A stretch of 59,106 bases of DNA, counting the filler. It is 5 parts of 5 records of this genome, joined end to end, with 100 filler letters (N's around TTAATTAATTAA, not from the genome) between each part and the next. Parts side by side here need not be neighbours in the genome. Positions count along the whole stretch, not along the records: positions 27,026 to 46,839 come from DRR378314_117; 4 more parts are not named here. The stretch is one strand, 5' to 3'. Position numbers and translations under genes: made by a program. The notes beneath the pieces were generated by a model. It did no database searches and was not told the DNA's origin. It saw only the letters and a program-made list of their open reading frames with translations. Positions 1 through 59,106 of this stretch are shown one piece after another (positions within the stretch are counted from its first letter, which is position 1; every line of letters starts with the position of its first letter).

Positions 1-460
1 GCGCGCACCACTGTCCAAGGTGGCACGTTCCCACCCGCTTATGGCGCAGGCGAGCTCTTGCCCAGCGGAACTCGCCGAAACGCCCGGCCGCGCCGAAGCA
101 GCGTCTCTTTCCACGCTGCATTCGTCTTCGAAGTGTTCCTGTATAACGAAAATGGCGCGGTATATAGGTTTGAGAGCAGGTGCCGAAACTCTTGATGTAT
201 TGGAGAGGCCAACTTAGTCCGGATCGCGGGCGGAACCGAACGCAGTGAACGAGGGCGATGCTCGGTAGCGCATGCCGTGCCGCAGCTCGCAGCGCACAGA
301 ATGCTGGGACTTCCTTTTCGAAAAGGTCGCACAGTGCCTATATATGGGCGCTTGGTGCGCGTTCTCTCTTGACTACCAAAGCAGGAGCGGTGGATGCGAG
401 AGTATCAAGTGCAAGGCTACCGGGTCGGGCTCCACCGAGCCCCGTAGTGCGGCGCGAGAG

Positions 461-3400
461 TTAGAGGGCGACGTGTACGAACCTGGAGACCTTCGGCACG
501 CCCAGTCCGTCTGGTGACAGTGCGAAATCAGTCTGGTCACTGCCGGGAGGGTGGAACGTCAGAGGTGTGTCCGCACCGAAAGCAGCATCAGAGTCTGTGT
601 TCCTCTGAACACCAGTGCCCTCGCTGTGTACTGGGTAGTTTTCGCGGCGCTGTCTGGTTTCCTCCGGAGACTCGATTGATGCAGGTCGGTTTGCGCTCTT
701 ATCGCATTCAGCATTGTGGCAGGACGCGACTCTGAACAGGAACTGCGCGGGATCGTCGTTGCCGTCTGGGTGCCTGCGAAGAGAGGCTTGCGCGCCGACG
801 GGAAGCGCTCGAGCGGAGGTATAAGAAGCGGACAACGCTTCTTGCGATGGTTCGCCGTCCACCCACGATGAAATTTCATCCTTTTGGAAGAAAGTACTGT
901 CCGTGCTTCGTTTGATGGTACTGCGTGACGCAAGGCGTTGCGGTGTAGCAAGCCGCGTGGGCGTTTTCGCGAGACTCCGCTGGCGTGTTGCTGTTGCTTT
1001 CTTCGTCTGCTCGTCACCGTTCCCATTTTCTGATTGCAGTTTTGGTGTATTGGATGATGCGCCACGGATATCGAAGCTCTGGTGTAATGATTCTATATCA
1101 CCTGCTCGACTCCTTGGACGAGTGCTCGCTTGGGTGTTCCCTGGAGCTGTCGGACCAGGTAGCGACCGTTGCCGCCGTTGCTGCAGCGGTGTCGGGCTCA
1201 GACGCCTCTTATTCCACGCGCTTCCTGTCTCGTCCACAGGGACCCTCTCTTTCGTTGTTGTACTTCGCAAGCCTTGTGCGGAAGGCTGGCGTTGAGGGAG
1301 AGACTCTGTTGTCTGTTCATGGCGGGAATCTGTATCATCGTGTGGAAATGACCTAGCGCGCTGCGCCGGCTGATCTAGCGAGACACGCCCAGAGCTCTCG
1401 GCGGTCCTACGAAGGCTCGGCAGGACATCCTTTGTTGCAGTTCTACCGTCTTCGATAACATACGCAACGTGGCGTTCTTGAAATATTTTATACTGATCAT
1501 GGATATGTGGGTGCCTGATGGATGCAACGAGGCCTTGGATGATGCGCCACGGCGCGCTGTTTAGCGCGTCGAGTTTGCTGGAGGCGGCTGCCCGCTCCCA
1601 CGCGCAGAATTTTGCAAAGAGCTCGGCGAGACGCTGTGCGCGCGCCACATCCTCTGCTCTGAGATCGGGTCGCAAGCGAATCGCGTCAACGTGTTGGACT
1701 AGCTTATTCTGTTGAAGTTGAGCACTCCAACTACGTATACAGGCACGTCTTGCAGCTCGATTTTCTTGTTGCCAAATGTATCGCGCCCTTTCTACTATGG
1801 CGGATGGAATAGACGTGTGCTGCTCTTCGTTCCCCATCTCTCCCGTCGCACCGTGCACCTTCCGTCTGGGCATGATTGTGCGGGCTATGGCGCGCGAAGA
1901 CGCACTTCGACTAGCAGCCGCAGGGTGGCGAAAGTTGTGCGGTGATTCTCGTCTCGCCTGATCATCTGAGCTCCTCGCGGACACAGCCGCAGGTGAGGTC
2001 CGCGGTCGTTGCACGTCCAACCAGGTTGCTCCTGCGACAGCTTCTCGCTCCGGCGGCGCTTGAGGCGAACTCACATGCTGGGCCCGAGTGGACCGATCCT
2101 CATCGCTGTCCGCTCGTAGAGAAAGGAGTTCATCACAATCCGTTGATTTTACTGCACCGAAAATATTTTCAGAAGAGAGAAGAGATTCTTTCTGCATGGC
2201 AGGGCGCTCCTTGCTTGCGCGCGCTTGCCGGGGCTGGCCCGCGAGGAGCGGCGCAGCACGGCTGGTCGCTTCGTGCAGAGAATGCTGCATAAGCTTAATC
2301 TCAGATCGGAGTTGAGCAATAATTGTCGCATCCACTGAGGCTCTCGTACGACTGGCATCCTCGCTGGCCTTGTGGGCAGCCGCAGCGTCATTCCGCTCGC
2401 GCATTACCCGTATGAGCTCAGTGCGACGCTCGTGCGCAATCCTCGCAATTGTGTGCGATGTCCGGTCCAGCAGCGCGCCGCAGTGGGCAGCCACTTCTTC
2501 GGGCGCTAGGTTCTCGTTCGTTAAATGCAGAGCCACGAGAGTCGCTTCTCGATTCATTCCCTGTATGTGTAGCCCTTCTTCGACAAGATGTGTGCGTAGG
2601 GCAGATTCCGGATCGTTGAGCGCGTGCACTGCGAACCTGTATACGGTATTTGCGAGGCCAAGGACTGGAATGAGGATGTCCTTTGTTATGGTCGCCTCCG
2701 CCTCGCGAATGGCAGATCCTGATGCTTCATTCCTAATATGTGTAATGACCTGAATGATTTCATCAAGGTATCCTCGCAGATCAGTGTCTGGTACCTCCGT
2801 GGAAGACGGCAGAGGATTCGCTGCTGCACGATGGATTGCTTCACGAGCTGCAGAAAGTTTTCGCTGCAGCTTACTCAGGCGGGCGGCATGCTCTTCCTCC
2901 ATGCGAGTCAGCTTGTCCCTGTATCCGATAACAATATCGAGCTTTTCCTCTGACCAACGCTTTCGAGCTTTCTCTAAAAGAATGTCTTGCTGATGATTGT
3001 ACTTTATGCGCGCATCTTCAGTTGCGTCGGCTGTATTCTGCGGATAATCTGGATCATGCGGGGGACCGGCAAGAGCGGTCGCGAGGCGGTCCTGCAGCGC
3101 CACAACGTCCTGTTGCAGAGCTTTGGATCGCGCCGACTCCCTCTCTAATTCCGCACGAAGAGCCCTTATCTCCTCGCTGCCTGCCGCATTATTTTCGCCA
3201 CCTGAAAGTACCGGTTCGTCATCGTTGACTTGGTGAGCGGCCAACTCGCTGTTGGTCTTGCTATGCTCAAGTTGAGCTCGCACTCGCTCTGCCACTGCGA
3301 TGTCGGCTGCCTGCGTTGCCCTCGCCAGCTCTTCTGCTGCACTGCGCGTTTCGTCGCGAGCGCTGTTCAATGCATGTTCAAGATGAGATATTCGTGCGTT

Positions 3401-5398
3401 TGCTTCAGCAAGCAGCGTTTCGTGCTCCGTTAGAGAAGGTCCGCTGCTAGCCTCTTCGGAAGGCTGCGTCTGTGTACTGGCAATTCGTGTGCCAGAGTCG
3501 ACGGGTTTCCTGTCGGGGCCGGAGCGAATGTCGCGAACTTCCGTGGTTCTCGTGCCGGAGTTTGGCGGTGCAGCGGGCTCAGTCTGCACGGGAGAAGGTG
3601 CACAAAGAGATGTACCATTCTCCCCAAATGGTACTTGAATGCCCTTGTCTTCACTGGTATTCCTCTGCATTGCTACGTGGTCTATGTACACCGGAGGTCC
3701 CTGCGAAAGCGTCTGCACGAGCTCTTGCGACTTTGCTGCCAACGCGCTCGCGAGCTCGCCATTTTCTGATTCAAGCAACGCCACTCGTTTGTTCAAAGCG
3801 TCAATTGCATTACGCAGCGCGATAACCTCTTCAGAATCTTCAGTGTCAGTGTACGTCTCGCTTGAAGTTTGCGCACTCGCATGCCGCGGGCGATCTTCCG
3901 CCTCTGCTGTTACGGTAACATCTTGGCGAGCTTCCTCACAGGGTTTGCCCTCGTGACTTGCAGTGCGCACTCCGTTGCTATGTAGAATGCTTCTCATCTC
4001 GGCAAGTTCCCGTTCCCGTACGATGAGATCGTCCTTCAACGACAAAATATCGCTTTTGTACTGCGATAGCTGCGCCTTGTGCTGCGAATCAAGTTGTGCG
4101 ACAAGCTGGGAACGCATCATCTCGTGTTCGTGCCGCGCCCGCTGTCGCTCATTTTCGAGCTCGAGCGCGTGCGAGGCGATGAGCTCGTCTGCTGCTGCGC
4201 GGCGATCACCATCGCCGATGTGTTCCGCAATGGCACCGGCACGCAAGTGTGCAATGTCTGCAGACAACGCCTCGTTGACTTTTGTCATTCGCTGGAGCCG
4301 TGCTTTGAGCTCGGTAATCTCGATTTCTGCGTGCCGAAGTGCTATTTCTGAGTCGGTACGCTCCTCTGGAGCGCTCTCTTCCGGAGGCCGTTCTTTGGTC
4401 GCAGAACTTGCACCACGCTCGCTCTTGCTCAAGAGCTCCTGAATTTCTGTGCGCAAGCTATCGCGATTTTGCTGAGAATGTTGTACTTGCCGCTGCAGCT
4501 CGGCGCGTAGTGACGCGATCTCGACGAGGCGCCTCTGTAGTGCACGCTCCAGCGCCACGGACTGCTCTGCCTTCAGAATCCCTGCCCGCTCAGCAGCGAT
4601 TACAGATCTCTCGGTTTCTCTGCACTGCGCTTGAAGTGCCGATGCGTTCTCTTGTATAAGCATGAGATCTTTGCGCTCTTCTTCAAGTCTGTGTATATGT
4701 TGCTGCAAGTGGTTCACTTTGGAGCGCGTGCGAGCGCCGATGCTCTGCAGAAAGTGCACGCGCTCCATTGACGCGCGTTCCCTGTCAGCCAACATACTGA
4801 CGGTCTCGCCGTCCACTTCTAGCGAGGGCCCACGATTTCCTTCCGCGGGAGAAGTGGGGAAATCATCATCACCTCTCTCTTGTGCGTGTGATGCCAAACG
4901 GATAGCTTCACTCGTGTCGCTCTGGGTTCCTTGCAGCGCGGAAGCCAGAAGCTGCTGCTGCGACGACCGGCTTGCGTCAACGTGCTCGAACGCGTCTTCC
5001 ACAAAGCCGTGCAGGTCGCGAGCCTCCCACTTTCGCAGATGCAGCCGGTCGTCTTCACTGAGGGGCGGTGCTCTTTCGTCTGAGTAATCACCATCATTTT
5101 CATCCAGAGAAGTAAGGACAGCTCGAACGCGATCTTGGATTGCATCGAGACTCTTGCTTGTCGCAAGGCGCTTTTCGAGGTATTCGAGTTTGCGTTCGAC
5201 ATCTCGCTGCAGCGCGCGTTGCTCGCTGGGCGCCTGCTCCTGCTTGCGGTGCAAATCGCTGGGAAGGAATACTGAGTAGTGACGTCGCAGCGCATGTGTG
5301 AGGACTTCATTCTCAGCTGACTTGATTGCATACGAGCTTGCGCTTGCGCGAGGAGACGCCATGAGAGTGCTTGAAGTTCGCGTTTCCTTTGCGCGCAA
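461..5398 (-). CDS. Large coiled-coil / low-complexity eukaryotic protein of unknown function (1645 aa)
   Basis: Uninterrupted 4.9-kb ORF with E/Q/R/A/L-rich heptad segments and an S/P/R/T-rich C-terminal region. The true start may be the Met at 5362. The 3' end might be spliced further toward the window start. Confidence 0.75.
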   Translation of the reverse strand: MRAKETRTSSTLMASPRASASSYAIKSAENEVLTHALRRHYSVFLPSDLHRKQEQAPSEQRALQRDVERKLEYLEKRLATSKSLDAIQDRVRAVLTSLDENDGDYSDERAPPLSEDDRLHLRKWEARDLHGFVEDAFEHVDASRSSQQQLLASALQGTQSDTSEAIRLASHAQERGDDDFPTSPAEGNRGPSLEVDGETVSMLADRERASMERVHFLQSIGARTRSKVNHLQQHIHRLEEERKDLMLIQENASALQAQCRETERSVIAAERAGILKAEQSVALERALQRRLVEIASLRAELQRQVQHSQQNRDSLRTEIQELLSKSERGASSATKERPPEESAPEERTDSEIALRHAEIEITELKARLQRMTKVNEALSADIAHLRAGAIAEHIGDGDRRAAADELIASHALELENERQRARHEHEMMRSQLVAQLDSQHKAQLSQYKSDILSLKDDLIVRERELAEMRSILHSNGVRTASHEGKPCEEARQDVTVTAEAEDRPRHASAQTSSETYTDTEDSEEVIALRNAIDALNKRVALLESENGELASALAAKSQELVQTLSQGPPVYIDHVAMQRNTSEDKGIQVPFGENGTSLCAPSPVQTEPAAPPNSGTRTTEVRDIRSGPDRKPVDSGTRIASTQTQPSEEASSGPSLTEHETLLAEANARISHLEHALNSARDETRSAAEELARATQAADIAVAERVRAQLEHSKTNSELAAHQVNDDEPVLSGGENNAAGSEEIRALRAELERESARSKALQQDVVALQDRLATALAGPPHDPDYPQNTADATEDARIKYNHQQDILLEKARKRWSEEKLDIVIGYRDKLTRMEEEHAARLSKLQRKLSAAREAIHRAAANPLPSSTEVPDTDLRGYLDEIIQVITHIRNEASGSAIREAEATITKDILIPVLGLANTVYRFAVHALNDPESALRTHLVEEGLHIQGMNREATLVALHLTNENLAPEEVAAHCGALLDRTSHTIARIAHERRTELIRVMRERNDAAAAHKASEDASRTRASVDATIIAQLRSEIKLMQHSLHEATSRAAPLLAGQPRQARASKERPAMQKESLLSSENIFGAVKSTDCDELLSLRADSDEDRSTRAQHVSSPQAPPEREAVAGATWLDVQRPRTSPAAVSARSSDDQARRESPHNFRHPAAASRSASSRAIARTIMPRRKVHGATGEMGNEEQHTSIPSAIVERARYIWQQENRAARRACIRSWSAQLQQNKLVQHVDAIRLRPDLRAEDVARAQRLAELFAKFCAWERAAASSKLDALNSAPWRIIQGLVASIRHPHIHDQYKIFQERHVAYVIEDGRTATKDVLPSLRRTAESSGRVSLDQPAQRARSFPHDDTDSRHEQTTESLPQRQPSAQGLRSTTTKERVPVDETGSAWNKRRLSPTPLQQRRQRSLPGPTAPGNTQASTRPRSRAGDIESLHQSFDIRGASSNTPKLQSENGNGDEQTKKATATRQRSLAKTPTRLATPQRLASRSTIKRSTDSTFFQKDEISSWVDGEPSQEALSASYTSARALPVGAQASLRRHPDGNDDPAQFLFRVASCHNAECDKSANRPASIESPEETRQRRENYPVHSEGTGVQRNTDSDAAFGADTPLTFHPPGSDQTDFALSPDGLGVPKVSRFVHVAL

Positions 5399-6275
5399 AA
5401 GCGCCTGCAGCTAGACAGGCGCGCAGCGATGGCGTACGCGTTCGATAGCTCGCTGGCAAGCTAGACAGACTGCGGCGTTTCTGTGGTTTGCTTGCGCGAT
5501 TACTTTCGACGTAGATGCACTGTACCAACTTCTTGTCTTAGCGCCACAGGCTACACCATGGTTTGCAGAGAAACAAATATGCCAGGAACTTCCAGTCGTA
5601 CAAGCGTACTGGGCTCCTCTTGTAAAGAAAGCGTAGGGCCGGCCCCGACGCAGTGGGGCGCGTTGCGAGCGCGTGGCTCCGTGCTTTCCGGGTCCTGGAC
5701 GGCAGCACGAGGCGCTCGGCACGAATCGCAGGAGCGCGGGAAGGGCCGGAAGGGAGGAGCGAGCTCGGCTGCGACAGTCGATTCTTTCTGCAAGCGGTGA
5801 GATCAAAAGGTTCCGACCTGGCGTTGCATGCCGGGAGGTTGCGCGGAACACGTGAGCGGGGGCAAGTGTGCGGAATTCCGTCGGCGCGAGGCGGATGGCT
5901 CGTGGTCGCTACTGGGCTGGCGATGTGTCCGGTCGCACGGTCTGCATGCGGGACGCCAGGTCGCTCCTGCGCACGGCGTCGTGTCTGCAGAACCAAGGCA
6001 GCATCACCGGGGAGTAGGGTGGGGGATACGCTGAGAAGCTGCATGTCTCGGCGCTTGCGCAGAGCACGCTGCGCGCAACGCGCCAGCGTTGCGCAAGAGC
6101 AGGACCTGCGGTCCCTGGCATTCGCCTTGGGGAAACGGGAGCGTTGGGGCCCCGCATATATGTGGACCGCTGAGTAAATCGTTTCGTGCTTGCTGAGTAG
6201 TCTCTGTTTCGTGATCGCAGTGCCCTTGTACATGGAGTGTATTGCCGGCGGAAGGAAGTGTGCTGAACGTCGGCA

Positions 6276-7043
6276 ATGGGTGGTGCAGCTCTCCAGCGCG
6301 CGCGACCCGCGCGCTGCGACCTGCTAGCTAAGGAGCGCTTTGAAACGCAGAAGGCATTGGAGGAGACGCTGAATGCGCGCCTAATTTCTTCCCAAGGTGA
6401 ATTTCTAGATTTTAGCAAAAGGTTTTGGTGGAATCGAGCGGTAGAGGTGAGATTCGCGACTCCGAGGGGCCCAACGCACGAGAGCCGCTGTTCAGGGAAC
6501 GGCGGCTGGCGCGCTGGCCGGTGCGTGATACGAAGCTGAGCTTTCTGCGTTTGCATCTCTGTGCGCTCGCCCATATTTCCGCGCGCAGCTGTTGAACTTC
6601 TCCGCGCCTCCGTTGCTGATATAGATATAGGAACGATTGCGCACAGACTCGATATAGGAAACTCGTCGATCCCCGGGGCCAACCGCGGCTGTTTCCTCCG
6701 TGGAAAGGTGGCGCGCGGGAGGGTTGTCTGTCTATATCCTGGTGCGTTGCCCGTGCGACGCGTGTGCTCACCTCGGAACCGCTGGCCAACCACACCGTGC
6801 AACTGCCGTTGTCTTCTCTTGGCGAGAAGTTTGTTTGTCCCTTGATAGAGGAGTATATTTTCTGCTGTGAATTTTCATGTACCATCGCTTAGGACTGCTT
6901 TCAGGCGCTCCGCTTCTCGTTCTATCCCCCTTTGGTCTGTTTCTCCAGGAACTGTCTATCGGCCTGGCGACGGCCTGTTCGTGGCCTCGCTGCGGAATTC
7001 CTTTGTCCTCCGTTGCCCATCTGGGTTCAACGTCGACGGCAAG
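6276..7043 (+). CDS. SETD9-like SET-domain protein, spliced, 3'-truncated (proposed exons 6276-6396, 6589-6741, 6949-7043)
   Basis: GT-AG introns 6397-6588 and 6742-6948 join in frame to give SSIPGANRGCFLRGKVARGRVVCLYPG-TVYRPGDGLFVASLRNSFVLRCPSGFNVDGK, which resembles the SETD9 motif SS.PGAG.GVF...YPGTVY...N.F..RC..G..IDG. The start codon is uncertain. Confidence 0.65.
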
Positions 7044-7071
7044 GTGTGTGTGTGTGTGTGTGTGTGTGTGT
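7044..7071 (+). repeat. (GT)14 microsatellite at contig end, probably the start of an intron
   Basis: Pure GT run directly after AAG and running into the N spacer. Confidence 0.95.
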
Positions 7072-7171
7072 NNNNNNNNNNNNNNNNNNNNNNNNNNNNN
7101 NNNNNNNNNNNNNNNTTAATTAATTAANNNNNNNNNNNNNNNNNNNNNNNNNNNNNNNNNNNNNNNNNNNN
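7072..7171. other. Artificial contig linker
   Basis: N-run + TTAATTAATTAA (stops in all six frames) + N-run, 100 nt. Confidence 0.99.
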
Positions 7172-7313
7172 ATACAGGCAAGAAACCTATCGAGCAGTGA
7201 CTCCGTTATAAGCAATTTCCGGCCTCGGTCCAAGCTAAAAGTTTGAACTCTCTGCAACGGCGGGATAGCGTTCAGCCATATGAAAATAAGGGCAGCGCAG
7301 GATTGTTCTCAAA

Positions 7314-9140
7314 ATGAGACCATTATTTTTCTCACGTCTACGGTCTGCAGCAGGTGGAATCGCACTCCTTACAAGCGCGAGTCTCACCTCTGCAGAATCA
7401 GCCCATGGAATCGCCATGTACGGCACACCCGCTCTTCCGCAGGATTTTGAATCGCTGCCATATGCAAATCCAGAGGCGCCCACAGGCGGAACCGTGGTCT
7501 TTGGCAACCTTGGGGGGTTTGACTCACTCAATCCGTTCATTCAGAAAGGCAATCCGCCCTGGCAAATGCGGTTTTGGGCTTACGAAAGTCTGATGGGTCG
7601 GTCTTACGATGAGCCCTTCACGCTTTATGGGCTGTTGGCCGAATCAATTGAAACTGCAGAAGACCGATCATGGGTCGAATTTACCCTGCGCGAGGAGGCT
7701 GAATTCTCCGACGGCAGCCCGGTCACGGTCGAGGATGTGATCTGGTCCTATGAGACGCTCGGCACCGAGGGCAACCTGCGCTACCGTGGGTTCTGGGCAA
7801 AGGTCGATAAGATCGAGAAAACCGGCCCACGCAGCCTGCGCCTGACCTTTAATGTCGAGGATCGTGAACTTGCGCTGATTGCGGGCCTGCGTCCGGTCTT
7901 GAAGAAGACGCAGTGGGACGGGAGATCCTTTGCTGAGGCCTCCCCGAGCGAGGTCCCGATCGGATCTTCACCCTATGTGGTCAGCACGTTCGAGCTTGGC
8001 CGCTCGGTAACCTTTGACCGCAACCCCGACTATTGGGGTAACGATTTGCCGCTTCGTAAGGGTACCAATAACTTTGACACGATGAAGTTGGAGTTCTTCG
8101 GCGATCAGACGGTTCTCTTCGAGGCCTTCAAAGCCGGAGACCTCTCGGCCGTGCGCGAATTCAACGCCGCAAAGTGGGACAAGGACTATAACTTCACGCG
8201 GGTGCAGGACGGTGCGGTGATCAAGACCGAGATCCCGAACCAGAAACCCTCCGGGATGACCGGGCTGGTCATGAATTTGCGCCGTGCGCCATTCGATGAC
8301 TGGCGGGTTCGCCAGGCGCTGATCGAGGCGTTCAATTATGAATCCATCAACGACACGCTGACCGGCGGCCGCCTGCCCCGCATCACGTCCTATTTCTCCA
8401 ACTCCTATCTCTCCATGCAACCGGGCCCTGCCACCGGCCGGGTCGCCGAACTACTGGCGCCCTTCGCCGACGACCTGCCGCCCGGCACGATGGACGGCTA
8501 TCAACTGCCAGTCAGCGATGGCACCGCAAGCAACCGCAAGAACCTGCGGCGCGCGCGCAAACTGCTACAGGATGCCGGCTGGACCGTCGACAATGGCGTC
8601 TTGCAGAACGCGAACGGCGAACAACTGGAGCTGAAGGTTCTGCTGCAACACGGCAACCTAGGTGAAGCAGAGATGCAAAAGGCCGTCGATATCTACGCCA
8701 CCGCGCAGGAACGCCTTGGCATCAAACTGACCACCGATCTGGTAGACGGTGCGCAATATGTCGAACGGCAGAGCAATTACGACTTTGACCTGACCTTCTT
8801 TCGCCGCGCCCTGTCCCTCAGCCCGGGGAATGAACAGATGCTCTACTGGGGGAACAAGGGGGCAGACCTGCCGGGGTCTCGCAACCTGATGGGCATGGAC
8901 AGTCCGGCGGCTGAGGCAATGATCCAGCATATGCTGACAACAGAGTCTGCCGAGGAGTTCATCTCCGCGACACGGGCGCTGGATCGCATCCTGACCGCTG
9001 GGCGCTATGTTATTCCGATCTGGCAATATGCCAAGAGTCGTATCGCGCATGACGCCGACCTACGCTATCCGATGCGCACACCGATCTATGGAGACGGATA
9101 TTACTACATGCCCGAAGTCTGGTGGCACGCCGAGAATTGA
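7314..9140 (+). CDS. ABC transporter peptide-binding protein, family 5 (YejA-like)
   Basis: Signal peptide, HGIAMYGTP..P.DF..LPYANP.AP.GG, FDSLNPFI.KG, YGLLAESIE and FSDGSPVTVEDV motifs. Confidence 0.9.
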   Translation: MRPLFFSRLRSAAGGIALLTSASLTSAESAHGIAMYGTPALPQDFESLPYANPEAPTGGTVVFGNLGGFDSLNPFIQKGNPPWQMRFWAYESLMGRSYDEPFTLYGLLAESIETAEDRSWVEFTLREEAEFSDGSPVTVEDVIWSYETLGTEGNLRYRGFWAKVDKIEKTGPRSLRLTFNVEDRELALIAGLRPVLKKTQWDGRSFAEASPSEVPIGSSPYVVSTFELGRSVTFDRNPDYWGNDLPLRKGTNNFDTMKLEFFGDQTVLFEAFKAGDLSAVREFNAAKWDKDYNFTRVQDGAVIKTEIPNQKPSGMTGLVMNLRRAPFDDWRVRQALIEAFNYESINDTLTGGRLPRITSYFSNSYLSMQPGPATGRVAELLAPFADDLPPGTMDGYQLPVSDGTASNRKNLRRARKLLQDAGWTVDNGVLQNANGEQLELKVLLQHGNLGEAEMQKAVDIYATAQERLGIKLTTDLVDGAQYVERQSNYDFDLTFFRRALSLSPGNEQMLYWGNKGADLPGSRNLMGMDSPAAEAMIQHMLTTESAEEFISATRALDRILTAGRYVIPIWQYAKSRIAHDADLRYPMRTPIYGDGYYYMPEVWWHAEN

Positions 9141-9149
9141 AACCAAATG

Positions 9150-9174
9150 AACCGGCCGCTCAGGCCGGTTTTTT
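9150..9174 (+). terminator. Rho-independent terminator
   Basis: AACCGGCC-GCTCA-GGCCGGTT followed by a T-run, just after the stop. Confidence 0.8.
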
Positions 9175-9387
9175 CCATCTTCCCGGTCACTTATTTGCAT
9201 GCTCTCGTGATCTGCCACATCACGCTAAGACCTCGCGTCCGTCTGGTCAGCGCCCTCACGAGCGGTCGCGCCCGGCGAGACATCGCCGAATATCACAAAA
9301 GCTTCAAATTCCACTGACAGTTTTGTTTTTTCTTGCTACATTGACGCTTAGAATTTCGGATTGTGTCCCATAGATGCGAGTACTCCG

Positions 9388-9609
9388 ATGACGAACTGGA
9401 CTGAATTCGACCTGACGCGGAGTCTCCCGCGTTTACGGCAGAGATTTCCCGACCTTGTCGTCGACAGTCGACTGTGTGCGGTCACGCAGGCGGATGATCT
9501 GATTGAAGCACTCGCCGCTGCCCAAGGTATATCGATGACAGAAGCCCGCGAAGAGATGCGGGATTTTCTTTATCTAGAAAGCCTCAGGGCGGAGTTGACC
9601 GTTCGTTAG
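9388..9609 (+). CDS. Small hypothetical protein (73 aa, helical)
   Basis: ORF MTNWTEFDL...RQRFPDL...LAAAQGISMTEAREEMRDF with plausible composition, filling the gap between two genes. Confidence 0.6.
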   Translation: MTNWTEFDLTRSLPRLRQRFPDLVVDSRLCAVTQADDLIEALAAAQGISMTEAREEMRDFLYLESLRAELTVR

Positions 9610-9639
9610 CAGGCGTTTCAACCTCCCGGAAATTGCCCT

Positions 9640-10263
9640 TCAGACAAGAGATGTCACCCACAGGATCGTGGCATCGTCAGAACTGGTCGAAACCACGTTA
9701 TGCCCCATGGCACCGTCGTAATAGGCACTGTCGCCACGCCGCATCTCGATGGGTTCGTAGAACTCGGTGAACAGCTTTACGACGCCGGTCAGCACATACA
9801 TGAACTCTTCCCCGTCATGGCGCACCCAGCCATCGAACTCGTCCAACGCCCGTGCGCGCACCCGCGCGCGGTAAGGCAACATATTCTTGCGCGTCAGCCC
9901 GTCCGCGAGAAGTTCATGTTCGTAGGTCGCCGTCGCGTGGGCAGATCCCTCACCGAATTTGGTCACGATCATGCGTCCGTTGACCTGATCGCGTTGCGGC
10001 GGAGTGAACAGCTGTGGGACCGAAATCTGCAATCCCACCGCGAGTTTCTTCAGCGCATCATAGGTCGGCGACATCTGACCATTTTCGATCTTGGACAATG
10101 TAGACCGCGCCAGCCCGGCCTGACTGGCCGCATGCTCCAATGTCCAATCGCGCTGTTTGCGCAGCTCCCGGACCCGCGCCCCCAGATCAAGAGGTTCAGG
10201 GTCGCTCTGTTCGCCGTTGGCATGAGCAATGGAGATCAGTTTCTTCGGATCGCGTTCTACCAT
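9640..10263 (-). CDS. XRE-family HTH + cupin transcriptional regulator
   Basis: LGARVRELRKQRDWTLEHAASQAGLARSTLSKIENGQMSPT HTH; HDGEEFMYVLTG...GDSAYYD..MGH cupin. Start set at the Met at 10263. Confidence 0.9.
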   Translation of the reverse strand: MVERDPKKLISIAHANGEQSDPEPLDLGARVRELRKQRDWTLEHAASQAGLARSTLSKIENGQMSPTYDALKKLAVGLQISVPQLFTPPQRDQVNGRMIVTKFGEGSAHATATYEHELLADGLTRKNMLPYRARVRARALDEFDGWVRHDGEEFMYVLTGVVKLFTEFYEPIEMRRGDSAYYDGAMGHNVVSTSSDDATILWVTSLV

Positions 10264-10340
10264 GAAAGTCCTATAGATCCGCGTTGGGGACCTTGCAACG
10301 CTGACTTGCTCATATTTCACCCGCAGGCTAGGCATTTCAT

Positions 10341-11849
10341 ATGCTTTCGATTTTCGACAAGGGCCGACCGGCCCCATGCCCGGCACCGTTCAACCTCGCC
10401 GCATACGTGTTACAACACGCGCAGTCCCGCGCCACGCATCCAGCGGTGCAGATCTCCGGGCTAGAGGCCGACGAGGTCTGGACCTATGCAGAGCTATTGG
10501 CAGCGGTTCGCGGCACCGCAACCGGATTGCTTGAGGCGGGTTTCACTCCGGGTGACATCCTGTTGATGCGATTGGGAAATACCATTGATTTTCCGTTAAC
10601 CTTCCTGGCCGCAATCACTGCTGGAATCGTGCCGGTGCCCACATCCGCGCAGCTGACAGAACAGGAGATCGCACGGATCGTGTCCGACCTGGCTCCGGCT
10701 GGCATCATTCGCGCCCCGGATGTCATCAGCGTCCCGCATGACCGGGAGATCCAGCTCGATCGGCTACAAGACATGCGAAGACTGCCGCCAGCAGAATATG
10801 ATTTGGGCGCGCCAGACCGGCTCGCCTATGCTGTCTACACTTCGGGGACCGGCGGAAGCGCTCGAGCGGTCGGCCATGCCCATCGTGCAATCTGGGCGCG
10901 CCGCATGATGATCCGCGACTGGTATGACCTGACAGTCGATGACCGGCTCTTGCACGCCGGAGCGTTCAACTGGACCTTCACGCTCGGAACCGGCATCATG
11001 GATCCGCTCTCAGTTGGTGCCACGGCGGTGATCCCACGCTCCGACCTCGACATCTCCTATATCCCCCGACTTCTCTCGCGAAGCGAGGCCAGTATTTTTG
11101 CTGCGGTTCCGGGGGTATACCGAAAGGTTCTCAAGTCCGAAAAACTGCCCGACCTTCCCGTGCTGCGCCATTGCCTCTCAGCCGGTGAAAAACTATCGCC
11201 TGTTCTGAGCAAAGACTGGCAGCACCGTATTGGCACTCAGATCTACGAAGCCTTTGGCATGTCGGAATGCTCGACCTTCATTTCCTCCGCACCGCATCGG
11301 CCTGCACAAGGCAACGCGCTTGGGTTGCCGCAATCCGGTCGGCGTGTTGCTATCCTCGGCGATACCGACCCAGTCCCCATTGGCGAAGAAGGCATCATCG
11401 CCATTCACCGTGAGGACCCCGGCCTGATGATCGGCTATCTCAATTCCGCCGAAGAGACCCGCGCGCGCTTCCGTGGCGAGTGGTTTCTCACCGGGGATCG
11501 CGGTGTCATGAGCGAAACCGGCCAAATTACCTACCGAGGCCGCGATGATGACATGATGAATGCGGGCGGGTTTCGCGTGTCACCGCATGAGATTGAAAAA
11601 GCCTTTGCAGGTCAGGACGGAATATTGCAATTCGTCGCCTCCGAAGTCGAGATCAAACCAAATGTCCGGATTATCGTCGGCTTCTTCAAGGGTCGCGATG
11701 ATGTGACCGAAACCCAGCTACGGGCTTTTGCAGACCAGGCGCTCGCAGAGTACAAACGCCCCAAAGCCTATAAACGACTGGCAGAATTCCCCACCAATCC
11801 CAACGGGAAACTGCTCCGCCGCGCCCTGCCCGACCTGTTCAAGGACTAG
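10341..11849 (+). CDS. AMP-binding acyl-CoA synthetase (class I adenylate-forming enzyme)
   Basis: YTSGTGG P-loop, YEAFGMSE, FLTGDRG, GR.DD and NGKLLRR motifs. Confidence 0.9.
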   Translation: MLSIFDKGRPAPCPAPFNLAAYVLQHAQSRATHPAVQISGLEADEVWTYAELLAAVRGTATGLLEAGFTPGDILLMRLGNTIDFPLTFLAAITAGIVPVPTSAQLTEQEIARIVSDLAPAGIIRAPDVISVPHDREIQLDRLQDMRRLPPAEYDLGAPDRLAYAVYTSGTGGSARAVGHAHRAIWARRMMIRDWYDLTVDDRLLHAGAFNWTFTLGTGIMDPLSVGATAVIPRSDLDISYIPRLLSRSEASIFAAVPGVYRKVLKSEKLPDLPVLRHCLSAGEKLSPVLSKDWQHRIGTQIYEAFGMSECSTFISSAPHRPAQGNALGLPQSGRRVAILGDTDPVPIGEEGIIAIHREDPGLMIGYLNSAEETRARFRGEWFLTGDRGVMSETGQITYRGRDDDMMNAGGFRVSPHEIEKAFAGQDGILQFVASEVEIKPNVRIIVGFFKGRDDVTETQLRAFADQALAEYKRPKAYKRLAEFPTNPNGKLLRRALPDLFKD

Positions 11850-11852
11850 ACC

Positions 11853-12554
11853 ATGACCCAGCCGCTCCCGCATGTGAAACTCGACATCCTCTCCGATCCG
11901 ATCTGCCCCTGGTGCTATATCGGCAAGACATTTCTCGATAAGGCACTGGCCGCGCAGCCGGATCATCCGTTTGTGGTAGAGTGGCATCCGTTTCAGCTGA
12001 ACCCGGACATGCCGGCCGGCGGGATGGACCGACGTGAATACCTCGAAGCGAAATTCGGGGGGAAAGACAACGCGGTAAAGGTCTATGCTCAGATTGCCGA
12101 GCACGCGGCAGACGCCGGTGTCGAGATCAATTTTGAGGCCATGCAACGCACACCCAACACCATAGACGCGCATCGTTTGATCCATTGGGCCGGTCTGGAG
12201 TCAAAACAATCCCCCGTGGTTGATGCCTTGTTTCAGGCTTACTTTGTCGACGGACTCGATATCGGCGATCATGGGGTGCTCTGTGATGTGGCCGAACGCG
12301 CAGGAATGGAACGCGCCGTGGTCGCGAAACTGTTGAGCGGCGACAGCGATATCGAAGATATCCAGTCCCGTGATGCGCATTCCCGCAAAGTGGGCGTCAA
12401 TTCCGTCCCGACCTTCATCATCGCCAATCAGCATGTGGTCCCGGGGGCGCAACAACCAGAGCTATGGACCCAAGTCATAGCGGATATTCGCTCACAACTC
12501 AGCGCGGACACCGTCACGGCTGAAACCGATACTGAAAGCGGTACAACCCACTGA
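11853..12554 (+). CDS. DsbA-family (FrnE-like) oxidoreductase
   Basis: SDPICPWCYIGK CXXC motif, WHPFQLNPDMP and GVNSVPTF cis-Pro loop. Confidence 0.9.
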   Translation: MTQPLPHVKLDILSDPICPWCYIGKTFLDKALAAQPDHPFVVEWHPFQLNPDMPAGGMDRREYLEAKFGGKDNAVKVYAQIAEHAADAGVEINFEAMQRTPNTIDAHRLIHWAGLESKQSPVVDALFQAYFVDGLDIGDHGVLCDVAERAGMERAVVAKLLSGDSDIEDIQSRDAHSRKVGVNSVPTFIIANQHVVPGAQQPELWTQVIADIRSQLSADTVTAETDTESGTTH

Positions 12555-12747
12555 TTTAAATAGGTGATTCACGCATCTAACCATTTTCAGGGTGCGGATT
12601 TGAGACTGGAGCGCACATAACCATGTGCGCTCATTTAACAGTTGAACCACTTTTCCGGCTCCAAAATCCATGTTAGCGCCATTTGGCCGGTGTCCGAACC
12701 CGGGGCGATGCTCGTCCCCCGTTCATGTCACCGGGAGAGGTTTACAC

Positions 12748-13971
12748 ATGATAAGAACACGCAAATCCCCACTATCGCAGGGTGAATTTATCGCCATGAT
12801 TGCGATGATGTTTGCGACGATCGCATTCTCGATCGATGCAATGCTGCCCGCCCTGCCGGACATCGGCGCCACGCTGAGCCCGGATGACACCAACCGCGCT
12901 CAGTTGATTGTCACCTCCTTTGTATTGGGCATGGGCTGTGGCACATTTTTCACCGGACCCTTGTCGGACGCTTTTGGCCGCAAGCCGGTCATTTTTGTCG
13001 GCTCCAGCCTGTATTGCCTCGGCGCGCTTGCGGCCTATTTCAGCCAATCGCTTGAAACCATCCTAATCTCGCGCGTGCTGATGGGTCTGGGTGCAGCTGC
13101 ACCACGAGTTGTTGCCATCGCCATCGTGCGCGATCTCTATGTCGGGCGGGATATGGCGCGGATCATGTCGCTTGTGATGATGATCTTCACGCTGGTCCCC
13201 GCCTTCGCGCCTCTGTTGGGCACTGGCATCATTGCGATCTCTGACTGGCGCGGTATTTTTGCGGCCTTCGCCATCTTCTCCGTGATTACCGTGGTCTGGA
13301 TGGGCTTTCGCTTGGTTGAGCCCTTGAAGAAAGAAGACCGCCGCCCCTTACGGCTGCCACAAATGCTGGCAGCCCTGCGTGAAATGGTGAACCACCCGAC
13401 CGTCCGTCTGTCGATCTTGGCACAGACCTTCTGCATGGCAATGCTCTTCACCATCATTGTCATGGTGCAGCCGGCCTATGACGAGGTCTTTGACCGAGCT
13501 GAGAGTTTCCCGGTCTGGTTCATGATCGTGGCGCTGATGGCTGGAACGGCCAGTTTCCTCAACGCCTCATTGGTGGGTCGTGTCGGCATGCGTCGCATGG
13601 TCACCTGGGCGCTTGGAGTGCAGATCATCGGCAGCAGTGCCATGTTCGTGACAACCCAATTTACCATCGCGGATCCGATGAGCTTTTACATCTTTGTCGC
13701 CTGGCAGACGAGCGTGTTCTTCATGGTGGGCCTGACTTTGGGCAATCTGAACGCGATCGCCATGGAACCGATGGGCCATATCGCCGGCATGGCGGCGTCG
13801 GTGATGGGCGCCATCTCAACCGTTGCGGCGGCCTTCATCGCGGCTCCGGTTGGCCTGCTGTTCGACGGAACGATCGTGCCGATGGTGGGGGGCGTTCTGA
13901 CAGCAGCGATTCTGGCCTTTGTCACCATGCTCCGGATGGGCCGGGTCGAGGCAATGACCGCCGCCGCCTGA
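12748..13971 (+). CDS. Bcr/CflA-family MFS drug efflux transporter
   Basis: AFSIDAMLPALP, GPLSDAFGRKPV motif A, about 12 hydrophobic segments; SD GGAGAGG before the ATG at 12748. Confidence 0.9.
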   Translation: MIRTRKSPLSQGEFIAMIAMMFATIAFSIDAMLPALPDIGATLSPDDTNRAQLIVTSFVLGMGCGTFFTGPLSDAFGRKPVIFVGSSLYCLGALAAYFSQSLETILISRVLMGLGAAAPRVVAIAIVRDLYVGRDMARIMSLVMMIFTLVPAFAPLLGTGIIAISDWRGIFAAFAIFSVITVVWMGFRLVEPLKKEDRRPLRLPQMLAALREMVNHPTVRLSILAQTFCMAMLFTIIVMVQPAYDEVFDRAESFPVWFMIVALMAGTASFLNASLVGRVGMRRMVTWALGVQIIGSSAMFVTTQFTIADPMSFYIFVAWQTSVFFMVGLTLGNLNAIAMEPMGHIAGMAASVMGAISTVAAAFIAAPVGLLFDGTIVPMVGGVLTAAILAFVTMLRMGRVEAMTAAA

Positions 13972-13997
13972 GGCGACACCGCATAACATCGCAAGTC

Positions 13998-14030
13998 AAA
14001 GCCCTCTCAGGTTACCTTGAGAGGGCTTTT
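13998..14030. terminator. Bidirectional terminator between the MFS gene and mfd
   Basis: AAAGCCCTCTCA...TGAGAGGGCTTTT inverted repeat between convergent genes. Confidence 0.8.
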
Positions 14031-14033
14031 CTT

Positions 14034-17000
14034 TTAGCTGTTCTTGGCTTTCTTTTTCGCGGCGACGACCTTTTCAGCAAGATCGCGCGCAATGGCAAAG
14101 GCGCCTTTGATCTTGTCGCTATCCTTGCGCCAATCGCGCCGGACAACAATCTTGTTGTCCTTCACCTTCGCAAGCCCATCCTGTGCCTGGATGAATTCAA
14201 CCAGACCTTGGGGCGAGGCAAACTTGTCGTTGTGGAACTGGATCGTTGCGCCTTTGGGGCCTCCGTCCAGTTTGGAAATCCCAGCTTTCTTGCACATCGC
14301 CTTGATCCGAACAACAAGCATCAAGGTATTGACCTCTTTGGGCAATTTACCAAACCGGTCAATCAGCTCCGCAGCAAACCCCTCCAGTTCGACCTTGCTG
14401 GTCAGCGAGGAGAGACGGCGATACAGCCCCAGACGCACATCAAGATCGGGCACATAGGCCTCTGGGATCAACACAGGCACACCAAGGTTGATCTGCGGCG
14501 CCCATTGCTCATCGCCCTCGACAAGCCCTTCAACCTCGCCGGATTTGATCTTGGCAATCGCCTCCTCCAGCATCGACTGGTAAAGCTCATACCCCACATC
14601 CCGCATCTGACCGGACTGTTCTTCGCCCAAGAGATTGCCCGCGCCCCGGATATCCAGATCCTGCGACGCAAGAGTAAATCCTGCGCCGAGTGTATCCAAT
14701 GAGCCAAGCACCCGCAGCCGTTTCTCGGCGGTATCCGTCAGGCGCTGACGTGGTTTCGTGGTGAGATACGCATAGGCTCGCGTCTTGGATCGTCCGACCC
14801 GGCCCCTGATCTGATAGAGCTGTGCCAGACCGAACATATCCGCGCGGTGCACCACCATGGTATTCGCGGTCGGAATGTCGAGACCCGACTCGACGATCGT
14901 CGTGGCCAGCAGGACATCGTATTTACCGTCGTAGAAGGCATTCATCCGGTCATCCAGCTCACCCGCCGCCATCTGTCCATTGGCGACAACATAGGTCAGC
15001 TCGGGCAGCTGTTCCTGCAGGAAGGCCTCGATCTCCGGCAGATCTGAAATGCGCGGCACCACGTAAAAGCTTTGCCCGCCCCGGTAATGTTCACGCAGCA
15101 AGGCCTCGCGGACGGTCACGGCGTCGAACTCGGTCACATAGGTGCGGATTGACAGGCGGTCCACCGGCGGCGTTCCAATGATCGAGAGATCACGGACACC
15201 TGTGAGACTCAGTTGCAGGGTGCGCGGAATGGGAGTCGCGGTCAGAGTAAGAACATGAATGTCGGTGCGCAACTGCTTGAGCCGTTCTTTGTGCGCAACA
15301 CCGAAGTGCTGTTCTTCATCAATGATCAGCAGGCCGAGGTTCTGAAAGCGAATGCTCTTGGCCAAAAGCGCATGGGTGCCCACCACAATGTCCACCGTGC
15401 CCTTGGTCAGCCCCTCGCGGGTCTGGCTGGCTTCCTTCGCTGAAACAATGCGCGACAACTGCCTGACTTCCAAGGGAAAACCACGGAACCTCTCTTTGAA
15501 GCCTGCTGCGTGCTGGCGCGCCAGCAGCGTGGTCGGTGCGACAATGGCCACCTGCAGCCCCGACATCGCCGCGACAAAGGCCGCGCGCATCGCAACCTCG
15601 GTCTTGCCAAAGCCCACATCGCCACAGATCAGGCGATCCATAGGCTGTCCCGAATGCAGATCCCCCATCACGTCCTCGATGGCGCGCAACTGGTCGTCGG
15701 TTTCCTGATAGGGGAAGCGCGCGGAGAACTCCTCCCACGCGTGCGGTGGTGGGTCCATCGCAGGCGCCTTGCGCAACGCACGCTCTGCGGCGATGCGGAT
15801 CAGCCGATCCGCCATCTCTCGGATACGTTCCTTCAGGCGTGCCTTTTTCGCCTGCCAGGCACCGCCGCCCAGCTTGTCGAGAAGACCATCGTCATGGCCA
15901 TATTTGGACAGCAGTTCGATATTCTCGACCGGCAGATAGAGCTTTGATCGCTCTGCATATTCCAGCAGCAAGCATTCATGAGCCGCCCCGGCCGCAGTCA
16001 CCACCTCCAGCCCGATGTAGCGCCCGATCCCGTGGTCCACATGCACCACCAGATCCCCCGGCGACAGAGATTGCGCTTCGGTCAGGAAGTTCTCGGCCTT
16101 GCGGCGTTTCTTCGGCTTGCGGATCAGCCGGTCGCCCAGCACGTCCTGTTCCGAAATCACCGTCATATCCGGCGCCTCGAACCCATGCTCCAGCGCCCAG
16201 ACCGCCAGATGCAGCCCCGACTTGCCAATGCGCGTGCCGTCCAGAACCGGGATAGTTTCCGCAAGACCTTCGTCTTCGATCAACCCGCTCAGCCGCTCCC
16301 GCGCGCCTTCGGAGTAGGACGCGACAACGACGGGCCCCTGGGCAAGCTTCGCCTGAATATGACTGGCCAATGCGCCAAACAGGCTGATACTTTCCTGCTG
16401 GCGTTCAGGGGCGAAATTGCGCCCAATTCGCCCCCCGGCATCAACCACGCCAGGGCCGGAGGCCTGCGGCAGGGGATGAAACTGAACAGCGCGGTGCCGC
16501 GCGATCTGGTTTTCCCATGCGTCATCGTCGAGATACAGAAGCTGCGGTGGCGTTGGTTTGTAAACCGAGTCCATCCGCCCCTTGGCATTCATTGCGATCT
16601 TGCGGGTCTCATATTGATCCGCGATGCTGTCCCAGCGGGCGACGCGCGCCGGTGTCAGCTGATCATCCAGCGTGACAATGGCCCCCGGCATATAGTCAAA
16701 CAAGGTCTCCAGCCGCTCGTGAAAAAACGGCAGCCAGTGCTCGATCCCCTGATGCTTGCGCCCGGCGCTAACCGCCTCATAGAGCGGATCATCATTGCCC
16801 GCCGCGCCGAACTCGATCCGGTAATTCTGCCGGAACCGGGTGACAGCCGCCTCGTCGAGGATCACCTCGGACACCGGTGCCAGCTCGACCATATCCAGCT
16901 TTTCCGTCGTGCGCTGGGTTGCGGGGTCAAATCGGCGCGCACTATCCAGAACATCACCAAAGAAATCCAGGCGCACCGGTCCGCTGTCGCCCGGCGGGAA

Positions 17001-17489
17001 GATATCAATGATGCCGCCACGAATGGCATAATCGCCAGGCTCCATCACCGTCGGACTTTGGGTAAACCCCATACGAACCAGAAACTTACGGAGCGCAGAT
17101 TCATCGACCCGACTGTCGACGCGGGCCTTGAACGCCGCCTCTCTCAGCACCTCACGCGCGGGAATTCTCTGCGTTGCCGCGTTCAGGGTCGTCAGCAGGA
17201 TGAACTGTCGGGGCATCCCATGAACCAGCGCCGCCAAGGTGGCCATCCGCGCGGCGGAGATATCCGCATTTGGCGACACCCGGTCATATGGCAGGCAATC
17301 CCATCCGGGGAACACCACAACCGGCACATCAGGCGCGAAGAAGCGCAGCGCCGACCTCATGGCCTCCATCCGCTTGTCATCGCGCGCAATGTGCAGAACC
17401 GGCGCCGCACTGCGCTCCATCTCGCGCAGCACCAAACGCGCATCAAAGCCTTCGGGGGCGCCGCCCATGACGACAGATTGTTGGGTCAT
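14034..17489 (-). CDS. mfd: Transcription-repair coupling factor
   Basis: FPGWDCLPYD, GDLVVHVDHGIGRY CarD/RID region, CGDVGFGKTEVA, DEEQHFGV, TATPIPRT, QIRGRVGRS and TRCF C-terminal domain. Confidence 0.98.
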   Translation of the reverse strand: MTQQSVVMGGAPEGFDARLVLREMERSAAPVLHIARDDKRMEAMRSALRFFAPDVPVVVFPGWDCLPYDRVSPNADISAARMATLAALVHGMPRQFILLTTLNAATQRIPAREVLREAAFKARVDSRVDESALRKFLVRMGFTQSPTVMEPGDYAIRGGIIDIFPPGDSGPVRLDFFGDVLDSARRFDPATQRTTEKLDMVELAPVSEVILDEAAVTRFRQNYRIEFGAAGNDDPLYEAVSAGRKHQGIEHWLPFFHERLETLFDYMPGAIVTLDDQLTPARVARWDSIADQYETRKIAMNAKGRMDSVYKPTPPQLLYLDDDAWENQIARHRAVQFHPLPQASGPGVVDAGGRIGRNFAPERQQESISLFGALASHIQAKLAQGPVVVASYSEGARERLSGLIEDEGLAETIPVLDGTRIGKSGLHLAVWALEHGFEAPDMTVISEQDVLGDRLIRKPKKRRKAENFLTEAQSLSPGDLVVHVDHGIGRYIGLEVVTAAGAAHECLLLEYAERSKLYLPVENIELLSKYGHDDGLLDKLGGGAWQAKKARLKERIREMADRLIRIAAERALRKAPAMDPPPHAWEEFSARFPYQETDDQLRAIEDVMGDLHSGQPMDRLICGDVGFGKTEVAMRAAFVAAMSGLQVAIVAPTTLLARQHAAGFKERFRGFPLEVRQLSRIVSAKEASQTREGLTKGTVDIVVGTHALLAKSIRFQNLGLLIIDEEQHFGVAHKERLKQLRTDIHVLTLTATPIPRTLQLSLTGVRDLSIIGTPPVDRLSIRTYVTEFDAVTVREALLREHYRGGQSFYVVPRISDLPEIEAFLQEQLPELTYVVANGQMAAGELDDRMNAFYDGKYDVLLATTIVESGLDIPTANTMVVHRADMFGLAQLYQIRGRVGRSKTRAYAYLTTKPRQRLTDTAEKRLRVLGSLDTLGAGFTLASQDLDIRGAGNLLGEEQSGQMRDVGYELYQSMLEEAIAKIKSGEVEGLVEGDEQWAPQINLGVPVLIPEAYVPDLDVRLGLYRRLSSLTSKVELEGFAAELIDRFGKLPKEVNTLMLVVRIKAMCKKAGISKLDGGPKGATIQFHNDKFASPQGLVEFIQAQDGLAKVKDNKIVVRRDWRKDSDKIKGAFAIARDLAEKVVAAKKKAKNS

Positions 17490-17520
17490 GAGGTTTCCCT
17501 TTTTCACGTTTTACCGCCGC

Positions 17521-18042
17521 TCAACCGAGCACTCCGATGGTCAGATTCTGATACATGCCCCAGATCCCGGTGACAAAAATCGACACGACCCCGACCAGCT
17601 GAATAGAGATCCGGGTGCGCGTCAGGCGCCGACGCAATGCCTCATCATCATGAGGCGCTTTCAGGATCCGGGCAGCGCGCAGATTGATGAGCGCAACGAT
17701 GTTCATCGGCAAAAGCATCAACACCACGGCCTGAGCAAACTCGACACCGTAAATGAAGCCCAGCATCAACAACGAGGTGGTCACGAAGAATGCGAAGGCC
17801 GTCATCAGAAATCCTGAAACATCAGATATATACAAAAGACGGTTCACCTGGATACGCACCGCATCCTGCAGGTCTTGCGCGGTTTGCCCGCCAATGCGCG
17901 CGGCGCGTCCGACCATGTCATAGGGCACCCCAAGCACCCAATGGCTGGCAGAAGACCACAAGACCGCAAGCGCGATCCAATACCACAGGTTGGAGAAGGA
18001 CCGGAGGTCGATCAACTCGACGATGAGACTAAACAGATCCAA
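17521..18042 (-). CDS. Conserved Rhodobacteraceae membrane protein
   Basis: ELIDLRSFSNLWYWIALAVLWSSASHWVLGVPYD N-terminus and 4 hydrophobic segments; probable TTG start at 18042. Confidence 0.75.
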   Translation of the reverse strand: MDLFSLIVELIDLRSFSNLWYWIALAVLWSSASHWVLGVPYDMVGRAARIGGQTAQDLQDAVRIQVNRLLYISDVSGFLMTAFAFFVTTSLLMLGFIYGVEFAQAVVLMLLPMNIVALINLRAARILKAPHDDEALRRRLTRTRISIQLVGVVSIFVTGIWGMYQNLTIGVLG

Positions 18043-18222
18043 GGTTGGTCCATTTCCTGATGTAGTGTCATATAGATGCGCACAGACGCGGCACCCGCCC
18101 TGTATCCATTGCCCGGCCTGCGGACACAAGTGCTGCTGCGGCAGAAATGCGCAGCTACAGCACTTGTGAAACACCGTTGTTCCATGTCACCCATAGGCAC
18201 CGGATTTTTACAAGAGACCGAG

Positions 18223-19221
<999 letters not shown>

Positions 19222-19356
19222 TCGACCAAGCGTGTTCACAAGAGCGGGAACCTGCCCAAAGTGATATGCTTCGAGATGACAGGCGCGCCAAATGCGCATA
19301 CAATCACGCGCAACAAGGTGCAGAAAGCATCGCAATAAATTGCAGGTACAGAGAAA

Positions 19357-19929
19357 ATGAGCAGAGATAAAACCATGCTGTCCCGTCGCGCCTTCGCCAC
19401 GGCAGGCCTCGCCTCTCTGGGTGTGACGGCGGCCTGTGGCAACGGAATTGGCAATACCAACAACGTGAAGATTGACGCGCGCGTAAATGCTACCCTGAAC
19501 CAGATGTACAGCCGTTACCCCGGCACCCGTGATCTGGCGGAGAAATCGGCTGGTATGCTGGTTATTCCGCTGGTGACGGAAGCGGGATTCATCTTTGGCG
19601 GCGCCTACGGTCGCGGGGCTTTGCGCATCAATGGTGCCACGGTTGACTACTACGCCGCGATCAAGGGCAACGCGGGGCTGCAAATTGGCGCGCAGCAATA
19701 TGCGCATGTCCTGTTCTTCATGACCGACGCGGCGCTTGCCCGCTTCCGTCGCTCCTCCGGCTGGACCGCTGGCGCGGATCTGGAATATGTCGTCAAGGAT
19801 GAAGGCAACGCCCTGACCGCCGACACCAATACATTGACCGCGCCTGTTATCGCTGCGGTCTTCGGTCAGGCTGGGTTGCGCATCGGCGCGACTTTGGAAG
19901 GGTCCAAATACACGCGCATCATCCCCTGA
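19357..19929 (+). CDS. Ysc84/SYLF-domain lipoprotein with Tat signal
   Basis: SRRAF twin-arginine motif, TAAC lipobox, GFIFGGAYGRGAL and GLQIGAQ. Confidence 0.8.
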   Translation: MSRDKTMLSRRAFATAGLASLGVTAACGNGIGNTNNVKIDARVNATLNQMYSRYPGTRDLAEKSAGMLVIPLVTEAGFIFGGAYGRGALRINGATVDYYAAIKGNAGLQIGAQQYAHVLFFMTDAALARFRRSSGWTAGADLEYVVKDEGNALTADTNTLTAPVIAAVFGQAGLRIGATLEGSKYTRIIP

Positions 19930-19958
19930 CCTGCGGTTTTCTTTTATATCAAAACGAT

Positions 19959-19987
19959 AAAAGCCTCCCCGCATGTGGGAGGCTTTT
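19959..19987. terminator. Bidirectional terminator
   Basis: AAAAGCCTCCC...GGGAGGCTTTT. Confidence 0.8.
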
Positions 19988-20011
19988 CATTTTTCAGGCC
20001 TTGTTGGGTAG

Positions 20012-20099
20012 TTACCCCATCGCGCGAAGGCGTTTAATCAGCGACGAAGTATCCCAGCGCCCGCCGCCAAGTTTCTGCACATCCTTGTAGAACTGATCC
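20012..20099 (-). CDS. C-terminal fragment of a beta-hydroxyacid dehydrogenase (3-hydroxyisobutyrate DH family), cut by the contig end
   Basis: Reads DQFYKDVQKLGGGRWDTSSLIKRLRAMG*, a typical C-terminus of this family. Confidence 0.75.
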
Positions 20100-20199
20100 N
20101 NNNNNNNNNNNNNNNNNNNNNNNNNNNNNNNNNNNNNNNNNNNTTAATTAATTAANNNNNNNNNNNNNNNNNNNNNNNNNNNNNNNNNNNNNNNNNNNN
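20100..20199. other. Artificial contig linker
   Basis: N/TTAATTAATTAA/N. Confidence 0.99.
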
Positions 20200-22206
20200 A
20201 GCAGCGGCGGCGGCGGCGGCGGCGGCGCGCCGGACCAGGACAAGCTCCGTATGCTTGCGCTGGGCATTGGATCGACCGCCGCCCTTGCGCTGCTGTTGAT
20301 GGGCAATGACAATTCCGATGGGCAGGAAATTACGTTTCAGCAGTTTGTCACGCGGCTCCTTCCCTCGGGCAGCGTCGAGCGCCTGGAATGCGTGAACAAA
20401 ACCTACGTGCGCGTACACCTGAAGCCGAGTGACAACTTTGGCATCGAGCCCGTGCAGGGCCGCGCTCCGGCCGCCGGCGACGCTGTCAGTCGTAGCGCGC
20501 CGTACTACTTCACTGTCGGCAGCGTAGATATTTTGGAAGAGCGACTCGAGGATGCACAGCGTGCGCTCGGCGTGAAACCGGGTAACTTCGTCCCGCTCGC
20601 CTATGTGGACGAAGTGAGCCTCGCCGCAGAGGCAGGCCGCTTTGTCCCCACGCTGCTGCTCATCGGCGCCATTGTCTACCTGGCGCGCCGCGGCATGGCG
20701 CAGGGCGGCGCCGGCGGCGGGCGCAACATCTTCTCCATCGGAAAGACCAATGCGTCGACTATCAAGGCGGAAGATAATGTGGGCGTCACGTTTGCGGACG
20801 TGGCAGGCTGCGACGAGGCCAAGGCCGAAGTCACCGAGTTTGTCGACTTTCTGAACAACCCCGAGCGCTATACCCGCTTGGGGTCACGCATTCCCAAAGG
20901 CGCACTACTGGTTGGTCCGCCAGGCACAGGAAAGACCTTGCTCGCCAAAGCGGTCGCAGGAGAGGCCAAGGTGCCGTTCTTGTCCGTGTCAGGGTCGGAC
21001 TTTCTCGAAATGTTCGTCGGCGTCGGGCCGTCGCGCGTGCGAGATCTCTTTGCCAAAGCGCGCGCCTCTGCACCGTGCATCATGTTTATCGACGAGATCG
21101 ACGCAATAGGCCGCGCGCGAGGCCGCGGCGGTCTCTCGGTTGGCAACGACGAGCGCGAAAACACGCTGAATCAGATGCTCGTCGAAATGGATGGCTTCAC
21201 GGCGTCAACGGGCGTCGTCGTGCTGGCCGGCACGAACCGTGCCGACATTCTCGACAGTGCGCTCCTGCGCCCTGGTCGCTTCGACAGAAAAATCTCCGTC
21301 GACCGCCCCGATGTGCGCGGTCGAGAACAGATTTTCAACGTGTACTTGCCAAAAGTCCGGGTGGCGGAAAAATGCAAGGATGGGCTCGCTGCGCGGCTAG
21401 CCCGGCTGACCCCGGGCATGGTCGGTGCGGATATCCGCAACGTCGTCAACGAGGCCGCATTGATCGCCGCGCGCGACGACGCGGACGCAATTGAGCTCAA
21501 GCACTTTGATTCTGCTATCGATAAGAGCATTGCCGGCGTCGAAAACCGATCGCGCGTCATTTCCAAGGATGAGAAGCAAATTATAGCCGTGCACGAAGCC
21601 GGACATGCCGTGGTAGGTTGGAACCTCCCGAATGTCGACGAACTCCTCAAGGTCACCATCATTCCGCGCAGCAGCGGCGCGCTCGGGTTCGCCCAGTACC
21701 TGCCAAAGGACCAATATCTCTACACGGAGCCGCAGATTCTCGATCGAATCTGCATGACGCTCGGCGGCAGAGCAGCCGAAGAAGTTACGTTCGGTCGAGT
21801 TACCACGGGCGCGCGCGACGATCTGGACAAGGTCACCAAAATCGCCTACATGCATATCACGCGTTGGGGCATGGATGAGACGGTGGGCAACCTCAACTTC
21901 GACATCGGGTCCGAGGGCGTCAACTTCCAAAAACCGTACTCCGAGGACACTGCTCGCAAAATCGATATCGCAGCGCAAAAGCTCGTAAACGAGCAGTACG
22001 AGCGCGCAAAGGCCATCGTTCGCGAGCGCCTGGCAGATGTCGAAAGCATATCGCGCTTGCTGTTGGAGCGCGAGGTCATCTCCGTCGACGACGTGCGCGA
22101 CCTCATCGGGCCGCGACCTGCGAACCCTGATGACGCTGCCACCACGACGAGCAATGCTCCGGCCGCCGAACCCAGCCCAAATGTCCAACCCGCGCCCACT
22201 GCCTAG
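20200..22206 (+). CDS. Mitochondrial m-AAA metalloprotease (AFG3/paraplegin-type FtsH), 5'-truncated
   Basis: FtsH_ext region, GPPGTGKT Walker A, FIDEID Walker [18 protein letters not shown] zinc motif, ALGFAQYLP. The frame is open to the contig edge through a (GGC)n poly-Gly run. Confidence 0.93.
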
Positions 22207-22629
22207 CGTCGCTGGCACTGCGGCTTGCCCAGGCACAAAGGGGCTGGCGAGGAGCCGGGCGGGCGGGGGTGGGGGCACAGACGGGGGAGGACAATGCCGT
22301 ACGCGTGCTATGGCCCGGTGCTCGCTACTTGTTGTGCCCCGTTCGGGCTGATGCGCAGAAGCGCAACTACCAGTGGAAAAATGAATGGTCATGGTTGCGA
22401 CGATGCGCTTCTCTGCAGCCGCCGGAGCGGTGCCTTCGTCGTGAGCGCTCTGCTTTCGTCAGCAGTCCCCAAAGTGCAAGCAGAGAGTGGCATGCTTTCA
22501 TTTCAAATCTTCATGGCTCATGCGCAAACGCAGCGCGAACACTAAGGAAAGCACCGGCTGCGCGCTACATCACCGAGCAGAGTTGCCCCACAGCGAGGCA
22601 ACGGAAACGCGCGGGCGAGGGCCCAGCGC

Positions 22630-25600
22630 TCACGACTCTAACAGATCATCAACATTTTCTTGCACCGCTGCGTCCGCGGCCCCAAACTCACGAAGCTCCG
22701 CACTCTGGAATACGCCCAACGAGGAGGGTCCAGCGACACCGCGGGGCCGCGCGAGCAGCACAGGGCACAGTGAGCTCCAGCGGTGCACAATGCAGGCGCG
22801 TTGCGGTAGAAAGGCAGCGCGCCTACGATCCAACTGCACTGCAAACGATGCCCTCTATACCATCGGTCCGCCACGTCCTCGCATCAATCCCCCGTTTTCA
22901 CTCGCGCACGCGGTGAGCACGCGTTGGGCTCAGGTGCTCCAACGCAGAGCAATACACGCGATCTGCCGCCATGCTTGCCACCTCTGCGCGACACCGTTTC
23001 CGCGTGCCAGCGACGGGAACGAACCTGCTCATCAGTCAACACTCCATTCGAACGAATTGCGCCAAGAAGCTCGCTAAACGCAGCGCGGCGCGTCTTCTCT
23101 GAAGCCTCCACGGCCTCCGCGCGCGTTTGCGCGTACGGAGAAAGGCCTTGCGAGGCGGCCGCAATGCGAGAATCCAGTTCTGCAAGCGCCGCCAGGCCAT
23201 CGCGCGAAATGTCTTTCGCCTGCAAACGCGCCCATGCCGCCACGGGGACAAAACGGGCAGAGTGCATGCATGAGAACGACTTTCCTCGTCAGGAAAAAAA
23301 AAGAGCAGTAGGTTTGTGCCTTTGCACGCGCGATCGCACTATCCGATGTCCTCGCGAAGACAGCTCAACTTGGTCTCTCGCTCGCTCGCTGCCGCGGCCG
23401 AACATCACAGCCGCCCACACGTGCAGTAAGCCGCCCGCCCGGTACCTTCCACTGATCGAACGAGGAAATGCGCCACAGCCAGTTCAGCTCGGAAGGGAGG
23501 CACCGATAGTGCATATACTTGTACGAAAGCACGAAGCTTCTGAAGGACCACATCGGTGAGCTTAGAGCCCGCCCGCTGCGAGCCCTGTGCGCGACGAACC
23601 TTGTCATTTTGCCCCGCAGTCACCGCAGTCTCGAACTTCTCCTGCGTTGCCTCGTACACGGCATCGCGCTCCTGCAGCAGCTCGTGAAGCTGCAACCGAC
23701 ACGCAGAGACCACAGCAGGCCACCCTACATCAGCGAGCCGCACTACTTCTTTGGAGATCCCCCGCCACAACGAGCGCAAACGCAGAGGGTGTTCTGCGAT
23801 ATGACAAATCAAGGCATCGGAAAAAAGGCGGTATACCCCTTGCCAGCAGCAGAAACAATCGCCGCCGAGGCACAGGCGCCGCGGCCGTGCGCCAGCCACC
23901 GCGCGCCCACCTCCGGGAGCAATAGCGACGAGACGCTACTACAGAACCAAGAGCACCACTGCAACGTATTTTCGCGCCGCTGGAACGGGCAAAAAGGCAC
24001 CGGTTGACAATCGCAGACACAGGTACACGAACGCAAGGGATTCTGACGGCCGCAGCAGAAGGCCCGGCACAGAGAACCGCAACGAGCATCCCCGCACGCC
24101 AACCTTCGATGGCCGCACAACGCGTAGGCGGCGCCGCCTCGCGGAGCTGCTGCTATGCACCCGGCGTACGGACTAGGCACATGAACGTCCCTACCACTTT
24201 TCCCACATGCGAACGCAGATATAGTCCGCGAGTGACAGCGCGAGTGCTGCACGTACCGTTTCCAGCTTGGCTTTGTCCGCGGCGCTGCGCATCGATGCGC
24301 CGCCGCTAAGACTGGGCGAGAACCGAGAGCCGGCGATCAGCACGAAAAACAGACACAGCACGGTACCAACAAGCATGGCCGGCTCTGCAAGCATCGACAT
24401 TGCACTAAACCGGTACGACACCACAACACTGCCAGATGCCTTACTCGCGTCAACCGCGTCAAACGTGACGGTCACAGTCGGGCGACCGTCCGTATCAAGG
24501 TATGACTTGGTCTTGCTGTGCTTCACGGTTGCAACAGCGCCCTCCGGAAGCTCAACCTGCAACGTCACCACGGCGAACGTAGTAAGCAGCGCGCGCATGC
24601 GTAAGGCGGGTGCGGTTGGCACAATGGCGCGTCCGAGGATCACCAGCATCCCTACAACGTTACAAGAACGATCGCCCCAACATCTCTGACCTGCAAGCAG
24701 AGTGCTTGCGATCTGCGGAGCGACTTGCTATCAAGCGCCCCCAGCCTGTGCCAAACCGGAGAGCACCAGCAGCAACGAGCCCAACACGAGAGGAAAGCAG
24801 CACGCGACTGGCATAGGAGGCGGTCAAACCAATGTAACAAGCGGCGAAACCCATATTGAAAGCAACAGGACAAAAATGGCGGCACAGGCGCAGTACCCGC
24901 GCCAGACCGCATACAAGCCATACAGCCCCTGCTGCAGCGCTTCGTGAGCAGGCAGCACCGCGAGAACCCCAGCTGTCGATACTCGAGAGCTGCATCGATG
25001 CTGGGCGCCGCACCTCGATATCCGTTGCTCCCTCCGGCAGGATCACGCTGATCGCGGCATTCTCAAGCCAAAAGTCGGTGATTCCAGGACGCAACGGAAT
25101 CTGCGCATAGTGTTTCGTGCGATCGCTGCGTGCGACGGATACCACCCGCGAAAGTGGCAGCTCGTAGCCATAATGGAAGTCGTAGTGCCAGCCTCCATAC
25201 AACGGATAGCGCGGAACGAGCTCCAGAACCGTGTCTTCCGCGTTGTACCGCGTGCGACTCGTTGTCACGTTGCCCAAAACATCGCGGTAGTACAGTCCCT
25301 CGAGGCCACCGGGGAGGTTTGCCGTGTAGCGAGTGGCAAACGGCCGTGGCTGGCTCTGCGCCGAAAAAAAATGTTGGAAAATCGAGCGGAAGCAAGGACG
25401 AACACGTCGCGCTGTCCTCAGCGGCAGTGCCAGAAAGGCGCAGCAGATCGTGCGCCCGCGTCTTTGCTCTGCGTAACATCGGCACCGCCCACGATCTATC
25501 CTCGTCACCACAAACAAATATGCCTACCCAATCCCATTCCTCCTCCGCGGCGCAACAAAACTGGATCTCAGACAATCAATTCAACCAGCACCAGGAAAAG

Positions 25601-26925
25601 ACTTGCACAACAAATCCAACCGCCTTCCCTGCGCATGGAACTCAGTTTACTCTCCGCCGCACTCTCGCCGCCACGCGACGCGCGTGTCGTCGCGGCGCTT
25701 ACAGACTCCCCGTACGGAATTTGACAGGCAAGCAAGGTCTTTGTCAATGCCGCATGCTTATCGGAAAGACCTAGCACACAAGCTCGCCGCAGCGGGACAT
25801 CTGCGGCATAGTTCCACGAAATAGAAACCGTCGTACCCCAACGCACCTGCCCAAAGTACTGCGTCTTCGTATGGCGCCAGCGAGAAAACCCAGCGCGCAG
25901 CCGAGAGCCCAGGTTGGCAAAATCGTAGCTCTCGGTCACGGATACGGTACCCCAGTGCGAGATCTTTACTTCCCGCGCGTACGTGCGCGACGAAATCACA
26001 GGGTACATTGCTTCAAAGCGCACGGAGAACGGCACTTTCGCATCGCCTTTCACGTCACGCAGCGGACCCACCACCGCCTTTTCCCCGGCAACAGCAACAT
26101 TGTCGCTACCCTCGGCCTTGGAAGTGCCGAGGTGCAGCGTTGTGGTCACTACCTGACTGTTGTATGGCGAAAGGAAATTTCCGTTCCCGTGGATGCGGAG
26201 CCACTGCGTGCCCTCTTGCTCAATCGTAAACGGGTGCGGCGACGCCGCGTGCAGCACAGTGTACGAGAGAACAATTGTCTTGAGCGCGCCGACAGATACA
26301 GGCTTTTCAAACGAGACCTCGTACCGCTCGAGTCTGCACCACGAGAGAACCCGCATTCGGAGCATAGGACAAGAACAGGCGCCGAGTGATACGCATCAGC
26401 AAAGCGTACGTTGCAACGCTCATCAGCAATCGCGCAAGCTTGCACCGCAGATCGGCCGTTCAGTGAGAACTCATACGTGCATGCGGCTCCACATGAGCGA
26501 ACGCTGGCGAAGGAAGAAAATATATCAGCGACAAGGATACTTGGAGCATGCCAACGCCAGAGCGGGCGCACCAGGGGCTCGTGTTGCTCCTCAGCGGGCC
26601 CGCGCAGCGCGCAGGAGACAAGATCCGTAAGCAAAAACTCGCCGCTGCAAGCACGTGGAGATGGGCAACCACTGAGAAAGGAAAAAAAGAATGTACCGCG
26701 CGTCCTCACAAACGCACCCGTTGCTAGATCCTGTATGGCGAACGCTAAATGATTTTCCTCCGCGAGACGTGGCAGACACGCCCGCGATGCGAGGCTTCGC
26801 CTGCAGCGCCTCCACGTCAGTCACAGCCGAAGACGCGCTTGGGACTTCGAGCACAAACGCATAGCTGCTCGCATCTTTGCTGCCGGAATTACGAGCACGA
26901 ACGGTCACCTGGAGAGGCAGTAAAA
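22630..26925 (-). CDS. RPN1: Ribophorin I (oligosaccharyltransferase subunit OST1/RPN1), multi-exon, 5'-truncated
   Basis: Exon peptides carry FLSPY, VKISHWG, YYRDVLGNVTTS, PRYPLYGGW, VILPEGA, SYLD..GRP and a TM helix (EPAMLVG...). Examples: GT-AG intron 24557-25013, exon 24257-24556, probable last exon 22630-22704. Not all exon borders are resolved. Confidence 0.85.
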
Positions 26926-27025
26926 NNNNNNNNNNNNNNNNNNNNNNNNNNNNNNNNNNNNNNNNNNNNTTAATTAATTAANNNNNNNNNNNNNNNNNNN
27001 NNNNNNNNNNNNNNNNNNNNNNNNN
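26926..27025. other. Artificial contig linker
   Basis: N/TTAATTAATTAA/N. Confidence 0.99.
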
Positions 27026-27048
27026 GTTTAACTTGACAGTGGGAGTCA

Positions 27049-27114
27049 TACCAACGCCGCCAGCAGGGGCTGGAGCACGCAGTGCGAAAGTCCCTCTGGC
27101 TGGCTTTGTTAAAG
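27049..27114 (-). mobile_element. attC site of the SEC-C cassette (66 bp)
   Basis: Minus strand: CTTTAAC (R'') AAAGCCAGCCAGAGGGACT...AGCCCCTGCTGGCGGC GTTGGTA (R'), an imperfect hairpin 6 bp after the stop codon. R'' GCTTTAAC is the exact complement of the cassette start GTTAAAGC. Confidence 0.85.
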
Positions 27115-27120
27115 CTTTGC

Positions 27121-28254
27121 TCACCTTTGCCAATTAACATACTCAATTTTCTCTGGCTCAGGCAATAATGTATTTAGTATTTTATTAGATATACTATTTC
27201 CATGAGGTTCTACGAACATATTTACATTGTCATGGGATATTTCAACAATGCTTTCTTTATCATCACTGCTTAGCCCGTCCCACCACGTTGGTGAGAGAAA
27301 GTAGTTTTCAAAATTACTGAATATGTATTGCGCTAAGTACGTTGAAATGTCTTCTTTTGATTTAGACATAAGCGACTTCACCAAGGTTATGCAGGTATTG
27401 TGACAATGCTCCAACCACGAGAGAACAATATAACTCTTATGCCCATCATAAAATGATGTAAATGATAGTAAGTCAGGAACCACTTCAAGATCAGATAAAT
27501 CTTGAAGTTTAGTGTTATCAAAGGCGAAGTCTGGATTAACTGAACCACTAACTTGAACTGGAAATGGATTTGTATACTCGATTACAACAGCCCGTATATC
27601 ACTATAGTCATTCCTCTCTATGCCTTTATCAAATCTCTCTTTCTGATAGATATTGTCCCGCAATCCTGCTTCTGCCCCAATATTCGTGAAGAATGCCTGC
27701 TCCTGTATTTCGGCCTGCCTATAGGCAGGCTTCCCTTTATCTAGGTCAGCATTTACTTCATACATATCTACTAAGGCCGACTTCGTATAATACTCTCTAG
27801 CAAATGAACGAAAAGCGAGCTTGAAGCATTGTTCCTCTGATTTTGTGAATACCTCCTTTTCTAAGCAAGAAAAAAGTTGATCATCGTGTTTTGCGCAGAA
27901 ACCAGTAAACGTAGAGGCGTTGTTGATACCTATTTTTTCAGGACGGATTTTTCCATTATGTTTCTGAAGGCTTTCTAACCCTAACTTGATTCCTAAAACA
28001 TGGCCATCTACCGCGATGGCTTTTAGGCTTGAGCTTCTTGCTACGGTGTGGGCCTTAACTATCTTTTTTGCACATTCGCCATGCAGGCTCTTTGGCGCTG
28101 AACATATTCGTTTAGAGAATTTATCCCGCATTGATTTAGCGGCATCCCATGGTTCCACTGGTTTTTCGCTCTCTCTATCCCTATGACATTTCTTGTACTT
28201 TTTTCCCGAACCGCACCAACAGGGATCGTTTCGTCCGATTTTACCTTTCCCCAT
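27121..28254 (-). CDS. Cassette-borne SEC-C motif protein with HNH-like core (377 aa)
   Basis: N-terminal GRNDPCWCGSGKKYKKCH SEC-C motif, then C...C...AHTV and STFTGFCAKHD; SD GGAG; promoterless gene bounded by att sites. Confidence 0.85.
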   Translation of the reverse strand: MGKGKIGRNDPCWCGSGKKYKKCHRDRESEKPVEPWDAAKSMRDKFSKRICSAPKSLHGECAKKIVKAHTVARSSSLKAIAVDGHVLGIKLGLESLQKHNGKIRPEKIGINNASTFTGFCAKHDDQLFSCLEKEVFTKSEEQCFKLAFRSFAREYYTKSALVDMYEVNADLDKGKPAYRQAEIQEQAFFTNIGAEAGLRDNIYQKERFDKGIERNDYSDIRAVVIEYTNPFPVQVSGSVNPDFAFDNTKLQDLSDLEVVPDLLSFTSFYDGHKSYIVLSWLEHCHNTCITLVKSLMSKSKEDISTYLAQYIFSNFENYFLSPTWWDGLSSDDKESIVEISHDNVNMFVEPHGNSISNKILNTLLPEPEKIEYVNWQR

Positions 28255-28278
28255 TTAGTACTCCGTTCTGGTTTTGAG

Positions 28279-28378
28279 CTTTAACGCCCACTTAAGCGGA
28301 CTAAAATAGTTGGCTAAAATGTGTAGCGGAGCGAAACTTAGCCAACTGTTTTAGTTCCGTTTAAAGTGCTTGTTATGA
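28279..28378 (-). mobile_element. attC site of the first cassette (100 bp)
   Basis: Minus strand: TCATAAC AAGCACTTTAAACGGAACTAAAACAGTTGGCTAAG...TTAGCCAACTATTTTAGTCCGCTTAAGTGGGC GTTAAAG, a long imperfect palindrome with R''/R' boxes. Confidence 0.92.
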
Positions 28379-28393
28379 ATATATTTAGTTGGA

Positions 28394-28573
28394 TTAACGT
28401 GTTTTAAGAACTACCTCAATATCGCCATCAGTTTTAATGTTTTTTAAAAATCCACCGCACACAGAGCAATTTACAGATACTTTCTCTTTCCAACCTGGTG
28501 TGCCAGTAGAAACTTCAATTAGTTCTAATTCAGCATCGCAATGCTTACATTGGATGTTACCGATACAGCTCAT
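28394..28573 (-). CDS. Small zinc-ribbon protein in the first cassette (59 aa; absent from the ORF track)
   Basis: AGGAG SD, then MSCIGNIQCKHCDAELELIEVSTGTPGWKEKVSVNCSVCGGFLKNIKTDGDIEVVLKTR* with two CxxC pairs; it fills the cassette. Confidence 0.8.
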   Translation of the reverse strand: MSCIGNIQCKHCDAELELIEVSTGTPGWKEKVSVNCSVCGGFLKNIKTDGDIEVVLKTR

Positions 28574-28602
28574 TTTATAGCTCCTAATGTTAATTTGTGA
28601 AG

Positions 28603-28625
28603 ATATTCATAACAGCGTTTTACCA
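28603..28625 (-). mobile_element. attI-like recombination site at the head of the array
   Basis: Minus strand GGTAAAACGCT-G/TTATGAATAT. GTTATGAATAT is complementary to the R'' side of the first attC (ATATTCATAAC). TAAAAC-N3-GTT has the same layout as class 1 attI (TAAAACAAAGTT), and no attC-type fold lies upstream. Confidence 0.65.
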
Positions 28626-28633
28626 AGAATACC

Positions 28634-28657
28634 GATAAACACTCGCGAGTGTTTATC
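28634..28657. repeat. Perfect 24-bp palindrome next to the attI-like site
   Basis: GATAAACACTCGCGAGTGTTTATC. Confidence 0.9.
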
Positions 28658-28914
28658 CTATTCTAAGTAGATACACTTTAAAATTTATAATAATATTATT
28701 AACTTACTAACTTATGAGGAAGATGGCAATAAAAACTAGCCACTACAATAGCGAGAACTTACTTAATCGAGAATCAACATTTTTATTATACGAGAACAAC
28801 CAAATTAAACATGATTAAAGTCAATTACTTAACTTTAATAAAAAAATAAAGCGAGAATTCACATCGGGTATTTACCGAGAATTTTAGCTGCAATATCTTT
28901 GCAATGAATTATAA

Positions 28915-28930
28915 CTGTATAAATAAACAG
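28915..28930. promoter_or_regulatory. LexA (SOS) box
   Basis: CTGTATAAATAAACAG matches CTG-N10-CAG with an AT-rich spacer, inside a 12-bp inverted repeat (28907-28938). Confidence 0.85.
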
Positions 28931-28983
28931 TTATAATTTATTATCGCTGCCCCTCTTCGATTATGCTTAAAACAGCATAGCGA

Positions 28984-29006
28984 TAGCGCAAGAGAGCCTT
29001 GCGCTA
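28984..29006 (-). terminator. Hairpin after the M28 peptidase (probable terminator)
   Basis: TAGCGCAAG-AGAGC-CTTGCGCTA, 11 bp past the stop; the U-tail is weak. Confidence 0.5.
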
Positions 29007-29017
29007 CGCATAGTTAA

Positions 29018-30391
29018 TTATTTTATGTCCTGCTCAAATGCTCCTACATCACCTGGGAAAACGACGGGTGATTCAATGCCCTCTTTATTCACTGCGGCGA
29101 CACCAAAGTAATAGTTATCAATAACTACATTTTTAAGCGTTGCTTCGCTTACATCACCCACATAACGGCTAAATTGCCATTGTGGTTCACTGGTGTAACG
29201 CCAATAAATACGATAGCCAGCGGTAGCTTTATCCATGTTTTTTTGCCATTTCAATGTTGTACTTGGTTTGACTGCACCTGAGATTTCTACCCCCTTTGGT
29301 GGAGCAGGTGCCCATGCCATTGATGCGAGACTCACAGCATTAAGCGATGTCAGCTTAGCTGCATAATCAAAATCGACACCATCGATGGTATCACCATAAA
29401 CAATACCATTTTCTGTACGTAAATCTTGGTGTTGGTGGTTATAATTTTCATTGGTTTCCATAACCCGAACCGCAGCATAACCCATATCATTAAAGGGACG
29501 ATGATGGCCGCCACGGCCAAAACGGTCCAGCCGATAAACTAACATGGTGTCTAAATTTGGAATATAACGGTCTGCGACGGTGTCAATATACCGAGCAAGA
29601 TTACGGCTAGCGGAGTCAACTTCACCACCTGTAAAACGACGTTTGTGAGCCTGCTCTTTGGTTTCAACCACGCGCGTACCTTCAGAGAATATACGTGCAG
29701 TTGTATTATCGGTAACACCGTTAATACCTGTGATGTTGCCTATCATGTCGTTGTTTAATACGCCATGAATTTGCCAACCTTGCTGCTGGGCATGTTTTGC
29801 TAATATTTTACCCCCAAATAACCCCTGCTCTTCACCTGATAGCGCCGCATAAACGATTGAGCCATTAAACTTATAATTAGATAACACCCTAGCAGACTCT
29901 ATTACACCAGCAACACCCGATGCATTATCATTTGCGCCTGGTGAATCACTTGTAAAATCCATCACATCACTAACTCGCGAATCAATATCGCCTGACATCA
30001 TCACCATACGGTTTGGCTCATCAGTACCTCGTTGAATAGCAATAATATTTACAACTTCAACTGGATTTGGGATCCGCTTTTCACCAGAAATAGTATCTTT
30101 CACTTCGAGTACCTCAAGGCAACCACCACATTGCTTTGAAATAGCTTCGAACTCAGCTTTTATCCAGCGCCTCGCTGCACCAATTCCTCGGGTATTGGAT
30201 TGTGTCTCAGACAATGTATGCCGTGTACCAAAGTCGACAAGTGTTTGGATGTCATTTTTGATTCTAGCTGCAGAAACAGCGTGTGCAATATCATGTAATT
30301 TTTGCTGTTCTTGATACGAAGGTTCTGCGGCCAAAGTAGGCATTGCCAAAAACAAGCCACTTATCAAAAGTGCTGAATGTATACGCGTCAT
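29018..30391 (-). CDS. Secreted M28-family metallopeptidase with C-terminal FN3-like domain
   Basis: Signal peptide, GD.DSR, PGANDNASG, GEEQGL, NNDMIG and GGHHRPF motifs; C-terminal LKW...GYRIYW...YFGVAAV. Confidence 0.9.
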   Translation of the reverse strand: MTRIHSALLISGLFLAMPTLAAEPSYQEQQKLHDIAHAVSAARIKNDIQTLVDFGTRHTLSETQSNTRGIGAARRWIKAEFEAISKQCGGCLEVLEVKDTISGEKRIPNPVEVVNIIAIQRGTDEPNRMVMMSGDIDSRVSDVMDFTSDSPGANDNASGVAGVIESARVLSNYKFNGSIVYAALSGEEQGLFGGKILAKHAQQQGWQIHGVLNNDMIGNITGINGVTDNTTARIFSEGTRVVETKEQAHKRRFTGGEVDSASRNLARYIDTVADRYIPNLDTMLVYRLDRFGRGGHHRPFNDMGYAAVRVMETNENYNHQHQDLRTENGIVYGDTIDGVDFDYAAKLTSLNAVSLASMAWAPAPPKGVEISGAVKPSTTLKWQKNMDKATAGYRIYWRYTSEPQWQFSRYVGDVSEATLKNVVIDNYYFGVAAVNKEGIESPVVFPGDVGAFEQDIK

Positions 30392-30543
30392 TTTATTATT
30401 ACCTGTAGTAAACATAGTTGATGCTCTTTTTTATTAGGTATCAACACAGTACGATAGCTAATATAATGTTAAAACCATTTTGAGATAAACCTCCAAATTA
30501 TTCGCTAAAACGCAATGTTTTATGGCTATTAAAGCGTAGACAT

Positions 30544-30567
30544 AAAAAAACCAGCCTTAGCTGGTTT
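30544..30567 (-). terminator. Terminator of the bkd operon
   Basis: AAACCAGC/GCTGGTTT stem with a T-run on the minus strand. Confidence 0.75.
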
Positions 30568-30578
30568 CTTTAATAATG

Positions 30579-32144
30579 CTAGCTCATAGCCATCATCATT
30601 TTAGCTGGCTCTTCAAGGTAAGATTTCCACAAGTTATTAAAACGAGCAATAGTGCCACCATCTATGACTCGGTGATCACCAGACCAACTTACTTGCATAA
30701 TCGCTTTACTAACCACGTTTCCTTTTGAATCAAAACGCGGCAAGTGCTGCAATTTGCCCAGCGCAACGATTGCCACCTCAGGCTTATTAATAATAGGCGT
30801 GGCGATAGTACCGCCAATAGCACCTATATTGGAGATACTGATAGTCCCCCCTTTTAAGTCATCTGGACTAACTCGACCTTCTCTTGCCGCCTCGGTTAAA
30901 CGCGTTACCGCATTAGCCACATCAACAATGCTTTTAGATTGGCACTGTTTAATATTAGGCACTAAAAGACCAATCTTAGAATCAACCGCCATACCAATAT
31001 TGTGATCTTCAAAATACGTAAGCTCAGTGCACTCATCATTTACCTTAGTATTGAGTACTGGGAACTCTTTCAGTGCAAGTGATAGTGCTTTAATGAAAAA
31101 CGGCATCATTGTAAGCTTTACACCTTGCTGCTTATATTGCTCTTTTAAAGAACTACGTAGTGCAATTAACTCCGTCAAATCTATTTCGTCGCAAAAAGTA
31201 AAATGAGGGATAGTGCTCACAGAAGCAACCATTTGCTTAGCCATCGCAGCTTTAATGCCTTTTATTGACTCAACACGGGTTCCACCTGATGACGCTGTAT
31301 TAACACTTTGCTCGGTTGTGTCTGACTTAAGTGGCGATGTATCAATGGTATTGGGTACTTGGCCATTAACAAATTGTTCAATATCTTCTTTATATATTCG
31401 TCCATTCTTGCCACTTCCTGGCACACATGTCAGGTCAACATCCATCTCACGTGCTTTACGACGAACCGCAGGAGATGCAACCGCTTTTGCATTAACAACT
31501 TTAGCGCTGTTATTTTTTTCAACCGTCGCTTTTGGTTCAGCCGCGTTGGTCTGCGCTTTTACAACGGCTTTGTTCACATCAACATTGACTTGCTGCGTTC
31601 CCGCGATGCTCATTTGAAACAAAGGGCTGTGAACCTGCGCAACTTCGCCTTTTGCGTAATAAAGTTTATGAACGGTGCCGGTGTGCTTCGCTGGTATTTG
31701 CACCAAGGCTTTATCTGTCATCACATCACAAACAGCTTGATCTTCTTCAATCTGTTCGCCTTCTGCAACTAACCATTCAACGATTTCACACTCAACAATA
31801 CCTTCACCAATATCGGGTAAAATAAAATCTTCGAGTTGTTCACAAGAGCTATTGCTTTGAGTGCTCGCGCTTGGTTTTTCAATCTCTGGTGTTTTAGTCT
31901 CTTCACCTGCAACGTCCATTGCAAATAAAGGCGCATGAACAGCAGCAATATCACCTTTTTGATAATATAATTTTGAAATCACACCATCATGCACAGCTGG
32001 TATTTGTACCAGTGCTTTATCTGTCATTACATCGCAAATAGGTTGATCTTCAGCAACAGTATCACCTTCAGATACGAGCCACTCAACGACTTCACACTCA
32101 ACAATGCCTTCACCAATATCCGGTAAAATAAAATCTTTAGCCAT
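30579..32144 (-). CDS. bkdB: Branched-chain 2-oxoacid dehydrogenase E2 (two lipoyl domains)
   Basis: Two LPDIGEGIVECE...MTDKA lipoyl domains, ASPAVRR E3-binding domain and DHRVIDG catalytic motif. Confidence 0.93.
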   Translation of the reverse strand: MAKDFILPDIGEGIVECEVVEWLVSEGDTVAEDQPICDVMTDKALVQIPAVHDGVISKLYYQKGDIAAVHAPLFAMDVAGEETKTPEIEKPSASTQSNSSCEQLEDFILPDIGEGIVECEIVEWLVAEGEQIEEDQAVCDVMTDKALVQIPAKHTGTVHKLYYAKGEVAQVHSPLFQMSIAGTQQVNVDVNKAVVKAQTNAAEPKATVEKNNSAKVVNAKAVASPAVRRKAREMDVDLTCVPGSGKNGRIYKEDIEQFVNGQVPNTIDTSPLKSDTTEQSVNTASSGGTRVESIKGIKAAMAKQMVASVSTIPHFTFCDEIDLTELIALRSSLKEQYKQQGVKLTMMPFFIKALSLALKEFPVLNTKVNDECTELTYFEDHNIGMAVDSKIGLLVPNIKQCQSKSIVDVANAVTRLTEAAREGRVSPDDLKGGTISISNIGAIGGTIATPIINKPEVAIVALGKLQHLPRFDSKGNVVSKAIMQVSWSGDHRVIDGGTIARFNNLWKSYLEEPAKMMMAMS

Positions 32145-32152
32145 GATAACTC

Positions 32153-33130
32153 CTAAAATTCGACCGATTGCTTAATGGCAGCAAGTACTTTTAATGCATC
32201 TGGCACGTATTCTTTCTCAAGAGCCAGTGGGTAAGGTGTATCAAGTCCACATACACGTAAAATTGGAGACTCTAAATGTAAAAAGCATTCTTGCTGAATC
32301 GTTGCAGCAATCTCACTACCAAAACCGTTTGTGATAGGTGCCTCATGGCTTATTACTAAACGCCCAGTTTTCGTCACCGACTTAGCAATGGTTTCAACAT
32401 CCCAAGGTAATATGCTACGTAAATCAATTACTTCACAGCTAATACCTTGCTCAGCCGCTTGTTTTGCTGCATCTTCAATAATTTCCATTTGTGCGCCCCA
32501 AGCAAGTAATGTTACGTCACTTCCTTGCTCAACAACTTCAGCTTTACCAAGTTCAATGGTGTAATCCTCTTCAGGCACTTCACCAGTAGAGGCCCGATAT
32601 AAACGTTTAGGCTCGAAGAATATAACCGGGTTATCATCTTTAATAGATGCACGTAAAAGACCTTTTGCTTGGTATGGATTGCGTGGTACTACAATTTTAA
32701 GCCCTGGCGTATGTGCAAAGTACGCTTCTGGAGATTGTGAATGGTACAAACCACCTGCAATACCACCGCCGTAAGGTGTACGAATGGTCAAATTACCAAC
32801 ATTAAACTCATTTCCACTGCGATAACGGAATTTCGCTGATTCATTCACTATTTGGTCAAATGCAGGGAAAATATAATCTGCAAACTGGATTTCAGCCAGT
32901 GCTGGCGCACCAAACGCTGCAAGACCATTAGCAAAGCCCATTATGCCTTGCTCAGTTAGTGGTGTATTAAACACGCGATGTTGGCCATACTTTTCTTGTA
33001 AACCCGATGTCGCACGAAAAACACCGCCAAAATAACCAACATCTTCACCAAAAATACAAGCTTGAGGGTGTTCTGCCATGGTAATATCAAGGGCTGAATT
33101 AATTGCATGTAACATATTCATTTTAGCCAT
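32153..33130 (-). CDS. bkdA2: Branched-chain 2-oxoacid dehydrogenase E1 beta
   Basis: [40 protein letters not shown]. Confidence 0.95.
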
Positions 33131-34344
33131 TACTTAATTCTCCCTGCAGTAACTGGGTATGCGTCTGGATGCTGTTTAATATGTGATTTGAGTTGCTCAT
33201 ATTGACGTTGCAATGATGGAATTGGTGTATCGTAAACATCCGAGATTAACTCTTCCAGTGCTGGTTTTTCGACAACTTCAGCACGTTTCAATGCAGCTAA
33301 AATATCTTCACGAATTTGCTCTTTCGCTTTTACATCGTCTTCATCGTTAAGCCAATCTTTTTTGATTAACCACTTACGGAAACGTTCTATTGGGCAAGCT
33401 TGATAATTTGCTTCTTCTGCTTTTGAGCGATAGCCACTTGGATCATCCGATGTTGAATGTGCACCCAATCGATAAGCAATGGATTCAATTAATACAGGCT
33501 CACCTGTTGTTGAAGCAATTTCACGTGCTTTTTGCGTTGCGGCGAATACTGCTAAGGCATCCGCACCATCCACTCGAATTGTCTTAATTCCGTAGCCGAC
33601 ACCACGCGATGCAATACCATCACCTTTAAATTGCTCATCTGCAGGTGTTGAAATAGCGTAGCCGTTGTTACGCGCAAAAAATATAACAGGTGACTTGTGA
33701 ACTGCCGCCATATTTAAACCGGCATGAAAATCACCTTCAGATGCAGCTCCTTCGCCAAAATAACATATAGTTACGTTGTCTATTTTGCTGCTTAACTCAC
33801 CCGTTTTAGCGTCAATGTGTTTTATTTTTTGACCGTATGCGTAACCTGTTGCCTGTGGAATTTGCGTTCCTAATGGTGAGGAAATAGTCATGTAATTAAG
33901 TTCAGCACTGCCATAGTGTATTGGCATCTGGCGACCTTTACCTAAATCAAGTTCATTAGAAAACATCTGATTCATAAATTGGTCAAGGGTAAAACCACGG
34001 TAATGTAAGGCTGCTTGTTCACGATATTGAGCCATAATCATATCATCTTGATCAAGCGCAGCGGCTGATGCAGTAACCGCAGCCTCTTCACCTAAACATT
34101 GCATATAAAAGCTCACGCGACCCTGACGCTGTGCAGCTTGCATTCGTTCATCTAAAGCACGAATAAAGCGCATTGTCTCGTACAAACGAATAGCCGTTTC
34201 TTTCGTGATATCTGGTGCTGTTGCACCGCTAAGAATATCGCCATCCTCGTTTAAAATGCTCAAGGTTGGAATATTTAAGGCATGACCATCTATAAAAGCA
34301 AGTTCATGACTAATATTCTGCGATACGTTATTTGGGTTGCTCAT
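33130..34344 (-). CDS. bkdA1: Branched-chain 2-oxoacid dehydrogenase E1 alpha
   Basis: [30 protein letters not shown]...NN ThDP motif, [11 protein letters not shown]. Confidence 0.95.
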
Positions 34345-34476
34345 AACCTACCTTCTTTTGTTGTCGAATTTACAGTGCCAATTAGGTTAACCATTAAAGG
34401 TTAGTTATTATTATTGGTGATTTTTGCTAGGTTAAAGTTTGCAAAAACTGCACTGTAATTAAATTAAAGCTGCCAT

Positions 34477-34498
34477 CACTTTACGTTAACGTAAAGTG
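34477..34498. promoter_or_regulatory. LiuR-type operator upstream of the bkd operon
   Basis: Perfect palindrome CACTTTACGTTAACGTAAAGTG, matching the LiuR consensus TTTACGTwwACGTAAA. Confidence 0.8.
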
Positions 34499-34617
34499 TT
34501 ATTCAACTAATCATAGACAAATGCGCAGTAAATGGCGAGATAAAGACTGGAAAGTTAACTATACAATATAAACTGTTATTTTAAATCATATAGTTAACTA
34601 TAAATGGTGTGATGTTT

Positions 34618-35676
34618 TTAAATGAAATTGTCATTAATTTCAAGGGGTACAACCGTTAATAGAGCACGCTGCCCAAGTGCTACATCGGCGTTAGGAAAGA
34701 TGATTGCTTCCCCATCAACGTCAGCGTAATAACAGGTCTGACCATCAGTTGCGAGTAATTCGCCTTTAGCAAAGCCAGTAAAATTAACGGCATCATCAGA
34801 AAATGGAAATGAAAAGGCTTCTTCTGTTCGATTGATAGAACGATGAACTGAAAACAGCTCAAAGTCAGCTGCATCAAAATCCTTATATTCAACCCTTTCT
34901 TGACTAATTAATGCAGTTAACGTTTGCTTGGTTTGTAAGAATCGACTCATGTCGTTTTCACCAAATGGCTTTACCTGACCAAGTTCAACAGTAAATGAGT
35001 CTGCACCATGAACATACGACGAATAGTAACTAAATGTCGTTGCCGCTGACTTCATCATTAATACCGTATTGACACCGCAGCTTAGAAGAAATTGCAGCTG
35101 TGACTTTTTCCAAGGTTTACCATGAAGGTAAGGATAAACTGCAAATTTATCATTTTTTGAACCACGAATTGCCGTGTGCAAATCGTAATGACAACGCGAG
35201 CGATCTTCACCACCTCTAGCGTAAAAATCACTAACATATTGCTCAAGCTTCGCTGCACGAACTCGTTCGTTATTCATTGGTGTATTGTCGGTTGTATGGT
35301 GCCCATTAAAAAGTCGATTTAAATTCTCTTCAACAAACCGCTTACCAATATTAATTGACTGAGGGTTACCGTATATAAACAACACTCTTTGTGCTAAAAC
35401 TAACTCTTCACTGATGATGAGTTTAATTAATTCATCGCATATTTCTATTGGTGCAGTTTCGTTTCCGTGAACGGCACTAGAAAGTACGATATCTTTGGTA
35501 CTTGCGCACAAAGGTTGAAATTCAATCACCCCTGTATCATGCACATTAACTTTCGTACCGTTTTTTAAAGTAAATTCGCCTGCATCTAAGTGCCATTCAT
35601 TTTTACGGCTAAGAGTGAGGAAATCCCCAGAGTTTTTTAATTCTTCTATATAATTTGATGTGGCTGACATGTTCAT
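34618..35676 (-). CDS. astE: Succinylglutamate desuccinylase
   Basis: [36 protein letters not shown] and [12 protein letters not shown] motifs. The start may be 35670. Confidence 0.93.
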
Positions 35677-35700
35677 CGCCTTTTGTGTGGAGTAAATACA

Positions 35701-35726
35701 AAAACGGCTGATCAAGTCAGCCGTTT
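35701..35726 (-). terminator. Terminator after pgm
   Basis: AAACGGCTGA...TCAGCCGTTT stem with a T-run on the minus strand. Confidence 0.7.
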
Positions 35727-35744
35727 ATACAACAATATTTCAAG

Positions 35745-37382
35745 TTAGCTAATAACAGAATCAACTAACTTTTTGGCTTCTTTTTCAAGTAAAGCGAGAT
35801 GCTCTTCCCCTTTAAAAGATTCCAAATAAATTTTATAAATATCTTCAGTACCTGATGGACGTGCCGCAAACCAACCATTTTCAGTAACCACTTTTAACCC
35901 GCCAATGGCTGCATTATTACCTGGTGCATGCGTTAGCTTTTGTAAAATGGGCTCGCCTGCAAGAGTATCAGCAGTGACATCTTGCGCACTTAACCCTTTT
36001 AATCGTTGCTTTTGTTGTGAAGTAGCAGGTGCATCAATACGCTTATATAATGGTGCACCAAATTCTTGTTCGAGTTCTTTATATAATACCGACGGTGTTT
36101 TACCCGTTACTGCTAGAATTTCTGCAGCAAGTAACCCCATGATAAAACCATCTTTGTCTGTATTCCAAACTGTACCATCAAAACGAAGGAACGAAGCGCC
36201 TGCGCTTTCTTCACCACCAAATGCCAGCGAGCCTTCATTTAGTCCTTCTACAAACCATTTAAAACCAACAGGGACTTCTTTAACTTCATGCTTATTGCGT
36301 GAAACAACTCGGTCGATCATGGCACTAGAAACCAGTGTTTTACCTATTACAACATCTTTAGACCAATCACGGTGGTTGAGTAAGTAATCTATAGCCACTG
36401 CTAAAAAGTGATTCGGATTCATTAATCCATCTGGCGTGACGATACCGTGGCGGTCATAATCTGGGTCATTACCGATACCAATGTCGAAATCATCTTTTAA
36501 TGCGATTAAATTTGTCATTGCGTAAGGTGATGAGCAGTCCATGCGGATTTTGCCATCTTTATCTAAAGGCATAAAACCAAAACGTGGATCGACACTTTCA
36601 TTAACGACTGTAAGGTCTAAATTAAATTTTTCAGCAATGATTGGCCAAAAATTAATACCTGAGCCACCTAATGGGTCAATTCCCACTTTGATTTTTGCCT
36701 TAGCTATCGCCTGAAGATCAACTACATTGGTTAAATCATCAATATAGGGTGTCATTAAATCTTGATATTTGATAAAGCCAGAACGTGATGCTTTTGCAAA
36801 TGGAAACAACTCTACCTCAACTAAATCTTCAAGTAACAGTTGGTTCGCACGGTCTTCAACCCATTTTGTTACATCAGTATCAGCTGGGCCGCCATTAGGT
36901 GGGTTGTATTTAAAACCACCGTCTTCAGGCGGATTGTGCGAAGGCGTTACCACAATACCATCGGCGAGTTCATGTGGATTCGCTTTGTTATGGCAAACAA
37001 CAGCATGACTGATCACAGGTGTGGGTGTGAAATCATCGTTTTGCTGGGTTATTACTTGAACCTCATTCGCAACAAGTACCTCGATTGCCGAGTTATAAGC
37101 AGCTTCACTTAGTGCATGCGTGTCTTTGCCCAGAAAAAGCGGGCCAAATATGTTGTTTTGCTTACGATAGTCGCAAATAGCTTGAGTAATGGCGAGTATG
37201 TGTGATTCGTTGAATTTAACATCATATGAGCACCCTCGATGGCCTGATGTGCCAAAGGCAACGCATTGCTCAGGGTTCTGCTCTAAATCAGGCTCATTTA
37301 AATAATAAGCCGACACTAGTTTTGGTACATTAACTAAATCTGATTGCGTTGCAGGTTTACCTGCACCTGGGTGAATCGCCAT
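35745..37382 (-). CDS. pgm: Phosphoglucomutase
   Basis: [34 protein letters not shown]. Confidence 0.98.
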
Positions 37383-37397
37383 TACATTTCCTTATAT

Positions 37398-37994
37398 TTA
37401 TAAGTAGTCTCTAATTTTTTCTGCTTGTTCGGCACTGTAACCTAGACCCAGCGCCACCTCATGTAACATCATTTTTTTGCGTGTCGTATTAGAATTCGTC
37501 ATCACCCAATATTCACTATCAGTGATATTTTTTGGATTCATACTGCTACCACTATTAACAAGATCTTCTTTACTTGTTGCAAAATAAACCCGGTCACGGC
37601 CTTGTATATCAAGCACAGAAGAAAAACCGTCTTTATGGGTCCTGTGTAGTGCTGAGAGTATAAACAAAAAGCGTCCCACTACCCCTTTTTGCATGGCAAG
37701 TTCTTCTTTATTTAATACATTAAAGACACTAGCGCTTTTTTGCTGCATTTTCGTGACCGACGATTCATCAGTTCGCTCTTTATTAACTGTTTTAGTCGTT
37801 TTTTCGTTGAGCTGCTCAGACACGTCTAGCTTTTCTTTTGAATCGTTTGTTAAATGATTATCTGACGTTGTTTGTTCAATATCGCCGCTGAGGTTTAATA
37901 AACGACGCAAAATAGTTGATGCACTTTCGCCAATACTTTGCGTGTTACTCGCAATGTATTGATACAGCTCGTCGTCTATGTCAATTTTTTTCAT
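37398..37994 (-). CDS. seqA: Replication initiation negative regulator SeqA
   Basis: MKKIDIDDELYQYIASNTQSIGESASTILRRLL, GRDRVYFA, YWVMTNSNTTRK; located upstream of pgm. Confidence 0.96.
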   Translation of the reverse strand: MKKIDIDDELYQYIASNTQSIGESASTILRRLLNLSGDIEQTTSDNHLTNDSKEKLDVSEQLNEKTTKTVNKERTDESSVTKMQQKSASVFNVLNKEELAMQKGVVGRFLFILSALHRTHKDGFSSVLDIQGRDRVYFATSKEDLVNSGSSMNPKNITDSEYWVMTNSNTTRKKMMLHEVALGLGYSAEQAEKIRDYL

Positions 37995-38125
37995 GTGATT
38001 CCTGTCATTACGGGTCATATTATTTCTTTATCAATTTGATTATACCCAAACAAAATCTAATTCTCTATGCTTTGCAATTTGTTATTTCACTAGGCAAACT
38101 AAGCACACTTTTACTGGAGACCTAA

Positions 38126-38899
38126 ATGCGACTTAATTATAAACAAACTGGCCAAGGTGAACCTGTAATTCTTATTCATGGTTTGTTTGGCTCACTTGAA
38201 AACCTCAATGTCATTGCCAATGCATTGAGTGACCATTTTTTGGTAACCAATATTGATTTACGCAATCATGGCCGCTCACCTCATGCCGCGACCATGGATT
38301 ATCCTAGCATGGCACACGATGTTATAGATTTAATGGATAACTTAAACATCGAGCAAGCTCATATTGTAGGCCACTCTATGGGAGGTAAAGTCGCCATGCA
38401 ATTAGCTCATTTATTCGAAAACAGAGTCAATCGTTTGGTTGTACTTGATATTGCTCCTGTTGCTTATCAGGCACGACACACAGAAATTTTTAAAGCATTA
38501 AAAAACGTTGCAAGCCAAAATATTACAGACCGTAAACACGCTGATAAGTTGATGCAAGTGCATATAGAAGAAATAGGCGTGCGACAATTTTTATTAAAAA
38601 GTTTAGCCAAAAATGAGCACGGTGATTTTCAATGGCGGTTTAACTTAGCCGCACTAGATGAAAAATATGAAAATATTTTAGCCGATATTAAAGCAAATGA
38701 TTCTTGTTTATGCGATACTTTGTTTATCAAGGGTAATGAATCTGATTATATTTTGCCTACGTATAGGGATGTAATTATGTCTCGTTTTACGAACGCCAAG
38801 GCAAAAATAATTCACGGCGCTGGGCATTGGTTACATGCTCAAAAGCCTGATGCGGTTAATAAATCAATACTTGATTTTTTGCGCGCTACTAAGGCTTAA
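38126..38899 (+). CDS. ybfF: Alpha/beta hydrolase (esterase YbfF)
   Basis: HGLFGS, DLRNHGRS, GHSMGG, GHWLHA; divergent from seqA as in enterobacteria. Confidence 0.92.
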   Translation: MRLNYKQTGQGEPVILIHGLFGSLENLNVIANALSDHFLVTNIDLRNHGRSPHAATMDYPSMAHDVIDLMDNLNIEQAHIVGHSMGGKVAMQLAHLFENRVNRLVVLDIAPVAYQARHTEIFKALKNVASQNITDRKHADKLMQVHIEEIGVRQFLLKSLAKNEHGDFQWRFNLAALDEKYENILADIKANDSCLCDTLFIKGNESDYILPTYRDVIMSRFTNAKAKIIHGAGHWLHAQKPDAVNKSILDFLRATKA

Positions 38900-38989
38900 A
38901 TTTTATCGTGTGTTTTTATACAAGCGCACTAAATTATTATTATTTAGTGTGCTATAGTACGCGCCGTTTAATTTAAAGGTTATACGTTG

Positions 38990-39211
38990 ATGGTCAGTCA
39001 GTTAATTAACGAATTTGATACCCTTGGGTTGTATTTTGGCTTAGCCGGTGTGTTCTTTTTTATCGGTATGGCTATTCAAGACGTACTCAAACGTGGCAGC
39101 GTTCCTAAATATGGTCGCTACATAGTATGGCTTGTACTTTTTTTAGGCTGTTCTGGGTTTATTGCAAAAGGACTTATTCAAGTTTTTTGGCAAGGTGCGG
39201 GTGTAGGGTAA
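38990..39211 (+). CDS. Small two-TM protein (DUF2788-like)
   Basis: Two hydrophobic helices separated by VPKYGR; lies between ybfF and ybfE. Confidence 0.75.
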   Translation: MVSQLINEFDTLGLYFGLAGVFFFIGMAIQDVLKRGSVPKYGRYIVWLVLFLGCSGFIAKGLIQVFWQGAGVG

Positions 39212-39217
39212 TCTACC

Positions 39218-39496
39218 ATGGCTAAATCTGAAACAGACAGAACAACGCTCGATCTATTTGAATACGAAAAGCGCCCAGGCCGCCCTAAAACTAATCCTCT
39301 GCCTAGAGATATTCAGTTAAAGGTAAACAAACGTAATCAAATAAAAAGAGATAAAGCACGTGGTTTAAAACGTGTTGAATTTAAAGTTTCATCGCAGTTA
39401 TATCAAGCGTTAAGCGATATGGCCGATGCACAGAATATTAGCCGTAGTGCACTGATTGAAACAATTTTACAAGAAAGATTGGCTATTGATAGATAG
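39218..39496 (+). CDS. ybfE: Ribbon-helix-helix protein YbfE
   Basis: DRTTLDLF...RPGRPKTNPL.R..QL..NKRNQ..RDK.RGLKRVE. Confidence 0.92.
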   Translation: MAKSETDRTTLDLFEYEKRPGRPKTNPLPRDIQLKVNKRNQIKRDKARGLKRVEFKVSSQLYQALSDMADAQNISRSALIETILQERLAIDR

Positions 39497-39510
39497 AAGG
39501 TTTTAAGTTC

Positions 39511-40038
39511 ATGGCAAGTGTAGGTATTTTTTTCGGAAGCGATACAGGTAACACAGAACACGTAGCTAAAATGATCCAAAAAGAATTGGGTAAAAAGCTA
39601 GTGGCTGTTCATGATATTGCTAAAAGCTCTAAAGAAGAGATTGCAGAATTCGATTTAATCTTATTTGGTATTCCTACTTGGTACTATGGTGAAGCACAAT
39701 GTGACTGGGATGACTTCTTCCCTGAACTTGAAGAAATTGATTTTGAAGGTAAGCTTGTCGCTATTTTTGGTTGTGGTGACCAAGAAGACTACGCTGAATA
39801 CTTTTTAGATGCCATGGGTATGATCAATGATATCGTCACTGAGCGTGGTGCAATTATTGTTGGCCACTGGTCAACTGAAGGTTATGACTTTGAAGCTTCA
39901 AAAGGCATGGCTGACGACAATCATTTTGTTGGTTTAGGCATTGATGAAGATCGTCAACCAGAACTAACTGAACAGCGCGTAAAAGCTTGGTCTGCACAGG
40001 TATACGATGAAATGTGTTTAAGCGAACTCGCTGATTAA
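39511..40038 (+). CDS. fldA: Flavodoxin
   Basis: FFGSDTGNTE, GIPTWYYGE, FGCGDQEDY. Confidence 0.97.
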   Translation: MASVGIFFGSDTGNTEHVAKMIQKELGKKLVAVHDIAKSSKEEIAEFDLILFGIPTWYYGEAQCDWDDFFPELEEIDFEGKLVAIFGCGDQEDYAEYFLDAMGMINDIVTERGAIIVGHWSTEGYDFEASKGMADDNHFVGLGIDEDRQPELTEQRVKAWSAQVYDEMCLSELAD

Positions 40039-40210
40039 TCAATTGCTTTTTAAATACACTTAGCTGGCTAGCTTTTGAGCTTTCAGACTGATTATTTAAA
40101 TAGACCTTTGCACTTGATCGTTTTGCACGTTATTCTAGTTATTGCTAATGTGTCGTGCACACCTTTTATAGGTGTACCAGAGTAACCAATAAAAAATTGA
40201 GACAGATTTA

Positions 40211-40651
40211 ATGACTGATCACAACTTGGAATTAAAAAAAGCCGGTTTAAAAGTAACATTACCGCGTATTAAAATTTTAGAGATTTTACAATCTCCAGAT
40301 AACCAACACATCAGCGCTGAAGATGTTTACAAAATTCTGTTGGATTTAGGCGAAGAAATTGGCCTTGCAACTGTTTATCGCGTGCTTAACCAGTTCGATG
40401 ATGCAGGTATTGTTTCTCGCCATCACTTTGAAGGTGGAAAATCAGTATTTGAATTATCTGGTAGCACTCACCACGATCACCTTGTGTGTTTAAAATGTGG
40501 CAAAGTTATTGAGTTTGAAGACGAATTAATTGAGCGTCGCCAGGTTGAAATTTCTGAAGCGAATGGAATTAAATTAACTAACCATTCTCTATATCTATAC
40601 GGCGAGTGTACTGATACGCAAGCGTGTAAAGCTTTCTCTGATAACCAATAA
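40211..40651 (+). CDS. fur: Ferric uptake regulator
   Basis: GLKVTLPR, GLATVYRVL, HHDHLVC..C. Confidence 0.98.
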   Translation: MTDHNLELKKAGLKVTLPRIKILEILQSPDNQHISAEDVYKILLDLGEEIGLATVYRVLNQFDDAGIVSRHHFEGGKSVFELSGSTHHDHLVCLKCGKVIEFEDELIERRQVEISEANGIKLTNHSLYLYGECTDTQACKAFSDNQ

Positions 40652-40671
40652 TTAGGTTATTAATAGGTAAT

Positions 40672-40699
40672 AAAAAACCTGCATAATGCAGGTTTTTTT
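40672..40699. terminator. Bidirectional terminator between fur and glnS
   Basis: AAAAAACCTGCAT-A-ATGCAGGTTTTTTT. Confidence 0.85.
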
Positions 40700-40723
40700 G
40701 TATCAAGTGTTTATTGAGCAGAA

Positions 40724-42385
40724 TTACTTCTGCTCAATTTTAGCCCATGAATCACGAAGACCGACGGTCTGATTAAACACTAACTCTTCAGATTTAGTAT
40801 CACGACTAAAGTAACCTGTTCGTTCAAACTGGAAACCTTGAGCTGGAGCCGCTTTTGCAAGTGAAGGCTCAACCTTGGCATTAGTTAAAACAACTAATGA
40901 TTCAGGGTTTAGTGTAGTGGCAAAATCTTCAGCCGCAGCTGGATTTGGTACACTAAACAAACGGTCATATAAACGTACTTCAGCTGTCACTGATTCAGTT
41001 GCACTTACCCAATGAATTACACCTTTAACTTTACGTCCGTCACTTGGGTTTTTACCAAGTGTTTCAGGATCATAAGTACAGTATATAGTTGTAATTTCAC
41101 CCGTTTCATCTTTTTCTACGCGATTCGCTTTTATCACATAAGCACCACGTAAGCGTACTTCTTTATCAAGTACTAAACGTTTAAACTTATTATTAGCCTC
41201 TTCACGGAAGTCTTCGCGTTCAATGTAAAGCTCACGAGTGAAAGGAACATCGCGACGCCCCATTTCTTCCTGATTAGGGTGATTAGCAACAGACAATGTT
41301 TCAACTTCATCCGAAAAGTTTTCAATTACAACTTTAACAGGATCAAGCACAGCCATTGCTCGCGGTGCATTTTCGTTTAAATCTTCACGGATACATGCTT
41401 CAAGCATGCCCATTTCAACCATATTTTCTTGCTTAGTAACACCAATGCGTAAACAGAACTCACGAATAGAAGCAGGTGTATAACCACGACGACGAAGGCC
41501 AGCAATTGTCGGCATACGTGGATCGTCCCACCCTTCTACGTGCCCATTTACCACTAAGTCATTTAACTTACGCTTGGACATTATTGTATATTCAAGGTTT
41601 AAGCGTGAAAACTCAATTTGCTGCGGATGACATTCTAGGCTGATATTATCAAGTACCCAATCGTATAAACGTCGGTTATCTTGGAACTCTAGTGTACACA
41701 AAGAGTGGGTAATACCTTCAAGCGCATCTGAGATACAGTGCGTAAAATCGTACATTGGGTAAATGCACCACTTATCAGCAGTTTGATGATGATGAGCAAA
41801 GCGTACGCGATAAATAATTGGATCACGAAGCACCATAAATGAGCTCGCCATATCAATTTTAGCACGTAATACACACTCACCTTCTTTAAACTCACCATTA
41901 CGCATTTTTTCAAATAAGGCGAGGTTCTCTTGTGGAGAAGTATCACGAGTTGGGCTATTTTTACCCGGCTCTTTTAATGTGCCACGGTACTCACGAGCTT
42001 GATCAGCTGTCAAAAAGCATACATAAGCAAGGCCTTTTTCAATAAGCTCAACAGCATAGCCATATAAGGCATCAAAATAGTTAGATGAATAATTAATTTC
42101 ACCATCCCACTTAAATCCTAACCACTGCACATCTTCTTTTATAGAATTTACATAGTTGATGTCTTCTTTTTCTGGGTTAGTATCATCAAAACGTAAATTA
42201 CAAAGACCGCTATAATCTTGGGCGATTCCAAAATTCAAACAGATAGATTTTGCATGGCCAATATGTAAGAAACCATTAGGCTCTGGAGGAAAACGTGTAT
42301 GCGTAGTCGCATGTTTCCCAGATGCTAAATCTTCATCAATACGGGTTCTAATAAAATTACTTGGGCGATTCTCAATTTCCGCCAT
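40724..42385 (-). CDS. glnS: Glutamine--tRNA ligase
   Basis: [17 protein letters not shown] (HIGH), [21 protein letters not shown]. Confidence 0.98.
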
Positions 42386-42624
42386 AGGAGTACAATCCTC
42401 ACATAAGTGCATGGTGATAAAACTAATGTATTATTACAAAAACAAACCTTAACATACAGCAATAGATTTAGGTTTCTTGCATATTATTGAAACTATGGGG
42501 TAGCTGAAATTATTGATTATTCAATTGTAAGCTAGGAATGAAGATAATTTGTTCTAGCGCAATAAAAGAGTCATTGAAACACGTTAAAGTAGCGCCATTA
42601 TCGAAACATAATTAGGGACAAATA

Positions 42625-43695
42625 ATGGCTTCACTATCACAGCACCGTGTTTATATTCCGACCACCGCACGCGCAAACCAGTACATTCTTGCTGAATTTA
42701 ACCCAAGCAATGAGTTCTATGCAAATTTTACAGATCCTCAACAATGTTATGAACGCTTATCACGTCAGCTTTTTGCATTATGTGACGAGTATGAACTGCA
42801 TAATGTACATTTAATTGCGAATGATAAACTGCCCGTTGTCAGGTTTCATGAAGAGTCATATAACCTACAGACAGCTAAACAGATTTTATTTTTTTATAAC
42901 CCACGCTATCACGAAGCGCACAAATGCTTTTATAACGATGGTCAGAAAAGTAAAAAAATTAGATTACTTTTTTTAGCAACAGGTGATGATCTACGTGCCA
43001 ATAGTGCAATCTTCCACGCTAAAGTTGTGAAGGTGCTTTCAGCACTACAAAATAGCATCCTTGAAGGGGAAGAACAGTTCAAAGTACGTGACCATCAGCA
43101 TCTAACATATGATCTATTTGCTAAAGCAAAGGGCTGTAAAGAAAGCTACGGGTATAAATTACGCGGCTTATATCAACGTTATCAAAGCAGGCATTGTTCT
43201 TTACCTAAAGAACATAACGAGATGACATATGTGACATTTAGGATTCCAGTGACACGTATGCTCAAAACACAATTCCAACATTTAATGAATAAACCAAATT
43301 ACGTTGATTTTTATAATCACTTTTACACGTTACTTGTTCAACAGTGTGAGTCTAAGCAGCTAAACTTAGCTGCTATGGTTGCAAATGGTTGCATGCCTAT
43401 TATACGTAACAGTCAAATTGATAAAAATGATAGCAATAGTGAACTACAAAAACTGAGCTTTTCTACTACAGAAAATGTGCCGCAATACAGTCAACATTGG
43501 TTGGATGACAAACTTGTTGAAACGATGCACTTTGTAATTGTTGCAAGCGATAATGATGAGCAAGGAGTTGGCCATGGCCGGTTTATGAATAAGGTGGAAA
43601 GTGTGATCCGCGAAATGGTTGAACCTTTGGCTATAAACAAAGAGCGTCAAGACCTCACTGTCAGATTTTTTCAGCACATTAGTTATTTCGAATAA
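42625..43695 (+). CDS. Conserved hypothetical protein (DUF3083-like)
   Basis: 356-aa ORF with SD; RVYIP..AR.NQY and RDHQHLTYDLF motifs recalled from DUF3083. Confidence 0.7.
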   Translation: MASLSQHRVYIPTTARANQYILAEFNPSNEFYANFTDPQQCYERLSRQLFALCDEYELHNVHLIANDKLPVVRFHEESYNLQTAKQILFFYNPRYHEAHKCFYNDGQKSKKIRLLFLATGDDLRANSAIFHAKVVKVLSALQNSILEGEEQFKVRDHQHLTYDLFAKAKGCKESYGYKLRGLYQRYQSRHCSLPKEHNEMTYVTFRIPVTRMLKTQFQHLMNKPNYVDFYNHFYTLLVQQCESKQLNLAAMVANGCMPIIRNSQIDKNDSNSELQKLSFSTTENVPQYSQHWLDDKLVETMHFVIVASDNDEQGVGHGRFMNKVESVIREMVEPLAINKERQDLTVRFFQHISYFE

Positions 43696-43704
43696 ACAGG
43701 CAAT

Positions 43705-43733
43705 AAAAAACCCCATAAAACTGGGGTTTTTTT
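43705..43733. terminator. Bidirectional terminator
   Basis: AAAAAACCCCA...TGGGGTTTTTTT between convergent genes. Confidence 0.85.
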
Positions 43734-43753
43734 ATTAACAATACAAAGGGCAG

Positions 43754-44761
43754 TTACTGTTTACGTTGCGCTTCTTTTTGCGCTTTTTTTGCTTCTTTGC
43801 GTTGTTGCAAAACAGCTTGAGCTTCGTTACCAATGTGGCCTTCACCACGTGCTTGCGCTAATTCAATTTGCTTTTGACGCTCAGCAAAGCGAGCACGTTG
43901 CTCATCGGTTACATCATCAATACAATGATGACATGACACCCCTTCCATATATTCAGGCTTTTGCTTTTCGTCTTCGGTAATTGGCATACGACATGCGTGA
44001 CACTGATCGTAAGAGCCCTTTTGTAAGTCATGATTTACCGCAACTCGGTTATCAAATACAAAGCACTCGCCTTCCCACATGGTGTCTTCTTTTGGTACTT
44101 CTTCTAAATATTTTAATATGCCGCCTTCAAGGTGGTATACCTCATCAAAACCCTGCTCTTTCATATAAGCTGTTGATTTTTCGCATCGAATACCACCAGT
44201 ACAAAACATAGCTACTTTTTTATGCTTTTCTGGATCAAGGTTTTCTTTTGCCCATTGTGGGAATTCACGGAATGTTTTTGTATTTGGATCAACGGCGTTT
44301 TCAAACGTACCAATTTCAATTTCATAATCGTTACGCGTATCAACTAATATCACTTCAGGGTCTGAAATCAGTGCATTCCAATCTTGCGGTTTTACATAAC
44401 TACCAACCACCTTTAAAGGGTCAATACCTTCAACACCCATAGTGACAATCTCTTTTTTAAGTTTTACTTTAGTACGGTAAAACGGGCATTCGTCATCATA
44501 TGACTCTTTAGTAACAATGTTGTCTAAATTTGGTTGAGAATCTAACCAAGCCAATAAATTATCTATCCCATCGCGTTTTGCCGCGACAGTACCGTTTATG
44601 CCCTCAGCGGCAATTAGCAAAGTGCCTCGCACGTCGTTTTGCTCCATCACGTTGAGTAAAGGTTCGCGAAGTGCCTCAAAATCAGGTAGAGAAACAAATT
44701 TATACAGTGCGCACACAACAAAGTGATCGCTGGTTACATTATCTTTATGGATAGCAGTCAT
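43754..44761 (-). CDS. trhO: tRNA U34 hydroxylase (rhodanese-like UPF0176)
   Basis: [51 protein letters not shown]. Confidence 0.95.
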
Positions 44762-44953
44762 GGTTTTCCTATTTTGCTTTTAAAACCCGCAAGGGGCGTT
44801 TACCGAATCGTAAATCCGGCGCATTGGGGCGCATATTTTACGCTTTTTCTTTTTAAATGCAAAAAAACCTATGATTGTCTGGTTTTTACTGTCAGCGATG
44901 CATAGGACTAAGCTATAATAGCGTTCAGATTTATGAAGATTTAAATTACTCAT

Positions 44954-46294
44954 TTGGAGATAGACACTTTGCACTTTACTGATCTTGGCATTGATAACCG
45001 CCTTGAAACTCAACTTGCGCATCAAGGCATTACTCAGCCAACTGATATTCAGGCACACGCTGTGCCTACAGCTTTGGCTGGCCATGATATTTTTGCTCAA
45101 TCTAAAACTGGCTCCGGTAAAACATTGGCGTTTTTATTACCAGCCGTACAACGTGTAATGAAGCAAAAAGCGCTCAGTAAACGTGACCCGCGCGTTCTAA
45201 TTGTCGCTCCAACCAGGGAGCTCGCTACGCAAGTATTCACTCAACTTAGATTACTTATCGCAGGAACAAATATTAAAGCGCTAAAAATACTCGGTGGTGA
45301 AAACTTTAATGATCAGATAAAAGCGCTGAGAAATGACCCGCATTTTGTTGTAGCTACGCCAGGTAGACTAGCTGATCACCTTACCCAACGTTCACTGCAA
45401 CTGAGTGGTTTAGAGTTATTAATCTTTGATGAAGCTGACCGTATCCTTGATCTTGGTTTTACAGAACAACTAAAAATGATCAATGAATTAGCTAATCACC
45501 GTTTACGCCAAACATTATTGTTTTCAGCAACGCTTGATCACGCACAAGTTGATGCGCTATCGCGTAATTTACTTAAAAAGCCTAAGCAAATTATGCTCAG
45601 CGCCGCAAACGAGCAGCATTCGGATATCAAGCAAAGTCTTTATTTAGCTGATCACCTAGATCACAAAGAAGCACTCTTAGAGCACTTTGTTAAACAAGAT
45701 GACGTTGGCCAATGTATTATTTTTACTGCAACGCGCGCAGATACCGCACGATTGAGTGAGCTTTTAAATAGTAAAGGGCTAAAAGCACAGGCCCTTGCTG
45801 GTGATTTAACGCAAAGTAAGCGTTTGGATATCATGGATGCCTTCAGCCGAGAAAACTTCAAAGTGCTTATTACCACAGATGTCGCTTCTCGCGGCTTAGA
45901 CTTGTTAAGTGTCACCCATGTTATTAACTTTGACTTGCCAAAACATGCAGAAGAATACGTACATCGTATTGGACGCACAGGTCGCGCAGGATTTAAAGGA
46001 ACAGCTATCTCATTGGTCGGACCAAAAGATTGGCCAAGTTATAAAGCTATAAAGTCATTTTTAAATGATGAATTAGCATTTCATACTGTTGAAGGGCTAA
46101 CGGGTAAATTCAAAGGCCTGCGAGATAAAAAGCCGCAAGTACAGAATATAGCTAATGATAAAGTAAAACCAAAAGCTAAAGCGGCACCTAAGCGCAAAGC
46201 TAAGCCTAAAAAACCTCAAGCACCAATAAAAGCACCCTTAAATATTGATGGTGATGCGCCTATGCGTCGTCGTAAAAAGCCAGAGCAGGAATAA
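44954..46294 (+). CDS. srmB: DEAD-box RNA helicase (SrmB-like)
   Basis: TGSGKT, PTRELA, TPGRL, DEADR, SAT, HRIGRTGRAG and a basic C-terminal tail. Confidence 0.85.
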   Translation: MEIDTLHFTDLGIDNRLETQLAHQGITQPTDIQAHAVPTALAGHDIFAQSKTGSGKTLAFLLPAVQRVMKQKALSKRDPRVLIVAPTRELATQVFTQLRLLIAGTNIKALKILGGENFNDQIKALRNDPHFVVATPGRLADHLTQRSLQLSGLELLIFDEADRILDLGFTEQLKMINELANHRLRQTLLFSATLDHAQVDALSRNLLKKPKQIMLSAANEQHSDIKQSLYLADHLDHKEALLEHFVKQDDVGQCIIFTATRADTARLSELLNSKGLKAQALAGDLTQSKRLDIMDAFSRENFKVLITTDVASRGLDLLSVTHVINFDLPKHAEEYVHRIGRTGRAGFKGTAISLVGPKDWPSYKAIKSFLNDELAFHTVEGLTGKFKGLRDKKPQVQNIANDKVKPKAKAAPKRKAKPKKPQAPIKAPLNIDGDAPMRRRKKPEQE

Positions 46295-46296
46295 TT

Positions 46297-46839
46297 ATGA
46301 GTTACCTTGGTACAACCCAAACCTTATTTGTCAATGAAGTTAGTAATGAAGGTGCTTACCTTGATGGCCACGATTTAGGCGAAGTTTTTCTGCCTAGCCA
46401 TGAAATTAAACATGAGCTTGAAGCCGGTGACAGCATCAGTGTTTTTATCTTTTTAGATAATGCAAATTTACCGACAGCCACAACCAAAAAGCCACACGCA
46501 CAAGTAGGTGAATACGCCCTGCTACGAGTTAAAGAAATTAATAGCATCGGTGCATTCTTAGATTGGGGATTAGATAAAGATGTACTTGCCCCGTTCAATG
46601 AACAAAAGCCACGGATGCAAGAAGGTCACTCCTACTTAGTACGTCTTTACTTAGACAACGCCAGCTCTCGTATTTGTGCATCTAGCAACTTCAATCGTTT
46701 TCTTTCTAAAGAAGAGCCGCAATATACTCACTTACAAGAAGTTAATTTAATTGTTGCAGGCAAAACTGACATTGGTTACAAAGTATTAGTTGAAGAATCG
46801 CACTTTGGCGTGGTTTTTTATAATATGGTATTTAAAAAC
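46297..46839 (+). CDS. S1 RNA-binding domain protein (CvfB/YitL-like), 3'-truncated
   Basis: GAYLDG...VFLP and GAFLDWGLDKD motifs; runs into the linker. Confidence 0.85.
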
Positions 46840-46939
46840 NNNNNNNNNNNNNNNNNNNNNNNNNNNNNNNNNNNNNNNNNNNNTTAATTAATTAANNNNN
46901 NNNNNNNNNNNNNNNNNNNNNNNNNNNNNNNNNNNNNNN
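46840..46939. other. Artificial contig linker
   Basis: N/TTAATTAATTAA/N. Confidence 0.99.
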
Positions 46940-47444
46940 TGGCCAGTGGTAGCAGCCATTGGCTTTCCATAACGTTAAACAACTCTAGGCCAAAGCGCAG
47001 CAGAATACCTGCCAGTAGAGCCGAGGCGATTGCGCTGGGAATGTAGCGCATCAAGCGCTCGAATAAACCTGTTACGCCGCAGAGCGTAATGAGCAGCGCG
47101 GAGAAGAGGAAGGCACCGATCGCTTCATCAAGTGGAATGCCAGGAAGATTCGTCGCCAAAAACGCCGCGCCTGGCGTTGACCACGCAGTCAATAAAGGCA
47201 TCCGGTAGCGCAGCGATAGTCCTATCGAGGTAATGCCCATGCCAATGCCCAACGCCCACAGCCAAGAGCTGATTTGCGCAGTGCTGGCGCCCGCCGCGGC
47301 TGCCGCCTGGAAAATGATGGCCGCTGAGCTTGTATAACCAATAGTGACCGCAACGAAACCTGCTGTGACGGCCGAGAGGCTAATGTCTCGCCAGAAAGGA
47401 GTTCTATGGCTTCCTGCGGGCTGTAGAGTAGGTGGCGCCTCCAT
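46940..47444 (-). CDS. BenE/YdcO-family transporter, 3'-truncated
   Basis: AGFVAV.IGYTSS, SLRYRMP..TAWSTPGAA, ALLAGILL.FG. Confidence 0.9.
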
Positions 47445-47471
47445 AGTGTTACCTCGTTTACGTTGGGTGGC

Positions 47472-47524
47472 GTGCGCTATAGCGCACAATGCTGCAAGAC
47501 TATCACTGTGCGTTATAGCGCACA
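47472..47524. promoter_or_regulatory. Two palindromic operators in the divergent benE/sutR region
   Basis: GTGCGCTATAGCGCAC (47472-47487) and TGTGCGTTATAGCGCACA (47507-47524). Confidence 0.75.
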
Positions 47525-47583
47525 ATATTGGCATCGCCGGTGTTCATCGCTGAGCGGATAGGTAAACTACGACACTAAATTCT

Positions 47584-48183
47584 ATGGAGAGCCGCATAGT
47601 GAGTGATCCTCATACCATTGCCGAGCACATTGCGGGAACCGTTAAAAAACTACGTAAAGAGCGTGGTTGGAGCCTAGATCGCGCGGCGGGTGAAACGGGA
47701 GTGAGTAAAGCCATGCTGGGACAGATAGAGCGTGGTGAGTCTAGCCCTACCATCTCAACGCTTTGGAAGATCGCGAGTGGTTTTCGGGTGTCGTTTTCAA
47801 CCCTGTTTGATGGTGACAAGCCTGCGTTAGGCGAACTACACAGAGATGGCTGGGAGTCCGTTTGGGGCGATGATAGCGCCGGGATGCAAGCGCGGCTGCT
47901 TTTCCCTTACGACCCGCTGCTGGGTTTTGAAATGTTTATGATTGAGCTAGCGCCAGGGGCGATCAGTGAGTCGTCTCCCCACGCCAGCGGTGTGGTAGAA
48001 CACATCGTCGTTGTCGAGGGTGAGATGGAGCTACGCATTGACGAGCGCTGGCAAACGCTACGAGTGGGCGAGGGGCTGCGTTTTTTTGCCGATCGCCCCC
48101 ACGCCATGCGTAACAGCGCTACGACGCGGCTACGTTTTCACGATGTGATTCACTATTTGCCAGGCGCTGCTTCAGGCACTTGA
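47584..48183 (+). CDS. XRE-cupin regulator (SutR/YdcN-like)
   Basis: [32 protein letters not shown] plus cupin; divergent from the ydcO-like gene. The start may be GTG at 47599. Confidence 0.9.
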
Positions 48184-49043
48184 GCACCGGGCACTTGAGT
48201 ACCAGGTACTTGAGCACGTAACCAGTTGAGTTCGTCAGCCCAAATGCCGGGTTCGACGGTTTCCAGAATCATCGGTATGTCATGAATGCGTTCGTCTTGC
48301 ATGATCGTTGTGAACGCGTCCAGGCCGATATTGCCTTTCCCCAGGCTGTGGTGGCGGTCGACACGGCTGGCGAAGGCACTCTTGGCATCGTTTAAATGCA
48401 TACCGCGTAAATACTCAAAGCCGACCACCTTGCCTAGCTCATCCAATGTTGCTTTGGTGGCCTCGGCGGTACGTAGGTCATACCCAGCGGCGAAGGCGTG
48501 GCAGGTATCAATACAAACGCCAACACGGGTTTTATCATCAACGTGGGCAATAATTTCCGCTAAATGTTCGAAGCGCCAGCCGAGGTTAGTGCCTTGCCCG
48601 GCGGTGTTTTCAATCACCGCCGTGACACCTTGTGAGGCTAGCAGTGCTTCGTTGATGGAGTCTGCAATGCGTTTCAGGCAGTCGGTTTCGCTGATTTTGT
48701 TCAGATGACTGCCTGGGTGGAAGTTCAATAACGTGAGACCTAATTGCTCACAGCGCTGCATTTCGTCTAAAAACGCAGCGCGTGATTTTTCAAGCCCAGC
48801 GGTTTCCGGATGGCCTAGGTTAATCAGGTAGCTGTCGTGGGGTAAAATTTGTTCTGGGCCAAACCCGTGGGTTTGGCAGGCTTGTTTAAACGCCGCAATG
48901 GCCTCGTCGGTCAGCGGTTTACCTTTCCACTGCCGCTGGTTTTTGGTGAACAGAGCAAAGCCATTTGCGCCAATTTCTACCGCACGGAGCACTGCTTGAT
49001 CCGCGCCACCTGCGGCGCTTACGTGGGCACCAAGATAGTGCAT
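48153..49043 (-). CDS. nfo: Endonuclease IV
   Basis: [50 protein letters not shown]. Confidence 0.97.
48173..48217. repeat. 3 x 15-bp tandem repeat at the nfo 3' end
   Basis: CAGGCACTTGAGCAC / CGGGCACTTGAGTAC / CAGGTACTTGAGCAC, encoding [15 protein letters not shown]. Confidence 0.9.
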
Positions 49044-49079
49044 AGTCTTCCTTAGGTAGAGTAGTGAGTATTGACGAAT

Positions 49080-49847
49080 TTAACCGTGTCGACGTCGATT
49101 ATTCAAATAGCGTTGAAATGCTTCAGGCTCATCAGTAATCGCGCTGGCTACTCCCCAGCCCCAGCGACTTTCAAAAGCGCTGGGGTCGTTGGCGGTATAG
49201 CATAAAATTGCATAGCCATCTCGGCGCATGGCAGCAGCCTGGGTGTGTTTTAAGCGCGGCCAATGAGGGTGAATGCTAAAGGCGTCGATGGCTTCACACT
49301 GGTCACGCCAAGTTGGAGGTGTGCTGCCAAACAGTACGCCCAGCGCGAGGGCTTCTTTGGGTGCAAAGTGGCGGCATCGAGCTAACGCTCGGGCATCAAA
49401 CGAGGACACAATCAGCCGTTCGGCGGGCAGTGTTGCTAATACGATTGGTAATACGGTATCCACCAAGGCGATGGGGTCACGGCCTTTGTTTACCTTGATC
49501 TCTAAATTCACCCCCATATTGAGTTCGTTCAATAGCGCCAGCATGGCCTCTAGACTGGCCATCTTTTCACCTGCAAACGCATCGCCAAACCAACTGCCGA
49601 CGTCAAGCTGTTGCGCACGCTGCCACGTCAGGTTAGCGAGGTTGCCACGGCTATCGGAGCAGCGGCTAATATCGCCATCATGCCAGATGACAGGGGTACC
49701 ATCGCCCAATAGTTGAACGTCTAATTCCACCCAAGTAATGCCCGCTTGATGAGCGGCACGCACTGCCGTTAGGGTGTTTTCAGGTGCGGCGGCTGAGTAT
49801 CCGCGATGGGCTATAAGCGTAGGCAAACAGATTGCTGGGTGCGTCAT
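49080..49847 (-). CDS. Glycerophosphodiester phosphodiesterase (UgpQ-like)
   Basis: IAHRGYS..APENT, VELDVQL..DG..V..HD, NLEIK. Confidence 0.92.
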   Translation of the reverse strand: MTHPAICLPTLIAHRGYSAAAPENTLTAVRAAHQAGITWVELDVQLLGDGTPVIWHDGDISRCSDSRGNLANLTWQRAQQLDVGSWFGDAFAGEKMASLEAMLALLNELNMGVNLEIKVNKGRDPIALVDTVLPIVLATLPAERLIVSSFDARALARCRHFAPKEALALGVLFGSTPPTWRDQCEAIDAFSIHPHWPRLKHTQAAAMRRDGYAILCYTANDPSAFESRWGWGVASAITDEPEAFQRYLNNRRRHG

Positions 49848-50027
49848 AGTCTGTCCGTTTTAGAGTAATCGATAAGCATCGTTATCAACATTTTTCAGAT
49901 AGTCTAGCATGGGTGCATGACAGCAATATGTCCTGTATGGCTGGCTAATCGCTTGATTTGAGGCGCACAACGCGGTTGGATAGCCTGCTAATGTGTGTCC
50001 AGTAATTAACAATGGGAGTTTGCCCAG

Positions 50028-51005
50028 ATGTCTAAACGTATTCAGTTTTCAAAAACGGGCGATTCAGATGTATTGGAGTGGGTCGACACAGAACCTAAGG
50101 CACCCGGCAGCGGTGAAGTGCGTATTGCTAATAAAGCGGTGGGCCTGAATTTTATTGATATCTACTTTCGTACCGGGCTCTATCCTGCGCCATCTATGCC
50201 TTCTGGATTAGGCACTGAAGGTGCCGGGGTTGTCGACGCTGTGGGCGAAGGCGTTACCCATCTAAAAGAGGGTGACCGGGTAGCGTATGCACAAGGGCCA
50301 TTGGGTGCCTATGCAGAGATGCATACCTTGCCAGCGGCCAAGGTAATTAAGCTGCCGGACTTTATTGATTTTGAAACCGCTGCGGCCAGTATGCTGAAAG
50401 GGTTAACCGTGCAGTATCTGCTGCGGCAAACTTATGAGCTAAAGGGCGGTGAGACCATTCTTTTTCATGCCGCTGCAGGAGGCGTTGGCTCGATTGCCTG
50501 CCAGTGGGCTAAAGCGCTAGGCGTTAAGCTGATTGGGACGGTTAGCTCAAAAGAGAAAGCAGACTTGGCGATGGCCAACGGTGCATGGGCAACGATCAAC
50601 TACAGCGAAGAGGATGTGGTAGAGCGGGTGCGTGAGCTAACCAATGGCGAAATGTGCGACGTGGTTTATGACTCAGTAGGAAAAGATACCTGGGAAATGT
50701 CGTTAGACTGCCTGAAGCCTCGTTCGCTAATGGTCAGCTTTGGTAATGCGTCTGGTCCCGTAGACGGGGTGAATATAGGTATTCTGAACCAAAAAGGCGC
50801 GCTTTTTGTAACCCGCCCAAGTTTGAACGGCTATGCTGACACCCGTGAACGCTTTGAAATGATGTGCGATGACTTTTTTGGCATGATCAAAAGCGGCAAA
50901 CTTCGTATTGACGTAGCAAATCGCTACCCGCTTCAGGACGCAGGAAAGGCTCAAGATGCCCTGCAAAGCCGTCAAACAACTGGCTCGACCGTGCTACTTC
51001 CTTAA
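50028..51005 (+). CDS. qor: NADPH:quinone oxidoreductase (zeta-crystallin family)
   Basis: GLNFIDIYFRTGLY, GTEGAGVV, HAAAGGVG, VYDSVGK, FGNASG. Confidence 0.93.
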   Translation: MSKRIQFSKTGDSDVLEWVDTEPKAPGSGEVRIANKAVGLNFIDIYFRTGLYPAPSMPSGLGTEGAGVVDAVGEGVTHLKEGDRVAYAQGPLGAYAEMHTLPAAKVIKLPDFIDFETAAASMLKGLTVQYLLRQTYELKGGETILFHAAAGGVGSIACQWAKALGVKLIGTVSSKEKADLAMANGAWATINYSEEDVVERVRELTNGEMCDVVYDSVGKDTWEMSLDCLKPRSLMVSFGNASGPVDGVNIGILNQKGALFVTRPSLNGYADTRERFEMMCDDFFGMIKSGKLRIDVANRYPLQDAGKAQDALQSRQTTGSTVLLP

Positions 51006-51095
51006 CTCACCTGACTAAACGACCACGCTTTACAGCCACTTTTTGCAACATGGAGTGAGCTGCGTGGCTTAGTAGTTCTTTAATCACTTTTTATG

Positions 51096-51120
51096 AATGC
51101 CTGGCCACGCCAGGCATTTT
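51096..51120 (+). terminator. Probable terminator after qor
   Basis: AATGCCTGG-CCACG-CCAGGCATTTT. Confidence 0.6.
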
Positions 51121-51246
51121 ATTGCTCCAACGTTCTTTTGTTGCTCTGCGCTTCTGGGGCTATACGGCCGTATAGTCATCATCTACTGTGTTGCTAGTGA
51201 GTTGGCGCCTCAGCCGAGCGTACCCACACAAGGAGAGGGACACCGC

Positions 51247-53097
51247 ATGACAATGGAAAGCATTGGGCTTGCGCCTAGCACGTTGGTTTTTATCATTTTG
51301 GGATTAACGCTTGCCGCTTTTATGTGGGGGCGATTTCGCTATGATCTCGTTGCGCTTGCGGCGTTGCTCGGCTCGGTAATGCTTGGGCTTGTGCCCACCG
51401 ATGAAGCTTTTAAAGGCTTTGGGCATCCGGCGGTGATTACGGTGGCCGCGGTATTGGTCATTAGCCGAGGGTTTGAGCGCTCGGGTGTTGTCGATATTAT
51501 CGCCAATCAAGTGCTCAAAGTAGGTGAACGGCTGCTACTGCAGTTGCTGGTATTAGTGGGTACGGTCGTGGTGCTTTCTGGGGTGATGAATAACGTAGGA
51601 GCACTGGCGTTACTGTTGCCCGTTGCCATGCGGCTTGCTCGAGAGCACAACACATCCCCGTCGCTGTTATTAATGCCGTTGGCGTTTGGTTCATTGCTGG
51701 GAGGCTTAACCACGCTGATTGGCACGCCACCTAACATTATTATTGCCACATACCGGGGTAATATCACCGGTGAAAACTTCGGCATGTTCAGCTTTACCCC
51801 GGTGGGGGTTGCTGTTGCGTTAGTCGGCCTGGCGTTTATTGTGCTTGTGGGCTGGCGCTTAACGCCTAAGCGCAGTGGGCAGGCTTCAACCGAAGAAATG
51901 TTTGATACTGCTAATTATTTGGTTGAGCTAAAGGTTTCAGAAGAGTCAAAGGCTAATGGTCTGACACTCCAGCAACTACATGATGAGCTAGAGGAGGCTA
52001 TTCCGGTTCTTGCTGTGGTACGAGAAGATAATCGCCGCGCCGGGTACTCATTTCACGGGGTGCTTCGGGAAGGGGATATTTTGCTGCTGGAAGCAGGGCC
52101 TGATGAACTTAAGCTGCTGGAAGACAAAGTAGGGCTGAGCGCGATTGCGGAATCCGAAAAAGATGAGAAAGACAGTGATGAGACTGATAGTGAAAATGCA
52201 GATTCACAGCCCTCGGATGAGCGCCAGCCTGTCAATACGGAAGGTCTGCAGCTGATTGAAGCGGTGGTGCGTAACGATTCGATGATGGTCAATCGAAGCG
52301 TACGCCAACTGCGGTTAAACCAGCAGTTCGGGCTGCATTTAGTGGCGGTGGCCCGCGATGGAGGGCGTTTAAAGCAGCGTCTTCGGGACATTCGTTTTCA
52401 AACCGGTGATGTGCTGCTGTTACAAGGAAGTGAAAACGAAATCGCTGATAGCTTAGCGACCCTTGGGTGTTTGCCGCTGGCTAACCGAGAGCTTCACTTA
52501 GGGCAGCCGCGAAAATTGGCGCTGTCGATCGGTATTTTTGCCCTCGCCATTATGGCGATGCTGTTTGATTTGCTTCCTGCGGCTGTTGCTATGAGTAGCG
52601 CGGCGTTGATATCACTGCTGATAGGAGTGCTGCCGCTGAGAGAAGGTTATCAAGCCATTGATGGGCCCGTTATTGTTCTCCTGGCGGCCATGCTGCCGGT
52701 GGGGGAAGCGCTTGAAACGAGCGGTGGCGCTGAAATTATTGCTGATGCGCTACTACGATTTGGCGTTGAGTGGCCCATCACTGTTTCATTAGCAGGGCTA
52801 TTTATTCTCTCGATGTTACTTTCCAACGTGGTCAATAACGCCGCAGCCGCGTTGTTGATGGCGCCTATTGCCGCCAGTCTTGCGAGTGGTTTTGATGCAT
52901 CACTCGATCCCTTTCTAATGGTGGTCGCTGTCAGCGCCTCATGCGCCTTTCTAACGCCGATAGGCCACCAGTCCAATACGCTAGTGTTAGGCCCGGGTGG
53001 TTACCAGTTCGGTGATTATTGGAAGCTAGGCCTTCCACTTTCGTTAGTGGTGATGGTGGTCGCTATTCCTGCCATTTTATGGGTCTGGCCGCTCTAA
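51247..53097 (+). CDS. SLC13/CitMHS-type permease with TrkA-C domains
   Basis: LGGLTTLIGTPPN, two TrkA-C repeats (GDILLL, GDVLLL), FLTPIGHQSN, GGYQFGDY. Confidence 0.9.
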   Translation: MTMESIGLAPSTLVFIILGLTLAAFMWGRFRYDLVALAALLGSVMLGLVPTDEAFKGFGHPAVITVAAVLVISRGFERSGVVDIIANQVLKVGERLLLQLLVLVGTVVVLSGVMNNVGALALLLPVAMRLAREHNTSPSLLLMPLAFGSLLGGLTTLIGTPPNIIIATYRGNITGENFGMFSFTPVGVAVALVGLAFIVLVGWRLTPKRSGQASTEEMFDTANYLVELKVSEESKANGLTLQQLHDELEEAIPVLAVVREDNRRAGYSFHGVLREGDILLLEAGPDELKLLEDKVGLSAIAESEKDEKDSDETDSENADSQPSDERQPVNTEGLQLIEAVVRNDSMMVNRSVRQLRLNQQFGLHLVAVARDGGRLKQRLRDIRFQTGDVLLLQGSENEIADSLATLGCLPLANRELHLGQPRKLALSIGIFALAIMAMLFDLLPAAVAMSSAALISLLIGVLPLREGYQAIDGPVIVLLAAMLPVGEALETSGGAEIIADALLRFGVEWPITVSLAGLFILSMLLSNVVNNAAAALLMAPIAASLASGFDASLDPFLMVVAVSASCAFLTPIGHQSNTLVLGPGGYQFGDYWKLGLPLSLVVMVVAIPAILWVWPL

Positions 53098-53222
53098 TCG
53101 AGCAGGTACTTGGCGAAAAATGAGAGCTTAATGTTCGTATTATTAAATTTCGAAAATTTGCTACTCTATAGCTCATAGAGAACAGCTCTTAAACACTAAT
53201 AAATAACGAATAGGCCGAGCTT

Positions 53223-53981
53223 ATGAACCAACAGTTTCGCCAAGATGCTATCGTCGAGCTAGTACGCCAGCATGGCTATATGAGCATTGAGCAACTGACC
53301 GATCACTTTGCAGTGACGCCACAAACCATTCGGCGTGATTTAAATACGCTAGCAAACGAAGGGCGGGTTCGTCGTGTGCATGGCGGTGTAGGAATAGAGT
53401 CGAGCACTGTTAACACCGCCTACAGCACGCGTAAAACGCTACATTTAGAAGAGAAAGAGCGGATTGCTCACTGCCTGGCGCAGCAAATTCCTCATCACTC
53501 CTCACTGTTTATTAATATCGGTACCAGTAACGAGATGATCGCCCAGGCGTTGCTTGAGCACCAGGGCTTAGAAATCATTACCAATAATCTGAACGTGGCC
53601 GCCATTCTTCAGCACAAAGAGGACTTCACGGTGATTATTGCTGGCGGGCAAGTTCGCTCTCGCGATGGCGGTATTATTGGCGAAGCCACTATCGATTTTA
53701 TCAATCAATTTAAAGTGGATTACGGAATCATCGGGATCAGCGGTATTGATGAGGATGGCTCGCTCCTTGAATTTGATTACCAGGAAGTACGCGTTGCTCA
53801 AGCGATTATTGCCAATTCGCGACGCATTTATCTCGCCGCAGATTACTCAAAATTTCATCGTAATCCGGTGGTGCGCCAAGGGAATATTTCCCAGCTCGAT
53901 GCTCTGTTCACTGATCGGAAGCCTCCAGAGTCGATTCTGCAGCTGTTATCGCAGCACGGTGTCGCGTTGCATATCGCTTAA
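53223..53981 (+). CDS. glpR: Glycerol-3-phosphate regulon repressor (DeoR family)
   Basis: VTPQTIRRDLN HTH, FINIGTS, LLEFDYQEV; located upstream of glpK. Confidence 0.92.
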   Translation: MNQQFRQDAIVELVRQHGYMSIEQLTDHFAVTPQTIRRDLNTLANEGRVRRVHGGVGIESSTVNTAYSTRKTLHLEEKERIAHCLAQQIPHHSSLFINIGTSNEMIAQALLEHQGLEIITNNLNVAAILQHKEDFTVIIAGGQVRSRDGGIIGEATIDFINQFKVDYGIIGISGIDEDGSLLEFDYQEVRVAQAIIANSRRIYLAADYSKFHRNPVVRQGNISQLDALFTDRKPPESILQLLSQHGVALHIA

Positions 53982-54145
53982 GCATGATGCGTAAGCTAAG
54001 GCAGAACACGGCCCTCGACGCGTTTAAGAGTGAAGGAGAGTAGTTTCATACTTGAGCATTTGGGGCGGCTAGAGTAGCCTTGGATGATAATAAAGCGAAA
54101 CAAAACACACAAAACCGAAAGAACCTACAACAAAGTGAACGTGAT

Positions 54146-55630
54146 ATGTCCTCCTTTATTCTCGCCATCGATCAAGGTACGACCAGCTCGCGCGCCATTT
54201 TATTTGACCGCCAAGGCCAAATAGAGGCGGTTGCCCAACAGGAATTTCCTCAGCACTTCCCTCAAGATGGGTGGATAGAGCATGATCCCGAAAATATTTG
54301 GGAGACTGTCCTCGCCACCTGTCGTGAGGTATTAGAAAAGGCGAATGTTTCGCCAGAGCAGATTGATGGAATTGGCATTACTAACCAACGTGAAACCACG
54401 GTGGTGTGGGATAGAGAGACGGGTAAGCCGCTCTATAATGCGATTGTCTGGCAGGATCGGCGTACCTCTGAACTTTGTCAAACACTCCGTGACCAAGGGC
54501 ATACAGAGGCAGTACAAGCGAAAACAGGCCTCTTAATAGACCCCTATTTCTCTGCCACCAAGCTCGCCTGGATACTCGATAATGTAGCAGGAGCCCGCGA
54601 GCGTGCGCAGCGCGGTGAGCTACTCTTTGGCACTATCGATACCTTTTTGATTTGGCGATTAACGAATGGCAAGCAACACGTCACTGATGCCACCAACGCA
54701 TCGCGAACAGCCATTTTTAATATCCATAATCAAACATGGGACGATGAGCTGTTAGCGTTGTTTAACGTTCCTGCCAACATGCTGCCTGAAGTAAAAGACT
54801 CCAGCGATGATTTTGGCACCACTGACGCAGATTGGTTAGGGGCGTCTATCCCTATTGCGGGTGTGGCAGGGGATCAGCAGGCCGCGCTAGTGGGACAAGC
54901 GTGCTTTCAGCCCGGAATGGGTAAAAGCACCTATGGCACCGGGTGTTTTATGATCGTTAACACCGGGGATACACCCTCGGTATCACGAAATCGCCTGCTA
55001 ACCACCATTGGTTACCGAATTAATGGCAAGCCGACCTATGCGATGGAGGGCAGTATTTTCGTTGCTGGGGCGACTGTGCAGTGGCTACGCGATGGGTTGA
55101 ACCTGTTTGCGGATGCGTCAGAAACAGAAGCGCTTGCTAAAGAAACTCGCAGCGGACATAGCGTTTACTTGGTACCGGCCTTTACTGGCTTGGGTGCGCC
55201 CCATTGGGACCCTAAAGCGCGAGGAGCAATTTTTGGCCTCACCCGGGATACCGGTATTGCCGAAATCGTTGCGGCGGGGCTCCAGGCGGTGTGTTACCAG
55301 ACCCGTGACCTTCAGCATTGTATGAACGACGATATGGAAGCCACGCCTGGTAACCTACGTGTCGATGGTGGCATGGTGAAAAACAGCTGGGTGATGCAGT
55401 TTTTAGCCGATATGCTCGATGTCCAGGTGGATAGACCGACTATTCTTGAAACGACAGCGCTTGGAGCTGCTTATTTGGCAGGCTTGCGTTTGGGTTGGTA
55501 TGACACGCTTGAAGAAATTGAGCAACTCTGGCGCTGCGAAAAGAGCTTTACACCTAAAATGCCAGAATCGACTCGGGAGGCGTTGTACCAGGGTTGGCTA
55601 GATGCCGTGAATCGCGTGCGTTGTAATTAA
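54146..55630 (+). CDS. glpK: Glycerol kinase
   Basis: [47 protein letters not shown]. Confidence 0.98.
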
Positions 55631-55658
55631 CAACCGTTATTGGCTACTTCAAATAGGC

Positions 55659-55690
55659 AAAAGCCGCTATCGCGATGATAGCGGCTTTTT
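55659..55690. terminator. Bidirectional terminator between glpK and glpD
   Basis: AAAAGCCGCTATC...GATAGCGGCTTTTT. Confidence 0.85.
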
Positions 55691-55708
55691 AATGTTGTTG
55701 ATGGTTAA

Positions 55709-57367
55709 TCAGTGAGTGTTCTGTGGTTCTGCTTGTGCAACGAAAGGCTGTGAGGTGTCACGATTTTCAGCAAAGTAGGTAGCAAAGCGTTCTTCCGCTT
55801 GGTCTCCGAAGAGGACACGACAAGCTTCTTTCAGCCCCTTAGAGTGGCGCAGCTGTTCATGGTGAACAACCAGTGACACTTTGGCTCTTCGGCGCAGGAA
55901 GTCCTCCAGTTGCGTAATCATTTCGTGGTCTCGGGCATGCTCTAGTTCGCAGCGAATATATTCGGTACCTTCAATGAGAATGTCGGCTTCCGCAGGATCC
56001 TGACGAATTTTTTCTAGCATTTGCATGGCCTGTTCTGCATAACGCCGCCATAGCCGGGAAGAGAGCGGCTCGGTAGACGTTGGTGCGGTCATCGCATCTA
56101 GATTCATCCGTTTAGCTTGGTCCATAAACTGCTGTTTGACAGGCTCTGGTGGCTCACCGTACCAGCGATAGTTGATATCGCTGAGATTGACACCTAGGCG
56201 GACCACTTCTTCTGCGATTTCATCACCTACATTCAAGCAGTCGGTTAATTTACCCCCAAAAATACTAATGTGGGCGCTATCCGCATTGGTATCGATGACA
56301 TGTTTACGCGACAGCTGGAGAAAATCGCGATCGCCGTCACCCTGGTCTGCTTTGATAGCCAGGGGCCGAACACCGCAGCGTGTTGAAATAATATCGTCTT
56401 GGGTAAGCGGCTTTTCTAACGTTAGGCGCTTATTGATATTTTCCAATACAAATTCAATATCTTCAGCGGTGACATCCACCTCTGGATGTTCCATATGCGT
56501 ATCAGTCGTGCCGATGCAGGTGCGATTCCCCATGGGAATGACAAAAAACAGTCGTCCATCGTCGGCAAAAAACGCCAGTACCCGTTTCGTTTCCGTCAAT
56601 TGCGGAACGATCAGATGAATGCCTTTTGAGTAAAGATGTTGATGGGTGGTTTTCTCGCCGGTAAGTGCGTTGTGCTGGTCTACCCAGGGGCCAGCCGCAT
56701 TAATTAATACTTTGGAACGGATATTGAATGTGCTGCCATCCATGACATTGCGCGCTTTCGTTACCCAGTGCTGGCCTTCGCGTTCAGCACCAAGCGACTC
56801 AACATAGTTAGCTGCAATTGCCCCATAGTTAAGCGAATGGCGAACAAAATTAAATACAAATCGGGCATCATTATCGTGTAAGTAGGCATCTGAGTATTCA
56901 AACCCGCCGACTGAGCCTTCGATATCAATAATGGGTTCTTCTTGCTTAATGTTCTTGGGAGATAGTAGGCGGGGCAGCTTAGTAAACCCGTTTCCCATTA
57001 GCCAGTAGAGCCAGGTGCCTGCCCACAAATACCAGGGTGAATGGCGGAAACCTTTGCTGATGGTAGTCAGAAAGCGAATTTCCTGAACGGTAGAAGGGTA
57101 ACTTTTAATCAAGTGATTACGGCTTTTGCACAGTTTGCGTACTAATGCGAAATCCTTGCTTTCCATATACTTAATGCCTCCCCAAACTAAGTTGGAGGAG
57201 TGCATACTGGTGCTTCCCGCAAAATCACCGCGGTCTATTAAGGCGACTTTAGCGCCTTTGCCTGCAAGCGCGGCTGCCGTTGCTGCGCCGTTAATGCCGC
57301 CACCGATGATTAGTGCGTCAAAGTCGTCAGTGTGCAATTTCTCGATATTCCGGTTACGCAGTTTCAT
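55709..57367 (-). CDS. glpD: FAD-dependent glycerol-3-phosphate dehydrogenase
   Basis: IIGGGING FAD motif, SSNLVWGGIKY, INAAGPWVD, KGIHL, GVRPL, GGKLT. Confidence 0.9.
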   Translation of the reverse strand: MKLRNRNIEKLHTDDFDALIIGGGINGAATAAALAGKGAKVALIDRGDFAGSTSMHSSNLVWGGIKYMESKDFALVRKLCKSRNHLIKSYPSTVQEIRFLTTISKGFRHSPWYLWAGTWLYWLMGNGFTKLPRLLSPKNIKQEEPIIDIEGSVGGFEYSDAYLHDNDARFVFNFVRHSLNYGAIAANYVESLGAEREGQHWVTKARNVMDGSTFNIRSKVLINAAGPWVDQHNALTGEKTTHQHLYSKGIHLIVPQLTETKRVLAFFADDGRLFFVIPMGNRTCIGTTDTHMEHPEVDVTAEDIEFVLENINKRLTLEKPLTQDDIISTRCGVRPLAIKADQGDGDRDFLQLSRKHVIDTNADSAHISIFGGKLTDCLNVGDEIAEEVVRLGVNLSDINYRWYGEPPEPVKQQFMDQAKRMNLDAMTAPTSTEPLSSRLWRRYAEQAMQMLEKIRQDPAEADILIEGTEYIRCELEHARDHEMITQLEDFLRRRAKVSLVVHHEQLRHSKGLKEACRVLFGDQAEERFATYFAENRDTSQPFVAQAEPQNTH

Positions 57368-57508
57368 AGCGGTTCCAATTAACAAAGAAAAAGCCCCGTG
57401 TTTAGGTAGCGGTTTCAACATGACAACAAAGCAATAAGCCTATGTAGACCAGCGAGCCCTGCTGTTATTTGCTCGCCGCTGATGAAACCTAGTTTTTGAG
57501 CCTTAATA

Positions 57509-57528
57509 GGGCGGGCCGAAGCCCGCCC
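57509..57528 (-). terminator. GC hairpin with UUCG tetraloop after the binding-protein gene
   Basis: GGGCGGGC-TTCG-GCCCGCCC on the minus strand. Confidence 0.65.
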
Positions 57529-57536
57529 CAACTGGA

Positions 57537-59106
57537 TTAGCGGGTACCCGCTTCCATCCAGGCTTCCATCATTTCATCGTAAGGAACGGTCGTTCCTTGC
57601 GGCATTTCATCATCAAGCTTTTGCTTAGGAGAGCCTTCTTGATCCAGCCAGTATTGCGGGTCGCGCTCTTCGTTAAGCGCTGGGGCGTAGCTATCGAAGA
57701 CGTTTGCGCGAGCTAAGCGGTACATGGTGTTATCCATATCTGCCGCCAGCTTATCCAAGCCCTCTTGAGGGGTAACTTCGCCACTCATTACCGGTGCTAG
57801 GTTTTGCCACCATAGCGGAGCCATACGCGGATAATCAGGTACGTTGGTGCCCGTAGGCGTCCAGTTGGATTCGTTGGGGCTGCGGTAGAACTCAACCAAA
57901 CCACCAAGCTTAGGTGCCATTTCGGTCATCTGCTCAGAGAAAATGTCAGATTCACGAATCGGCGTTAGACCAGCTATCAGTTTTTCAAGAGAGGTCGTTT
58001 TGGCTACCGTAAACTGGGCAAATAGCCAAGCAGCGGTTCGACGGTCTTCGGGTGTGGAGTCAAAGAACGTCCATGCACCTACATCCTGATAACCCACTTT
58101 CATGCCTTCTTCCCAGTAAGGGCCGGTAGGGGAAGGTGCCATGCGCCAAAGTGGGTTGCCTTCATCGTCGGTCACAGCCACGGCAGGATCGGTCATGTCT
58201 GCTGTGAAGGCGGTGTACCAGAAAATTTGCTGAGCAATATGACCTTGAGCAGGCACAGGACCCGCTTCACCAAAGGTCATGCCCTGTGCTTCAGGCGGTG
58301 CGAAGTCACGTAGCCAATCAACGGCTTTCTGCATGGCAAAGACAGACGCTGGCGAGTTGGTTGCACCGCCACGACTAACGCTGGCACCTACCGGCTGACT
58401 ATCTTCGTTAACGCGAATGCCCCAGTCATCGACTGGATTACCTGATGGTACGCCCGGGCTACCCATACCGGCCATTGAGAGCCAGGAGTCGTGGAAGCGC
58501 CAGCCAAGCGACGGATCACGACGGCCGTAGTCCATGTGCCCATAGACGGTAGTGCCGTCGAGTTCACCAACATGTTCGGTAAAGAACTCGGCAATATCTT
58601 GATAAGCCGTCCAGTTGGTGGGTACCCCAAGATCATAGCCATAGATTTCACGGAACTGAGCTTGCAGGTCTTCACGCTGGAACCAGTCATAACGGAACCA
58701 GTAAAGGTTGGCGAACTGCTGAGTGGGTAGTTGGTATAGGCTGCCATCGGGGCCGGTGCCGTACTGCAAGCCAATGAAATCGTCTAGGTCCAGCGTTGGA
58801 AGTGTGTAGTCAGCCCATTCGTTTTCCATCGCCTCGGTGAGGTTGATGGTGGTGCCGTAACGAATGTGCGTGCCGATAGCGTCGGTGTCATTAACAAAAC
58901 CGTCGTAGATGCTGTTACCTGATTGCATCTGATTTTGCATCGTATCAACGACGTCGCCTTCGCCGATAATATTGTGAGTAAGGTTGATACCGGTTAACTC
59001 ACTGAATGCTTCTGCCAGCACTTCACTTTCATAGACGTGAGTGGTCAAGCCTTCTGCGACAGTTTGAATATCCATACCGCGGAAAGGCTCGGCTGCTTTT
59101 GCAAAC
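57537..59106 (-). CDS. ABC transporter substrate-binding protein, glycerol type (GlpV-like), 5'-truncated
   Basis: QQFANLYWFRYDWF, GVPTNWTAY.DIAEFF, GHMDYG, QQIFWYTAF, WTPTGTNVPDYP; lies in a glp cluster and the frame is open to the window end. Confidence 0.88.
   Translation of the reverse strand, partial: FAKAAEPFRGMDIQTVAEGLTTHVYESEVLAEAFSELTGINLTHNIIGEGDVVDTMQNQMQSGNSIYDGFVNDTDAIGTHIRYGTTINLTEAMENEWADYTLPTLDLDDFIGLQYGTGPDGSLYQLPTQQFANLYWFRYDWFQREDLQAQFREIYGYDLGVPTNWTAYQDIAEFFTEHVGELDGTTVYGHMDYGRRDPSLGWRFHDSWLSMAGMGSPGVPSGNPVDDWGIRVNEDSQPVGASVSRGGATNSPASVFAMQKAVDWLRDFAPPEAQGMTFGEAGPVPAQGHIAQQIFWYTAFTADMTDPAVAVTDDEGNPLWRMAPSPTGPYWEEGMKVGYQDVGAWTFFDSTPEDRRTAAWLFAQFTVAKTTSLEKLIAGLTPIRESDIFSEQMTEMAPKLGGLVEFYRSPNESNWTPTGTNVPDYPRMAPLWWQNLAPVMSGEVTPQEGLDKLAADMDNTMYRLARANVFDSYAPALNEERDPQYWLDQEGSPKQKLDDEMPQGTTVPYDEMMEAWMEAGTR

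Follow-up and report, generated by a model that had tools for sequence, protein, structure and literature searches.

The window analysed here, 59 kb of DNA, is made of five contigs whose joiners have the form N44-TTAATTAATTAA-N44. One of these, a 19.8-kb contig of the marine genus Pseudoalteromonas (27026-46839), carries on its minus strand two complete gene cassettes and the beginning of a third, all co-oriented, and the array is interrupted at 27026 by the contig end (N-linker from 27025). The array is followed by a convergent core-genome neighbour, an M28 peptidase gene (29018-30415, minus strand; PF04389 in Pfam, 5.5e-21) with orthologues across Pseudoalteromonas and other Alteromonadales. 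A sequence-only reading had described the locus as a cassette array with an attI-like head and an SOS box but no integrase gene; all of these elements are in the sequence, and no IntI was found by tblastn.

Cassette 1 (28285-28612, minus strand, 328 bp) starts as G|TTATGAATAT at 28613|28612, the top strand being the minus strand of the window, and its own attC contains ATATTCATAAC (reverse complement of 28372-28382), the 11-nt complement of that start. Cassette 2 (27055-28284, minus strand, 1230 bp) starts as G|TTAAAGCT at 28285|28284 and its attC contains the 9-nt complement AGCTTTAAC (reverse complement of 27108-27116). That each cassette begins with the complement of its own R'' had been read from the sequence and holds for both, with the length in cassette 2 corrected from 8 to 9 nt. 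As the contig is structured, the third cassette is truncated after its first 29 nt (27026-27054, minus strand, starting at 27054); the same 33-37 nt are found at 100% identity in other genomes, beside different attC sites (e.g., G001:C40:34461-34493). The 59-aa ORF of cassette 1 (28573-28394) has two CxxC pairs and no family in Pfam, NCBIfam or PADLOC. In the 377-aa protein of cassette 2 (28254-27121), the sole recognised feature is an N-terminal SEC-C metal-binding motif (PF02810, 2.2e-10, residues 8-24), to which the NCBIfam matches are likewise confined. A defence role for this protein is unsupported, the PADLOC matches spanning only the 20-residue SEC-C motif. The cassette ORF bodies had no DNA match among the matches listed for 140 genomes of the genus, with two candidates scored per genome and a further 51 matches beyond the listing, which makes for a weak negative. 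A consensus scan of the minus strand of 28614-28936 gave no promoter-like site for the cassettes; if Pc lay inside intI, it would have been deleted along with it.

Both cassettes end in attC sites, located 1.2 kb apart. attC1 (28279-28378, minus strand, 100 nt; R'' TCATAAC, R' GTTAAAG) belongs to a genus-wide attC repeat family, with relatives of the segment in at least 103 of 140 Pseudoalteromonas genomes. attC2 (27049-27114, minus strand, 66 nt) is GC-rich, with AGCTTTAAC in its top-strand R'' region and GTTGGTA as R'; a heuristic hairpin scan overlooked it until R-box pairing was imposed, and that scan gave way to a covariance model based on 14 attC sites taken from other genomes, window sequences excluded. 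The consensus structure has compensatory changes in 10 of 19 pairs. attC1 scored 77.9 bits (E 6e-13) and attC2 33.7 bits (E 6e-4), so the sites passed the covariance-model test proposed for them, and both are beyond chance. At E<=1, the 59-kb window held no further matches beyond these two and the reverse strand of attC1, where the strand asymmetry is pronounced (77.9 bits on plus vs 21.6 on minus). The bottom strand of attC1 folds at -22.0 kcal/mol and the top strand at -18.6, with two extrahelical bases in the 3' arm of the plus (bottom) strand; a constrained fold of attC2 gives -14.9 kcal/mol. For both sites, attC2 included, the plus strand of the window would be the bottom strand that folds and recombines. 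An Rfam search of 27026-29100 returned nothing meaningful (best E-value 0.67).

The head of the array reads TAAAACGCT-GTTA. The attI core (28610-28645, minus strand) consists of the crossover G|TT at 28613|28612 followed by AGCGTTTTACCAAGAATACCGATAAACACT, and homology among 13 copies starts exactly at TAAC|AG; the ~35-nt core by itself is also found in further genomes. The crossover arrangement (TAAAAC, 3 nt, GTTA) may resemble that of the class 1 attI1 simple site, a likeness that serves as a lead. Beyond the crossover lies a relic (28614-28936, plus strand) homologous to the crossover-to-intI-start region of complete integrons. Some 320 bp are collinear with the TAAC|AGCG crossover-to-start-codon regions of two intact intI genes (G083:C15 and G079:C1) and one pseudogene (G001:C6), with 88%, 86% and 84% identity, respectively, over 28610-28931. 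Collinearity with intI-adjacent attI regions bears out the earlier impression that the head junction is attI-like, and we assign it as attI by homology and position. Insertion of cassettes at a secondary site does not fit, the junction and the 320 bp beyond it being homologous to intI-adjacent attI regions.

Several elements can be recognised within this segment. A palindrome, GATAAACACTCGCGAGTGTTTATC (28634-28657), lies ~20 bp from the crossover, where a scan flags it as resembling a minus-strand terminator; the inner stem of the hairpin is kept via two-sided changes in other copies (CACTCG/CGAGTG vs CACTTT/AAAGTG). Five direct CGAGAA repeats (28752-28881, plus strand; at 28752, 28768, 28791, 28852 and 28876) occupy 130 bp, vs three CGAGAA elsewhere in the 19.8-kb contig, and across seven copies CGAG is invariant in all but one of the five repeats, and almost so in that one. 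A 31-aa plus-strand ORF with a good Shine-Dalgarno (28724-28819) was rejected as non-coding, its start being ATA or ATC in the G083 copies and its frame broken by indels elsewhere. The predicted LexA (SOS) box CTGTATAAATAAACAG (28915-28930, plus strand), which had been placed about 300 bp on from the junction as a perfect box, lies 302 bp from G|TT; CTGTATN6ACAG has no second match across the 59 kb (0.07 expected). The three copies linked to intI carry the box unchanged, 16-20 nt before the intI ATG, and a -35-like TTGCAA at 28899-28904 may belong to the intI promoter.

Homology to intI-adjacent regions ends within 6 bp past the LexA box, where the relic abuts the 3' flank of the M28 gene (28937-29017). 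According to an alignment of relatives and a negative tblastn, this flank contains two hairpins and no intI sequence, and the hairpin AGCGCAAG...CTTGCGCT is also present in genomes without an integron relic. MAFFT places the first part of the flank (28937-28990) loosely against the opening 50 nt of intI, with a similar fit to the M28 flank of relic-free genomes. The 87 bp from the LexA box to the M28 stop codon leave no room for intI, as had been argued, and tblastn of three IntI proteins against the 59-kb window gave nothing at E<=0.01. intI is absent across 18 kb on the attI side; in the opposite direction the contig runs out, yet array polarity places the expected intI on the attI side. G001, G112 and G083 have the same LexA-box-to-M28 junction, as G008 does in part; G070, G120 and G025 have the relic with further deletions. 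Comparison shows a former integron from which intI was removed, and removed cleanly, as proposed: collinearity with regions that run up to the intI start codon ends just past the LexA box and gives way to the M28 flank.

Very probably, this is the end next to attI of an array belonging to a sedentary chromosomal integron whose intI is gone and whose attI and LexA-box intI promoter region were kept. Relative to a complete integron, intI is missing, while attI (by homology), attC and a predicted LexA box are present. With two attC sites and no intI nearby, the locus is, in IntegronFinder terms, a CALIN that retains the entry site and the intI promoter. Among eight M28-linked copies, the LexA box is deleted in three, degenerate in one and intact in four, vs an attI core kept in seven. 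The box now has no gene to control and is most likely a relic in decay, not a control region that has been kept.

Integrase genes are the exception beside this attI type. An intact intI adjoins two of the 14 copies examined, a pseudogene one and none the remaining 11. The attI-Pint regions of G083:C15 and G079:C1 lead into IntI proteins of 320 and 318 aa, mutually 98.7% identical, the former reaching 387 bits against TIGR02249 (cut-off 265); we refer to these as type B. In G001, the closest genome compared, the intI of C6 is a pseudogene with three lesions (two stops and a frameshift), and the sole intact integrase shares 40.6% identity with type B and comes with an attI region of another kind. 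The platform is present in G070 and G112, with no integrase above the family cut-off in either. At each attI copy to which the model was applied, attC sites lie towards the cassettes and are oriented alike (G079:C1, G083:C15, G071:C2, G070:C12, G057:C1 and two metagenome contigs); attI copies in G025 and G083 have no detectable attC beside them (best 17 bits), and the crossover of G120 is mutated to TAGC. In metagenomes, a 30-nt attI core pattern had no match and a second, gapped pattern found just the two contigs mentioned, with homology from 28608 in both, attC on the cassette side and no IntI similarity; one of them stops at its contig end.

Whether different cassettes occupy the 28613 junction in relatives could be answered from the 13 copies compared, each of which has a different insert at the same crossover; within 400 nt left of it, no pair shows BLAST similarity. 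The relic of the window is 98.4% identical to those of loci L070 and L078, and the first cassettes differ three ways among the window, G001:C45 and G112:C8, whose relics are ~98% identical. In the plankton metagenome X9, three Logan contigs extend to 28608, 28609 and 28613, each running on into a sequence of its own, and in X6 one contig joins 27058 to 28610; the comparison covers contigs of four of the 21 listed runs, and such loose contig ends may stem from paralogous attI copies at other loci. Contigs of the four runs leave 28402-28573 uncovered in all four and 27112-28229 in three, gaps that carry no weight. Different first cassettes beside integrase-less relics ~2% apart suggest that exchange post-dates the loss of intI in some lineage, which would require an integrase acting in trans. 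We consider the chances about even that cassettes have been exchanged at attI in this way since intI was lost. Alternatively, homologous recombination could have brought in the different first cassettes along with the relic, from donors where an integrase had been at work.

Without intI in cis, the locus would be unable to rearrange itself. Excising cassettes (attC x attC) or inserting them (attI x attC at the G|TT crossover, 28613|28612) would depend on an integron integrase from elsewhere in the cell, for which the natural candidate would be the cognate type B IntI that adjoins attI regions of 84-88% identity at a different locus in relatives. We tentatively put forward, as something that may well prove wrong, a distributed integron in Pseudoalteromonas, in which one or no resident integrase is accompanied by several attI landing pads at core-genome loci. 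Pads lacking an integrase, such as the one beside M28, would then be kept up and not be wreckage; homologous recombination would carry them from species to species, and they would take up cassettes in trans whenever a cognate IntI, resident or transiently acquired, is at hand. Consistent with this, intI is missing from 11 of 14 attI copies, the attI core persists longer than the LexA box, and the relic keeps 76-98% identity while nearby four-fold sites retain only 35-46%.

The strongest rival, whose probability we place somewhat below even, is an inert fossil: no site-specific recombination has occurred at attI since intI was lost, and the differences predate the loss or were imported wholesale with M28 and the attC repeats as homology arms. 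Identity declines from 97-100% in the relic to about 80% in M28, a gradient from which we conclude that homologous recombination of the relic segment occurs, and the comparison with L078 (relic 98.4%, M28 four-fold sites 34.5% identity) points to a recent segment transfer. Lineage-specific deletions, the mutated crossover, attC-free copies and the two carriers without an integrase are also in keeping with a fossil. It accounts less readily for three different first cassettes beside relics that are ~2% apart and share the integrase-less junction, with an exchange boundary exactly at G|TT, or for an attI core kept in seven of eight M28-linked copies when the LexA box is intact in just four. The lesions, missing attC, mutated crossover, missing integrases and LexA box decay fit decay as well as use.

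It is much less likely that the array was split by rearrangement and is the other half of a locus whose integrase persists elsewhere in the genome without its own attI. Rearrangement is among the CALIN origins listed by Cury et al. (2016; PMC4889954), but every intI of the type seen has its own attI-Pint, including the pseudogene of G001, a genome that also has an M28-linked copy. This makes the M28-linked attI an extra copy, not one that was displaced, and the break between LexA box and start codon is the same in several species. That an intI was dropped or collapsed in assembly is next to impossible even though the window concatenates draft contigs, since what follows the LexA box is the same integrase-less junction in the independent assemblies G001, G112 and G083, and Logan contigs from four other runs span 28657-29089 without extra sequence.

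CALINs, defined as clusters of attC sites lacking an integron-integrase (Cury et al., 2016; PMC4889954), are common and their origin is usually untraceable, because the attI sites of most integrons are unknown and not searchable and a recognisable intI pseudogene nearby is missing for 95% of CALINs, according to that study. Loss of intI is one of four origins proposed there, and mobilisation of cassettes by an integrase elsewhere is speculated upon (PMC4889954). The locus described here offers a clean, dated case in which the entry site and the operator of the lost integrase are still legible, and its integrase-less platform is common to, and exchanged among, species, with the first cassette varying beside near-identical relics. 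If loading in trans is true, intI-based integron counts understate the cassette-capture sites per genome, and silent arrays could be revived by a newly arrived integrase. Otherwise, the locus still serves as a marker series of integron decay, operator first and attI later.

Like CALINs, the locus carries two or more attC sites while lacking an intI nearby; unlike those described by Cury et al. (2016; PMC4889954), it demonstrably keeps attI and the LexA-box promoter region, and retention of attI means that it could receive cassettes, beyond donating them. It shares with the complete type B integrons G083:C15 and G079:C1 the crossover, attI core, hairpin, five CGAGAA repeats, LexA box and attC family (86-88% over 322 bp), but they have a 318-320-aa intI 16-20 nt past the LexA box where the window has the M28 3' flank. 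With sedentary chromosomal integrons of the Vibrio type, as described by Cambray et al. (2011; PMC3108266), it has in common divergence of intI promoter and array, a LexA box in that promoter and a host among the marine Gammaproteobacteria. That account describes the inactivation of integrases as pervasive, with 43-46% of intI homologues predicted inactive (PMC3108266). In the Vibrio type, intI is usually still present, intact or mutated, whereas in the window it is wholly absent and the operator persists.

The window comprises five contigs joined by four linkers (N44-TTAATTAATTAA-N44; 7072-7171, 20100-20199, 26926-27025 and 46840-46939). The contigs have G+C contents, in order, of 57%, 58%, 60%, 39% and 51%, and it is unlikely that all five come from one organism. 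Among them, matches to Pseudoalteromonas were confined to the fourth (27026-46839, 39.4% G+C), with the genus supported by orthologues of the neighboring peptidase gene. The cassette array forms the left end of this contig. The nearest comparison genome, G001, is 98% identical to 28608-31000.

Judged from sequence comparison, 28610-28936 is a true attI plus intI promoter region from which the integrase gene, including its start, is missing. This assignment is based on collinearity with intI-linked copies, on attC sites on the cassette side and on a negative tblastn search. Further attI copies were sought in 140 Pseudoalteromonas genomes, and those in G083 (contig C15, 88% identity) and G079 (C1, 86%) lead directly into open intI genes of 320 and 318 amino acids. 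The two integrases (type B) are 98.7% identical, that of G083 scoring 387 bits on TIGR02249 (cut-off 265), and they share only ~40% identity with the other, intact integrase of G001 (type A; C40, 500.6 bits). G001 itself carries a second copy of 28610-28931 (C6:394480-394801, 84% identity), followed 17 nt on by an integron-integrase frame (TIGR02249, 332 bits) that is 94% identical to the type B proteins and is interrupted by two in-frame stops and one frameshift. In the intI-linked copies, homology to the window starts exactly at TAAC|AG and proceeds in collinear order through a conserved hairpin, an invariant A/T-rich stretch, five CGAGAA direct repeats and an identical LexA box, with the intI ATG 16-20 nt past the box. 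In the window, the LexA box (28915-28930) matches a pattern that occurs nowhere else (0.07 matches expected); homology ends at most 6 bp from the box and gives way to the 3′ flank of the M28 peptidase gene (29018-30415, minus strand), whose convergent stop lies 87 bp from the box. A tblastn search of the window with three IntI proteins returned no IntI similarity. With a covariance model, attC sites in the same orientation were found on the cassette side in G079:C1, G083:C15, G071:C2, G070:C12, G057:C1 and two metagenome contigs. The sequence-only reading had proposed an attI-like head junction, a LexA box with only about 85 bp before the convergent M28 gene and no intI at the locus, all of which is borne out.

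The CGAGAA repeats (28752-28881; spacings of 16, 23, 61 and 24 nt) are conserved in every copy of the attI-promoter region and probably constitute a protein-binding array; they matched no known regulator. At the hairpin (28634-28657), which is ~20 bp away from the crossover, the inner stem persists in other copies despite changes on both of its sides; the element may serve either as a terminator that insulates the array or as a binding site.

The visible array contains two ORFs on the minus strand, and an imperfect palindrome follows each of them. The first (28573-28394, 59 amino acids) contains two CxxC pairs and matches no family in Pfam or NCBIfam; the second (28254-27121, 377 amino acids) has a SEC-C motif at its N-terminus only. 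An attC covariance model based on 14 sites from three other genomes, with the window sites left out, has a consensus structure in which 10 of the 19 pairs show compensatory changes and the 3′ arm contains unpaired bases. It matched the plus strand at 28279-28378 (77.9 bits, E 6e-13) and 27049-27114 (33.7 bits, E 6e-4), with 21.6 bits (E 0.16) for the reverse of the first site and no further match at E<=1 in the whole window. The bottom strand of 28279-28378 folds at -22.0 kcal/mol, leaving two bases extrahelical in the 3′ arm. Together, strand asymmetry and fold establish that the plus strand of the window is the recombining bottom strand and, therefore, that the array reads on the minus strand, as first proposed. 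Cassette 1 spans 28612-28285 and cassette 2 28284-27055, each starting with the complement of its own R″ (11 and 9 nt, respectively), again as first read; cassette 3 begins at 27054 and is truncated where the contig ends. The beginning of this third cassette (27026-27062) recurs over 33-37 nt at 100% identity in G001:C40, G101, G093 and G097; because the attC sites preceding it there differ, the cassette appears to be widely shared, and this probably caused the contig break.

The earlier reading had allowed for a misassembly, yet the junction between LexA box and M28 gene is common to the window, G001, G112 and G083 (degenerate in G008), and Logan contigs from four other runs span 28657-29089; the integrase-less junction is not an assembly artefact. 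At the M28 locus, the relics of G070, G120 and G025 carry further, differing internal deletions, and the opposite end of the array shows synteny in G112, G025 and G070 (esterase and treble-clef zinc-finger genes). The covariance model found 12 attC sites at this locus in G112, 2 in G070 and none in G025 or G083. Integrase-less copies of the same attI type also occur at other loci (G071:C2, G070:C12, G057:C1 and metagenome contig L151). In a tally of 14 copies, which leaves out at least four further copies or fragments and L150, intI downstream is intact in two, a pseudogene in one and missing in 11. At least one intact integrase is present somewhere in the genome in four of six carriers of the M28-linked copy (G001, G025, G120 and G083); none above the family cut-off was found in G112 (96% complete) or G070 (100% complete).

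The complete genome of G070 holds three copies or fragments of the attI type (C10:554533, C12:531754 and C10:786466) and no integrase above the cut-off. The ~35-nt attI core alone, at 86-91% identity, is found in G017:C21, G017:C16:190253, G013:C41, G013:C113 and G012:C12, with two cores about 950 bp apart in G017:C21 (208833-208866 and 209783-209818). Within the M28-linked integron remnant of both G070 (L050:16398-17402) and G008 (L053:1929-2933; 95.8% identity) lies a gene of 334 aa that weakly matches an IS200-like Y1 transposase; in G008 it occupies the place of the missing attI core, and it may be a mobile element targeting such sites.

Sequence comparison also shows homologous recombination to be carrying the relic segment from species to species. 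The window relic is 98.4% identical to each of loci L070 and L078, from two other assemblies, whereas identity to the window at M28 four-fold degenerate sites is 93% for L070 and 34.5% for L078, and the similarity to L078, 97-100% within the relic, drops to ~80% inside M28. These M28-orthologue loci probably overlap the genomes of the 140-genome search, so that the two sets are not independent. Because of such transfer, sharing of the relic by seven species is no proof of an ancient deletion. The type B integron itself probably moves between species as well: the integrases of two species (L054:2614-3576 and L055:10397-11353) are 98.7% identical, which looks too close for vertical inheritance, as the eight species other than L070 reach only 35-58% identity to the window at M28 four-fold sites.

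Whether intI was cleanly deleted, or the site is a satellite platform served in trans, was the alternative originally posed, and this either/or reading is supported. Different sequences do occupy the junction, a point that the first reading had put forward for checking: among 13 copies, no pair shows BLAST similarity in the stretch of at most 400 nt that flanks the crossover toward the cassettes (just 103 nt for G001:C45). In three intI-less copies with relics ~2% apart the first cassette differs from copy to copy, and the change falls exactly at G|TT (28613|28612), which suggests that, once intI had been lost, this attI type was still acted on by some integrase. Three contigs from a single plankton metagenome extend as far as 28608-28613, from where each runs on into a different sequence, and in another metagenome run one contig links the cassette-3 start to 28610; these contigs may derive from paralogous attI copies and are weak evidence of use. 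Five signs point to decay, not use: in G001, the closest genome, the cognate integrase is a pseudogene; the intact integrase of G001 has a different attI region; two carriers of the M28-linked copy (G112 and G070) have no integrase; the crossover is mutated to TAGC in G120; and the LexA box is intact in four of eight M28-linked copies, compared with seven of eight for the attI core. We consider continued or recent use of the site in trans to be evenly balanced.

CALINs are defined by Cury et al. (2016; PMC4889954), who name intI loss as one of their origins, give attI as unknown for most integrons, encountered an intI pseudogene close by in only 15 of 279 CALINs and speculate on CALIN mobilization by an integrase elsewhere. 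Cambray et al. (2011; PMC3108266) describe LexA control of intI as widespread and integrase inactivation as frequent. A full-text literature search found no paper on "integrase-less" attI in integrons, though an earlier report may exist. By definition, the locus is a CALIN, and it differs from a complete integron in one feature, the integrase. What distinguishes it is that attI and operator are retained, that it recurs and has spread within the genus, and that there are indirect signs of cassette exchange after intI loss.
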